DNA of 63,156 nucleotides from Gekko japonicus (taxonomy: Eukaryota). The translations under genes were made by a program, and so were the position numbers. Of the stretch, positions 1 through 63,156 are shown one piece after another (the stretch's first letter is position 1; each line of letters starts with the position of its first letter). The notes under the pieces are model-generated. The model saw only the letters and a program-made list of their open reading frames with translations. It was not told the origin of the DNA and searched no databases. Location of the stretch: positions 38,547-101,702 of the forward strand of contig NW_015171584.1 in NCBI RefSeq assembly GCF_001447785.1, read 5' to 3'.

Positions 1-793
1 AAATGGGCAGTAAATGTTAATACTGAGATCTCTATGGACTCTTGGGAATATCTGTGGAAAAATTCGATCAAGATCTCGTCATGTACCAATGTGAAAGAGA
101 ATTGTTATAAAATGATGTACAGGTGGTATATGACACCCAAGAAAATAGCCAACATGAACCAAAACTTTTCTAACAAATGTTGGAAATGTAGAAAACATGA
201 AGGTTCATTTTATCATATGTGGTGGACATGTGAAAAAGCTGTGGACTTTTGGACTAGAGTTCACAGCGAAATGCAAATTTTTTTGAAATGTTCCTTTAAA
301 AAAGCACCAGAAATTCTGCTCTTAGGACTTAAAATGGAAGAATTGAATATTACAAAAAGAACTTTATTTTGGTACCTGATTACAACGGCGAGAATACTCT
401 ATGCACAATGTTGGAAACAAGAAAGAATTCCAGAGTTAGAAGAATGGATACAAAAAACTTTGTTTATGGCTGAGATGGACAAAATTACGAAAAAATTGAA
501 TAACAAAGAAGATCAGGAATTCTATGAGGAATGGAGAGACTTTAAAATTTACCTAGAAAAGAACTGGGATATAAAGCATAATCTATTATATTTAGAACAA
601 TATTGAAACTAGAATATGATGTTATCTTAAGGTGTACTGGAGTGACGAGGGGGGAAGCATTGTGGGAAGCCACGGGGAGGGGGAGAGTAAAGTGGGGATA
701 TTGGGGGTAAAAATTGAAACATTAATGGAACTGATGACATGTCAATATTTTCATGAAAAATAAAATTGTGTTCTAAATAATAATAATAATAAT
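1..793 (+). mobile_element. L1-clade LINE, 3' end (ORF2 C-terminus + 3' UTR + (TAA)n tail)
   Basis: ORF 34-606 has the L1 ORF2 C-terminal CCHC-type motif CWKCxxxxGSFYHMWWTC. It is followed by a G-rich UTR, AATAAA (~759) and a (TAA)n tail ending ~793. Same family as 42941-43593. Confidence 0.85.
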
Positions 794-1245
794 TTTTTAT
801 TATTCCAGAGTCCTATCTGTGTTAAATGTAGCCATTCCTAAAGAAAGTCATACCCTTCCGAGTCCACTGAAGTTGTTCAGGATCTAGGTCACCAGAGTTC
901 AGAAAACTGCTGACTCTTCTGGTGTTTGATCTTCACCTAATCCATGATTTTGTATTAACCTTGTGCTGAGAGCCCTCTTCCCTCCAGTTTCCAGCTGCCA
1001 TCTCTGGAGCAACATGCACAAACAGGAAGCAGTGAAGGCCCTCTCTGACATGCCTTGTAGCAGCTTAGTGAAGATCATTTTGTATATAAATTCAGTGCAC
1101 CCTAAACAGAGATACACCCTCCTAATCCTATTGATTTTAATAGAAATGTGTGAACTGTTATGACAAACTGCCTTATTTTGGATTATGTGAGGATTTGTTC
1201 CTTTAAATTTTCACGTGCTGGAGGAATCTTATATTCCATTGACAC

Positions 1246-1706
1246 GATTACGATGTTCCTTTACTTCCTGAAACGGTACTGCTGAACTTTTGGCATGATG
1301 ATAATATTCCAAAGAACAAGAGAGAGCTTATAGCAATATTGTTAGTTGCAGCCAAATTGCTGTTGGCAGCCAAGTGGAATCATTCAAAGCTGCCAACGAT
1401 TTCTCAATGGAAAAACAAATTGTGGGACTTCTTTGTTATGGCCAAGATTTCAGAGTCAATTAAATCTGCAGAACGTCCATCATATTCCTCAAAATTGGCT
1501 GAAACTTGGTATCCGTTGTTAACATACCTTAAGAGGGAGAAAGAAGAACCACACGATAGTCTATATCTGGAGTATGCACATTTCTGTTAAAGATGATTAT
1601 TGATTGATTGTTTGTTTCTTGTTGTTTCCAATTTGTAGTGACCACTCATTATTGTGCTATTTTGTTATATTTGCGGAAATTCAATAAAACTATTAAAAAA
1701 TATATA
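1246..1706 (+). mobile_element. 5'-truncated L1-like LINE with 16-bp TSD
   Basis: ORF2 C-terminal-like peptide (LLVAAKLLLAAKW...WKNKLWD), AATAAA at 1683 and an A/AT tail. Flanked by direct repeat TATATTCCATTGACAC at 1230-1245 and 1707-1722. Confidence 0.85.
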
Positions 1707-1832
1707 TATATTCCATTGACACTATCTGCCCTCCTCTTTCAGGGTTGGTACCCACACAGATCATCCACACACCCAGCCACTTATTGATGAGATCTTTTTA
1801 TAAATGTTAATCTCTGTGACTTTTCATGAGCA

Positions 1833-2145
1833 TGTCAGAATCAAAGCAGATCATAAGATACACTCTTGCAAAAAGGTTTTATTTTATTAAAGCCATGAAA
1901 CGGGTAGAACACAGTCTTTGTCAGGAATGACACAATGTGCTTGATACAGGTATAATAAAGGAAATTCAAAATAGTTTGGGCCAATAGATATGATTCCCGC
2001 TAGCGCAAAAAGATTCCCCTCGCGCCCAAACCTTGGGAACACAATGGTTAGAACTAATTAAACAAGTATTCTATTCCCACGCTACATTGCATGATAGACT
2101 AAGCAAAAAGCCTCCAAGTGCAAACCACCTGCTGCATTACTGACA
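1833..2145 (-). mobile_element. possible LTR
   Basis: TGTCAG...CTGACA inverted termini and minus-strand AATAAA (~1878-1888). No TSD found, and the link to the adjacent pol is unproven. Confidence 0.3.
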
Positions 2146-3184
2146 AGGTTCCTTCAAATCTCTGCAAGCGTATACGGAAAGGAATGCAGTTACAACTAAA
2201 CGCATGGGGTTAGGTGTGGGCATGCACATATGGATTACCAAAGAAGAAGGCGAGGGGGGGGGTTGGACACAACTCATAAGCAAAGAAAATACAATTGGCA
2301 GCTTGCTGACAGAGCACCACAGTTTTTTTCTGGGATGAAGTTTATGATTTAACTCTGTCAGATACTTAGCTCTGTCAGAAACTGAGGCACCCACGACAAG
2401 GAACAATAAAGAAAACTGACCATTTTTTTTACAAGAACAGGCAGGCAGGGAAAATGTATACAAGGGAAAAGCTGATGCTTGTGTATACGTTGTTTCAAAT
2501 GGCATAGTTCAGCTTTAGGTTAGTTCATTTATAATCATTCACTTCAGATGCTATAGTACAAAACACACACTCTCTAATCTCAACACCTGTGCTGTACTAG
2601 ATTGCTGTTTTCCATTTGGATTTCTCAGGTACTCTCTACTTTCACAAAGAAATACCTCCACTGTGCCTTGGTTTTGTCCCCTCTTTTCTTTTCCTTTTTA
2701 AAAATATTTTTGGACACCCACTACTCCTATAAACCCTCCTGGAACACACTAAATCCACTAAACCCAAATTGCTCCCAAGGAGGGTATAGATTCAATGTGA
2801 GAATAACGTGAATTTCTTGTTTAACCACCAGGAGCTTATTTTCCCTTTTAAGTCTCCTTAGATATCACTGTGGTATAGAAACTTGTTTGGCTTTTCTCAG
2901 ATTCCCTTAATATTGGAATCTGTAGAGAAATCTCATTTACTCCTTGGACTCAGTGAGATCCAACATGATTTGTCAGTCCCCTGACACAATACCCACCAAC
3001 CAAAAAAACCCTCACAATCTCAATGGCCAAACTCCAACTGTCAAGAGAGTTTTTGTTAATCATTAGAATCCCCCCCCACAAAGTTCTGCACCAGAATTAC
3101 ATCACCCCTGCTATTCACTTGACTGCAGGTGTCTTTCCTTGCAGGCTAATTCAAAGCCCAGAGTCCATCACAGCTGTGTTCAGG

Positions 3185-6100
3185 ATAGCCTGCTTGTTAT
3201 TGTAAAGCAGTACTTGTTTCCACGGGCAGTTTTGGGTAAGGGTCTGATAAAATTAATCCTAGCACAAGGTCCCTCAATGTGTTGGTGTGGGAAGGGCGCT
3301 TTTGGTCTGGAGGGGTCGGTATTTACCATAGTACAGGAGAGATAATTGTCTACCCACTGGGCAACTTTCTGGTACATGCCTGGGCACCATCCAACTTCTT
3401 TCACCCTTTCTAGCATTAAATCTTTACCTCGGTGACCTTGTTCATGGATGAATTGTATTAAATCTCCCTGGACTGCCACAGGGACAACCCAGTGATGGGT
3501 GCCTGTGTTGTCTATTGCCCAAACTACACCTTCCTGTACCTCTATCTGGTATCTGCTTGTAGGATCCTTTCCTGTGTGCAAAAGGTTGGTGATATTAGCA
3601 TCATTCTTCTGGAGTTCTCCTAAATCTAAAAACACAGGAGAATCAGGGCCCTTGAATGGGATTGACTCCTGGTGGTGACTGGCAGAAGGAGGTAGGTGGG
3701 ATTTTTAGGAAGTATTTCCATCTGCGCTGCATCCTTATCTAGTCGTTCAGCCTGATCATTCCAATAGGCAATGTCCGTGGAATTTTTCTGGTGATCTTTC
3801 ACATGAGATATTTGGTTGGGCACAGTGCGCTCGTGTAGAATGGCAACCACATGCATCCAGTGTTGCAAGTGTGCAATGGGCTTCCCCTCACTGTTCTTCC
3901 AATCTTATTTCTGCCAGTGAAGGAGCCAAACTGTGGTGGCTTTTGCAGTCCAGTCAGAATCCTTGAAAATGGCCAAGGGACTGTCTAGAAGCTCGAATTC
4001 AAGTACTGACTGAAGCACCGCCACCTCAACCACTTGTCTTGAATGTGGGTTGATGGGGCTCTGTAGGACAAATCCATCCTGTACTTCTATGGCTCCAAAG
4101 CCAGTTTTAGGGGTCCCGTCAACATGGAAGGATGAGCCATCACAGAACCAACAGATAAAACCTTGCTGCTTGGCTTCATCTCTAGAGGCACTCCCATTGT
4201 TGCGGGCCAGGGCATATGCTCCACTATGGGTAGTGGGCATTTGTGCTCTTCCCCTGTAAATATAAGGCTATATGGGGCAAGGGATTCATTCTGTTCCTTC
4301 TTATATTTCACCCCCTTGTTAACTAGGGCCAAAGTCCACTGGGCAATTCTAGCATTTGAGACTTGACTGTCCTGAATTTCCCCCTAGAGGATGTATTTAA
4401 GAGGAGTGTGCATTGTCTGCACAATTACCTTTGCACCTCCTATTATGAACTCCCAGTGAGTAAGGCTCCAGACTAATGCCAGGCAGATCTTCTCACATGG
4501 GGTGAACTTCATTTCCATGGGGGACAGATTCCAGAAGGCATAAGCTATTATTCACTTGGCCTGATGCTGGATTAAGGTTGCTCCTACGCTTCTCTCAGAG
4601 TTGACAAGCTGTATGCAGTAATTTTTATTCGGGTCTGGGTGTGGTAGAGCTGGGGCTGAAGCTAAGCTCTGTTTAAAGACAGCAAAAGTGTGCTGCTGTT
4701 CTGGTCCCTAATGCCAAGGGGTATCTTTCTTTAGAATGGTGTAGAGGAGGAATGCCTTTTCTGCAAAGGTTTCAATAAAACCTTCAGAGAAAATCAAAGT
4801 ACCCAAGAAGTATCTCAAGGAAGGAACGTCTGTGGGAGCAGGCAGCTTGGAAATAACTTCCATGTGTTGGGGTCCTGCCTAGCACTAGCCCTAAGTATTT
4901 TACATGTGTCTGTACTAGCAGGGCTTTTTTTTGACTTGCCTTGAAGCTGTTTCCCTAAGGAGGTTCAGGACTTCCCTAGTGACATCCTGCACCATCTCTG
5001 TAGTGGGGCATGGACAAGAATACTATGTATATAGCTGAGCATGTGGTCATGAGAGGCTGGTTGCAGGGCTTGAATGGAAACCCTGTGGGGTTTGTTTGAA
5101 GGAGTACTGCTGACCTCTAAAAGTGAAGGCAGACTTGTACCAGCACAACTCGTGGAGGCACATCAAGTGGAACACATTTGCAAGATCAACTACACTGTAA
5201 TATCATGACCCTGCAGCAATGGCGGCTAGGATTTCATTGTACTTTGCTACTACGGGGGCTTCAGGGGGAGTCACAGTGTCTAGAGCCCTGAAATTGACAG
5301 TCATTCTCCAGGTGACTACATCTGACTTTAGAACTGGCCACAATGGGGCATTGCAGATGGATTGCATAGGGAGAATGATGTCCCATTCAAGAAGCCCTTC
5401 AATGGTTTTGGCAATCCCTATCTCTGCCTCCGCTGGATACTTATACTGCTTTTGAGGTGGAGGGTCTCTTCCTTCAATGAGTACACATAAGTTCTTTACA
5501 GTCCCACATTCTGCCTTATCACGTATTCAAACCTCAGGGAATTCCTGGACCCAAGGGTCCTCAGAGAGGGGAGATAGGGATAGGGGAGCTTTTAATGCCA
5601 TGCACCGGTGGACCGCTTTGACCAGGCTAGGTCCACCCTGGAGCTTCCAGAGTAAGCCATTCACCAGATCAATGGTAATTTCATGGTCACAGAAGAATGA
5701 GAACCCTAAGATCCCATCATCTTCTCCCTGGTTATTGTAGGTGGTTACATGTGTGTAAAGATTGCCCACAGTGAGGGGGATGTCTTTCCACTCTCATGCA
5801 GAGTGGTTGGCCCCAGCGAAACCAACAAGACTTATAGTACTCTTGGTAGGGGTGCCTCTAGATGCCAACCGGGGCAGAGCACATTTAACAGTGCTCTGGT
5901 ATCTACAAGGAGGATGGCAGGTTTGGTGTTGCCTGTGCTTGCAAGCTGTGCTGGGCGCTGCCTACAAGGGCAGCACTGGCAGGAAGGGGAAAGTTTTCAG
6001 ATTTTTCTGCAAACCTAGCAGTCACCCAGCTTTGCAGAAAAACTTGTTTGGGGTAACTATGCCCCTATTTGCAGAAATAAATATCTGCACATAGGGGACT

Positions 6101-6250
6101 GTTGGGAATTAGTTATATATAGTCAGAGATGATCCCAAAGATTAAACACATATAGGTTGAAGTACAGGAGGGAATATGATTGCCCTCTTATCCTCCCTGC
6201 ATGGCCCTGATGAGTGGTGCCCTGTTTTTGTTTTCCTGGTCAGGTCTATC
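3185..6250 (-). mobile_element. degenerate retrovirus-like LTR retroelement pol (PR-RT-RNaseH tether-RNaseH-IN)
   Basis: Minus-strand translation gives: ILLVDTRA (protease, ~5900); PPQKQYKYP...CNAPLWPVLK...WRMTVNFR...DLANVF...PQGFHSSP (RT); IIAYAF...CEKICLALVWSLTHW (first RNase H/tether); WFCDGSS...DSDW...HVKDH...WNDQAE (second RNase H); HEQGHRG zinc-binding domain and GPCARINFIRPLP (integrase, truncated). Many stops and frameshifts. Confidence 0.85.
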
Positions 6251-6352
6251 ATTATATAGGTGTTTCCGCTAATAATTAATGGTTTAGTTGAAAAATCAAC
6301 AGGTAAATCACATGGCTTCCCACTTTTGGGAAGGGTGGGCTATAAATACGAA

Positions 6353-6417
6353 TGGATGGATGGATGGATGGATGGATGGATGGATGGATGGATGGATGGA
6401 TGGATGGATGGATGGAT
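6353..6417. repeat. (TGGA)n microsatellite
   Basis: About 16 perfect TGGA units. Confidence 0.95.
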
Positions 6418-6449
6418 ACTCAGTCAATAAAACTATAGACTCTCTAGAA

Positions 6450-6767
6450 CAGTGGTGGTGAACCTATGGCACGGGTTCCAGAGGGGGCACTCAGAGCCCT
6501 CTCTGTGGGCACGTGTGCCATCGCCCCAGCCAGGCCCAGACCATCATTAAAGTGTTGAATTCTCTGCCAAATCATTTTAAGTAAATGAAAGCATTTGGGA
6601 TTGCTTTCCTTACTTTGCTTGAATCATCTTAAGTTAATGTATGAGTTGTTTTTCTAAAGTAAAACCTCAGTATTCAGGTTAAATTGCCATGTTGGCACTT
6701 TGCGATAAATAAGTGGGTTTGGGGGCGCAGTTTGGGCATTCGGTCTCTAAAAGGTTCACCATCACTG
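6450..6767. mobile_element. hAT-type MITE
   Basis: TIRs CAGTGGTGGTGAACCT / AGGTTCACCATCACTG; imperfect 8-bp TSD CTCTAGAA / CACCAGAA. Confidence 0.75.
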
Positions 6768-6964
6768 CACCAGAAGATGCATTCATTCCTGTGTATAAGA
6801 AGAAATGCTTCTCCCATGATGGTCCTGGCCATCTGCAGTTTTTATAATTGCCTGTATTTTAAAAAGTAGACCGGATTCAAAGTACCACAAGAAGAGCTCC
6901 TTCCCTCCCTCCCTCCCTCCCTCCCTCTGCAGGCAACACAGCACCTCAAACACTTTGTATCTCA

Positions 6965-7177
6965 GCCAGTTCAATTATGTGATCTTCTTGCAAGAGAAGT
7001 TCCCAGAGGAGATCGCCCCAGAGCATAAAGCATGTCAACTGGGTCTGATGAACAAACAGGTCTCAGAATCAATATAGCTCCCTTCTGTATGAATGTGTCT
7101 AAGAAACTACCAGTGCAGCTGATGACTCAGTAACAGAGGGGGCTGACTGTGTGTGAACATCAGAGTCTCCAGTAAGT
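6965..7177 (+). promoter_or_regulatory. putative OR promoter and non-coding first exon
   Basis: Homeodomain-like CAATTA (6972), O/E(EBF)-like TCCCAGAGGA (7001-7010), TATA-like CATAAAG (7024) and splice donor CA|GTAAGT at 7172. Lies upstream of the acceptor TTTTCCAG|G-ATG at 8304-8306. Confidence 0.4.
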
Positions 7178-7640
7178 ACAAAGTTATCTCCTTTGAAAGC
7201 TTTAGTTAGTATTTTGAAGAAGCCTACTAAGTGAATTTCTAGAGGTTACTACTAATATCAACTAAGCCATTGGAATGGGCAGGATTATTTTTTTAGGTTT
7301 GCTGCATTTTGATGACAATACTTGAATACCAAAGTTCCATATTTGAAGGCTGCATCAGATTTAGTTTGAGAGTTTTAAGCAGATGCTAGTATCTGCCCTA
7401 GGAATCAGTGAGGCTTCACAGTACAAGAAAATGTGCTAGTTCCTATTATTAGCATTTATATAGTACTTTAGGGTACATATGAAATTTTTCATGTACTACA
7501 AAAGAATCTTGGGCTCTAGGCAGGCCTTAGATCACTTGATTTACTAGTACTGAGTTTGCGGGAGTGGGAGGGGGCAATCATAGATACCACTTGTTTTTAT
7601 TGAAAGAGTTATCTCTACCAAAAGGCAGAAGTAAGCACTA

Positions 7641-7906
7641 NNNNNNNNNNNNNNNNNNNNNNNNNNNNNNNNNNNNNNNNNNNNNNNNNNNNNNNNNNNN
7701 NNNNNNNNNNNNNNNNNNNNNNNNNNNNNNNNNNNNNNNNNNNNNNNNNNNNNNNNNNNNNNNNNNNNNNNNNNNNNNNNNNNNNNNNNNNNNNNNNNNN
7801 NNNNNNNNNNNNNNNNNNNNNNNNNNNNNNNNNNNNNNNNNNNNNNNNNNNNNNNNNNNNNNNNNNNNNNNNNNNNNNNNNNNNNNNNNNNNNNNNNNNN
7901 NNNNNN
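7641..7906. other. assembly gap (266 N)
   Basis: Run of N. Confidence 1.
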
Positions 7907-8305
7907 CAGAGGTTATATATGTGGATATGCTGTGTATTCCTGTTTGTCATTTTGTGGTTTATGAGTAGTTCACAGATGGCTTCTTATTCCGGATCCTTCA
8001 CTGGCAGAATTCAGGCCATTGGTTTTTCTTTGAATTAGACAGAACAAAATAGCAGTATTATGATCAAGATTCAGCCAATATTTTCACTCACACACTTAAT
8101 TCCCCTTATTGTATCCTCATCACACGTGGATTTTGTTCATGGAGCCCTAATGATGCCTTTTCATTTTCTTTTCTTTGATGGTGTTCAAAGTGTTCCTTGC
8201 TTTCTCAAAAGCACAGAAGATGGTTGGGTCCAGTCTTATGTATAGCCACATGATTCATTTCTCCTTAATTCATATATTTATGTGTATTTCCTCTTATTTT
8301 CCAGG

Positions 8306-9028
8306 ATGTTGACAAAGGAAGAAAATATTCTACAGAATAGTTCAGCACTGTCTGGATTCATCCTTCTTGGGCTTTCTGATGAGCCCAACCTGCAAAGCAT
8401 ATTGTTTTCTACTTTTCTAGTGATCTACATCATCATCCTGGCAGGAAATCTCATCATCATTCTCCTCACGTTGGTTGATCCTGCACTACAAACACCCATG
8501 TATTTCTTCCTGAGAAACCTGTCCTTCCTGGAGATCTGTTACACATCCGTAAATGTCCCCAAGATGCTTGAGAATCTTCTGTCTGGGAACAAGTCCATCT
8601 CCTTCCTAGGATGTGCTCTAGAGACCTATTTCACATTCTTTCTTGGTGGTTCTGAATGTTTTCTCCTGGCTTCAATGTCGTACGATCGCTATGTTGCCAT
8701 TTGTAAGCCTCTGCACTACCCTGTCCTCATGAACAGGAAAGTGTGCATGGGTCTAGCTGTGGCACCTTGGTTAAGTGGATTTTTTATGTCCTCTGGTCTC
8801 ACCAGTATGGTGTTCACCATGTCCTTTTGTGGTTCCAATGAGATCAATCACTTCTTTTGTGACATCCCCCCATTACTGAAATTGGCTTGTGGGGACACTT
8901 CCAGGACCGAAATGGCTGTATTTCTAGTGGCTATGATATTTATATCTTTTCCATTCCTCCCAATCTTACTGTCATATGCTGGTATCATTGCCACGATTCT
9001 GGGAATGTCTTCTGCTGAAGGGAGGTAA
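8306..9028 (+). pseudogene. olfactory receptor (OR10-like), 3'-truncated after SAEGR (TM6-TM7 missing)
   Basis: GN, LQTPMYFFL, MSYDRYVAICKPLHY and HFFCDIPP motifs. Stop occurs immediately after SAEGR, and no KAFSTC or PMLNPxIY follows. The real ATG is at 8306, after a splice acceptor. Confidence 0.92.
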
Positions 9029-9700
9029 TCACATCATCATTATTCTTCTACAATGCTTTACCAATATGCATGTGCATACTTAGAATTAAGGAGGAGTGGA
9101 GTACAACAAAGGGATCATTGCTTAAAGATCAAAAGGAAGGAGCAAGATGCACCTGCTTACATGTTTAAGCACCTTACCTCTTGCTTCTGGTAATCATAAA
9201 CTCCAGTGTCACAGATGGGTCAATTTAAAGGATAGCTTAGGAGCAAGATCAAAACAATCAGCACCATTGTGTTGTCTTGCAGGTATTCTGTGCTGGTGAG
9301 TTCAAGAAACACAAAGGATAGGGCATTTTCTGTTGGGGCACCTCACTTATGGACTCTGGATTCCCCAGAGGTTGTGTTACAAGATCAGGACAGTTGCAAA
9401 TTTATATTAAATGGCAACTGACAAAATGTGCATTTTATTCCTACCTGGTGAAATCTGCTATTCCACACAATAGCATCCTCATTGATAGTGAACTCTTGGC
9501 TTCGTGACATCTTTCCAACCTGGACTCGAAAGAAGGAGAGATTGGGGAAGATGATCCAGTTAACAATGTCATACCCAGTCAATAATTCCCCATTTTCAAA
9601 CAGGACTTCTTCTGCAGTGCTGTTGTTAAAATGGATGTTTTTTAGAGTGGAGCTACATTAGGAATGAATGTCACAACGTTTAGGGAATGGACCCTCTTCT

Positions 9701-9909
9701 TTTTTTTTAATTTAATTTTTTAATTGTTTTTAACATATATAATACAATATAAGCTAGCTTAAAGACAGTTAGACATAAAATAGCGTATGAGAAAACAATC
9801 AAACACCTATGTAACAAACAGAGTGCAAGGCTAAAATATAAAACAGTCAGAGAATTTCCATAAAGTTTATGATGAGTTTAGAAGAATAATAACTTTGTAA
9901 AGTATTCAA
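9701..9909 (-). mobile_element. short retroposon 3' fragment with 15-bp TSD
   Basis: Poly-T at the left end; direct repeat AATGGACCCTCTTCT at 9686-9700 and 9910-9924. Confidence 0.8.
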
Positions 9910-10109
9910 AATGGACCCTCTTCTCACAGTGTCTTCTACAAACATCCTACAGACTTGAATTGCACATACATAGCAAATTTCTCCGATCTTCTTGTTCGTT
10001 TATTGCCACAGGATGCACCAGTGTCTAGTATGTTTGTGGTTCTTTGAAGATTCCAAAGAGTTCCTGTGTGACCAACCACAGGATGATGTCTTATACTGAC
10101 CTTGATGAA

Positions 10110-10305
10110 CCAATAAGAATAAAGAATCAGATTATTGGTTCATCAAGGTCAGTGTTATTTACTCAGACTGGCAATGGCTCTTCAGGATCTCAGGTAGAGG
10201 TCTTTCACATCACCTTCTACCTGGAGGGTTTAATTGGAGATTCTGGGGATTGATCCTGGCCTGCATGCAAAGCAGAGGCACTGTCACTGAGCCACAGACC
10301 TTCCC
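10110..10305 (-). mobile_element. degenerate tRNA-derived SINE
   Basis: Reverse complement reads GTGGCTCAGTGACAG (A box) ... GGATCAATCCC (B box). Same family as 50786 and 54481. Confidence 0.55.
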
Positions 10306-13300
10306 AATCTGTAATATTGTTTCCACTTTCTGACACAGTTTCAAACACATCAAGAAGTTCATTACAACACTGACTTACCTACCATGGCTGAACGGTCAGC
10401 TGATCTAAGCCTCTATGCAGCATGCTTTTATGTCTGAAGAAGTATGTATGCAATATGTGTGCTATAGCATAAACAGCATTGTAGACACTGTAGCTCTGCC
10501 TGGTCATGTCAATTTCAAACATATATTTAGGCAAGCTCTCCAGCTCCTCCTCTCCTGTACATATCTTACAGTTGTTTATATTTTCACTGACCATACAGCA
10601 CTTAAATGCAAATTGCCAGAACACAGAGAGAAAATTCATCAGTGTCTTATCTGAGTTTAAGGTCTTGAGGAAGTCTGGGAATCCTTGCACTGTATTTGTG
10701 GGAACTAAAAAAGTCAAGGCACCATTGAAGGTTTTTGTAAAGAAGCTGTCCGTGGTGATCGTGTTTATGAAATCCCATTGTGCTGTTATGATCCAGACCT
10801 TCCCTATATGATCCTTTTTGGTAAATTAAAAAAAAATTAATAAAGCATCTAAAGGAAATAGACATCGAGATTCTGTGCTGACGATAATCATGTTGGCTAG
10901 AGTTGAAAGAAGTGATGAACTTATCTCTGAAATACTTTTCATGTAAGTAAAGAGAGATGTTCTGTCTACTGCTGCAGTTCTGTGCAAAAATGCAACACAA
11001 ATGGTATTCTCAGTAAGCAGTTGTCTCAAGGTTTGAATAAAACTTTCTCCATCATCATCATCAGAGACAATAAGGCCAACCCATGTCCATCTGAAATGCA
11101 GAAGCAGACGCACAATCCCCATATGCAGCAGAGCTTCCATTGGTGCCATCCGGTACAAGAAAGGGAACTCAGTTTTCTTACTTAGTGTAGTCTCATATAT
11201 ACTATAAGTGATCTAAGACAGAGGATGTAGCTTATTAGAGACAGGAGAAATAGCTGTAATTTTCCAGAATGCTGTGCTCTAGAAACACAAAGTTCTCAAC
11301 TTTTGCTTTTGGGTTAAATTTTCAAATATTCTGAACAACACATGCTTTCTTTTTCCAGTATGAGATTCTTAATTGCAAGTTTTAGTGATGAATAGCAAAT
11401 GACTTTCTAACCACAATGACCACAATCCTCTGAAGATTTCAGCATACAGAAAAAGGTAAGGATACATTATTTTTATTTAATTGCAAACTCTGAGCTTCCA
11501 TGCTTTGTACATACAAACAGTTTAATTGATAGATTTGGAAGAGACCCCTCACCAATCCATCCATGACAGCAATACTCATCATCATTATATGTCATCCTGC
11601 ACAATCTATGGAATTTCAGGAAAGTATTTTGGTCTGCGGTAGCATCTAGCTAATCTAGATGATCTATATAATAATTACGTTCTGAATTTGGTCATTCTAA
11701 AAGTCTACAACCATGAAATCCAATACACAAACCATTTAATGTGAGGCAGGATGATCGATTGCTTTGTAAAAGTATGCAACAGATGTGAATTATTCAGATT
11801 ACTTTTTAAACAAAAAAGAATACTTTAAAATGCCATCAAAATGGCACCAAGGTAATGCACAGCCACTGCCATCTTATTTTCATGTATCCCACTGCAATAA
11901 TTTATTCTCTGTAGCTGCTTTCCCACATTAAAAAACATATACACAATCATCCAGTTATTTACATTCTATACAGCTCTGCTGCTCCAATATATAGTTCATC
12001 AACTTTACATCGTGGTATGTACATGTCTATAACAATAGCTATATCATCCATGTAGATACAGATAGAATTAATCAGAAGGGTCTCATTAGTAAATTGCAAA
12101 GTTTATTGTGTATGTCTGATGGAGAAAACTGGAGAAACAAGCATAAATATTTGATATACAATTCAAGTGTCAGACAGGCAGATTGGTCATAATAGTAATA
12201 AATTCAAGGAGGGAGAAGACATAAAAGTGTCACTGGGAAAGGTAAAATAGTTTTAGATTTTCCACGATGATATAGTGTCATTATCCCCCACCTCACCCCA
12301 AAACCCTCACATTAGTCAAATGTACACAGTGGCTTGAACTCCACTATTTGTGTCTGCTAACAGAAGGCATTTCCTTGTGTGTGTGTGTGAACTGTCAAGA
12401 CACAGGCAACTTATGATCTTGGTTAGCATGTGAGATCTTACAGGACTGGAATGGAGTTTCCCTCCAACTACTCTTCCACTGCACCCCAGGGATCTTTCCA
12501 AATTATTTCACCCATTGGACACCAGGAACACTATGGGTCTACAGCAGAAATGGGAACCAAAGAAACCCATAATCTTTTCCATTTGTAGAAATGATTGGCA
12601 GAATTCATCCCATTCACTCAGCCATCATCTTGAGATACACGTCTCAGTGCATAAACAGGAACATGAGCAATGTGGTTTTCCTGTACTCCTTGCTTCGTCA
12701 TTCATGTTATGTGTATTTGATCACATTATTCAATCAAGGCATATTAGATCAGAGTACACTTGAACAGCAAGAGTCATCCATTGAGCTCTGAATACATATG
12801 CACTTACCTGTGGAATCTTGTAGATACTCAGGATAGTGGCCATCTGGATGATGGTCTCAACAGTGTATCCCCCAATGACAGACAACACCTCTGTATTCTT
12901 GTGGCATTTGAAATTGAGTGATTTCCTTTGGTGTATGAACAACATACCAAGAATTGTCTCATAAGTGTTCCATGCATTAAACTGGTTGTCATAGATGTGG
13001 AATCCCAAGGTTACATTGGGCAAGAGTCCAGGATTTTTATTAATCTCATCAATGGCAAATATCAAGGCCAGGGCTTGCTGGTAATTTTTAGGTGCCATGC
13101 TACAACAAGGTAGACATTGAGACTAAAACACCAGCACGAAAGACAATGAACTGAACCTAGATGGCTTTTTCAGTCAGTTTCACACAATTCCCATCCCTAC
13201 TACAGCAACGGTCTCACATGGCTTTTATCCTTTCAGATTCTATTAATCCTAGCATAGTGGGGGTTACTTGTTTGTTTGTTTGTTGTTTGTCTTTTTGGTT

Positions 13301-13800
13301 TGGGGTTTTGTTTGTTTGTTTCTTTGGTTTTGATGGCCAAAGGAGACACTTCCTTTCTTTGTTTTTACCATGAGAAAAGCTAGCTGGAACTAATCTTATA
13401 TTTAGTCAATTTTAACTAGTAACACAGGGTCAAAGGATTCTCAACAAACCATCCCTACAAAAATGAGAACATGAAATATGTTGGAATATGCAAGGCCTAT
13501 AGTGCATCCTTATGAAGAAGATCTGAAGATCATTCTACAGGGGGACAAGGTATCTTCTAATTGCTATGAGGATTAGAGAGCATAAGGCTAAAACTTTTGA
13601 TCTAAAACTTTTTAAATCCTTTTTCTCTGTGTTAAAAACTGCTTTTCTGTTGTTTATGTTTATAACTTATGCCAATAAAGGTACTGACTGACTTACAGAC
13701 AATTATTTATTCAATACATTGTCCAAAGCTTTCATGGCCGGAGTTCATTAGTTGTTGTAGATTTTCTGGGCTGTATGGCCGTGGTTTTGGCATTGTAGTA

Positions 13801-13841
13801 CCTGACGTTTCGCCAGCACCTGTGACTGGCATACTCAGAGG
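13801..13841 (-). ncRNA. degenerate minimal type I hammerhead ribozyme motif
   Basis: Minus strand reads CCT-CTGAGTA-TGCCAG(loop)CTGGC-GAAAC-GTC-AGG; core G8 has changed to T. Confidence 0.6.
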
Positions 13842-13885
13842 TATAACACAGAAAGATACTGAGTATTCTATCATTCTGTATTACA

Positions 13886-13926
13886 CCTCTGAGGATGCCA
13901 GTCACAGCTTCTGGCAAAATGTCAGG
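13886..13926 (+). ncRNA. degenerate minimal type I hammerhead ribozyme motif
   Basis: CCT-CTGAGGA-TGCCAG(loop)CTGGC-AAAA-TGTC-AGG. GAAAC has become AAAAT, consistent with CpG decay. Confidence 0.6.
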
Positions 13927-14234
13927 TACTACAATGCCAAGACCATGGCCATACACCTCAGAAAATCTACAACAACTAATTATTTATTCATTTAGAAATC
14001 AACAGAAATGATTATAACACAAAAAGCAAGCCATACAATCAGAGATGGACTTTTGAGAATATGGTTCACATGCTGGAATTTATTTAGCCTTCCCAACCCT
14101 CTGCTTATGTCCCCAAAAATGCTTATTATGATAAGTACACAAGAAATAAAAATGATTTTAACATATAGTAACATAATAAGGGGGAAATCAAATCTTGGCA
14201 AGATATAAAAGATGAAGGAATAAATATTCAATGG

Positions 14235-15205
14235 TTGCTATATTATCAGTCAGTTTCAAGACTAAAGAAGATCTAAGAGATGTGACTGAGTCTGAACAGC
14301 TGATTATAAAACAAAAATATCATTTACTATGATGGATATACAAGTTACTACTCCAGCTAGAAACAGAAGAAGAAGTGAAAAAATGTATGATTAAATTGAT
14401 GCAGAATTTTAGAGAGCAGATATCTATGCATCAATGGGAATGTTTATGGGGGAAAAGAAATCAAGTTTACAGCCAGCCAGGCATAAGAGAAAACTGGTAC
14501 AAAATGTTTTTAAATGGTATATAATCCCAAAGGATATTGAGAAAGCAGACAAAACTACAAAGGAAAATGCTGGAAATTGATGGAAACTTTTTTCATATGT
14601 GGTGGACTTGTAAAGAAGCAAAAAGATATTGGAAGGAAATACATTAAAAAATGCAGAACATAATAAAATTTAAATTCCCTATGGAAGCTAAGAATATGTT
14701 ATTAGGTATAAAGTAAAGGTAAAGGTTCCCTTGCTCGAAAGCCAGTCGAATCTGACTCTAGGGTTGCGGTGCTCATCTCCGTTTCAAAGCCGAAGAGCCA
14801 GCGCTGTCCGAAGACATTTCCGTGGTCATGTGGCCGGCATGACTAAACACCAAGGCGCATGGAACACTGTTACCTTCCCACTGAAGTGGTACCTATTTAT
14901 CTACTTGCAATTTCTTGCTTTCGAACTGCTAGGTTGGCAGGAGCTGGAACTAGAGACGGGAGCTCACTCCGTCATGCAGCAACTCGGGTCTCGAACTGCT
15001 GAACTACTGACCTTCCACAGCCTGCAGTTCAGCATCTTAACCACTTGAGCCACCACAGCTCCTTGTTATTAGGTATACTGCCTAACAAATTACCAAAAAT
15101 TCTGAAAGAGATATTCAAATATATGGTGACAGCAGCTAGAATTATCTGTGCGGCAAAATAGAAAATAGATGTCTGGCCATACGTAGAAGACTGGGGAAAT
15201 AAACT
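14235..15205 (+). mobile_element. old L1 ORF2 3' fragment, interrupted by a Sauria SINE
   Basis: Degenerate KWYIIPKD...CWKxxxxFFHMWWTCK and YMVTAARII similarity to the ORF at 34-606. Confidence 0.7.
14711..15063 (-). mobile_element. Sauria SINE, full length, 14-bp TSD
   Basis: (ACCTTT)n tail and typical body; TSD TGTTATTAGGTATA at 14697-14710 and 15064-15077; near-identical to 56116-56464. Confidence 0.9.
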
Positions 15206-15319
15206 TGCCCCTTATACTAACTTTTGTCTTCCCCATCTTTTAAATCTTCTATTCCAAATCTACGATAAATGAGATTTGGATCATAATCAGTTGCTAGTTC
15301 TTTCTGTATTGGAGGTCAT

Positions 15320-15545
15320 GTTGCCTTAATACTTATAGGTATATTTTCAATCCACTGAAGCTTCTGAGACATCTTCAAAGACAGTCTTTCATAGAATGCA
15401 TTACAGCAAACCAACTGGGACATCACAGTAATGCAGTAATGCAGCTCAGTAATGCAGTAATGCAGCTCAGTATAACTAGGTTGGCAGAGTCTAAATAAGA
15501 GGCTAACATGAGCTAGAAGGAATTGAAAAGTCACTTCTAGAAACA
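15320..15545 (-). mobile_element. L2-like LINE RT fragment with internal 21-bp tandem duplication
   Basis: SQLVCCNAFYERLSLKMSQKLQWIEN resembles L2 SRLDYCNALY..LPLK..KLQ.VQN; (CAGTAATGCAGTAATGCAGCT)x2 at ~15426-15470. Confidence 0.5.
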
Positions 15546-16175
15546 ATGGTGATTTAAAAAAAACACACCCCTATATCCTTTGACATGGCTGAGTCCAAGA
15601 GGATGGCCAAGATCTTAACCTCAGCTAAGGCTGGTATTTCAAATAGTCTGCCTTCCCCAAACCAATTTCCAACAAATAGGTTTACTATTTTCAAACAAGA
15701 AACTTACCTAAAAATATATAGTCCACCAAATCAAATTTAGATTGTATTAAAGACAGGGATCCACCAAGTATCACATCTCCTAACCTATATATGTTGTCTG
15801 ATGTGCCCCCTGCCACACTACATCTGTTGCTCATATCCTCACATGCAAGTGGAAGGAACAGAAGCAGCAACAGCAGTAGGATGAACAGCCACCTGAGCAC
15901 AGGCCTACCCAGCCCACATCTGCACATTTGCATTGTGATCTAGGCTCCCAGGCACAAGTACCTCTGCAACAGGCACTTTGTCTGAATGTAGCACACTTTA
16001 GCAAAGAATGAGGCAGAGGCAGGATCTGTGGACATGGATATCCCACCAAGAAGGTTATTCAGGGAACAGATTGCTTGACTGAACCCAACTCTTCTATGAA
16101 ACACATCTCAGCTTTTGTGCCTTCAGCTTGGAAGTTAGTTTAGATTTAACCAGGGTTTTTTTTTTCCTGGTTGAT

Positions 16176-16200
16176 TCTACAAGGAAGAAAAGTAATTATA
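16176..16200 (-). promoter_or_regulatory. splice acceptor upstream of V2R coding exon 1
   Basis: Minus strand reads TATAATTACTTTTCTTCCTTGTAG|AATC (AG at 16178-16177). Confidence 0.55.
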
Positions 16201-16483
16201 ATGATTTTGATAATTGCTGAGCAGGCAACCATTTCCCTGATGTTGTAGCTTTTCTGTATAAATAAAATTGCTATACATTTTCCACAATCAGAAATTCAAT
16301 TATTTGTTAAACAGTAAAGTCTCTAAATTCAATTGTTACCTTTGATGTAGTCCTACATATGTGTATTATTTGCATGTAGCCCTGGTTGTCTCCTGATAGT
16401 TTTCCTACTGATTAGAGAGGAAGATTAGGCCACTTTGAAGACTGTTTTGTACATAATTTAGCATAAGCAATCCAACTTTCTGT

Positions 16484-16760
16484 CCTGACCTGGATGGCCC
16501 AACCTAGTCTGATCTCATCAGATCTCAAAAGCGACACAGGATCGGCCCTGGGTAGTATTTTGATTGGAAACCACCAAGGAATTTCAGGCTCACTATGCAG
16601 AGGAAGGCTGCCCATTTGCGGGGAGGGTGGGGTATAAATGTAACTAATAAATAAATAAATAAGCCAATGGCAAAATTACCTCTGTTAATCCCTTGCCTTG
16701 TAAACTCTACAGAATTTCCATAAATTGGCTGCAACTTGAGAGAACTTTACACGCATGTAC
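16484..16760 (+). mobile_element. 5S rRNA-derived SINE
   Basis: CTGATCTCATCAGATCTC..AAGC..CAGG..CGGCCCTGG.TAGTA.TTG....GA.ACC matches 5S rRNA internal sequence, followed by a non-5S tail. Copies at the same position in units B and C. Confidence 0.7.
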
Positions 16761-17069
16761 ACAGAGTACTTTTTGCAATATAAGTGATGTCTGCTCCAGA
16801 AGCTGAGTAACTTCTCCTAATATCCCTTCTCAGATCTGGGGTTCAAACTTGAATAATTATACCAGTAAATATATTATAAATCATAGGAATCACAGGTCTC
16901 CTCTTTAGTTACTATAATCTTATTCTGTCGTGAAAACTAGTATTAAAAATAAATATGAGGGGTAATTAAGAGTAAAATGTTTCCTAACAGTTTGTGTACC
17001 ATCCTCTGATTCTAAAGCAGGTTCCTGTATGCTCAAATGAGGGAATTTGGACTGCTAAATAGCCCTTTG

Positions 17070-17250
17070 TCATAGAATCATAAAGTTGGAAGAAACCTCC
17101 AGGGTCGTCTAGTCCAACCTCCTGCACAATGCAGGAAATTCACAAATATCTCCCTCTCCAAACCCATAGTGACTGCTGTTCCACACCCAGAAGATGACAA
17201 AAAACCTCCAGGACTGCTTCCTGACCCCACAGGAGTTCACAGGATCACCT
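17070..17250 (-). mobile_element. CR1 3' end fragment
   Basis: CATAGAATCATA tail and GTCTAGTCCAACCTCCTGC, typical of a CR1 3' UTR. Confidence 0.6.
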
Positions 17251-19253
17251 TTCAGTTCTAGACAGATCTACAAGGAGCTTCTCTTCAGCCTCTCCCTTCC
17301 GCTGCTTTTCTAAAGCAGCTGCAAGGTACACAAACAGCTTTCCTTTCTTTACCTATAACTAGCAAGTATGATTTAAGTTCCCTTGCTTTTCAGTAGTCTT
17401 CCTGTTTCCTTTACCATAAACAAGAGTAGCCACAGCTGCTGAAGGATGCTGTCTTAAGTGCACTTTCCTGGGAGTAAGCTGTATTGAATAACATGGACCA
17501 TCTGAGTAGACTTGCTTAGGATTGCTCCCTCTCACAAACCATGAATCTTCATAAACTTTCCCACTTACTTTACTGGTTTGTTTAGTAATATTTGTGATGT
17601 GGTAGAATTCCTCCCCCCCCCCCCCGGAGCTAAAGATGCCAAACTCACAGTGAGTCTCCAGCTGACTCTCCTCTTCTACAAAAGTGAGATTGCTGCCTCC
17701 TCCTTCTGACCCTATGATTCTCGACTTCTGGGCCTTCTGGGGTCCCCCTTTTTGGACTGGCCTCCCTTTTGCTGCCCCATGGGCTGGTTTCCCAAAGTTC
17801 CTGTCACTTCTGTGACAAGGAGATCCCCTTCCCCTTTCTTCCCTAAGCTTTGGATCACCACCTCCTCTCTCTCCTGCGCCACCATGCACTGATCCTCCAC
17901 TTCTCTCTCATCTCCTTCCACCCCCAACCTGGACTCTTTTACATTTTCCTCCTCACCCCCTGGTCCCACAAGGGCCACTTTTGTTTAGTGTTTGGAGGGA
18001 CAATATTGGTATTTCCAGGGATGGCAAAGTCCACTCTCTGTTGATTTGATGATTAATTGATCGGCACCAGTGTGTCAGCTGCACAAACCACTGACACGAA
18101 CTGCACAAACCTCCATAAAAACCATGGAGGTCTGTGGGAGTTTCATTGCAGGTGTGATTGCACAGCCCTCAGCTCATGAACCATGAACCATGTGGTGTTC
18201 ATGAAGAATTTAAGTTCATGACAAGGTTCATCCCTAGTCTTGAGTATTCAAAAATGCTGCTCTTATGAACAAACAGTTCATGACACTATGTTGTCGAACT
18301 TGCATCTTTGCTAAAATAATTGTCTTGCTATCACTAAAATTAGTTCTCATGAAATGCCACAGAAACACAGGGAAGAAATGGAATATAACTAACAATTTCC
18401 ATTGCTTTCTTTGGGCAATAGGTAAGACAAAGTTTTACCAGGACTGGGGCTGAAAATCGTAGGTAAACCATGACCTTCTTATTTATCACGTTTCAATACC
18501 ATACCAGTGCATTTCAGAAGTGCTCCAATTTATAAATACATATATATAGATCTTAAAGTCCTGTTCTGCTTAAAATGGAGGTTTCTGACTTTTTCTAAAG
18601 GAAGAGGTATATCCCATCAGTGGAAGTCAATACTGGTACAGAACTTTTAAATTAAGTTGATGTTTATCACTTAATTGATCAGTCAATTACAAACCGTGAC
18701 AGCAAATTGAGAAACTATATTTTAACCAGTAGACAGTCTAGCCAATGAACCACTGAGATGCTAAGTATAATTCATAAGACTAACAAAATTACAGAAGAAT
18801 GTATTTGGCCATGAATCAGTACAAATTCTCTAAACAGTTATAAAAGTTATATTATATCTACAGTTTAAAAGTATGCCATGTTCATCCATCGGTTGATTAC
18901 TATAGAACTCAGCATAGCATATCCAGTGTTCCAGGAGTTTTCCCATGTAAAAACTAACCAGTTTCAGATCTGCTGAACTTCAGTAATGTTGCTATGTCAC
19001 ATACCACTTCAGCATACCCTTGGACTAGATTTTGACTAGCAATTTTAGCCAAAGGAATTGATTTTAATGGACCAGAACAGAAACCTTTATTGGCATAACA
19101 TAAGTAAACCAGGCAAGGAAAAGTTTAAAGGATAATACAAGAACAACATCAACCAATATTCCTGGTATTCCAAAATACAAGACAATCCTAACATGATTTA
19201 CAGGAATTACAGAGTATTACTCTTGACTTCCATATGTAGGTCAAAAATTCAGT

Positions 19254-20017
19254 GACAGATAGTCACTGACAGATAGCGGTGGTGCAGGCAGTTAAAACGC
19301 CTGCACTGTAACATCACCCGAGCAGCCACTATGGCTGTTCGAGTACCACAGCGGTCGAGGTGAGCTCTCGACCTTCGTCCCAGCTCCCGCCTACCCAGCG
19401 GTCTTGAAAGCAACCTAATTGCAAGTAGGTAAATGGGTACCCACCCTTAGAGGGGTGGGGGGCACCCTGTGTGGTCGGCTGAAGATGGCGGAGATAGCGG
19501 AGACGGCGACAGTGGCTGCAACGATGGCGGCGGCAATTCCTGGCGTGGACGGCATTGGTAGTGCGGCGAGCAAGGCGGCAGCGAACAAGGCAAGGTGCAC
19601 GTTTGAGCGATCCCTGGCGGCGGAGAAGGAGTACACTGAGGGCTGCCGTGAAGAGAGAAGAAAGGGGCGTGCGCAGATGCCAAGTTCCGGCTCAGCGGAG
19701 CCGGAAAGGACGTGGCCGGGCCGGAAAGTAGGCAGAGCTGCGCGCCTAAGGAGGAGATCGCCACCACTGAACGCCGGAGACGCCAGAGAACGCCAGAGAA
19801 AGAACAACCCGCTGGACCAGGAGACCCGACCATGCCGAGCCAACGGAGAAACAGCAATAGCCACCACAGAGGGGGTGCCGGTAGGTTGTCCCACCCCCCC
19901 TTCATACATTGTGGCCCTAGCTAGGAACACAGGTGATTAGCACCAGAAACCCTGTAAGCCGCTCTGAGACCCTAGCCATGGAACAAAAGCGGGATATCAA
20001 GTCTAATGTAAATAAAT
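19254..20017 (+). mobile_element. composite SINE-like retroposon (Sauria-like head + GC-rich body + L2-type tail)
   Basis: TSD AAAAATTCAGT at 19243-19253 and 20018-20028. 19270-19460 resembles the Sauria SINE 5' half. The 3' end TGTAAGCCGCTCTGAG...GCGGGATAT...AAATAAATAAA resembles the L2-type tail at 41490-41555. Confidence 0.7.
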
Positions 20018-20029
20018 AAAAATTCAGTA

Positions 20030-21400
20030 AGCTTGTCACTCAATCAAGGAAGGACACAAGGTTGGTCCGGCAGGACCTGTTGGGGACAAACCCGTGCTGA
20101 CTTCCCAGGATCACCAAGCTGTCCTTTAGATGCTCTCAGATTAATCCCTTTAAAATCTGATCCAGTATCTTCCCTGGCACAGAGGTCAGACTGACCGGCC
20201 TGTAATTTCCTTTGTTACCCCTCCTCCCTTTTTTGAAAATTGGGATAACATCTGCCCTACTCCAGTTCTGTGGCATGTTTCCCATCCTCCAAGATGTCTG
20301 GAAGATTGTGGACAAAGGCTCTGCAAGCTCTCTAGAAAGTTCTTAGAGCACTCGTGGGTGCATACCATCTGGTCCTGGGGATCTGTACTCATTCATTGCA
20401 GCCAGGTGCTTTTCACCTACCTCTCTGTCCATGTCCACCAGCAACCCAGATGCTGTGACTTGCCTACTACCATCTCTAGAAGAGCCTGTTCTCTTCTTCA
20501 GTGAAAAAAGCAGAGGCAAAATAGGCACCGAGTCTTTCTGCTTTCTCTCCGTCCTCTGTCAGAGTTTCTCCACTTTCACCCAACAGTGGGCCCATCGCCT
20601 CTTTTATCTTGCGTTTGCTCCTCACATACCTGAAGAAGTTTTTCTTGTTGTAGTGATCCTCCCTGGCCAGATTTAGCTCGCTGTGAGCTTTGGCCTCTCT
20701 GATGGCTGACCTACAGTGCCTACCAACCCACAGATACTCTTCTTTAGAGGTATGTCCTTGCCTCCATTTCTTGAACACTTCCTTTTTCTCCCTTAGCACA
20801 TCACGGAGTTCTCTGTTCATCCATATTGGCTTCTTGGATCTCCTACCATGTTTCCTTCTTGGGCTTGAGTTTGCAAGAGCTCTCGTTTTAGAAGAGGCCA
20901 CCCTTTACTTGCTCCTTTCCCTTCTAGCAGTCTTGCCTATGGGATAATTCTCATCATGCCTCTGAGTTTATTAAAGTCTGCCTTACTGAAATCTAACATA
21001 CACGTATGGCTACAAACTTCCTTGGTCCCCCACAGCAAAAGGAATTCTAGCAGGACATGGTCACTTCCTCCTAAGGTCCCCACCACCTTTGCCCCATCTA
21101 CCATCTCTTGCCTGTGGATCAATATTAAATGGAGTATGGCAGAGCCCCTCGTAGCTTCCTCCACCATTTGCTGAAGGCAGTTGTTGTCCAGACAGGTCAG
21201 GAAGTTGCGTGACTGTGGATACTTGGCAGTTTGTCTCCCAGCACACATCAGGGACGTTGAAGTTACCCATAACTACCAGGTCATGTTGTTTGGATACCCT
21301 GTCAAGCTATTCAAGGAGGGCAGCATCCACCTCAACCTGGTCAGGAGATCTGTAGCAGACTCTGACCATCTCCACAGCTACATTTCTTCCAAATATATGT
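20030..21400 (-). mobile_element. CR1 LINE ORF2 fragment (EN C-terminus to RT N-terminus)
   Basis: MGNFNVPDVCWE, GGSDHVLLEF, LDFSKADFNKLR, NKKNFFRYV and SPGPDGMHPRVL motifs; frameshifted. Confidence 0.9.
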
Positions 21401-24400
21401 GCTCCTGATCCAACAAGCAAAATCTGTGTTTCCCCATCATCAATACGCCCTTTCCTGAACCTGCTTTACTCAGATCTTTTTTTAAAGAACACTGTCCAAA
21501 TACGTTATTGTGCTGTCTAGAATGAATGGTGCCCATTTTCCTCCCCTGCAAAGGTCTCACCCACATCAGCACCATTTCTCCACCATTAGCCCCTTGTGGG
21601 CATGTACCATTTACTACCATTTTTTCCTGTTGTGCCACCAGAGGTCTTTTTGCAGGCTTTTTTTTGGGGGGGGGGACCTGATAATTGCTATTGCACTATA
21701 GTGTAGTACAGTAGTAATCTATTTCCAGTTCAAATAGTCCACTGAATTCCTAGTGTTTGCATTGCAAAAAGGACCTTTTTCTTTTGAAGACATGAGATGA
21801 AAGGTGCAGGCAATTTTTTTGTCCAGATTGTCTAGAAGGGAATGGAGAAAGGAAGCTACAAGACAGCTGTCATGGGGTGGGAATTCACTGCTCAACAGAT
21901 TATTTCAAACTCCAATGCGCAGTGATTTCTCTGCTTATCAGGTTAAGAAAACAAAAGGTATGGGGTGACCCTTCAGGCAAAGGGATCCTGTTTTCGTGTG
22001 AACATTGTTCATATGTGTGGAAAGAAAAAATTAAAAAACCAGTGGCAAGTCCTCATACCTCCATGAGAGCCAATGCAGTGCCAGTGCAGAGTACGGGGGG
22101 CGGGGAGTGTGGGAGCTCTGCCACCAATGCACATGCCTCTGTGTTTGCCACAGTGATGAAAGCAGAGCAGAGAATCCTCACCATATGAAAGCAACCCACA
22201 TCAGAGCCATTTTATCTGTACGAAAAATGCGAAAATCAGGGAGAGAGAGGATGACTTTCTGCAGAGATAAAATTGCTGTCAGACTTGGAACAGGCTGTAT
22301 TGACTTCACTTGCCATTTTTGTTGAGTGAAGCCATCACAAGTGCTTCAAGAAGCTCCATGTGGACTATATTGAACAGGGAGCAGAGCAGCAGACCACTGA
22401 CCAGAAAGGGAAGGCTGCCTTGTTCTCATCCTGCCACCCCAATTCCTTTGTCCTCTCCACAAACGGGCAGCCATTGAGTTTTTGAAGAGAATTCTATGGG
22501 ACATGACTCTTTTGAGATTCCCAAATGAAGACTTTGCAGGAATGCGAGAACCATTGAGTATTAAAAAATTATTGTGAGAACATAAATGTACCAGGTGGTA
22601 GCCAGCCTGGTTAATTATTGCATCTCGAGACTGCCTAGGCCGAGAAAAAGGGAAGGGAGTATGCTCATCATCGTCCCAATGAAGCATAAAGCCAATTTGA
22701 TCATTGTCTTTATCTATTCTAGCATTAAAATCCCCCACTAATAGAATGAAAGCCTCAGGATATTTAATAGAGTGATTAGTAAGATAACCATTCAACCGAT
22801 TCCAATGGGCTCTGAGAATGCTATTATCTTGACAAGGGGGCATATAGACATTGGCAGTAATCAATTGAAAGTCTTTAAACAAAATAAGAAAAGTTTGGGC
22901 GAAGGGGGGGCACGCCTCTAACTGAATGACAGATAGTTTAGTAGCATTCTTAAAGAGGCCACAGAGCCCACCCATAAAACGACCCTTCCGATTCGGCCTC
23001 GTGGCAGGGAGTGAAAAGGAAGAAAACCCATTAATAGATACATTAATTGGGGACCAAGTTTCCTGGAAGAAAATCATGTCAAATGGTAGCAGAAAATTCA
23101 GAAAATCAGAGTCTCCCCATTTGTTAGCCCATCCCGCAATATTCCATGTCAGAAGTTGGATTCCTTTCTGAGAATCCCTAGAACAGTCATGGTTGTCAGG
23201 TAGTCACTCGTGTTCAGAGATTGCATCCAGAAAAGGGAGATTATCAGGGCAAATACAACCATTTGGTATAGTCTGGGGCAGAGATTTAACAGGAAGAAGT
23301 TTCAAGCGATCCGAAGTAGATGGTTTGGCCAGGGCTTCCAACGTAATTCCAGTCGACACCATAGGGAAGGCTTCAGAAACCACTGACTTAGTTCCCCTTT
23401 GCATCAAGATGGGATTTTCACACACAACTTGGGTGGAATAGTTGGGCATAAGTGTCACAGTGGCCACCTCAGTGGGGCCTGCCAAAGGTGCTAGGTGGGG
23501 TATATCCCTAACGTTGGTATCCAGGGATAGAGTGGAGTCCTTAACCCCTTGGAGTTTATGACTCATAGAGTTTAGTCTATCTATAACAGCTTGCTGATCA
23601 TCAGTTGCAAGAGCTCCAAAGGACAAAAGCATGCCGTCTTCCACATCTTTCACTAAGGGAGTCAAAGTCAAGTCATTGTTGGAGTCATCTAAATCCAGGG
23701 AAGCCAGAAAATCTTTGCTACCAGTTCGCATACAAGAAGTCTTGGGATCAATTTGCATTGTTTAGTCATCAGCAGATGTTTCTTCCCAAGAAATCAAATT
23801 GGTATGGATAGTATCAGCAGACTTGGACGGGACACTCAATGGTTTAGAAGAGGGTATACATTTTACACATTTCTTAGTAATTAAGGGAGCGACAACGAGG
23901 TTCCGAAAAACACGATTAGGGAAGATTCCCATCTTGCAGAGGGTCGCTTTCCTCTTCAATAGCAGTGCTGGCAGGTTTGAAGAAGTAAAAGTTTAAGGAC
24001 GGAGGCAAGATGTTTCTTAGCTTCAGAAAAGGTTAGCCAGCTGGGGGCAAAGCCGTATCTGCCTTTGATTGTTAAGGCGACTCTCCGAGGTTGATAAGCT
24101 AACTGAAAGATATTTTTATTAGAATCATTACAAGCACTGCTATTGTCCATTTGAGAGTCAGGATGCATCTGCTTATTGCTTTGAACATTTTGCTCACAGA
24201 TGGCTCCCTCAGATGTTTTAGCCTGAGCACAAATAGTGCAAGAGGAAAGTTCTACCACCGCAGCTTTAAGTTGTTTGATTTGAACTCTCAAGTCCTGAAT
24301 ACTGTTAAAGAGACAGTCCACAGTCCTAGCTATTAGGCAATAGGGACTCCTCATGGGGTGAGCTATTCCTCCCAGGGTTTGTAGCACTCTCTGTTTGGGT

Positions 24401-25429
24401 GGATCCTTCCTTTCTCACATCCATTTTAGGATCAATGTGGGCATTTGCCTCTGTTTCTTCAGAGGTACTATCAAGAGCAGAGTAACGATTGAAAGTCTCC
24501 ACAGTATATAGAAGGGAGCCAGTTCTATTTGGAGAATTATCAACATCCACAGGGTTGCAAAAGAAATCATTGATTTTAAACTGCTTTGCAGCTGGCAAAG
24601 GTACACTCTCCTCGCTCCCTCTCCCACGCTTAATTGGCGGCATCCCCAGAAGTCGTTAAAAGGGATGTTGTCCTCAGCTATCTCCACAAAGTTATCTCCA
24701 CAAAGTTAAAAAAGAACTCAGCTCAAGTTCACAATCCGGCAGACTTAGTAGTCTTAATATAAGATGTCGGAGAAAAACAGCCACAGGGTCTCCAATAGGG
24801 AGAGGCATGAAAGTTCCTCCAAAATTACTGGGAGTAAGAGTATACAAGAGGAAAAAAACCCGGAAAAAATAAAAGGTAGCTCATATACCCTTGGCTCAAC
24901 TAATATATTTTTTAAAAAAATAAAAAGAAACAGATAAAAAGGCCGAATAAATTTAAAACCTACTTAATGAGCCAAGAGGTAATCACCGCACAGCCTCCAC
25001 GCAGCCGACCGGAACTGGCAATTTTAATGGACCATGCCTATGTGGATTCAAAAGTGTGTAGCTGTACATCAGTGAGGGGTCTAATGTCACTTATCTTGCG
25101 TCCCATTTGTATGGAAGAATGGTAGGCATATAAATATTTTATTTTTAGATGTGAATATATTTGGACATTGGATATTTCAATGACTGTCAAGCTTGCTAAA
25201 ATTCTTACCCATATCTCTGGTATCTGCTAACATTGCAGATGCAGTACATTGAAAAAAATGTGGTTGACTATTACTATTCCTGCCTTCAGATTATCAGCAG
25301 GCATGGAAGACCCACAACAGACTTGCGGTTTCTCAGCAAAGCACTCACAATGCATCAAATGGTCTTGATGCACTATTTGAGAATTGGTATACATCAAAAA
25401 AATGAACAACTAAGAAAATGTAACATTTA

Positions 25430-25800
25430 TTTTTACCTCTACTGTTCCTTGGGTCTCCAATTATATGTTCATGTAAACTGGACAGTCGTGCGTCTTTTCT
25501 TGGTTCTTGGTTCTCCCATTCTCCTGATACATATATAAAAAGGGTTGTGAACCATTTAGGAACAGGTTATGGTGATGAAATACCCTTTGGGAGAAAATCC
25601 ACTGATTTTTCATGATGTTGTTGCAGATATCAACATTAATATTGTTCTACGGTCTATTGGGAAAACATCCTCATTAAAGAGAGCCTCCCCCATATGATTG
25701 AATGTGAGAAAACAAATATGTTAATTAATACCCACAGGAATATTTGGTTAGGACAAATAAATAGTGAGAAAACTCAGAAGGGGCACATAACTCATCTATG
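25430..25800 (-). promoter_or_regulatory. putative OR promoter/non-coding exon 1 of unit A (paralogs ~35625-36000 and ~48780-49150)
   Basis: Donor AG|GTAAAA at 25436 is conserved in all three units. Also a TA-rich box at 25531-25540, O/E-like CCCTTTGGGA (25583) and TTAATTAAT (~25721). A second donor G|GTAAG lies at ~25208. Confidence 0.35.
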
Positions 25801-26109
25801 TTTTAATTTGGAAAATCACAGGACAGGTGTACCCTAACACCATGAAGTTATTTGTGACTTATGGTACCTTCCTCCACTTGAGGATGAAGTATAAATGAAT
25901 ATTTGGTGTCTTCACTCAATTACCTGAATATCTACGAGTACATAAGGAAGCAATAGGTTTAGTGGAAGCAGAAGGAACATGCAATCCCTGCACACAGATA
26001 TTTCCTGACTTAATCCATGTTGCTCAACAGAGTGCTAAACAACACGTAACACACAAATATACCTCAATGAAATCCACCATCCCCTTTTAAGCTTGAAAAA
26101 GCTAAAGTT

Positions 26110-26314
26110 CAATGCTCCCTCTAAGCTGTGGTCTGGTGAGCAAAAATTCTACTTTGTGAGCTTCTGGCAATAATGTTGTGAGTAAGTGATTTGGCTACTG
26201 CATAAATTAGTTTGCTCTGAAGCCATCTTTCCTGAGCGAAGATAAAAAATGCATGAGTTGGAGGCTAAAAAACCATGAGCTAGCTCATACTAACTCAGCT
26301 TAGAGGGAACACTG
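26110..26314 (+). mobile_element. hAT MITE
   Basis: TIRs CAATGCTCCCTCTAAG / CTTAGAGGGAACACTG; TSD CTAAAGTT / CTAAAGAT; empty site in unit C (~49446). Confidence 0.85.
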
Positions 26315-29300
26315 CTAAAGATATGTGTGATTGACAAAGCAATCCAAAACAGTTACACTCTGCAAGCTGATTAATTCAGTGGATTTTGAAGGGTGGAACT
26401 TTGTTTAGGATTGCATTGTGGAAGCAGGAATTTGCAGAATATTTTGGCTATTTTGGTCCAATCAAAAGTATCTCTGGTAAATTGCCTTTCACAGCCATTG
26501 ACTCCCCGTGTAGATGTGTACCTCTATCAGCATCAAAAGATGCATAAACCAGTTGAACAGTGCCTTGACATAATGATGTGGGTGAAGATACGCACTGGGG
26601 AAGGGTTGTGGCTCAGAGGCAGAACACCTGTTGAACATTCAGAATGTCCTAAGTTCAGTCCACAACATATCCAGCTAAAACTACCGTAGATATTTGGAAT
26701 GGTAGGAAATAGAAAGGTAGCATGTTCCATTTTCAGATAATGAGCTCTTCCTTCCAGTGAACTTGGATACCTGGAGGTGGACATATTGCATTACTTTGTT
26801 AATAGGCATGTTAGTGGAAGGGCAGGTTGGTGCAATTGTTAGGAGTGCCTTTGTCAATCTTCACCTAATCTACGAGATGCTTTCTGCTCTGGCCTACGTT
26901 TATCAGGCCATACGGATCCATGTTTCCATAACCTCTAACCTGGATACTGTAACAAGCAACACATGGGCTGCCCTTGAAAATGTAAGGACTGTATCCCCCC
27001 ATCTTTTGACTGGGGCTCCATTCATAAGCCAAAGAGTCTGTATTGTGCCTTCGTTGTTGCTGTGAAGGAAAAGACAGTCACTTTGTCAATGGAGCATCTA
27101 TACAGATGTTTTCTGTGCACCTGCCTCACTCAGCTGCCATTCCCCCTGCATTTTCTATGCCATATCACTAGATTGCTTCTGAGGGCTTTTTAAAAAAATG
27201 TAATTGCTCCAGTATGATCTAGAAATTGGTGATTTTTTTAAAAAAAGTCCTTAAACAGATCTTTGGTGGGGCTCCAAGTGGCTGATGGCAGATAGAAGCT
27301 TTCCATCCAGATGGCATCTTACGATGCTTGGAACCCATTCTTTCTGAAGCAATCTTTCCAGAAGACTGCAGCAAGGAAAAAATGGGGAAAACCTGAAAGA
27401 CAGTCATACAGAGAACAATGTAGTATGGATGCTCTTAAAAGCTGTTCTCCAGTTGGGTGCCAAACTTGAGAAATACATCTCTGTGATTCACAGTGGGCCA
27501 TATTGTATCACTTTTAATACAGCTTAATTGGTTTCCCATTTATGTTAGTTCAAGTTGTTGGGACTTCACTTTAAAGGCCCCCATGATTTTGGACCTGAGG
27601 AACCTCAGCTGTGAGTCTGCCATCCAAAGCTGCCATTTAGGGGTCCTGATCTCTGTAGTCAAAAGATCAGGTCTAATTCTGGGAGAACTCCAGGCTCCTC
27701 ATTGGGAAGTATACCCAGCCAGCACAGGTCACATGTTGCCAGAGTTTAGTGAACTTAACCTATACTGGAACCATATTTTCAATGCTCAACATTTAAACAA
27801 GAGGTGGGGGTGGGGAGATTAAACTCCAAAGGCCCAAGTTAAACTAGGAGGTCATGGAATGGCCTCTCTCTCATACAATGTTTGGGCTGAGTCTGAGTTG
27901 TAAGAGGAAGCCCGGATGAATTGTCATCTGGGACCTCATGGTGGCTCTTGAAAGTTCATCCACCATGAATAAGCAGTCTTGTTGGCTGTAGCTATCAAGA
28001 GTCTCTAGAAAGCTTCAGGACTTAAATCACTGTGAAGTGAAGGCCACTCCACTTGCAGTGGATTCTTAAACAGAACTACACACTTCTAAGTCCAAAGAAG
28101 TAAGTAAACTTAGAAGGGTTAACTATGTTCAGGGATGAAAAGGTCACAGGCAGACATCCATTTACACTGAGCCCAGGGTCATCTTAGGAGCTAAACCTGT
28201 CTTACTATTTTAAAATCTCTAGGCAATGTTTCCCCCACACACACTTCTCTTTCTCCTCTCTAGGTTAGCATGGAGCAGTGCAGGGCTTTTATGCAGGAGC
28301 AGAAGGGCCACAATACAAAACCAGAGAAAGTATACCTGTAAATACCCAGGGCTAGGAGGCCTTGGAATTTGTCTCATGTTGTATGATACAGGGTGCTGAC
28401 AGAATACTTGTCTGATACAGTAGGACATTTATTATGTTCTTTGGTACCAATTTCATAAAAGGGGGTATGCCTTTATTTGTAATTAAATGTCACAGATTAA
28501 AATAGAAAAAGGAATATGCAAGGACAACAATGTTCCCTTAATAGCAATTGAGAAAAGTAGACGATAATATGTGGAAAAAACACAATCCTGTTTCCCTGGG
28601 TCTAAATCCTGCCCTCAATTGGCAACCAAGCTGAAAGTTGCCAAATTGATTTCTGGTTATTTCTGGTGGAAATCAAGATACTCTCCAGCTTTCATTGTTC
28701 CATACATCAGTTTAAATTGCATACTGTCCTCTTTCCTGCTTCCAGATCATTCAGAAAATACAAAAAAAAAGTCACAAAAGAAGGAACACCCTTGTTAAGC
28801 CCCATCCTGGCCAAAGTTTTCTTTGTTGTGAGAGAATTTCAGTATTTTCTTCTTCCGGAACGGTGCAAGGGCACAGTTTTGTTCATAATTCTACCCTATG
28901 TTGTTGTTGTCAGCTTTGATCCTATGCCATGCTTTCATTTGTACTCTTCTTCGTCCACCGTGGAATTCATCCTTTGCAGTGCAACATGTTCTTCTGATCC
29001 TCCAACAGACAAGTTCACACTGCAAGGGCAGCAAGGTTTAGTATACACGCTTTGGCTTTTATCTCACCACTCCTCCAAGGAACCCTGGGCCATAAGTATG
29101 ATCCCCATGTTAACTTAACAAAAATCCTATAATGTAGGTTAGGATGAGGCAGTGACAGGTGCAAGGTCATCCACTGAGTTTTGTGGCAGGTGAGGGGATT
29201 GAGCACACACTTCCTCAACAAGTAGCCTGGTACTATAAACATGACAGCACACAGGCCCTATCTTTTACATGGCCATCTCTCAATTGACATCTCGATAGGA

Positions 29301-29843
29301 TGCCTTCTCTGAACAGACATTTCCTGTCTTAAAAATCTACTCTTACACCCACTTTATTCCACCAGGAGAGTCAGGATTAGGTTACTCCTTAGACACCAAA
29401 AGAGTGCGAGTGAAAAAAGTTTTGCCCAACTTGTGACTTCTGTTTTGTGATAGCAACCATTTCACCAAACATGTTTGCTCAATGTTAGTAGAGAACAACA
29501 GGTTGGACCCAGACAGATTTTTCACTCAGTTTTAACCAAGTTCCATCCTTTAGTATGGTTCCTCCCTCCTGTGGCTTTTGTCCTTTTGTGATCCCCACCA
29601 CAGTGTTTTTTTTGTTTTTAGTGGTCCAAGAGGACCACACCCTCCTTTTTCACCCTCATTAATGCTGGTTGGCTCCAACCCATAGAGTATTCTATGCTGG
29701 ATGTCTTTCTTTGTGGGATGAGACCTGAAAGTATAGGCAGAGGAAGCAGAAGTAATCTAACCACCACTTCCTTCAAAAAGAAGATTTTTGGAATCTTAAG
29801 GAAGAATGTTATTCTATAGTCAAACTTCCCATCTTTAGTAGGG

Positions 29844-30773
29844 TTAAGGTTTTCTATTAAACAGTTTCTTCATGCATGTCTTCACTTCCCTGTTTCTCAA
29901 GGTATATACGATAGGGTTAAACATTGGGACTAAAATGGCGTAAAACAAAGACAGTAATTTGTTGATATCCCTCGTCTCTTCCGTTCTGGGAGTCAGATGG
30001 GCAATAGTTGCTGAGCCATAGAATAAAGATACCATGATGAGGTGTGAGGAGCAAGTAGCAAACACTTTCTTCCGACCTTCTGCTGAAGGCATCTTCAGAA
30101 TGGCAGAGATAATCTTCACATAAGAAGCAACGATAAGGAAAAAAGGGAGGATTAGGATAACTGTGGTAGCTGCAAACAAATAAACTTCATTCACAAAAAT
30201 TTCAGCACAGGCCAACTCCAGCAATGGACTGAGATCACAGAAGAAGTGGTTAATTTCATGAGAGCCACAAAAGGGCAAGGTAAACAGCAGGTATGTCTGT
30301 CCTACATGCACAAGCATGCAAAGAATCAGTGGCCCAGTAACAAGTTTTAAACAGAGCTCTTTGCTCATGATGAGTTTATAGTGCAAGGGGTGACATATGG
30401 CCACATATCGGTCATAGGCCATTGCAGCCAGAAGGAAACACTCTGTGCTTGCTAGTACATACATGACATACATTTGGACAGCACAGCCAACAAAGGAGAT
30501 GTTCTTGTTCTCTGCCAGAAAGTTAACCAGCATCTTTGGGAGGGTAACTGAGGTGTAGCAGATCTCAAGAAATGACAAGTTCCTCAAAAAGAAATACATT
30601 GGGCTATCTAGAGCAGCATCAGTCAATGTAACATAAATTGTAAGTCCATTTCCTAGTATGATGCCCACATAGATGAAAAGGAACACCACAAAGAGCAGCA
30701 CCTGTAGAACGGGGAATTCAGAGTATCCGAGGAGAATGAAGTCAGACAGTGCAGTGTGATTCTCGTTTATCAT
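29844..30773 (-). CDS. olfactory receptor, class II, OR10-like (309 aa)
   Basis: Intact ORF from MINENHT: GN, LDSPMYFFL, MAYDRYVAICHPLHY, HFFCDL, KVFATCSSHL, PMFNPIVYTLRN. A splice acceptor lies just upstream of the ATG. Confidence 0.95.
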   Translation of the reverse strand: MINENHTALSDFILLGYSEFPVLQVLLFVVFLFIYVGIILGNGLTIYVTLTDAALDSPMYFFLRNLSFLEICYTSVTLPKMLVNFLAENKNISFVGCAVQMYVMYVLASTECFLLAAMAYDRYVAICHPLHYKLIMSKELCLKLVTGPLILCMLVHVGQTYLLFTLPFCGSHEINHFFCDLSPLLELACAEIFVNEVYLFAATTVILILPFFLIVASYVKIISAILKMPSAEGRKKVFATCSSHLIMVSLFYGSATIAHLTPRTEETRDINKLLSLFYAILVPMFNPIVYTLRNREVKTCMKKLFNRKP

Positions 30774-31234
30774 TGTTGGTTGTATCTGCTCTAGAATAAC
30801 AAAGACAGGAAACACACATTAATCACCCCAAACAAAATTGTTATACATTCCCCACAATCAGAAATTCAATTATTTGTTAAAAAGTCAAGACTCTAAATTC
30901 AATTGTTACCCTTTTCTTTAGAATAGTATACTAGAATACTTAATATAATGCAAGGAATATTTGGAGGTTTTGCTGCATCCACTTCAACAAAGAAAAAGAA
31001 AATGCTGTTAAGTGACCTCCACACCTGGGAGGAGAGAATGGAGAGTATCAGTTTACTTCCCACACTTAGAAAAGATACCTTTACACATTTATTTGCTATT
31101 TTGACATATTTATTGCTTTACAACTGTTGACCTTATAACCTTAGCTTGTTATCTAATTTTGTCTTTGCACATCTTCATCATGTTTTGCTGTTCAGCCCTG
31201 TCTATAAGTTTGAACCTTACCTACCATTCCAATG

Positions 31235-31325
31235 TATTTGGAAAAGTATGCATGTACATGAAAGCTCATACCTTGAATAAAACATTGTTGGTCTTAAAGG
31301 TGCCATTGGATTCTAAGTTTGTTGT
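31235..31325 (+). mobile_element. Penelope-type repeat remnant with decayed hammerhead
   Basis: AAGTATGCATGTACATGAAAGCTCATACCTTGAATAAAAC..TTGGTCTTAAAGGTGCCA; same family as 54778-54900. Confidence 0.55.
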
Positions 31326-31442
31326 ACATACATGTAGTCTATGTTGTCTCCTGCTAGTTTTTCTACTGATTAGAGAGGAAGATTAGGCCAGTTTGAAAAC
31401 TGTTTTGCACATAATTTAGCTTAAACAATCCTGCTTTCTGCT

Positions 31443-31660
31443 CTGACCTGAGTAGCCCAGGCTCCTCTGATCTCCTCAGATCTCAGAAGTGAAAAAGGAT
31501 TGGCTCTGATTAGCAATTCAGAGGAAGACCATCAAGGAATTCCAGTCTCTCTGTGCAGAGGAAGGCAATGACAAAATCAGCTCTGTTGATCTCTTGCCTG
31601 GAAAACTCCTCAGGGTCACCACAAATTAACTGCAACCTGACAGAACTTTACATACACACA
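31443..31660 (+). mobile_element. 5S rRNA-derived SINE (unit B copy)
   Basis: Paralog of 16484-16760. Confidence 0.65.
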
Positions 31661-31899
31661 CTCAGAGTACTTTCTGCAGTGTAAGTAATGTGTGCTCCAG
31701 AAGCTGAATAACTTCTCCTAATATCCCTGCTCAGATCTGTGGTTCAAATTTGAATTATACCACTAAACATATTATAAATCTTAGAAGCACAGCCCTTTTC
31801 TTTAGTCACTATAATCTCCATCTGTCATGAAAATGATTATTAAAAAAAAGAATTGATTATTAAAATGATTATGGAAAATAATTATGAGGGGTCACTATG

Positions 31900-32765
31900 T
31901 GTAACAGTTCTCACAGTTCCTCACGGTCCTTGTCCCACCTTCTGAATCTCCTGAACCTCTTGATGTGGCTCCCCGTCCAGTCACAGGGGTTCGGGTTTTG
32001 CAGACTGAGGATCTCCAGTCGAACACCCCGGGTCCCGTTTGAGGCAGCTTATGTGAATTACTGGATGTAAAGCCTGCAGGGATTTGGGCAGGTCGAGTTC
32101 TACTGCAACCTAGTTTATCACCCTTAGAATTTTAAAGGGGCCCACATACTTCCATCCCAGTTTTCGGCATGGCTGCAGACCCTTAATGTTCTTGGTGGAC
32201 ATATAGAATCGCCAGAGGTCAAATCCCATCCAAGAGATCGCTTTGCATCAGCATATTTTTTATAGTCACGTTTAGCCTTGCCCAACATTTTTCTCAACAC
32301 CTCCCAGTTCTTAGTAACATTATGCCATCCCCCTGTATGAGTTGGGAGAGGTCTATCATCGGGAGAGGAACCCCCTCGTACCCATACACTGCCTTAAACA
32401 GGCTCATCCCCGTGGATGAGTGAACAGAGTTATTTTATGCAAATTCAGCAAAAGGTAAAAGTTGCACCCAGTCAGTCTGTTGATGGTTTATATAACATCA
32501 CAAGATTTGCTCCAAAATTTGGTTTGTCCTCTCTGATTGTCCATCAGTTTCCGGGTGATGGCTTGACCCCACCCCCCTTTCAATGCCCAAGAGCTTCGTG
32601 AGCCTCTGTCAGATATTAATTTGCGTGGGATCCCGTGCAATTTGACAACATGCTGCAAGAACATAATGGCCAGTTGCTTGGCCGTGGGGATAGATTTTCA
32701 TGGCACAAAATGGGCTTGCTTAGAGAATAAATCAACAACCATCCAAATTACTGTTTTCCCCTCAC
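31900..32765 (-). mobile_element. Gypsy/Ty3 integrase fragment
   Basis: Minus strand gives GKTVIWMVVDLFSKQAHFVP (core) and KYVGPFKILRVI..VAVELDLPKSLQALHPVIHISCLK (GPY/F module). Confidence 0.85.
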
Positions 32766-32961
32766 TTATCCGCACAACCTCATTGGTTGTTAATTGTAAA
32801 TAGGCGTGGCTATGTTAGCCCGGGAATGTTTAAAAGGAGCCTAGCTCCCTATGTTTGTTGTTCTGGTTATGAATGCGTTTAAGTGCTTGTTCGTTACTTC
32901 AATAAAGCTGAATCACTTTGCTGAAATCGCTCTCCTGGCCTTTGTTAGTGGCGACCTAACA
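32766..32961 (+). mobile_element. LTR 3' half (same family as solo LTR 60057-60416)
   Basis: CCAAT/TATA-like boxes, AATAAA at ~32901 and terminal CCTAACA; reverse-complement similarity to 60057-60245. Confidence 0.75.
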
Positions 32962-33858
32962 TGTCTCCCTTTCTTTACCCATAACTAGCAAGTATGGTTT
33001 TAAGTTCCCTTGCTTTTCGGTAGTCTTCCTGCTTCCTTTACCATAAACAAGATCAGCCATAGCTTCTTGAAGTCTGCTGTCTTAAGTGCACTTTCCTCGG
33101 AGTAAGCCCCATTGAATAACATGGACCCTCTGAGTAGATCTGCTTAGGATTGTTCCTTCTCTCTTCTTTCAAAAAGAGAGGCTCAGAGCATGTTCATGAA
33201 AGATATTTATACTAGGGTCCTCCTGAGTATTCAAAAATGCTGTTGTTATGAACAACAGTTCATTACTTCATTGGTAAAATAATTGTCTTGCTATGGCTAG
33301 TTATCATAAAATACTGCAGAAATACAGTGAAGAAGTTAAGTATGATCAACCTAACTTCCATTCTTTTCTTTGGGAGTTAGTCATGACTAAGTTTTACCAT
33401 CACTGGGCCCAAAAATCATAGGTAAACAATGACCTTCTTAGTTATCATATTTCACCATCTCTCCTTATATATAATTGTGAAGTGGGTTGAGACTTTCTGA
33501 ACATTCCTAAATCAGTAGGCTCCATGATGTGTCACTCAGAAGCTGTCCTTATCCACTGGCTGTGTTGCCTGAGTCCCGCCTCCAACATTCTAAACAGTTT
33601 GCTGCTCTTCTTCCACCCCCCCCCATAGCCACTTGGAACACAGAGGTCATTTGCATATATGGCCTGATTGGCCTTTGCCTCTAACATTCTAAACAGTTTG
33701 CTCTTGCTGTTATTGATTGTGTCCTGAGGTAAAATACATATCCCAATCTTCCCTCTAATGGTCACTGGAGTTGCCAATCTCCCTGTGGGGCCTGGAGATC
33801 TCTCAGAAATCATTGTGTCCCCCAGCCACATCACATCATTTCCCCTACAGAAAGTTTC

Positions 33859-34445
33859 CCAGCTATTACAACTGATGTCCAGATGACCAAGATCAGTTCT
33901 CCTGGAGACAATGGCTGCTTGGACTCTGTGGCATTATACCATGCTGAAGTCCCTCCCCACCCCAAACCATGTCCTCCCCAGGATCTACCCTGCAAATCTA
34001 CAGGTATTTCCCAACCCAGTGTTGGCAACCCTGTAACTGGTTATGGAACAACTTTCCAGACCCTTGGAATCCAGAAAGCATGGCATAGAAGGTGATTTTC
34101 TACCTTAGCTGCCACTGCATAGCCCCACATTAACATAAGCCAACCTCCAGGCGGCACCTGGAGATCTCCAGCTATTACAACTGATGTCCAGATGACCAAG
34201 ATCAGTTCTCCTGGAGACAATGGCTACTTTGGTCTATGGTATTATACCCTGATGAGGTCCCTCCCCAGCCCTTCCCTCCCCAGGCTCTACCCCCTCAAAT
34301 CTACAGATATTTCCCAACACAGAGTTGCCAACCCTGTAACTGGCTATGGAACCAGGTTCCAGACCCTTGGAACCCAGAAGACATGGCATAGGAGGAGGTA
34401 GTTTTCTACCTTATCTGCCACTGCATAACCCCAAATCAACATAAG
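33859..34445. repeat. tandem duplication (~300-bp unit x2) containing a MITE-like repeat
   Basis: CCAGCTATTACAACTGATGTCCAGATGACCAAGATCAGTTCTCCTGGAGACAATGGCT starts at both ~33859 and ~34168. Confidence 0.8.
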
Positions 34446-36675
34446 TCAGGGGTGGAGGGAACCATACCTGTTACCACGAGGCTCTCCTCCCATACTACCC
34501 ACGGGGCAGCAAAATGACTTGAGGCAGACCTGTCTTAAAGCTAACTAGAAGGAAATAAACACGGCTTGCTTCCCTCTGTTTCCCCCTTCCCTCCGCTGCC
34601 CCACCAGCCACAGCTGGGACACTCACCTGGAACTTCCTTCTAGAGCTTATTGTATTTTTTTCCCACAACAGGCCTTACTCCTAGTAGCAGTATATTTCAG
34701 AAGTGCTCCCATTTATAAATACATATATAAGGCTGGATCTTAAAGTTCTGTTTCACTAACATGGAGATTTCTACTTTTTTCTGATGGAAGAGGTGTGTTC
34801 CATCAGTGGAAGATTTTATCAATACCAGTATAGAACTTTTAAATCGAACTGATGTTTATCATTTAATTGATCAATCTGTTACACACCATGACAGCAAACT
34901 GAGACATTATATTTTAACAAGTCGATATTCTAATCAATGAAGCAAAGAGAAGCTAAGTATAATTTATAAGACTGACAAAATTATAAAAGAATATACTTGG
35001 CTCTGAGTAAATATAAATCCTCTAAACAATTATGAAAGGAATATTATCTCTACTGTTAAATATTCCACCAAGTATATCCATCAATACTTTACTACAGAGC
35101 TTAACATAGCACATCTAGGTTTCCATGAGTCTGCCCATGTGAAAACTGGCCAGTTTCAGATTTGGTGAACTTCAGTAATGTTAAGCATTCCCTGGAACTA
35201 GATTTTGACTTGCAATCTAAGCCAAAGAAACTAATTTTAATGGACCATGCCTGTGTGGATTCAAAAGTTTCTAGCTGTACATCAATGATGGGTCAAATGT
35301 TTCTTATTTTGCATCCCATTTGTATGGAAAAAAGGTAGGCATATAAATATTTTATTTTTAAAGATACACTCACACAAACAGACACTGAAGATTTCAATAA
35401 CTGTCTAGCTTGATAAAATCCTTACCCATATCTCAGGTGTCTGCTAACATTGGAGATGCAGGACATAGAAAAAAATCTTGTTGACTATTACCTTTCCTGT
35501 CTTCAGATCATCGCAAGCAGACTTGTGGTTTCTCAGCAAAGCACTGGCAATGCATCACATATTCTTGACACACTAGTTGAGAATTGGTATACTTCAAAAA
35601 ATGAACAATTCAGAAAATAACATTTTTTTTACCTCTGCTGTTCCATGGGTTTCCAATTATATGTTCATGTAAACTGGACAGTCCCAGGTCTTTTCTTGGT
35701 TCTCCTGTGTTCTTGATACATAAGTAGAAAGATTTGTGTACCATTCAGGAATGGCCTAGTGTGATGAAATACTTCTTGGAAGAAATCCCACAGATGTCAA
35801 AATAAATAGTGCTCTATGGTCTATTGGGAAAATATCCTCATTAAAGAGAACTCCACCCCTAATGAATCTGAGAAAACAAGGAGTGTCTTCTGTGAGTGTC
35901 TTCTGTGACAGTTGGTTGATTAATACCCAAATGAATATTTTGCTAGGGCAAATAAATTGTGAGTAAACCCACAAGGGAAACATAACTGCCATGATTTAAT
36001 TTGGAAAATCACAGGACAGTTGTGCCCTAACACTATGAAACTCTTTTTAAAAATTCCACAGGTATAACATTGCTCTGTGGCCTACTGGAATAACATCCTG
36101 CTGAAAGAGAAACTATTTATTTATTTTTTTAATTTACATTTGAATCTGACAAACCTCGGCCCAGGAAAAAATATTTTATCTATGATCTAATGCCTTCCCT
36201 GAGACTTGTTTAATTAATACACAAACAAAATATATTGCTGGGATCTGAATTACTATTTCTTTAAATGACCCATCAATCAAATGAAAACATTTCTCACAAT
36301 GCAATCTTACAGTTAAAGCTTTCTAAATCCATTTAAATCGATGGACTAAGAGTGGTTTTATTCTGATTAGGATTGCATTGTTTTTTGCTTATTTGTTTGT
36401 TACATTTGTACATGAATAATACTGTAGTTTCCCCTGCCACATCCATAGCTCCAAGAAACCAGGACTGAAATACGAGCACAACCATTTTGTGTGGCTGAAA
36501 GCAATGCCAGAAAAAGACAGGAGAGACAGAAAAACAAATAGATGTGAACTTGTGTTCAACTACAGATGGTCTAAACTGGCAATTCCAGAACAAGACAGGA
36601 GTATGGGTATGTACTCAGTATAAACCGAACAACCCCCCCCCCAGGATACAGTATTTGTTGGGAATTAATTCAGCC

Positions 36676-36949
36676 TGTTATGTATTGAGCCTAAGCCTTT
36701 CCTCTAGCTGTACCTAGAACAGGCTGAGCTTGCTTTTCTAGAACAATAGCTCACCTGGAACCAGGAACTAACCAGTAGATAAGCAGTGTAATGTAAATAG
36801 CCTATCACTGGGAGTGTGTGTGTTGGGTGTGGTGTTTTGCATGCTTATAAGCAGGGCTCCAGCCCTGCTAGCTTGTCTTGTAGTTTGCTGGAATCACTGA
36901 ATAAACCTGAGCTAATCACTGCAGTGCATCTAGAACCCAGTATTTAACA
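36676..36949 (+). mobile_element. solo LTR, 5-bp TSD
   Basis: TGTTA...TAACA termini; TATAA at 36846, AATAAA at 36900; TSD CAGCC at 36671-36675 and 36950-36954. Confidence 0.85.
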
Positions 36950-37514
36950 CAGCCGAATACAGATCAAAGGATCTGGCTTGGCTACCAATATAGCTGAGCC
37001 TAAATAAAAGTCTTCTTTTTTTTGTAATTTTTTTGGCTTTTAATTGGGTTCACTATAGCAGACAGGATCAGCTGGGGTGGAAAAAGCAAAGAGCTCCGAG
37101 CTACCTCAGCTGGTGGGCTCTTCAAGCCAGGCCTGCCTGTGGCAAGGAGAGAGCTCCCCACCACAGACAGACCCCTGGGACAGCTTCTCCTGCACGGTGG
37201 TATAAACTGCTGGGCAGGAGAAGCCTTCAAGCCAGGTCTGCATGTGATGGGGAGAAAGTTCCCCACCTCACGCAGATCCCGGGGCCAACTTCTCCTGCCC
37301 AGCAGTTTAAACCTTCAGGCAGGAGAGTCCCAGACAGTTCTGTGTGCTGAAAAAATCTGGCAATCCCAAATATTTCCCTAATCTCAACATCATGCTAGTA
37401 TTGGGATTTGGGAATATTGGGAAACACTAATTTTTTTGGGGGGAGTCAGTATAATTCACCGGAAAAATACCATTTTTAAAATGCATGTCCCTGGACAGGA
37501 GAGACAGAATTCCA

Positions 37515-38385
37515 GAATTTTATTGTTTATATAGCCAAAGGCCGTCACAATACAGAATTAGGATAAAAAAGAAAATAATTCTAATCATACATAGATAAAA
37601 CAGCAATTTAAAAGTATTTTTGCACAAATGAATACAGACCAGCTAATAATGTTATGAACAGTAAAATTTGTAAAAACAAATCTGGTTAGTCATAAAAAGA
37701 TTAATTTTCTGAGGCTGCAGTCTTAGCTCTGATTTTTGTGGCAGCCAAGGCGAAAAGAGACACTCTATAACTGATGAGTGGATCAGTGTCAGATAATAGA
37801 AAGACCAGCTTGTCAATGTCAGAGGAAATTTTTTGTCCTATTAGCAGATTATCAAGAAATTTAGATCTAGCTGCTGTATACATAGGACAAAATAGTATAT
37901 AGTGAAGAATGTCCTCGGGGACTGAGGCACCGCATATACAAGAACATAAAGCCAGTGGTATTTGAGAGTATCTCCCCAGTGAGACTCATAAGGAAGTGAG
38001 TCCCTTTCTGAGATTTTGAGATGTAATATTCACTAAATAAGGAGATCTATCATGATCTCTTTTGAATCGCTTAAACCAAGGGGAGAATTTAGAGATTGCA
38101 AAACTGTCCAATAAAGTGTCACATCTATAGATCCAGTTTTGTAAGCTGGTGCCAGTATTGAGAACCCCCAACAAATACTCTGGAATAGAATAGTAGGCAA
38201 GTACGTTGTTGTAACATGTAGACTAGGATGTATCTCTACATGACATTAGTTGAAAACATTGTTTGCTAAATATGTTGGTAGAGGCAGTATTACCTTTATT
38301 CCAGGATTTGAGTAAAACAAGGTGGACACGAGCCTTAACTGAGGGCATACCAAGTTCTGCCCTCATTAGGGCTGCAGGGGTCCCC
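37515..38385 (-). mobile_element. RTE-X-like LINE 3' portion
   Basis: ORF2 C-terminal CICG..EDILHYILFCPMY and LLSDTDPLISYRVSLF; minus-strand AATAAA near 37520. Confidence 0.65.
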
Positions 38386-40203
38386 TTGTGTAAGAAGGAG
38401 AGAGAGAAAAAAACAAGTAGGTTGAACTTTGGTTCAACCAGGACCAGCTTCAGATTTTGCGGGGTCCTGGGCAGAGAGTTCCCTAGGGTCCCCTTCCCAC
38501 CTACTGACCCATGCGTCTCACTTTCTGCCTGTACATCCTTCCCCTGACCTGCTCACAAACCCTCCCACTGCCCATGCTCACAGCCATCTGCACTTCTGAA
38601 GCCCTTTCCCTGATGGGAACTGGGCAGTGTATACAGCTCAACACATGGCTGGTAAAGCATTCAAAAGTGAGGTGGCTTGGAAATGGCATGTTGAGAAGGT
38701 TGGCAGCAGTGGGTTTTGCCAGTAGCCCTGGCAGCTGCCACCTGAAGGTATGCTGCTTCTGGTCCTAGGTTCTCAACCCAGGGTGATATGCATGTTGCCT
38801 CCACATTAGGTCTGCCAACCTCCAGGTGGGGGCCTGGAATTATCCTAGAATCACAGCTGATCTGCAGATTATAGAGATCAGTTCCTCTGAAGAAAATACA
38901 GGCTCTGGAGGGTGTACTATATGGCAATGCACAATGCTGAGGTCCTTTCCCTCCCCAATGCCCCTCCCCCAGGAATCTACCAGCCCAGGATTGGCTCCAT
39001 ATGCTCTCAGCTTTCATTCAAAAAAGGGAGTCACATTTCAGGGAGAAGCATGCTGTTGTAAAAGAATGTCTGCAACACCCTTTTTTTCCTTGGGAATTGG
39101 TAGGTTTGACAATTTTGGCATGAGAAATACCTAGAGATATGGAGGCCATACCTGGGGAATGGCAAAGTTTCAGAAGGGTTAGGGAGCTGAGCTGTGAGTC
39201 TGCCCTCCAAAGCTGCCATTTAGGGGTCCAGTTCTCTGTAGTTTAAAGATCAGCTGTGTAATTCTTGGAGAATTCTAGACCCTGCATTGGGAAATATAGC
39301 CAACCAGCTCATGTTACCAGAGCTCAGTGAACAGAACCTGTGCTGGAACCATATTCTCAACAGACAGAATTCAAACAAGAGGTGGGTCTAGAGAGATTAA
39401 ATTCCAGAGTCCCAAGTTAAACTAGGAAGCCACGGAGTGGGTAAATCCCTTTATTTTCCTTCATATAATGTTTGGGTTGAGTCTGAGTTGTAAGAAGGAG
39501 CCCAGATGTATCTTTATCTGGGGGCCAATGGTAGCTTTTGACAGCTCATCCACAGTGAGTAAGCAGTCTTGCATGGAGCAACCATCAAAAGTCTATAGAA
39601 ATTTTCAGGACTTAATATACTGTTAAGTACAGGCCACTCCACTTGCAATGCAGTCCTAACCAGAGTTACACATGAAGTAAGTGGTCTTATAAGGGTTAAG
39701 TTTGTTTGTTTAGGGACTGCATTGATACAGCCCTTTCATCAAATTAACAGTGTGCAGGCTAACATGCATTTACATGGAGTCCAGTATCATATTTTTGAGC
39801 CAAACCTATATTAAGAATTTTAAAATCAAGTTGAGGGTTTTTCCCTTTTTAATTCTTTTTTTTCTCCCTAGGTTAGCATGGATCAATGCAGGGCTTTTAT
39901 GCAGGAGCAGAAGGGCCACAATACAAAACCACAGTACAAAACCACAGATAGTAAACCTCTGAGTACCCATGGTAGGAGGCAACATCAGGGGGAGACCTAG
40001 GAATCCATGCCCTGAGTTGGCCACTGTATGATACAGGGTGCTGGTGGACCACTGGTTTGATCCAGTAGGACTTTTATAATGTTCTCTTGTACCAATTTCA
40101 TAAAAGGGCATATACCTTTCTTTGTCACAGATTACAATAGAAAAAGGAGTAGTCAAGGGCAAAAAAGTTCCCTTACTATCAATTGAGCAAAGTAGACAAT
40201 AAC

Positions 40204-40894
40204 TCACAGCCAGCCTGACCGGATGAGTGCTCAGCCTGATAAGGATACCTCCTCCTTGGAGAGGGAGGAACATCCAGCTGTGATAAAGCCATCAATCTTC
40301 AGGAACAGGAGATGCAAGCTCTGGACAAAATGCCAGCTGTAGCCAATCTGCCCTCTCCTCCAGCTGCAGACAATTTACTGTCATCCAGTCCAGATGTGGA
40401 TGAGAGGGAGGAGGCCAGGCTCAGCGTTTCTCCAACACCCCTTGAGCACTGTCACTGTCAGTGGAGATCAGACTTAAGAGCCCATCACAGTGAGCGTTTG
40501 ATGGATCATAGACACATGTCACCAGATGAGTACTTGCAGGGATGCTTGCCACAATTAGCAGCAGCTAAAAAGCCCTATAAATCCAGGAAGGGGGAAGCTG
40601 CTCATTGTGGATGCAACTTGTACCACAACTGCATCACCACCCACCTTGTTCCCTGACTTGCCAACCAGAACCTCTGTTGCTCTGAGCCTGGACTGAATTC
40701 TGGATCACCCGACTTCTGGACACCCGACTCTTGGACTGACTGACAACTCCCCTTTCCGGATACCTGACCCTTGGACTGCCTCTTGACCACTCTCCTGCTT
40801 GAACCTGTACTGTGAGTGACTACCTGGTACTGTCTGCCTGGTTGTTCTGCGGAACTTCTGCCTGCTCCCCCACCAGATCCACCAGGGCCAGTAC
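40204..40894 (+). mobile_element. probable Gypsy solo LTR
   Basis: Absent at the paralogous site in unit A (~28570). TATAAA at ~40576, repeated GAC(T/C)CTTGGAC units and terminal GGGCCAGTACA. Confidence 0.55.
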
Positions 40895-41399
40895 AACGTG
40901 GAAGAAATGGAATGCTTTCCCCCTATATCCAAAGCATGCCCACAAATTATATAAAAAAGGTAGACAGTCAACCTGAAAAGTGCAAAACTAATTTCTGGTT
41001 ATTCCTGGTGGAAACCTAGATATTCTCCAGCTTCCGTTTTCCCATACATCAGGCTTAAATTGCATACCGTCCTCCTTCATATTTCCAGCTCATTCAGAAA
41101 AGAAATACCCCCAAAAGGTCACAAAAGAAGGAATACCCTTTTTAATCCTTATCCTGGCCAAAGTCTTCTTCATTGTTAGAGAATTTCAATATTTTCTTCT
41201 TTTGGAATGGTACAAGGGTACAGTTTTGTTCATAATTCTACCCGGTGTTGTAATTTTCTTCAGCTTCCATCCTGTGCCGTGCTCTTCTTTGCCCTTCTTT
41301 GGCCACTGTGGAAGTTGCTGTGCAACACATTCTTCTGACCCTGCAATGGGCAAGGCTACCATTGGCTAGTCTTGGTTTTAGCTAGTCTTGGTTTTAGTC

Positions 41400-41555
41400 A
41401 GTTTTGTTTTAGTTAGGTTATAAGTTATGATGTAATTTTAATATTTTGTATTGTCTTACTGTTTTATTGGGTTATTAATTATACGTTGTTAGCCGTCCTG
41501 AGCCTCCGGGGTAGGGCGGGGTATAAATATAAATAAATAATAAATAAATAAATAA
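41400..41555 (+). mobile_element. L2-type 3' tail with (AAAT)n
   Basis: GTTAGCCGTCCTGAGCC...GGGCGGGGTATAAAT(AAAT)n. Confidence 0.6.
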
Positions 41556-43649
41556 TCCTTAGGATCATTCAGTCCTTTTGTCTATAGAGGTGAAGCTCAC
41601 CTGGCTTGCCTGGCCATGTGTGAGCCTGGCCACGTGCACGGTCTCTCTGGGTACACAACCCCCCTCCCCCCGGTCCAGATTTCCCCTAACTGACATAGTC
41701 CTTTAGGTAAGCCGGACTCTTCCATTCTCTTGCAGAGCGATGGACCTCCGGGGCCGGGGTCAAGCTCTCAGGTACCATTCCTGTCGAGCCCAGGGGAAGG
41801 ATGTCAGTTGTGGGTGCCTCTACAGGTGCCAGTGGACTGCTAGGCTCCAGGCTGGCCACTGGTCCTGCGTTGTTGCTGCTATCCCTTGGCTGCACTTGTG
41901 CGGTATCCACGAGGTCTCAGTGCAACAGATTGTCTTCCGAGTTGCCTTCCATCATGTCTGGGTCTATTGGCAGGAGGAGGCGGTGCAGTTGATCAATCTG
42001 CTGCCTCCATAGCTAGCCGCCTTTGCATGAGACCTCATAGGAAAGAGGTCAGGTCACCCTGACAACTTGTGCTGGGACCCAGGTGGGACCCCTGCCATAG
42101 TTTCTGGTGTAAACGGGGTCTTCTGGGAAGAACCCTCATGGAACCTCCTGTACCTCGGGGCCGGCACTGTGCTTAGGGGCCCAGTCAGGATGCAGGAGGT
42201 CTAGGCGAGTCATCAGGCATTGTCCCATCAACAGCTCTGCTGGGCTGCGGCCGGTAGTGGAGTGGGGGGGTCACATGCAGGCCAAATAGGAAGGCAGCCA
42301 GCTTGTAGTCCCAGTCCCCCTTGTCCATATGTCACAGCACCTCCTTCGTAGTCCGCACCATGCACTCTGCCTGGCCGTTGGTCACGGGATGAAATGGAGT
42401 GGAGCAGACATGCCATATTTTGTAATACTGCATGAACTCCTGAAACTCTGTGGAGGTAAAAGCTGTGCTGTTGTCCATTACCAATGAGTCTGGAATTCCC
42501 AGTCCACTAAAGATCCTCCACATCACACGAATAGCTGCCCAGGATGAGGTAGATGAGACCGGCACTACCTCCAACCATTTTGTGTAGGCATCCACAAGAA
42601 TGAAAAAGATTTAACCTTGGAAAGGTCCGGCAAAGTCCAGATGTAGCCTTTTCCAAGGCTTGTGGGATGATTCCCATGGACACATAGGTGCTTTCAGAGG
42701 CTCAGGCCTGGACTCCTGGCATTTCTGGCACCTTTTTACTGTATCTTCCACCTCACTGTCCAACCCTGGCCACCATGCATAACTCCGGGCTAGAGCTTTC
42801 ATCCTTACAATCCCCGGGTGGTGTTCATGCAAGGCAGTGAGTACTCGGCCTTGCAGTGGTGGTGGTATCACCACTCGGCTTCCCCACAACAGTCACCCCT
42901 TGTGTGATGACAACTCGTTGCAGCGAGACAAGAATGCTGACGCCAAAGAAAATAGCAAATATGAACCAAAACATGTCTAATAAGTGTTGGAAATGTAAAA
43001 AACATGAAGGTTCATTTTACCATATGTGGTGGACATGCGAGAAAGCTGTGGATTTTTGGACAAAGGTCCACAGCGAAATGCAATTTTTTTTGAAATGTTC
43101 CATCAAAAAAGCACCAGAAATTCTGCTCTTAGGTCTTAGAATGGAAGAGCTGAATGTAACTAAAAAGACTTTGTTATGGTATATGATCACGACTGCAAGA
43201 ATGGTGTATGCACAGTGTTGGAAACAAGAAAAAACACCAGAAATAGAAGAATGGATACGAAAAGTTCTGTTCACGGCAGAGATGGACAAAATTACGAAGA
43301 AACTGAATAACAGGGAAGATCTTGACTTTTTTGAAGAATGGAATGACCTTAAACTTTACCTGGAAAAAAAACTGGGATGTGAAGCACAATTTACTATGTT
43401 TAGAATAATATTGAGATTAATTGATGTTATCTTAAGATGTACTGGAGGGTCAAAGGGGGAAACATTGCGGGAAGCCACCAGGAGGGAGGGGGGATATGGG
43501 AATATAGGTACTGGTTTAAGAATGAGAATAGTGTTTTTTTTAACTGTAAGAGGTTATTTCCATGAAAATAAAAAATTCTTTTACCAAAAAAAAAAGAATG
43601 CTGAGAATTCTGGCCCAATTGGGCTGGCGATCTCTCTGGGTACACAACA
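41556..43649 (-). mobile_element. internally deleted Gypsy element (integrase, PPT, LTR starts), interrupted by L1
   Basis: LHEHHPGIVRMKALARSYAWWP, LHLDFAGP, DAYTKWLEV, PFHPVTNGQAE, and YLKDYVS* followed by a polypurine tract at 41660-41671. TCTCTCTGGGTACACAAC occurs at both 41642 and 43631. Confidence 0.85.
42941..43593 (+). mobile_element. 5'-truncated L1 with 11-bp TSD
   Basis: Close paralog of 1-793 with a poly-A tail; TSD AAGAATGCTGA at 42930-42940 and 43594-43604. Confidence 0.9.
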
Positions 43650-44759
43650 GAAGGAGATAGAGAAAAGAGACTCCTTTGCCTTTACAGTATTAGAACTACT
43701 ATGAGGGAGAATTGTGACTCTGAGTCCAGAAAGCTTTTTTAAAAACAAAAAACACCCTGCTTTACATAGGCAACAGTTATTGGAAGAGAGATTTGGCTAG
43801 AGTGAATGGGTTATTAAGCAGTATCTCCCAGTCAAGCCAAATAGTAAAGGATTATTGCTTCTTGAAAAAAGGAAGAATAATCTCTACCAATAAAAAGGGG
43901 TTGTGCTCTGAGGAGAGTCCTTGTCTCTGGTAAAGGGGAATAAGCTTTAGACGCCTCAAGAGTTAGTGGAAAGCTGTAATTTTCTAAGGAGAGAAATCTG
44001 GAAACACTAAGGAAGTATAGTGTTCTCCAAAGAACACTATTAAGGTCTTGTGTTATTGCTGAAGTATACAAAGAAAAGTACCTCTCAGTGAAAAAAACCT
44101 AGAAACCTCTGAAAAGAAGCTACAGCAATACTCTCTTGTATTTTTTCAGATTTCAGTTCTGGACATAGGAAAAAGTTTTACCTCAGGGTTTCTAATCCTT
44201 GACTTCTCTGATGTATATGCATATATATTTCCCTGCCAGTTAAATAAAATCTTTATTCTGTTTTGAAGGTTACTCTGCCCCAAGTGCCATTTTAAAAGGT
44301 TTTTTTTTAAAAAAGACAGCTCCCTCATTTCACTCAGGTTCCACCACTGGGACATAAACCCAAACAAGTATCTGTATCAGGGTGGGACAGTTTGGTCATT
44401 AAAGGAAAATAATCTATGAAATTTGATGGTGACTCAGTCACTGAGGGGAACTAAAGGGCTTCAGTGGGAAAATCTGCCTCTGAGCTGAGAAGTGACCAGG
44501 GTATGTTGTACCATGACACCACACTGACCATATATTTTAGCCAGTCTTCTCTCAATCAACATCTAATAGGATTCCTTCCCTGAACAGCCATCTCCTGATT
44601 TGAAAATCTACTCTCATACCTGCTTTATTCCATCTACAAGGGTCAAGGTTAGGTTAATCCTTGAGCACCAAAAGAGTGCAAATGAAAAACATTTCCACCC
44701 AACTTGTGATTTCCACTTTGTGATAATAACCATTTTACCAAACATATCCTATTAATATT

Positions 44760-44950
44760 AGGGGCTCTGGGGCAAGTGATGCTCTGTCTTCTTGGTACTT
44801 GGAGGGGTCAACAGTGGGAGGGCTTCTAATGTCCTGGCCCCACTGGTGGACCTCCTGATGGCACTGGTATTTCTGGCCACTGTGTGACAGAGTGTTGGAC
44901 TGGATGGGCCTTTGGCCTGATCCAACATTGGCATTTCTTATGTTCTTATG
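44760..44950 (+). mobile_element. CR1 3' UTR fragment
   Basis: GGCCTGATCCAAC...TTCTTATGTTCTTATG tail; absent from the unit B paralogous site. Confidence 0.7.
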
Positions 44951-45184
44951 AGAACAACAGGTTGGATCCAGCCAGGTTTTTCACTCACATTCTCCTTTTT
45001 CACCATCTGTAAAGCTGTTTGGATCCAACTTATTATGTGTTGGATGTCTTTCCTGTAGAATGAGACCTGAAATTACAGGAAAGGAAGGAGAAATAATCTG
45101 ACTACCACTTCCTTCAAAAACAAGATTGCCAAAATCTTAAGAAACTATATTATATGATGGTTAAACATCCCACCTTTAGTAAGA

Positions 45185-46114
45185 TCAAACTTTTCTATCA
45201 AACAATTTCTTCAGGCAAACCTTCACTTCTCTGTTTCTCAAGCTATATACAATGGGGTTAAACATTGGGATTAAAATGGTGTAGAACAAAGAAAGCAATT
45301 TGTTGATATCCATTGTCTCTTTTGATCTGGGACTCAGATAGACGATAGTTGCTGATCCATAGAATAAAGACACCATGATGAGATGTGAGGAGCAAGTAGC
45401 AAACACTTTCTTCCGACCTTCTGCTGAAGGCATCTTCAGAATGGCAGAGATAATCTTCACATAAGAAGCAACGATAAGGAAAAAAGGGAGGATTAGGATA
45501 ACTGTGGTAGCTGCAAACAAATAAACTTCATTCACAAAAATTTCAGCACAGGCCAACTCCAGCAATGGACTGAGATCACAGAAGAAGTGGTTAATTTCAT
45601 GAGAGCCACAAAAGGGCAAGGTAAATAGTAGATACACTTGCACCACATGCACAGGCATGTTGACAGTCAGTGACCCTGTAACAAGTCTTAAAGAGAGCTC
45701 TCTACTCATTATGAGTTTATAACGCAAGGGATGACATATGGCCACATATCTGTCATAAGCCATTGCAGCCAGAAGGAAGCACTCTGTGCTTGCTAGTACA
45801 AACAAGAAATACATTTGGACAGCACAGCCAGTAAAGGAGATGGTCTTGTTTTCTGCCAGAAAGTTAACCAGCATCTTTGGGAGGGTAACTGAGGTGTAGC
45901 AGATCTCAAGAAATGACAAGTTCCTCAAAAAGAAATACATTGGGCTATCTAGAGCAGCATCAGTCAATGTAACATAAATTGTAAGTCCATTTCCTAGTAT
46001 GATGCCCACATAGATGAAAAGGAACACCACAAAGAGCAGCACCTGTAGAACGGGGAATTCAGAGTATCCGAGGAGAATGAAGTCAGACAGTGCAGTGTGA
46101 TTGTCTTTTATCAT
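45185..46114 (-). CDS. olfactory receptor, class II, OR10-like (309 aa)
   Basis: Intact ORF with all OR motifs (MAYDRYVAICHPLRY, KVFATCSSHL, PMFNPIVYSLRN). Confidence 0.95.
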   Translation of the reverse strand: MIKDNHTALSDFILLGYSEFPVLQVLLFVVFLFIYVGIILGNGLTIYVTLTDAALDSPMYFFLRNLSFLEICYTSVTLPKMLVNFLAENKTISFTGCAVQMYFLFVLASTECFLLAAMAYDRYVAICHPLRYKLIMSRELSLRLVTGSLTVNMPVHVVQVYLLFTLPFCGSHEINHFFCDLSPLLELACAEIFVNEVYLFAATTVILILPFFLIVASYVKIISAILKMPSAEGRKKVFATCSSHLIMVSLFYGSATIVYLSPRSKETMDINKLLSLFYTILIPMFNPIVYSLRNREVKVCLKKLFDRKV

Positions 46115-46394
46115 TGTTGGTTGTGTCTTCTCTAGAATATCAAGGACAGGAAAAACACATTAATCACCCCATACAAAATTGCTATACATTTCCCATGACC
46201 AGAAATTCAGCAATTTCGTATATAGGTAAGCATTTAAAGTTGAATCTTATCTTGTATTTAGTCCTTCATACATGTACTACATGTGTGTAGTCCTGGTTTT
46301 ATCCTGCTAGTTTTTCTACTGATTAGAGGGGAAGATCTGGCCACCTTTGAAGACTGTTTTGCACATGATGCAGCATAAGCAAGCATACTTTCTG

Positions 46395-46600
46395 CCCTGA
46401 CATGGGTGGTCCAGGCTACCCTGATCTTGTCAGAAGCTAAACCGGATTGGCCCTGATTAGTACTTGGATGAGAGACTGCCAAGGAATTCCAGGCTCACAA
46501 TGAAGAGTTAGGCAATGGCAAATCACCTCTATTAATCTCCTGCCTTGAAAACCCTATAAGGTTGCCATACGTTTGCTGTGACTGTCAGAACATACACACA
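46395..46600 (+). mobile_element. 5S rRNA-derived SINE (unit C copy)
   Basis: GAAGCTAA..GG..TGGCCCTGATTAGTACTTGGATGAGAGACTGCC matches 5S A/C-box sequence. Confidence 0.7.
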
Positions 46601-47541
46601 CAGTACCCAGTACCTTCTGCAGTACAAGTGATCTCTGCTCCAGAAGCTGAGAATAATTTCTCTTAACATCCATTTCTCAGATCTGTAATTCAGACTTGAA
46701 TGATTATGCCAGTACATAAATTATAAATCATATACACCACAGACTCCTCTTTAATCACTACAGTTCATCTGTCATGAAAACTATAAATATGAGCGAAAAC
46801 AAAGAGCAGGAGATTTTCTTGGAGTTCCTGTCCCACCCTCTAATCTGTAACAGGTTCCCATATGGTCAAATGGGGGGATTTGGACTGGTAAACACTCCTT
46901 TGTCCTCACAGGATCACCTTTCAGGTTTAGACAGTTTTTTTTGAGGGGGAGGGGCTTCTCTTCAGCTTCTCCCTTCCCTCTGCACACCCACATTCTGTCT
47001 CCCTTTCTTTCCTCATAAGTAGCCGCTGTGGTTTAAGTTGCCTTCCTTTTGACTAGTGTTCATATTTCCTTTACCATAAACAAGATTAGCCATGGCTCGA
47101 AGGATTCAAACTTAAGTGTACTTTCCTGGGAGTAAGCCCCATTGAATAACATGGAATTTCTGAGGGGGCCTGCTTACAATTGCTCCCTCTCTTTTTTAAA
47201 AAAGAGAGTTTTACAGAACAATACTGAGCAATTTTCTGGGAGTGATCCTCACTGCATAACTCTGAGGAAGAACCCGAGTCAACCTGTTTAGGATTGCTGT
47301 TTTAGAGTATATAATTTGTGCTATATGGTATGCAAATAAAGACATTTACACTAGTGTCTTGAGAATTCAAAATTGCTGCTGTTATGAACAAACTTCTTCT
47401 CATTGCTTCAGCCATGTGGTATACTAACTGTCTTGCTACAACTAAAATTAGTTCTCATGAAATACCACAGAAATGCAGGGAAGAACTTAAGTATGGCCAA
47501 CTAAACTTCCATTGCTTTCTTTGGGAAATAGTAATCATGAC

Positions 47542-47747
47542 CAATGTTCCCTCTAAGCTATGGAGTCCTGTGAGCAAAAATTCTACTTTGTGAGCTACCG
47601 GCATTAAAGTTGTGAGAGAGTGATTTGGCTATGGCATGAATGAGTTTGCTCTGGAGCCCTCCTTCGTGAGCGAAGGCAAGAATGTGTGAGCCAGAGGCTA
47701 AAAAACTGTGAGCTGGCTCACACTAACTCAGCTTAGAGGGAACACTG
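47542..47747 (+). mobile_element. hAT MITE with perfect 8-bp TSD
   Basis: TIR CAATGTTCCCTCTAAG / CTTAGAGGGAACACTG; TSD ATCATGAC on both sides. Confidence 0.9.
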
Positions 47748-49720
47748 ATCATGACTTAGTTTTACCAGTACTGTGGCCAAAAATCATAGCCAAACTATAA
47801 CCTTCTTATTTATTACCTTTTAATACCTCAGTAAAACTATAACCACCACTCTTCATACGAGTATATTTCAGAAGTGCTCCCATTTATAAATAGACATATA
47901 GGGCTGGATCTTAAAGTTCTGTTTCACTAACAGTGGAGATGTCTGCCTTTTTCTGATGGAAGAGGTTTGTTCTGTAAGTGGAAGGTTCTATCAATACCAG
48001 TACAGAACCTTTAGATGTATATAATTTAATGGATCAATCAGTTACAAATTGTGATTGCAAATTGAGAAATTAACCAATAGACTTTCTAGCCAATGAAGCA
48101 ATGAGATGCTAAGTATAATTGAGTCTGTGCATTTAGGAACGATTCTGTGAAATTAAGCAGATCATGAGGGAGAGGGCAGGAAGGGTTGCATCACTGCTTA
48201 GTTCTCATGGCCCTTTCTTACAGACCCAGGGAAAAGTCAATTGCCACTTTGGGGTCAGGAAGCAATTTTTTCCAGGCCAGTTTGGCCAGGGATCCAGGAG
48301 TTGAGGGGTGTTTTTTTGCCATCTTTGAAATGTGGAGCAGGGTCACTGGGGGAGTGGGGAGAATTTCCTGCACAGTGCAGGTGGTTGGACTTGCTCATGA
48401 GTCAATACGAATCTTTTAAACAGATACAAAAACAATATTATATCTACAGTTAAAAATTGCACTACGTATCTCACTCCTTTATCACAGAGCTTAACATAGC
48501 ATATCCAAGGTTCTATAAGCTTTCTCATGTAAAAAGATACTAGATCCAGATCTGCTGGAGTAATATTATTATGTCACATTAACATGTTAACATTGCAGAT
48601 GCAATACATAGAAAAAATCTGGTTGACCATCACCATTCCTGTCTTCAGATCATCAGCAAGCATGGGAAACCCACAATAGATTTGTGATTTCTCAGCAAAG
48701 CACTCGCAATTCACCAGATATTCTTTATGCACTATTTGTAAACTGGTATACTTCGGAAAAATGAATAATTCATAATTCATTTTTTACCTCTCCAATTGTA
48801 TATTTGTATAAACTGGGCAGCCATGAGTCTTTTCTTGGTGTTTCTCCCATGTTCTTGCTACATATATATAGAAGCCGTCTGTGTACCATTCAAATACAAG
48901 TTCATGTGATGAAATACTTCTTGGGTTAAATTCCACTGATATATGGTGTTATTGTTCCAAACAATAAATAAATGGTGTTATATTGGGAAAGCATCTTGAT
49001 CTTCCTGATTAAATGTGAGAAAGCAAAGATATTATATCAAATCAAGCACCTTCTATGACAGTTAATTTATACCCACAGGAATATTTTGCTAAGACAAATA
49101 AATTGTGAGTAAATTCACAAGGGACACATAACTCGCCCATGATTTATTTTGGAAAATCACAGCACAGCTATGCCCTAAGACGATGAAGTTATTTGTCTCT
49201 TATGATACATTCATTCACTTGAGAGGATGAAGCATGAATGAATATCTGGTGTCTCCATACAATCACCTGAATATCTACAAGTGCATGAGAAAGCAATCAT
49301 TTTAATGGAAGCACAGGGTAGACACAATTCCTGCACACAATTTTTTCCCTCCCTTAACCCATGTGTTCCCGCAGAGTGTTAAACAACATGTTACACACAA
49401 ATATATCTAAATGAAACCCAATAGCCCCTTTTAACCCTGAAAACCACTAAAGATATGTGTGATTGACAAAGCAATCCTAAACACAGTTATACCCTTAGAA
49501 GTCCATTAACTCAATGAATTTTGAAGGTATAGGCTTGCTTAGGATTGCAGTGTTAAAGCAGGAATTTATGGAATTTCATAGCTATTCTGGTTCAATCAGA
49601 AGTATCTCTGACAAACAACCTTTCAGAAGTCATTGACTCCCCATGTAGATATGTATCTATATGCATCAAAAGATGCATAATCTAATTGAACAGTGCCTTG
49701 AAGATGTGCACTGGGGAGGG

Positions 49721-50781
49721 TGTTAGAGAATGAACTTGATATTTTGCTTTATGGACTACATTTATTGCTACACACAATGGACTGTGCGCACACACACAGG
49801 CTCAGAGAACTGTACACTTTAATCACCTGTTGTGATGCAACACATAGAAGGTGCCTGCACAAGCCCTACACATGTAAATAAGGTTTCAGCTACACAGTTA
49901 CCAGCCTGGTGAAGAAGCACACACCTCCATTATTGTGAGCAGTAAGAAACAACAGCTTTGAGAAGAGACAGCCCCCATCGCAGAAATAGTTGTAGTCACA
50001 TATGACACATCACTGCTTTGTTCCTGCTTTGGTATTTCCTGCTAAATGGACATTTGGTTTACAATGGAATGACCAGCTTCATCAGCACTACAATGAAGCA
50101 CCCTGATGCCAAGGTTTTCACACCTGCCCAGACGCCCTCCTTAGAGTAAGGTATTAGATTTCAATATTGGCCACTCCTGGTAGGTAACCACCCATCCCTC
50201 CATGCAACCAATAGGATTGCTTTTGGGACGGATTAACAGGGAGGTGGGCCAGGAGGTTGGCACGGCCACCACCCACCTCCTGGATCCCCCGATAAAAGAA
50301 GAGAACCAGTCACATGGTCTCTCTCTCTCTCCTACTTGATCAACTAGCATCTCCCCTGCAACAACCCCTGTCTGTTTTTACCCCTCTTAAGTCCCACTTG
50401 CTATCCCTAACCCTTGCCTCCACTGCCCACACGTTCTGGCTGGTTCTGGTTGTGTGTGAATTCCCTTAGTTCTTCCCCTCCATTCTTCATTGGAACAACC
50501 AAAGCTGCGAAGACAGATAAGTATTGCCCATCATCACCCCCACCTGCTAATGCGAATGTGATTATTTTAATACTGTATTTCTAAGGAACTTGATTGAATG
50601 TGTGAGTGCATCAGTATTGCTTGTATGTGATTTATTTTCTCAAGTAAAAGACATCTATTTTAATCACAATAGCCTCGAAATCATTTACTGGTAACCCTTG
50701 GTGCGAACAGGACCTTGGTATAGTTGGCAAGGACCCATTTATAAATTGCCAATTGCTGTAAATAAAGCAATTCGGCTAACA
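49721..50781 (+). mobile_element. 1.06-kb solo LTR inserted in a SINE head, 4-bp TSD
   Basis: TGTTAG...CTAACA termini; TSD AGGG at 49717-49720 and 50782-50785; empty site in unit A (~26600). Confidence 0.85.
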
Positions 50782-50785
50782 AGGG

Positions 50786-50990
50786 GCTGTGGCTCAATGG
50801 AAGAATACCTGTTTGACATTCAGAAAGTCTCATGTTCAGTCCCTGACATCTCCATCTAAATCTATCAGATGATAGGTGATGCAAAAGACCACTATCTGAA
50901 ACACTGGAGAGCTGCTGCCAGTCTGAGTAGATAATAGTGAGCTTGATGGACCAACAGTCTGATCCAGTATAAAGCCACTTCATGTGTTCA
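50786..50990 (+). mobile_element. tRNA-derived SINE
   Basis: GCTGTGGCTCAATGG A box and GTTCAGTCC B box; paralog at 26596-26690. Confidence 0.65.
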
Positions 50991-52152
50991 TGTGAGATGT
51001 GCATTAGTAAGGCTGATCAGAACAAATGTATATTGTTATATTCAAGCACAAGATGGTGAGGTCAAATCTGTCAGTTTGCCATTACAGTATTTTGCCATTG
51101 TCTGAGGGTGGGGACAGATGTTCAGGTTGAGGCAACTAAATCATATTGTCATTAATGTGCACACACTGGCCATAAACAGTCTCAAAGAAGTTGACTAAAT
51201 ATTTGGAATGGTAGGAAACAAAAAGAAAGGTAGAATGTTCCATTTTCAGATAATGATCTACTCCTTCCAGTGAACTTGGATACCTGGGGGTAGACACATC
51301 ACATTACCTTGTTAATACCCAGCCATGGAAAGGCAGGTTGGTGCAGTTGTTTGAAGCACCTTTTTCAATCTTCACCTAGTCCATAAGATACTTTCTCTTC
51401 TGGCCTAAGTGTACCAGGCCATGTTTCTGTTACCTCTAACCTGGATACTGTAAAAGCATTACGTGGGCTCCCTTTGAAAATATAAGCAATTTACCTGCCC
51501 ATCTTTTGACTGGGGCTCCATCCATAAGCCAAAGATTACCCATTGTGTATTCATTGCTGCTTTGAAGACAGAGACATTCACTTTGGCAAGTGTTTATGCA
51601 GGTGTTTTCTGTCCACTTTTCCCACTCAGCTGCCATTTTCTCTGCATTTTCTATGCCACATCGCTGGATGGGTTTTGAGGGCTTTTAAAAAATAATAATG
51701 TAATTGCTTCAGCATTATATAGAGATTAGTTTAAAAATTAAGTCCTTCAAAAGATCTCTGGTGGGACAACAAAGAATTTTTTTTCTTCATTAGCATTTTT
51801 TTAAATTAAGGACAACAAAGAAAATGGCAGCACCAAGTGGCTAATGGCAGGAAGTGACACTTTCCAAAATGGCCACCTTTCCATCCAGATAGCATTCTGC
51901 TATGTTTGGACTCCATTGTTTCTGAAGAGATCATAGCAAAGCAGGTCTGTGAGAGAATTCAGCAAAGGGGAGGGGTCTGAAAGGTAGAAAATCACCAAAT
52001 GATGAAGTTTGGAGGCTCTAAATAACTAATCTTCAGTTCGGGTACCAAACTGGAGGACCACATCTCTGTGGATTCATCCTGGGATCCCATTGCATCACTT
52101 TTAACAAAGTTTCACTGGTTTCCTGCTTACTTCAGTTCAAGTCATTGGAAGT

Positions 52153-52972
52153 TCACTTTAAAGCCCCCCCCCCGATTTTGGACCTTCGTATGGTCAGGAT
52201 CTACTCTCCCTATATGAACCCATGCATTAGCTGTTCTCCATTCTCTTGCTTGTGGTGCAGATGAAAGCAGCATATAACATTACACACATTGAAGTCAATG
52301 TGTATGGAGGGGAAGTGAGCATGAGAGCATTCTCCCAGCCCGTATGATTGCTGGCTGGTAAGTCTACACATCTGGGAAGCATATATTTGATGCCTTCCCA
52401 TTATCCAGAACACTGCTTTTCAAATGTTTTCAATCATGGGAAGGGAATCTATGCATGTAGACTTTGGGCTCATGAAGGAGTAGATCACACCTAGATAGGG
52501 AACAGGGTCAGCATGCTCATACCTACTCTCCCTCTACACAAGTTGATGTGTGATGTCATGTGTATACGGTTTCTCTGTAGTCATTTTTGTGTTTACAGGC
52601 CCAATGTGAATTGTCTCTTAAAGTATACACACAAACAGGCTTCCCAAGTACTTACCATGATTCAGCGGGGGACACAGATATCTTTGCAAGATCATTCCCG
52701 CAGGGACAACAAATGTGTCGCATCATGCCGTCGCCAGGAAGTGACGCTCTGGCAATGGGGTTGGTACCATCCCATCATACGGACTGGGAGAATGCTCTCA
52801 TGCTCACTTCCCCTCCATACACATTGACTTCAATGTGTGTAATGTTATATGCTGCTTTCATCTGCACCACAAGCAAGAGAATGGAGAACAGCTAATGCAT
52901 GGGTTCATATAGGGAGAGTAGATCCTGAACATACGAAGGTCCAAAATCATGGGGGGGGGGGCTTTAAAGTGA
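52153..52972. repeat. near-perfect inverted repeat (arms 52153-52348 and 52774-52972)
   Basis: The ~196-bp arms are reverse complements with only a few mismatches; spacer ~425 bp. Confidence 0.92.
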
Positions 52973-53122
52973 TGTTACCATGGTACCATCGAGTTTTCAG
53001 CCCCATTGCCAGAGCGTCACCCAGTGTCACTTCCTGGCGATGGCATGGTGCGTTACGGGAAGGAATGGTCCGGCTGGGGAGCATGTTTCCCCCACCAGAT
53101 CACGGTAAGTACTTGGGAACCC
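52636..53122. mobile_element. MITE-like element hosting the inverted insertion
   Basis: Imperfect TIRs CCCAAGTACTTACCATGAT / ATCACGGTAAGTACTTGGG and subterminal GCCAGGAAGTGAC / GTCACTTCCTGGC. Confidence 0.6.
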
Positions 53123-53159
53123 TACACACAAATCATCATTATAAGGACAATAAACAAAC

Positions 53160-53535
53160 TGTGCGTATGTGCCATCAAGTTGCTTCTGACTTCCATCAAC
53201 ACTATGAATTAATGAGCTCCAAAATGTCCTATCATTAGTATCTTTGCTCAGGTCTTGCAAAGTGAAGGCTGTGGTTTTCTTTATTGAATCAATCCATCTC
53301 ATATTGGGTCTTCCTTTTTCCCTACTAACTTCAACATTTCCTAGCATTACTGCCTTTGTCAGTGACTTGTGACCAAAGTATGATAGCCTCACTTTAGTCA
53401 TTGCAGCTACTAGGGAGGCTTGATTCGATCTAGATCTCACATTTGTATTTTCAGGATTCCATGGTATTTGTAATACTCTTCTCCAACACCACATTTCATA
53501 TGAATTTAATTTCTTCCTCTCAGCTTTCTTAATTA
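53160..53535 (-). mobile_element. RTE/BovB LINE 3' fragment
   Basis: MWCWRRVLQIPW...RLSYFGH...GRPNMRWIDSIK. Confidence 0.85.
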
Positions 53536-54480
53536 AGAACAGTGCTATCCATACTTGAATGAACTAATGTGCAGCAATTAAGCTTTTTGCTAACAGAAAT
53601 CCTAGGAGAATTGTACTCACTAACTCAGGGTCTTTCTGGCATAGCTGTGGCAGATATCAGCTGAATTTTATCATGGAAGGGAGAAAAACGAGGCTCATTT
53701 GGGTGGTCACAATCTAACACAGTTACTGGTTGTTCTAAACAGCTTGAGAATAAATTAAATGGTGGCTCCACCCTCAGAACTCATATCATTGTTTAAAATG
53801 TGGGGGTTTTCTAACTATAATTTACATAAATAGTAAAAGACTAATTCATTCCACTACCTTGTGGTATATGACCCTTCAGGACAGAGAGGTATTATTCCTT
53901 CCTGATACCCCAAAATTCTCTGGTTGTGACTGAGGTGGACTTTTTTTCCAGGTACTATTTTTGGAGGTAATAATTATGTTCATGAATCTAACTCACACTG
54001 AGTACTGCTTTATAGTGACATAAAGCATGACTGAGGGGTAACCTGGAAAAGAGGAGGCTAGAGTCTTGAGAAATCTGGTGTTGGTAGGGAAGACAGAGAG
54101 TTATTGGAAGAACGATGGATAAAGAACAACTGGTAGATACTGGAGAGGGAACTGAAGAAGAAGAGGTTGTGTGATAAGACATTCTGAGTAATGGTGGCCT
54201 AGTCAAAATATATATTTATGGAAGACACATGGAGGGAGAAGTAAAAGTAAGCTTAGTTAAGCTAATCTTAAGCAAAGTTGGGAACAACAACAAAAGTAGA
54301 AATGTAAGGTGACCTAAACAGGCTTATACAAAACAGTGAAGACTGAAGAGTTCCCAGTAACCAATCAATGGAAATATGAGAGACAGAGATAGCAAACAAG
54401 GTGCTCATTTCATTAAGCATGCATTTTATAAAACTCTTTCTTGTTGCACTGTTGAATGTAATGCCTTTTCAATATGTGGA

Positions 54481-54682
54481 GGGGGCATAGCTCTGTGGTA
54501 GAGTCCTCGTTGTGCAAGCAGAAGGCTTTAGGTTCAGTCCCTTCTGTCTCCAGTTAAAAGAAGTAGGTAGGAGTTGATACAGAAGACTTATAACTGGGAC
54601 CCTGAGGTGCCACTGCCAGCTGGATGGCAACACTGACCTTGATGACAAAGGTTCTGATTTGGTAAGGCAGCTTCATGTGTTA
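54481..54682 (+). mobile_element. tRNA-derived SINE
   Basis: GGGGGCATAGCTCTGTGGTAGAG...GGTTCAGTCCC A/B boxes followed by a non-tRNA body. Confidence 0.65.
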
Positions 54683-54777
54683 ATGTATTCAATATGTATG
54701 CTATATTTGCAAGACTGAAGGAACTAAAAGGACTTGTACATAGGCAGCTGAACAGAACTACAGTCTAACATCATAGT

Positions 54778-54900
54778 ATCTGAAGATGTGTGCATGCCCA
54801 GGAAAGAGTCCACTGTGAATAAAATGTTTTGCTCTTAAAGGTGCCACTGGACTCAATTTTTCTTCTGTTGCTTCAGACCAACACGGCTACCCAGGTAAAT
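54778..54900 (+). mobile_element. Penelope-type repeat with hammerhead-like core
   Basis: CTGAAGA-TGTGTGCATGCCCAG-GAAA...GAATAAAA...CTTAAAGGTGCCACTGGACTC...CAGACCAACACGGCTACCC. Confidence 0.6.
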
Positions 54901-55063
54901 CTATCATCACAGTAAACTGCCATCCCTGTAATTGATCCCTGAATCCTGAATCCGAATACTATAGCAATGGAAAATACCTGCTTGGCAAACTATCTGTGAA
55001 ATGGCAGTGTCTGTTTTTATTCTGTTTATTCTCCTCAAATGAGTTGTCCTGGTGGTATGAAAT

Positions 55064-55990
55064 ATGAATAAGACTTCCGTCACCTATTTCACTTTCCTTG
55101 GATTTCCCAGCTATTTGGAAGTGCAAATTCTTATGTTTGTTCTACTTTCTGCCATCTACGCAGTCACTGTAACTGGTAATTGTCTCATCATCCTTATTAC
55201 TTGGGCTAACATAACCCTTCATACCCCGATGTACTTCTTTCTGAGAATCTTGTCATTTCTGGAGATCTGCTACATCTCTGTCACCCTCCCCAAGATACTA
55301 CACAACTTGGTCTCAGAGGACAAGTCCATCTCATTCAGTGGGTGTGCTGCCCAGATGTATTTTATCTTGTTCCTGGGGACAGTTGAGTGTTTTCTTTTGG
55401 CTTCCATGTCTTATGACCGCTGCATTGCAATATGCCTCCCCTTGCATTATACAGTGCTAATGTCCAAAGGAGTTTGTACCTATCTGACTTTGGCTTCATG
55501 GATGGGTGGCATTCTTATCCCACTGGTGAACACAACCTGGGCATTTAGTTTGCCCTACTGTAGCTCTAACAAGATCAACCATTTCTTCTGTGACTTTCCA
55601 CCTGTCCTGAAGCTAGCCTGTGCTGACACAACTCTGAATGAGACAGTGATGCTAGTGAGCAGTTTAGTCATCACTCTAATACCTTTCATCTTCATACTGG
55701 CATCCTATACCTGCATCCTGGGCACTATATTAAGGATGCCTTCATCTGAAAGTAGGCATAAAGTGTTCTCCACATGCTCATCACATCTTCTCATGGTGAC
55801 CCTTTTCTTTGGCTCGGCCAGCTTTATGTACTTACATCCCAAATCCAGTTATTCTTTGGAACGAGACAAATTCCTCTCTCTTTTTTACACAGTGATAACA
55901 CCAATGCTAAACCCTATCATTTATAGCTTGAGGAACACTGAAGTGAAAAAGGCCCTAGCCAGAATGTTTAAAAGGAAAATATTGTCCTAG
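55064..55990 (+). CDS. olfactory receptor, class II, OR10-like (308 aa)
   Basis: Intact ORF: N-glycan site NKT, GN, LHTPMYFFL, MSYDRCIAICLPLHY, HFFCDFPP, KVFSTCSSHL, PMLNPIIYSLRN. Confidence 0.95.
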   Translation: MNKTSVTYFTFLGFPSYLEVQILMFVLLSAIYAVTVTGNCLIILITWANITLHTPMYFFLRILSFLEICYISVTLPKILHNLVSEDKSISFSGCAAQMYFILFLGTVECFLLASMSYDRCIAICLPLHYTVLMSKGVCTYLTLASWMGGILIPLVNTTWAFSLPYCSSNKINHFFCDFPPVLKLACADTTLNETVMLVSSLVITLIPFIFILASYTCILGTILRMPSSESRHKVFSTCSSHLLMVTLFFGSASFMYLHPKSSYSLERDKFLSLFYTVITPMLNPIIYSLRNTEVKKALARMFKRKILS

Positions 55991-56115
55991 AATGTGGTTT
56001 TAATAAAGGGATTAAATGTGTCAGAAACCAGAATACTGGTAAGATTATTATATGTAATGGGAATATGTCGGTCTCCTCTAAAATCAGTCAAATGTACCTT
56101 CCTAACTATATACTA

Positions 56116-56464
56116 TGGAGCTGCGGGGGCTCAAGTGCTTAAGACGCTGAACTGCAGGCTGTGGAAGGTCAGTAGTTCAGCAGTTCGAGACCCGGGTGCC
56201 GCATGATGGGGTGAGCTCTCATCTCTAGTTCCAGCTCCTGCCAACCTAGCATTTCGAAAGCAAGAAATTGCAAGTAGATAAATAGGTACCACTTCGGTGG
56301 GAAGGTAACAGCGTTCCATGCACCTTGGTGTTTAGTCATGCCGGCCACATGACCACAGAAACATCTTCAGACAGCGCTGGCTCTTTGGCTTTGAAACGGA
56401 GATGAGCACTGCAACCCTAGAGTCGGATTCGACTGGCTTTCGAGCAAGGGAACCTTTACCTTTA
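56116..56464 (+). mobile_element. Sauria SINE, full length, 15-bp TSD, in OR 3' UTR
   Basis: TSD CCTAACTATATACTA at 56101-56115 and 56465-56479; (ACCTTT)n tail. Confidence 0.9.
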
Positions 56465-56711
56465 CCTAACTATATACTAAATGGTCAATAAGAACTCATT
56501 AGAAAGATTTCTTGAGGACTATTCCACATTTATCAAGTACTCCAGGTCTGGATATGTGCAAGGTTTTCATCTCACACAATAATATTTTGAGCATACATGT
56601 AATCCCTGTCTTCACCAGGCATTACTCAAAAGGGTAGACATAACAATGAAGAAATAGTCCCCATGGATGCATTGATTGATGTCGTGAAGACCAGAATTTT
56701 CACTGATAAAT

Positions 56712-56920
56712 ATGTGTGTGTAAAGTGCCTTCATGTCACAGCCAAGTTTTGGAGACCCCATAGGGCTCTCAAGGCAAGAGACAAACAGGTGGTTTGCCAT
56801 TTTCTGCCTCTGCCTCTAGACTTCCATGATGGCCACCTATCCAAATACTAACCAGGGCAAACCCTGCTTAGTTTCCAAGATCTGATAGGGTCAGGTGACT
56901 CTGGGCCATCCATGTCAGGG
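56712..56920 (-). mobile_element. 5S rRNA-derived SINE
   Basis: Reverse complement contains TCAGATCTTGGAAACTAAGCAGGGTTTGCCCTGGTTAGTATTTGGAT. Confidence 0.7.
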
Positions 56921-57509
56921 TGACTGGATAAATACAAGCTCTAAACTTACTTGTATTAACATGGAATTACTATTTTATTTTAAATTGTAATGTTCATCTG
57001 TTTTACTAGGAGGGGATAATTTTGCTTTCCATCTTTAAACGTTGATTTCTGTATATTGCCTTAGAAAGCACAGGAAGGGACTTTGACACTGAAAACAAAT
57101 CTTAAACTTGTTCCTGGCAAATTAACCTCTTAGACAGATCAAGATGAGTAGCTGCGTTAGTAGCAGTGTAGCACTGCAGCAGTGAAAAAGAGCAAGAGTC
57201 CAGTAGCATACTAAAGAATAACAAAATATGTGGCAGAGCATGAGCTTTCGTGAGGAAAGATGGTTGAATAAAATGAGCATTCTCAAGCATTTAGAACAAG
57301 TGACCAAATTATATGGGGTAAAGAACTGAGCCCTGGTTATCTTGTCTCTTTTGAGAGCTGTCCCTGTCTGCCGATAAACCTGGTGGGATTCAGGGATTGG
57401 GCCTTACAGATTTTATTATGATTTGAGCATTGTCGTGATCCTTTACTACGTACTCTGTTTTTCACCATTCACTATTTTAAACCACTAAAGGGTTAAAGAT
57501 GTTCACTGT

Positions 57510-58352
57510 TTGAGGAACACTGAAGTGAAAAAGGCCCTGGCAAGAATGTTTAAAATGAAAATATTGTTCTAGAATATTGTTTTAATATAGGGATCAAATG
57601 TGTCAGACACCAGAACACTGCTAAGTCTATTGCATGGTATCTCCGTTAATTGTTCTTTACTGCTTTTATTGTTTTTAACGTTATTACATTATTTTATATT
57701 ACTCTTATATTTATTGTATTTTACTCTTTTATACTTGTTGTAAACTGCCCGGAGAGCTTCAACTACAGACAGTATGGAAATGAAATAAATAATAATATGT
57801 AATGGAAATATGTCTCTCTCCTCTAAAATAAATCAAAAGTACATAATTTTATAAAACAAAGTATAATATAGAGGGGGTACAAAATGGAAAGAGGGATTAT
57901 ATAAAACAAATATTTCTCCCCAGTAGTTTAAAGACATTTTCTATAGGATACAATGGTCCTTACTTCAAACATTTTAAATTTCAAATTTCATAACTAATTT
58001 ATTTTTCAACTATATAACATAGAATACGTAATAACAATGAAATTAATAATCAGAACGTTTTCTTGAGCACCAAGTTTGAATAGGTTTCAGGCTGTTCATG
58101 TCACATAGTAACATTCTAAGCCTACATGTAATGCCAGTCTTCACCATGTATACTCAAAAGGATAAACCAAACTCTGTCACAGGAATTTGCACTGAGTAGA
58201 TCAATACAAGCTCCAAAAATTCTTCAAAGTATGATGGAATTACTGTTTTAATTTAAATTGCAGTGTTCATCTATTTTCCTTGGAGGGGATGATTTTGCTT
58301 TCCAGCTTTCAACCTTGATTTTTGTATGATGCCTTCTAAAGTACAGGAAGGG
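57510..58352 (+). pseudogene. remnant of a paralogous OR: last ~17 codons plus 3' flank
   Basis: TTGAGGAACACTGAAGTGAAAAAGGCCCT..CAAGAATGTTTAAAA.GAAAATATTGT.CTAG copies 55928-55990. Downstream sequence is colinear with 55990-57080, without the SINEs. Confidence 0.8.
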
Positions 58353-58642
58353 AACAGTTGAAGAAATAGGAGAGAAATACATAACATTTTCTTTCAAATT
58401 CACACATTAGAGGGAAAAATGTTTGTTCCAATGGGCTTAAAGACTTTTTCCAGATCTTGTTAAACTTTTTTTTTTGCAAAGATGATGCTTTCATGTATAA
58501 ATAAAATTCCTTCACCTTACCTACAAAATACTTTCTTGTTGGAATTTTTGTTTCCAAAGTTTGGCAAATATTAATTGCACAGGTGTAAATAGCATATAAA
58601 GAGAACACCCAAAAATCATTAGGAATAGACCTCTATCAGTAG

Positions 58643-58847
58643 AAGTGTTCCATCTAAGATGAGTTAGTGTGAGCTAGCTCACAGTTTTTAGCCTCCGGCT
58701 CACACATTTTTGTCTTAGCTGAGGAAGGATGGCTCCAGGGCAAACTAATTTATGCAGTAGCCAAATTGCTCGCTCACAACTTTAATACCAGTAGCTCACA
58801 AAGTAGAATTTTTGCTCACAAGACTCCACAGCTTAGAGGGAGCATTG
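58643..58847 (-). mobile_element. hAT MITE (same family as 26110 and 47542)
   Basis: TIRs AAGTGTTCCATCTAAG / CTTAGAGGGAGCATTG. Confidence 0.8.
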
Positions 58848-59517
58848 GTACTCACTTCTCACAAATTTTCTTAATATAAACCAGCTTGCTTTTCTGGGAT
58901 GATGTTAATATCACTTTTCCCATCCATTGGTATGACCATATCACTCAAACTTTTACAGTGAATTCACATTAACCCCCCCTCCCCTGTCATTGGTCCAAAC
59001 TGTTTCTCTTTCCCCATCATTCCTTACATCGTAGTGCCTGAGACTGGAAGGCTGGGTTCACACGTGGATGACTGTCAGTTGCTGAGTGCCAAAAGAAGCT
59101 CCAGTTTTTCTCAGATTTCATCACTGACTTCAAGAATAAGTTAGACAATGCAATAGGAAACCATTTCTTCCCAATCTGTATCAAAATGTAGCACAGATGG
59201 CTTGTATTCCTTCAGTACTGATTTTTTTAAAAGGCTAATTTCTGGTTAGTTTTTTTGTTCAATTCAAGTTACTTGTTATTGCCTGCAAGGCCATTCGTGG
59301 TATGACAACTACATATTACTGGACCATCTTTCCTGATACGATTCATAGAGATTGTTCCAGACAGCCAGTCAACTGTTGTTAACAACCCCATCATAGTGTT
59401 AAATTAGCTCTGTGGGCTAGAAAAAGACCTTTTCTGGGCTTTCTCCTTCCTGGTAGAATAGCTTACCTGAGTCTTTCAGGAACATTGTGTTGCTGGGTTT
59501 TTTTAAGGCAAAGCAAG

Positions 59518-59965
59518 GGCCTCGGTCACACGAGGGGGGGGGGAGCACAGCCAAAGTGCGGCTTTTCTGAGCCGCAGCAAAATAGACGTGCGGTGGTGGA
59601 ATCAGACAGATCCCTCGAGCTGCTGTGCAGTTGCTCCCCGGCATGATCAGATGCTGGGGGAGAAGCCACGGAACAGAGAGCGAGGCAGCCGGCTGTGCAG
59701 GTGTGCGCATCCGCAGTTTGGCTGGGAGCCTTGAATGCTGCGGAAGATGGGCACGCCGGCAATCCCACGGCCACCCTTGCTGCGGAGCTTCAGGTAGGTA
59801 GTACTCTTTTCTAGGTGGTTTTTTTTTATGCGCGGTTTCACCCGGAAAGGACAGATCGGGGATGGGTGCGCTCCGCTTCCCAGATGTTGCGGTGTGATTG
59901 CGCCCATTTGATGCGCCCCTGATCCGTCCCTCTTGCGGGGCAAAACCTTCCATGTGACCGAGGCC
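59518..59965. mobile_element. PIF/Harbinger-type MITE, CpG-rich
   Basis: 15-bp TIRs GGCCTCGGTCACACG / CATGTGACCGAGGCC; 3-bp TSD AAG. Confidence 0.75.
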
Positions 59966-60056
59966 AAGGTTCGGCTATTTCAATGTGCTGTTTTAGTATC
60001 TTTGCTATTAGAACCTTTATTGTATTTTAATACCACATTAAAACCCAACATGAGGG

Positions 60057-60416
60057 TGTTGGATTGCGCCAACGAAGACTCGGACAGTGATTCAGCAAAG
60101 TGATTTCAGCTTTATTAGAATAAGCAAACAAGCACTTAAACGCATGTAGGAAACCAGAACAACCAACATTGGAGCTATGCTCCTATTTAAACATACCGGG
60201 CTAATATAGCCCCTCCCACTATATACAATAACAACCAATTAGATTGCAGGGATAAGGACAAATCAGAGTTCTTCCCGCTCAGGGAACTATTCATTTGTGA
60301 TTGGTCGCTATTTTGAAGCGACCAATAGTTTTACAGTACTGTGGAATCCTCTGCTGGCCTGAAGCTTAACATGGGAGTTCAATGAGGAGATTCATTTGTT
60401 CTGTCAGTACATAACA
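60057..60416 (-). mobile_element. solo LTR, 5-bp TSD
   Basis: TGTT...AACA termini; TSD GAGGG at 60052-60056 and 60417-60421; minus-strand AATAAA at ~60111. Confidence 0.88.
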
Positions 60417-60619
60417 GAGGGTTTGTTAGAAAATGGAGGGTTAAAATGTTTGTAAATAAACAAAAGGTATAAACACCTTTGTTAAGTGAAGGCTACTCTT
60501 TAAGGGTATAATCCTATGAGCACTTACAAGGACATAAGTACTATCGATTATAGCAGGGCCATCTATTTGATAGTTTAGGTATTTGGGGAAAATCCTTTTA
60601 AATGTTCTGGGACATTTAG

Positions 60620-60831
60620 GGTGATTTCCCACTAGTGCTGCTCCACGCTCACTCTTCCCTTTTGTCTCGATGTTAGGTGTCAATTTCACAGAAGCTGCTG
60701 CGCAGCCGCATTTTGCCTCGCAGCTTCGTGCGATTTTCCCCGTGTCTACTCAATCCTGTTTTTTGAGCTTGTGTGAAATTGACACCTACCATTGAGGCAA
60801 AAGGGAAGAGTGAGCCTGGAGCAGCGCTAGT
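60620..60831. mobile_element. palindromic MITE-like element
   Basis: Arms ACTAGTGCTGCTCCACGCTCACTCTTCCCTTTTG...GTGTCAATTTCACA and TGTGAAATTGACAC...CAAAAGGGAAGAGTGAGCCTGGAGCAGCGCTAGT. Confidence 0.7.
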
Positions 60832-61779
60832 CACACAAGCTTTAACCATACTAATAGGGCTGGTATCGAAGCCGTTCTCATGCAGCCGGGATGCAAGTCC
60901 TAATGCTGGACTGCATTACCTTCTTACTCTTACAGTGTGGTTTTGCAAAGAGAAGGTTCCCAATATATGCTACCCTTATATCTGCACTATAAAGAAAATT
61001 ACACTGAAAACAGACCATCAAACATTGTATAGCTCTCTGTTAAACACTTTCTAAAATGAATTATGCAATACAATAACTTTCATCACATATAATCATGTAG
61101 CAATATTCAATGTATTCATATAAATTTATATACACTTGAGCAACATCCGTAGTCAAATAATATGCATTAAGCTAAAAGAATATGAGCTAATTACTTGCTA
61201 ATGTATACAAGCGATTTAGAAGAGATCTTCTCCAACTCAGAAAAAGGAAAGTCATTGTTTTAAGTATTTTGTAATGAACACTGTAATTGTAATGTTATCT
61301 TATTTGTTGCATTGAGGAGAGGAAACCTGGAGGAAAAACATGGCTCCAATTTCATAAATAATGGGGGGGGGGGAACTTTACTGAAGAAGTGGAAAACTCA
61401 AGCAAGAACATGACCTATTAGTGACAAGTCAGCAAAGTAACACAATTGGGAAGAAAAACAATTCTATCTCTACACAGTTCTTTTAAGAAGAGAAGGGGGG
61501 GTTATACCCATTTTTCTCTACCTTAAGGAGTCTCAAAATGGCTTACAATGACATTCCCTTCCTCTCCCCACAATAGGCACCTTATGGGGTAGGTGGGGCT
61601 GAGAGGGTTCGGAGAGAACTGTTACTGGCCCAAGGTCACTCAGCTGGCTTCATGTGAGGAAGTAGAGAATCAAACCGTTCTCCAGATTAGAGTCCACCAC
61701 CATTCTCTCCACCATCTTTTCCCAGCCTATTAAGACTAGAAAGACCACAGTCCCTTGATCCTATTCCCCTTTTTTCGTC

Positions 61780-62733
61780 TCAACAACCCTGTGAGATATA
61801 ACCAGGCTGACACTTTCTAAACATTTTTTTCAAGGAAACCTTCACTTCTCTATTTCTCAGACTATAGATGATGGGGTTAAACATAGGAATCAAAATGGTG
61901 TAGAACAAAGAAAGCAGCTTGTTCACAATCAATGTCTCTTTTGACCTGGGACTTGCATAGACAATAGTTGCTGAGCCATAGAAGAGAGATACCACAATAA
62001 GGTGTGAGGAGCATGTGGCAAACACTTTCTTCTGACCCTCAACAGATGGCATCTTCAGAATTACAGAGATGATTTTGACATAAGAGGCACAGATAAGGCA
62101 AAAGGGGAGGATTAGGATAAGAGCAGTGACTGCAACCAGGTAAACTTCACTTGCAAAGGTATCTGCACAGGCCAACTCCAGCACAGGTGGGATATCACAG
62201 AAGAAGTTGTTAATTTCACGAGTGCCACAATAGGGCAAGGTAAACAGTAGGTATGTCTGTCCTATATGGACAGGCATGTTGATGGTCAATGACCCTGTAA
62301 CAAGTCCTAAACAGAGTTCTTTGTGCATTATGAGTTTATAATGCAGAGGGTTACATATGGCCACATATCGGTCATATGCCATGGCAGCCAGAAGGAAACA
62401 CTCTGTGCCTCCAAGGAAAATTATGAAGTAGATCTGGGCAGCACAGCCAACAAATGAGATGGTCCTGTTTTGTGCCACAAAATTGACCAGCATTTTTGGA
62501 AGGGTGACTGAGGTGTAGAAGATCTCCAGAAAGGCCAGGCTCTTCAAAAAGAAATACATTGGGGTATCAAGGGTAGGATCAGTCACTACAATGTAAATGA
62601 TAAGTCCATTTCCAGCTATGATGCTCACGTAGATCAGTAGGAACACCACAAACAGCAACATCTGCAGAACTGGGTGGTCAGAGTATCCAACAAAAATGAA
62701 GTCAGATAATGCAGTGTGATTCTCTTTTATCAT
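61780..62733 (-). CDS. olfactory receptor, class II, OR10-like (317 aa)
   Basis: Intact ORF from MIKENHT; paralog of 29844 and 45185 with all OR motifs and a slightly extended C-terminus. Confidence 0.95.
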   Translation of the reverse strand: MIKENHTALSDFIFVGYSDHPVLQMLLFVVFLLIYVSIIAGNGLIIYIVVTDPTLDTPMYFFLKSLAFLEIFYTSVTLPKMLVNFVAQNRTISFVGCAAQIYFIIFLGGTECFLLAAMAYDRYVAICNPLHYKLIMHKELCLGLVTGSLTINMPVHIGQTYLLFTLPYCGTREINNFFCDIPPVLELACADTFASEVYLVAVTALILILPFCLICASYVKIISVILKMPSVEGQKKVFATCSSHLIVVSLFYGSATIVYASPRSKETLIVNKLLSLFYTILIPMFNPIIYSLRNREVKVSLKKMFRKCQPGYISQGC

Positions 62734-62828
62734 TTTTGCTTGCAGCTGGTATAGAACAATGACAGGAAACAAACATTGGTAATTGATATCTAATGTTTAG
62801 TATCTTGATTCATCAAAGCAATTATTAA

Positions 62829-62966
62829 GGTCAACAGTGGGAGGGCTTCTAATGTCCTGGCCCCACTGGTGGACCTCCTGATGGCACTGGTATTTCTGGC
62901 CACTGTGTGATACAGAGTGTTGGAATGGATGGGCCTTTGGCCTGATCCAACATTGGTGTCTCTTAT
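62829..62966 (+). mobile_element. CR1 3' UTR fragment
   Basis: Near-identical to 44806-44940. Confidence 0.7.
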
Positions 62967-63156
62967 CTCTCCCTTATATATAAAGCCGTAGTCGGCTCCA
63001 ATGTTCCAAATGCACACCTTTAGTGTTTGACCACAAGAACTGTCAGTCAGAAGACGCTGGCTGGGTTGACTGGCTGCGTTGTGCAGTCCAGCCCAGCGTT
63101 TCAAGGTCTTTTGCATATGGAAGCTGATTGGACTTCACTCCATTCCACACCTCAAA

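What the first reader, a model, noticed from the sequence alone, without database searches (positions are those of the whole stretch)
9029..25800. A V2R gene fragment occupies the coding-exon slot of an olfactory receptor gene: possible OR-promoter-driven V2R chimera
Seen: sequence from 16263 onward is colinear with the 5' intron/promoter region of the ORs at 30773 and 46114. In those units the OR splice acceptor and ATG follow within ~60 bp. In unit A the homology stops at ~16263 and V2R sequence follows in the same (-) orientation. That V2R sequence has its own strong acceptor (TTACTTTTCTTCCTTGTAG, 16178) ahead of a signal-peptide exon. Known: ORs use upstream non-coding exons spliced to one coding exon and are under O/E + homeodomain singular-choice control, while V2Rs are vomeronasal class C GPCRs normally found in separate clusters. 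Inference: a rearrangement put a V2R under OR cis-control, a route for exchanging expression programmes between olfactory subsystems. The present V2R frame is broken, so any product today would be non-coding or truncated.
Basis: partly seen in the sequence, partly recalled or inferred. Interest (0 to 1): 0.75.

Follow-up and report, generated by a model that had tools for sequence, protein, structure and literature searches.

The report
Deletion-fused OR–V2R pseudogene in a gecko
In this gecko sequence the upstream DNA of a nose smell-receptor gene runs straight into a broken, truncated vomeronasal receptor gene; three related geckos lack the join, so it is likely a recent deletion between neighbouring genes (an assembly error is not excluded) and would make no working receptor.

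Summary
Unit A (16260-28567) is homologous to the upstream DNA of two intact ORs, and the homology stops 56 nt before their ATG. V2R exons 1-4 follow on the same strand.

Contigs of three related organisms hold both sides at species-level divergence, but break at 16259|16260 and continue into other sequence; no listed contig bridges the join. The join is therefore recent or an assembly error. No close donor copy was seen.

V2Rs are not foreign to squamate OR arrays. The nearest V2R relative in Rhineura is three accession numbers from the best OR match, and rattlesnake gene numbers place single V2Rs between ORs. A local deletion is likelier than an imported gene.

The V2R lacks exons 5-6 (no transmembrane domain) and has four frame lesions; organism A lacks the exon-1 lesion. 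A spliced chimera would encode about 85 residues and is a predicted NMD target. The promoter and splice sites are motif guesses, and the promoter motifs are at chance level.

Verdict: a dead, natural near-miss of the rodent FPR promoter hijack, in the OR-to-V2R direction.

The parts
8306..9025 (+). OR X: 5' 240 codons of an olfactory receptor, open frame, cut before TM6; TAA at 9026-9028
   Evidence: Pfam 7tm_4 1-204/280; OR profile 3-238 of 312, no 3' remainder nearby; best of 94 ORs compared is Alligator OR10A4-like, 73%
9025..9028 (.). Left join: OR X coding sequence meets non-OR sequence, taken as V2R intron 4 (opposite strand)
   Evidence: sequence; 15-mers around it unique in the window; not tested with reads
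9445..9652 (-). V2R exon 4 (208 nt), frameshifted at its start
10379..11212 (-). V2R exon 3 (834 nt), in-frame TAA at 10826-10828 and TAG at 10379-10381
12808..13099 (-). V2R exon 2 (292 nt), open in its own frame
15708..15927 (-). V2R exon 1 coding part (signal-peptide-like start), 220 nt, phase 1 against a phase-2 exon 2. Organism A has 31 more letters (6+25), which gives 251 nt, in frame
   Evidence: (table 4)
16177..16195 (-). Candidate splice acceptor (polypyrimidine tract + TAG), inside V2R-side DNA that relatives also carry; use is predicted only
16259..16260 (.). Right join: OR unit-A intron (16260 upward) meets V2R 5' DNA (16259 downward); no overlap, no repeat
16260..25207 (-). Unit-A 5' intron (inferred), homologous to the upstream DNA of ORs B and C
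19061..25034 (-). About 6-kb nested LINE-like insertion in the intron, flanked by a 14-nt target-site duplication (19061-19074, 25021-25034) that is single in unit B
   Evidence: the element type is read from ORFs and recalled, Pfam found no family for 2 of 2 ORFs scanned
25208..28567 (-). Unit-A upstream block with donor-like GT at 25208 (shared with B) and 25436 (shared with B and C); promoter and non-coding exon are inferred
   Evidence: no conservation peak, motifs at chance
29844..30773 (-). OR B, intact, 309 aa (reference unit)
45185..46114 (-). OR C, intact, 309 aa (reference unit)

Best explanation
The upstream DNA of an OR gene is joined base-sharp to a broken V2R fragment, likely because a recent deletion in this gecko's lineage removed the OR's coding exon and the start of a neighbouring V2R; a second deletion likely cut off the V2R's last two exons and the tail of another OR.

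Shown: both joins in the assembly, the V2R lesions, the missing exons, and the absence of the right join in three relatives.

Inferred: that the V2R was native to this OR array, that the events were deletions, and that the upstream block is a promoter. If that promoter still fires, it would splice donor 25208 or 25436 to acceptor 16177 and give a message for about 85 residues, with a stop 36 nt into exon 2, a predicted NMD target. A neuron choosing it would be expected to switch to another OR, as for any OR pseudogene.
For: breakpoints: V2R-side contigs end their match at 16259 with unaligned tails (X1 112 letters, X5 208). OR-side contigs end at 16260 with tails (X1 88, X3 15). In X1 and X5 the only depth at 16197 and at 16344 belongs to different contigs.

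divergence and copy number: divergence is of the same order on both sides (X1 18/1024 and 13/370; X3 38/773 and 13/201; X5 28/487 and 11/227), so both sides are orthologous. Five listed sites group window+A against B+C, so the unjoined state is ancestral. The V2R side is one contig per run at flank-like depth.

Native neighbourhood: Rhineura's nearest relative P0004 is XP_061448062 and its best OR match is XP_061448065, while 5 of 5 other Rhineura V2Rs checked are 49-529 numbers away. Rattlesnake chrZ gene numbers run OR 20715 / V2R 20716 / OR 20717 and OR 20767 / V2R 20768 / OR 20769 (PMC12400810 supplement).

Decay: 4 lesions in 1554 coding nt against 2.5-3.0 expected if the gene was neutral along the whole branch. 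The join has no repeat or overlap that an assembler would merge on. Switching away from pseudogenes: PMC11166465 passages.
Against: No read or contig was seen to span either join. The window comes from a fragmented draft (own ORs are on record on a 233,830-bp contig; N-gap at 7641-7906).

The letters of the relatives' tails were not shown, so it is not seen that unit A continues into an OR exon there, or that the two sides lie near each other.

Accession adjacency was close in only 1 of 9 species looked up. In 2 (Hemicordylus, Candoia; a different V2R clade) the gap was 95-98 numbers, and in 6 the numbers came from different series and were uninformative. P0004 is nearest by path but not a supported orthologue (quick tree, unresolved node).

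Two deletions within 7.2 kb on one short branch are needed, and OR X has no other lesion. One listed site (15999) conflicts with the window+A grouping.
Confidence: 0.6

Rival explanations
1. Assembly artefact: a V2R-pseudogene contig was joined without gaps between two OR-bearing contigs; the real animal has intact OR A and OR X.
For: The join is absent from 3 of 3 DNA runs laid. The draft is fragmented, with an N-gap 400 bp left of OR X. OR X has no lesion apart from the cut. ORs B and C share 251- and 242-nt identical tracts that could trouble an assembler.
Against: None of the runs is near-identical to the window (1.8-6.5% different), so they are relatives and not the same stock. In organism A both sides run on through 88-112 letters inside single contigs, and the join has no overlap or repeat. 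It also lies 56 nt before the ATG, not at the shared OR tract. The LINE block in the intron has a clean target-site duplication.
Confidence: 0.17
2. One reading: a V2R segment was moved or copied from a separate V2R cluster and replaced the DNA between OR X and OR A in one event.
For: One event would explain both joins and the loss of both OR parts. The relatives' tails are unread, so their neighbourhood is unproven.
Against: No donor copy: the V2R side is single-copy in three relatives, and the best protein matches are 51-52%. Solitary V2Rs among ORs are normal in squamates. There is no target-site duplication at the joins.
Confidence: 0.13
3. The right join came first and an intact V2R was expressed from the OR promoter in main-olfactory neurons for a time, before it decayed and was truncated.
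For: Same orientation and a strong acceptor 82 nt from the join. Organism A's exon 1 is in frame, so the gene may have been intact at the split. Unit A's upstream block shows no excess of lineage-specific changes (A/B/C 13/13/17 and 19/29/35). Precedent: rodent Fpr-rs3 and Fpr-rs1 (PMC7873101).
Against: Four lesions have P about 0.04-0.07 if the gene was neutral for only half of the branch, and 0.004-0.008 for a quarter (rough Poisson). Six other YAG sites with 13 or more of 16 pyrimidines lie in the intron ahead of the acceptor, and two upstream ORFs lie in the leader. In mouse, V1rb2 placed at the M71 locus supports axon outgrowth very inefficiently (PMC4967819 passage). Corn-snake V2Rs tested were vomeronasal only (PMC3590772 passage).
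Confidence: 0.07
4. The join is old, and the three relatives each carry a later insertion at exactly this base.
For: The tails were not read, so an insert longer than 112-208 letters cannot be excluded.
Against: The window groups with organism A against B and C, so the insert would need precise loss in the window lineage. The contigs abut with no duplicated target site, and the site coincides with the independently found end of OR homology.
Confidence: 0.03

Closest known systems
Rodent vomeronasal FPRs: Fpr-rs3 (V1R promoter) and Fpr-rs1 (V2R promoter) (Dietschi et al. 2017, not read; seen through passages of review PMC7873101)
   Same: A foreign receptor's coding exon with its own acceptor sits downstream of another chemoreceptor's promoter and first exon (splice trap), and the resident coding sequence is lost.
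   Different: There the incoming gene is intact, expressed, conserved and duplicated, and arrived by integration. Here the direction is OR to V2R, the gene is broken and lacks its transmembrane exon, the join is absent from three close relatives, deletion is the likelier route, and expression is unshown.
Squamate type-2 vomeronasal receptors ('V2R 26-like'), chromosome Z-homologous array (PMC12400810 passages and 2 of 7 supplement parts; PMC3590772 passages)
   Same: Exon order and phases of exons 1-4, PF01094 domain, 47-52% identity to lizard V2Rs, member of a 29-row clade with support 99, position among ORs.
   Different: No exons 5-6 (PF07562, PF00003) in the window; four frame lesions; native upstream DNA replaced.
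OR pseudogenes with retained promoters (PMC11166465 passages)
   Same: Upstream unit kept and no functional receptor produced; switching would be expected if it were chosen.
   Different: The OR coding exon is wholly gone, and multi-exon V2R sequence lies in its place.
Engineered V1rb2-to-M71 swap mouse (PMC4967819 passages)
   Same: A vomeronasal receptor sequence in an OR's coding slot.
   Different: Artificial, V1R and intact; there, axon outgrowth was very inefficient unless rescued.

Membership tests
V2R (class C GPCR) gene | Venus-flytrap domain (PF01094) across exons 1-4 with V2R exon phases | tested here: met
V2R (class C GPCR) gene | Groups with squamate V2Rs in a tree | tested here: met
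   quick tree of 59 rows (exon 3 only, top relatives only), clade support 99
V2R (class C GPCR) gene | Cysteine-rich domain and 7TM (exons 5-6) | tested here: not met
   profile positions 506-845 unmatched in the window; DNA left of the window not seen
V2R (class C GPCR) gene | Open reading frame | tested here: not met
   two stops, two frameshifts
FPR-type promoter hijack | Upstream DNA homologous to another receptor family's upstream DNA | tested here: met
FPR-type promoter hijack | Same orientation, own acceptor, resident coding exon lost | tested here: met
   (as sequence; splicing predicted)
FPR-type promoter hijack | Captured gene intact | tested here: not met
FPR-type promoter hijack | Arrangement conserved in related species | tested here: not met
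   absent from 3 of 3 relatives' DNA runs
FPR-type promoter hijack | Chimeric transcript in the new tissue | not testable with these tools
   no RNA run of the window's own stock or of known nasal tissue was identified
OR proximal promoter | O/E and homeodomain sites near a mapped start | tested here: inconclusive
   A: 1 O/E-like and 3 homeodomain-like hits against 1.2 and 2.8 by chance; C: none (patterns recalled); no start mapped

The most novel reading that the evidence does not exclude
A natural OR-promoter capture of a V2R: a deletion in a mixed OR/V2R array put a then-intact V2R under OR singular-choice control in a gecko's main olfactory neurons. A population or sister species may still carry the join with an intact gene. 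Interleaved squamate arrays would then be a recurring source of swaps between the two nasal systems.
Probability: 0.07. Interest if true: 0.8.

Novelty: new variant of a known kind. Interest (0 to 1): 0.3.

Why it matters
As it stands it is a pseudogene and changes no view of gecko smell. It does show the geometry by which an OR promoter can capture a V2R in one deletion, and it points to the enabling condition: in squamates single V2Rs sit among ORs. That makes an open question testable, namely how a V2R surrounded by ORs keeps vomeronasal expression. It also suggests a cheap screen of squamate genomes for intact V2Rs with OR-derived upstream DNA. An intact case would be the reverse counterpart of the rodent FPR hijack. 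I found no such case in print in searches, which cover an open-licence library only.

Tried and rejected
No whole genome is held for this window, so no donor search or synteny in the same assembly was possible.

RNA: no RNA holder was listed. One raw RNA run (X20, about 3% read, tissue unknown, organism A, which lacks the join) had zero depth over 15222-16437; this is no test of the chimera.

The left join and the exon 2-4 lesions were not compared with reads, so their presence in relatives is open.

An extra recent duplicate of unit A in relatives was considered and rejected. X1 record 3 differs from A by 25/166 and 19/137, as unit B does (25/166, 20/134), and the contigs skipping 165 nt mostly carry unit-C alleles. 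X1 record 4 (24 changes in about 340) is more diverged than its neighbours and stays unexplained.

Sequencing-error rescue of the V2R was rejected: the exon-3 breaks are in-frame stops, not homopolymer slips. A decayed 3' end of OR X after 9028 was not found. A simple inversion was rejected because the missing OR parts are not inside the segment. OR X nested in a long V2R intron 4, with exons 5-6 left of the window, is not excluded, but OR X's abrupt cut still needs a break.

A conservation peak marking the promoter was not found. Accession order was uninformative in 6 of 9 species. The careful tree did not finish. Earlier scan notes held no matching finding.
Full report
SETTING. The window is an OR cluster of a gecko. 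The best match to OR B is Heteronotia binoei OR10A7-like at 89%, then Eublepharis and Paroedura at 83%; the window's own ORs are on record on a 233,830-bp contig. There are four intact ORs (B 29844-30773 minus, C 45185-46114 minus, one at 55061-55990 plus, one at 61780-62796 minus) and one cut OR (X). One N-gap lies at 7641-7906. No whole genome is held.

OBSERVATION. Self-BLAST aligns 16260-28567 piecewise with the upstream DNA of B and C, at 76-90% gap-free identity to A in 6 blocks. The A-B match ends at 16260, and in B and C the ATG follows 56 nt later. Below 16260 lie a candidate acceptor (AG 16178-16177; 14 of 16 pyrimidines, matched by 12 of 2069 YAG sites) and four V2R exons: 15927-15708, 13099-12808, 11212-10379 and 9652-9445. 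A profile of 79 V2Rs matches positions 43-505 of 845 and nothing significant beyond, so exons 5-6 are absent from the window. At the left, OR X (8306-9025, plus strand) is cut after 240 codons with no remainder nearby. A 6-kb LINE-like block in the intron has a 14-nt target-site duplication that is single in B, which supports continuity across it.

STATE OF THE V2R. There are four lesions in 1554 coding nt: exon 1 is 220 nt (phase 1) against a phase-2 exon 2, exon 3 has an in-frame TAA and a terminal TAG, and exon 4 is frameshifted at its start. Exon 1 is about 8 residues short against relatives. Organism A's contig has 6 + 25 more letters there, which gives 251 nt and restores the phase (table 4). 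A spliced message would encode 85 residues and stop 36 nt into exon 2; by the established exon-junction rule it is a predicted NMD target.

RELATIVES' DNA. One search listed 24 runs, 19 holding part of 8100-16700, the best at shares 0.45 and 0.41 (organism A), 0.17 and 0.15 (B) and 0.12 (C). I laid 3 DNA runs and 1 RNA run on 15070-17330 at 85% likeness (24 rows of pieces shown, 46,916 not shown). On the V2R side, X1 record 1 matches 15236-16259 with 112 letters left over, and X5 record 15 matches 15772-16259 with 208 left over. On the OR side, X1 record 2 matches 16260-16655 with 88 left over, and X3 record 9 matches 16260-16460 with 15 left over. X3's V2R-side contig and X5's OR-side contig end short of the join and say nothing. 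No listed contig bridges it. In X1 and X5 the whole depth at 16197 and at 16344 belongs to different contigs; in X3 a short bridging contig is not excluded.

Substitutions are 18/1024 and 13/370 (A), 38/773 and 13/201 (B), and 28/487 and 11/227 (C). These agree with the 2.5%, 5.6% and 6.6% implied by word shares, so both sides are orthologous. Of 40 difference rows shown (245 not shown), five group window+A against B+C (15902, 16119, 16157, 16197, 16344; at 16344 paralogues B and C side with organisms B and C) and one (15999) conflicts. The unjoined state is therefore ancestral, and the join is younger than the split from A, or an artefact. The break falls on the same base that the paralogue comparison gave independently. 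The two sides abut without overlap, and 9 of 10 15-mers tested around it are unique in the window. The V2R side is one contig per run at flank-like depth, so no donor copy is seen. Protein searches found nothing closer than 51-52% (relatives shorter than 152 aa not searched). The tails' letters were not shown. The 88 letters equal 56 plus 32, which is what a k=31 contig would give if it ended in an OR coding start shared with paralogues (B and C are identical over coding nt 13-263). This is inference only, and k is recalled.

NATIVE NEIGHBOURHOOD. In a quick tree of 59 rows the window's exon 3 falls in a 29-row squamate clade (support 99), nearest by path to Rhineura P0004, at an unresolved node. 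P0004 is XP_061448062 and Rhineura's best match to OR B is XP_061448065; five other Rhineura V2Rs are 49, 385, 397, 422 and 529 numbers away. In Hemicordylus and Candoia a V2R of a sister clade is 98 and 95 numbers from the OR match. In Sceloporus, Euleptes, Eublepharis, Podarcis, Zootoca and Sphaerodactylus the numbers come from different series. Where contig lengths are given, V2R and OR share a chromosome, as do many other V2Rs. That accession order follows position is an assumption.

In the rattlesnake supplement (PMC12400810; parts 3 and 5 of 7 read), chromosome-Z gene numbers place V2R-282 (20716) between ORs 20715 and 20717, and V2R-273 (20768) between ORs 20767 and 20769. My hand-collapsed ranges give 20 switches between OR and V2R blocks, 14 of them between consecutive numbers, assuming numbering follows position. 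The premise of separate clusters therefore fails for squamates.

MECHANISM. Most likely (0.60) the ancestral order was OR X, V2R, OR A, OR B, OR C. One deletion joined OR A's 5' intron to the V2R's 5' DNA, and another joined V2R intron 4 to OR X. Four lesions compare with 2.5-3.0 expected if the gene was neutral over the whole branch since the split from A. P of four or more is 0.25-0.36 for the whole branch, 0.04-0.07 for half and under 0.01 for a quarter (rough Poisson from X1's rates). The gene was thus probably dead for most of the time in which the join can have existed. If the promoter is still chosen, the neuron would be expected to switch, as described for non-functional ORs (PMC11166465 passages).

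The promoter itself is unproven. The donor-like GTs at 25208 (A, B) and 25436 (A, B, C) are conserved. But the block is no more conserved than the intron, and motif counts are at chance, with none in C. Six other strong YAG sites lie in the intron and two upstream ORFs in the leader. The rivals are misassembly (0.17), import from elsewhere (0.13), a once-functional chimera (0.07) and an old join with later inserts (0.03).

AGAINST MY READING. No read spans either join. The left join and the exon 2-4 lesions were not compared with reads. OR X has no other lesion, which fits a very recent cut or an artefact. Synteny rests on numbering, and was close in 1 of 9 species looked up plus the rattlesnake lists. 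Exons 5-6 could lie left of the window.

KNOWN SYSTEMS. [quoted passage not shown] This locus has that geometry but fails membership on an intact gene and on conservation. In mouse, V1rb2 in the M71 slot gives very inefficient axon outgrowth (PMC4967819, passages). Five corn-snake V2Rs were found in the vomeronasal and not the main epithelium (PMC3590772, passages). OR promoters carry O/E-like and homeodomain sites (PMC3247230, passages). PMC12547500 (passages) added nothing specific. Other papers were seen as search listings only. Searches for an OR-promoter-driven V2R returned no paper, and one search returned none on point. Subscription journals and bioRxiv supplements were not covered.

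VERDICT. This is a recent, dead OR-V2R fusion, probably by deletion in a mixed array. It is a new variant of a known kind; interest 0.3. The novel case has probability 0.07 and interest 0.8.

Noticed in passing
window 29844-30773 and 45185-46114: OR B and OR C are identical over coding nt 13-263 (251 nt) and 490-731 (242 nt), with 66 of their 68 differences packed into two other blocks, while their upstream DNA is only 73-87% alike: patchwork gene conversion or assembly mixing.
   Followed up: partly
window 8306-9025: Among 94 ORs compared, OR X matches alligator (73%) and turtle (69%) ORs far better than the rest (57-58% or less), suggesting an old conserved OR lineage lost here by truncation; the comparison set was chosen with OR B, so it is biased.
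   Followed up: partly
PMC12400810 supplement, chromosome Z: Solitary rattlesnake V2Rs (V2R-282, V2R-273) numbered between ORs; where they are expressed would test whether OR neighbourhood affects V2R expression.
   Followed up: no
window 19061-25034: Nested insertion with a 14-nt target-site duplication: an outer LINE-like 5' part (ORF1- and endonuclease-like frames at 22346-24700, no Pfam hit for the ORF scanned) holding a CR1-like piece (about 20030-21370; type recalled) and a GC-rich segment at 19330-19940.
   Followed up: no
window 3180-5740 and 41700-42900: Two decayed LTR-retroelement pol regions; one ORF of each hits Pfam Integrase_H2C2. Described only.
   Followed up: no
window 52153-52348 and 52774-52972: 199-nt inverted repeat at 97.5% identity, suggesting a young non-autonomous DNA transposon.
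   Followed up: no
window 57510-57631: 122-nt copy (89%) of the 3' end of the OR at 55061-55990 and its flank, beside a second short duplication (56921-57080 / 58193-58353).
   Followed up: no
window 14713-15062 and 56117-56465: Two 350-nt copies (94%) of a Sauria-SINE-like element (name recalled), one in V2R intron 1.
   Followed up: no
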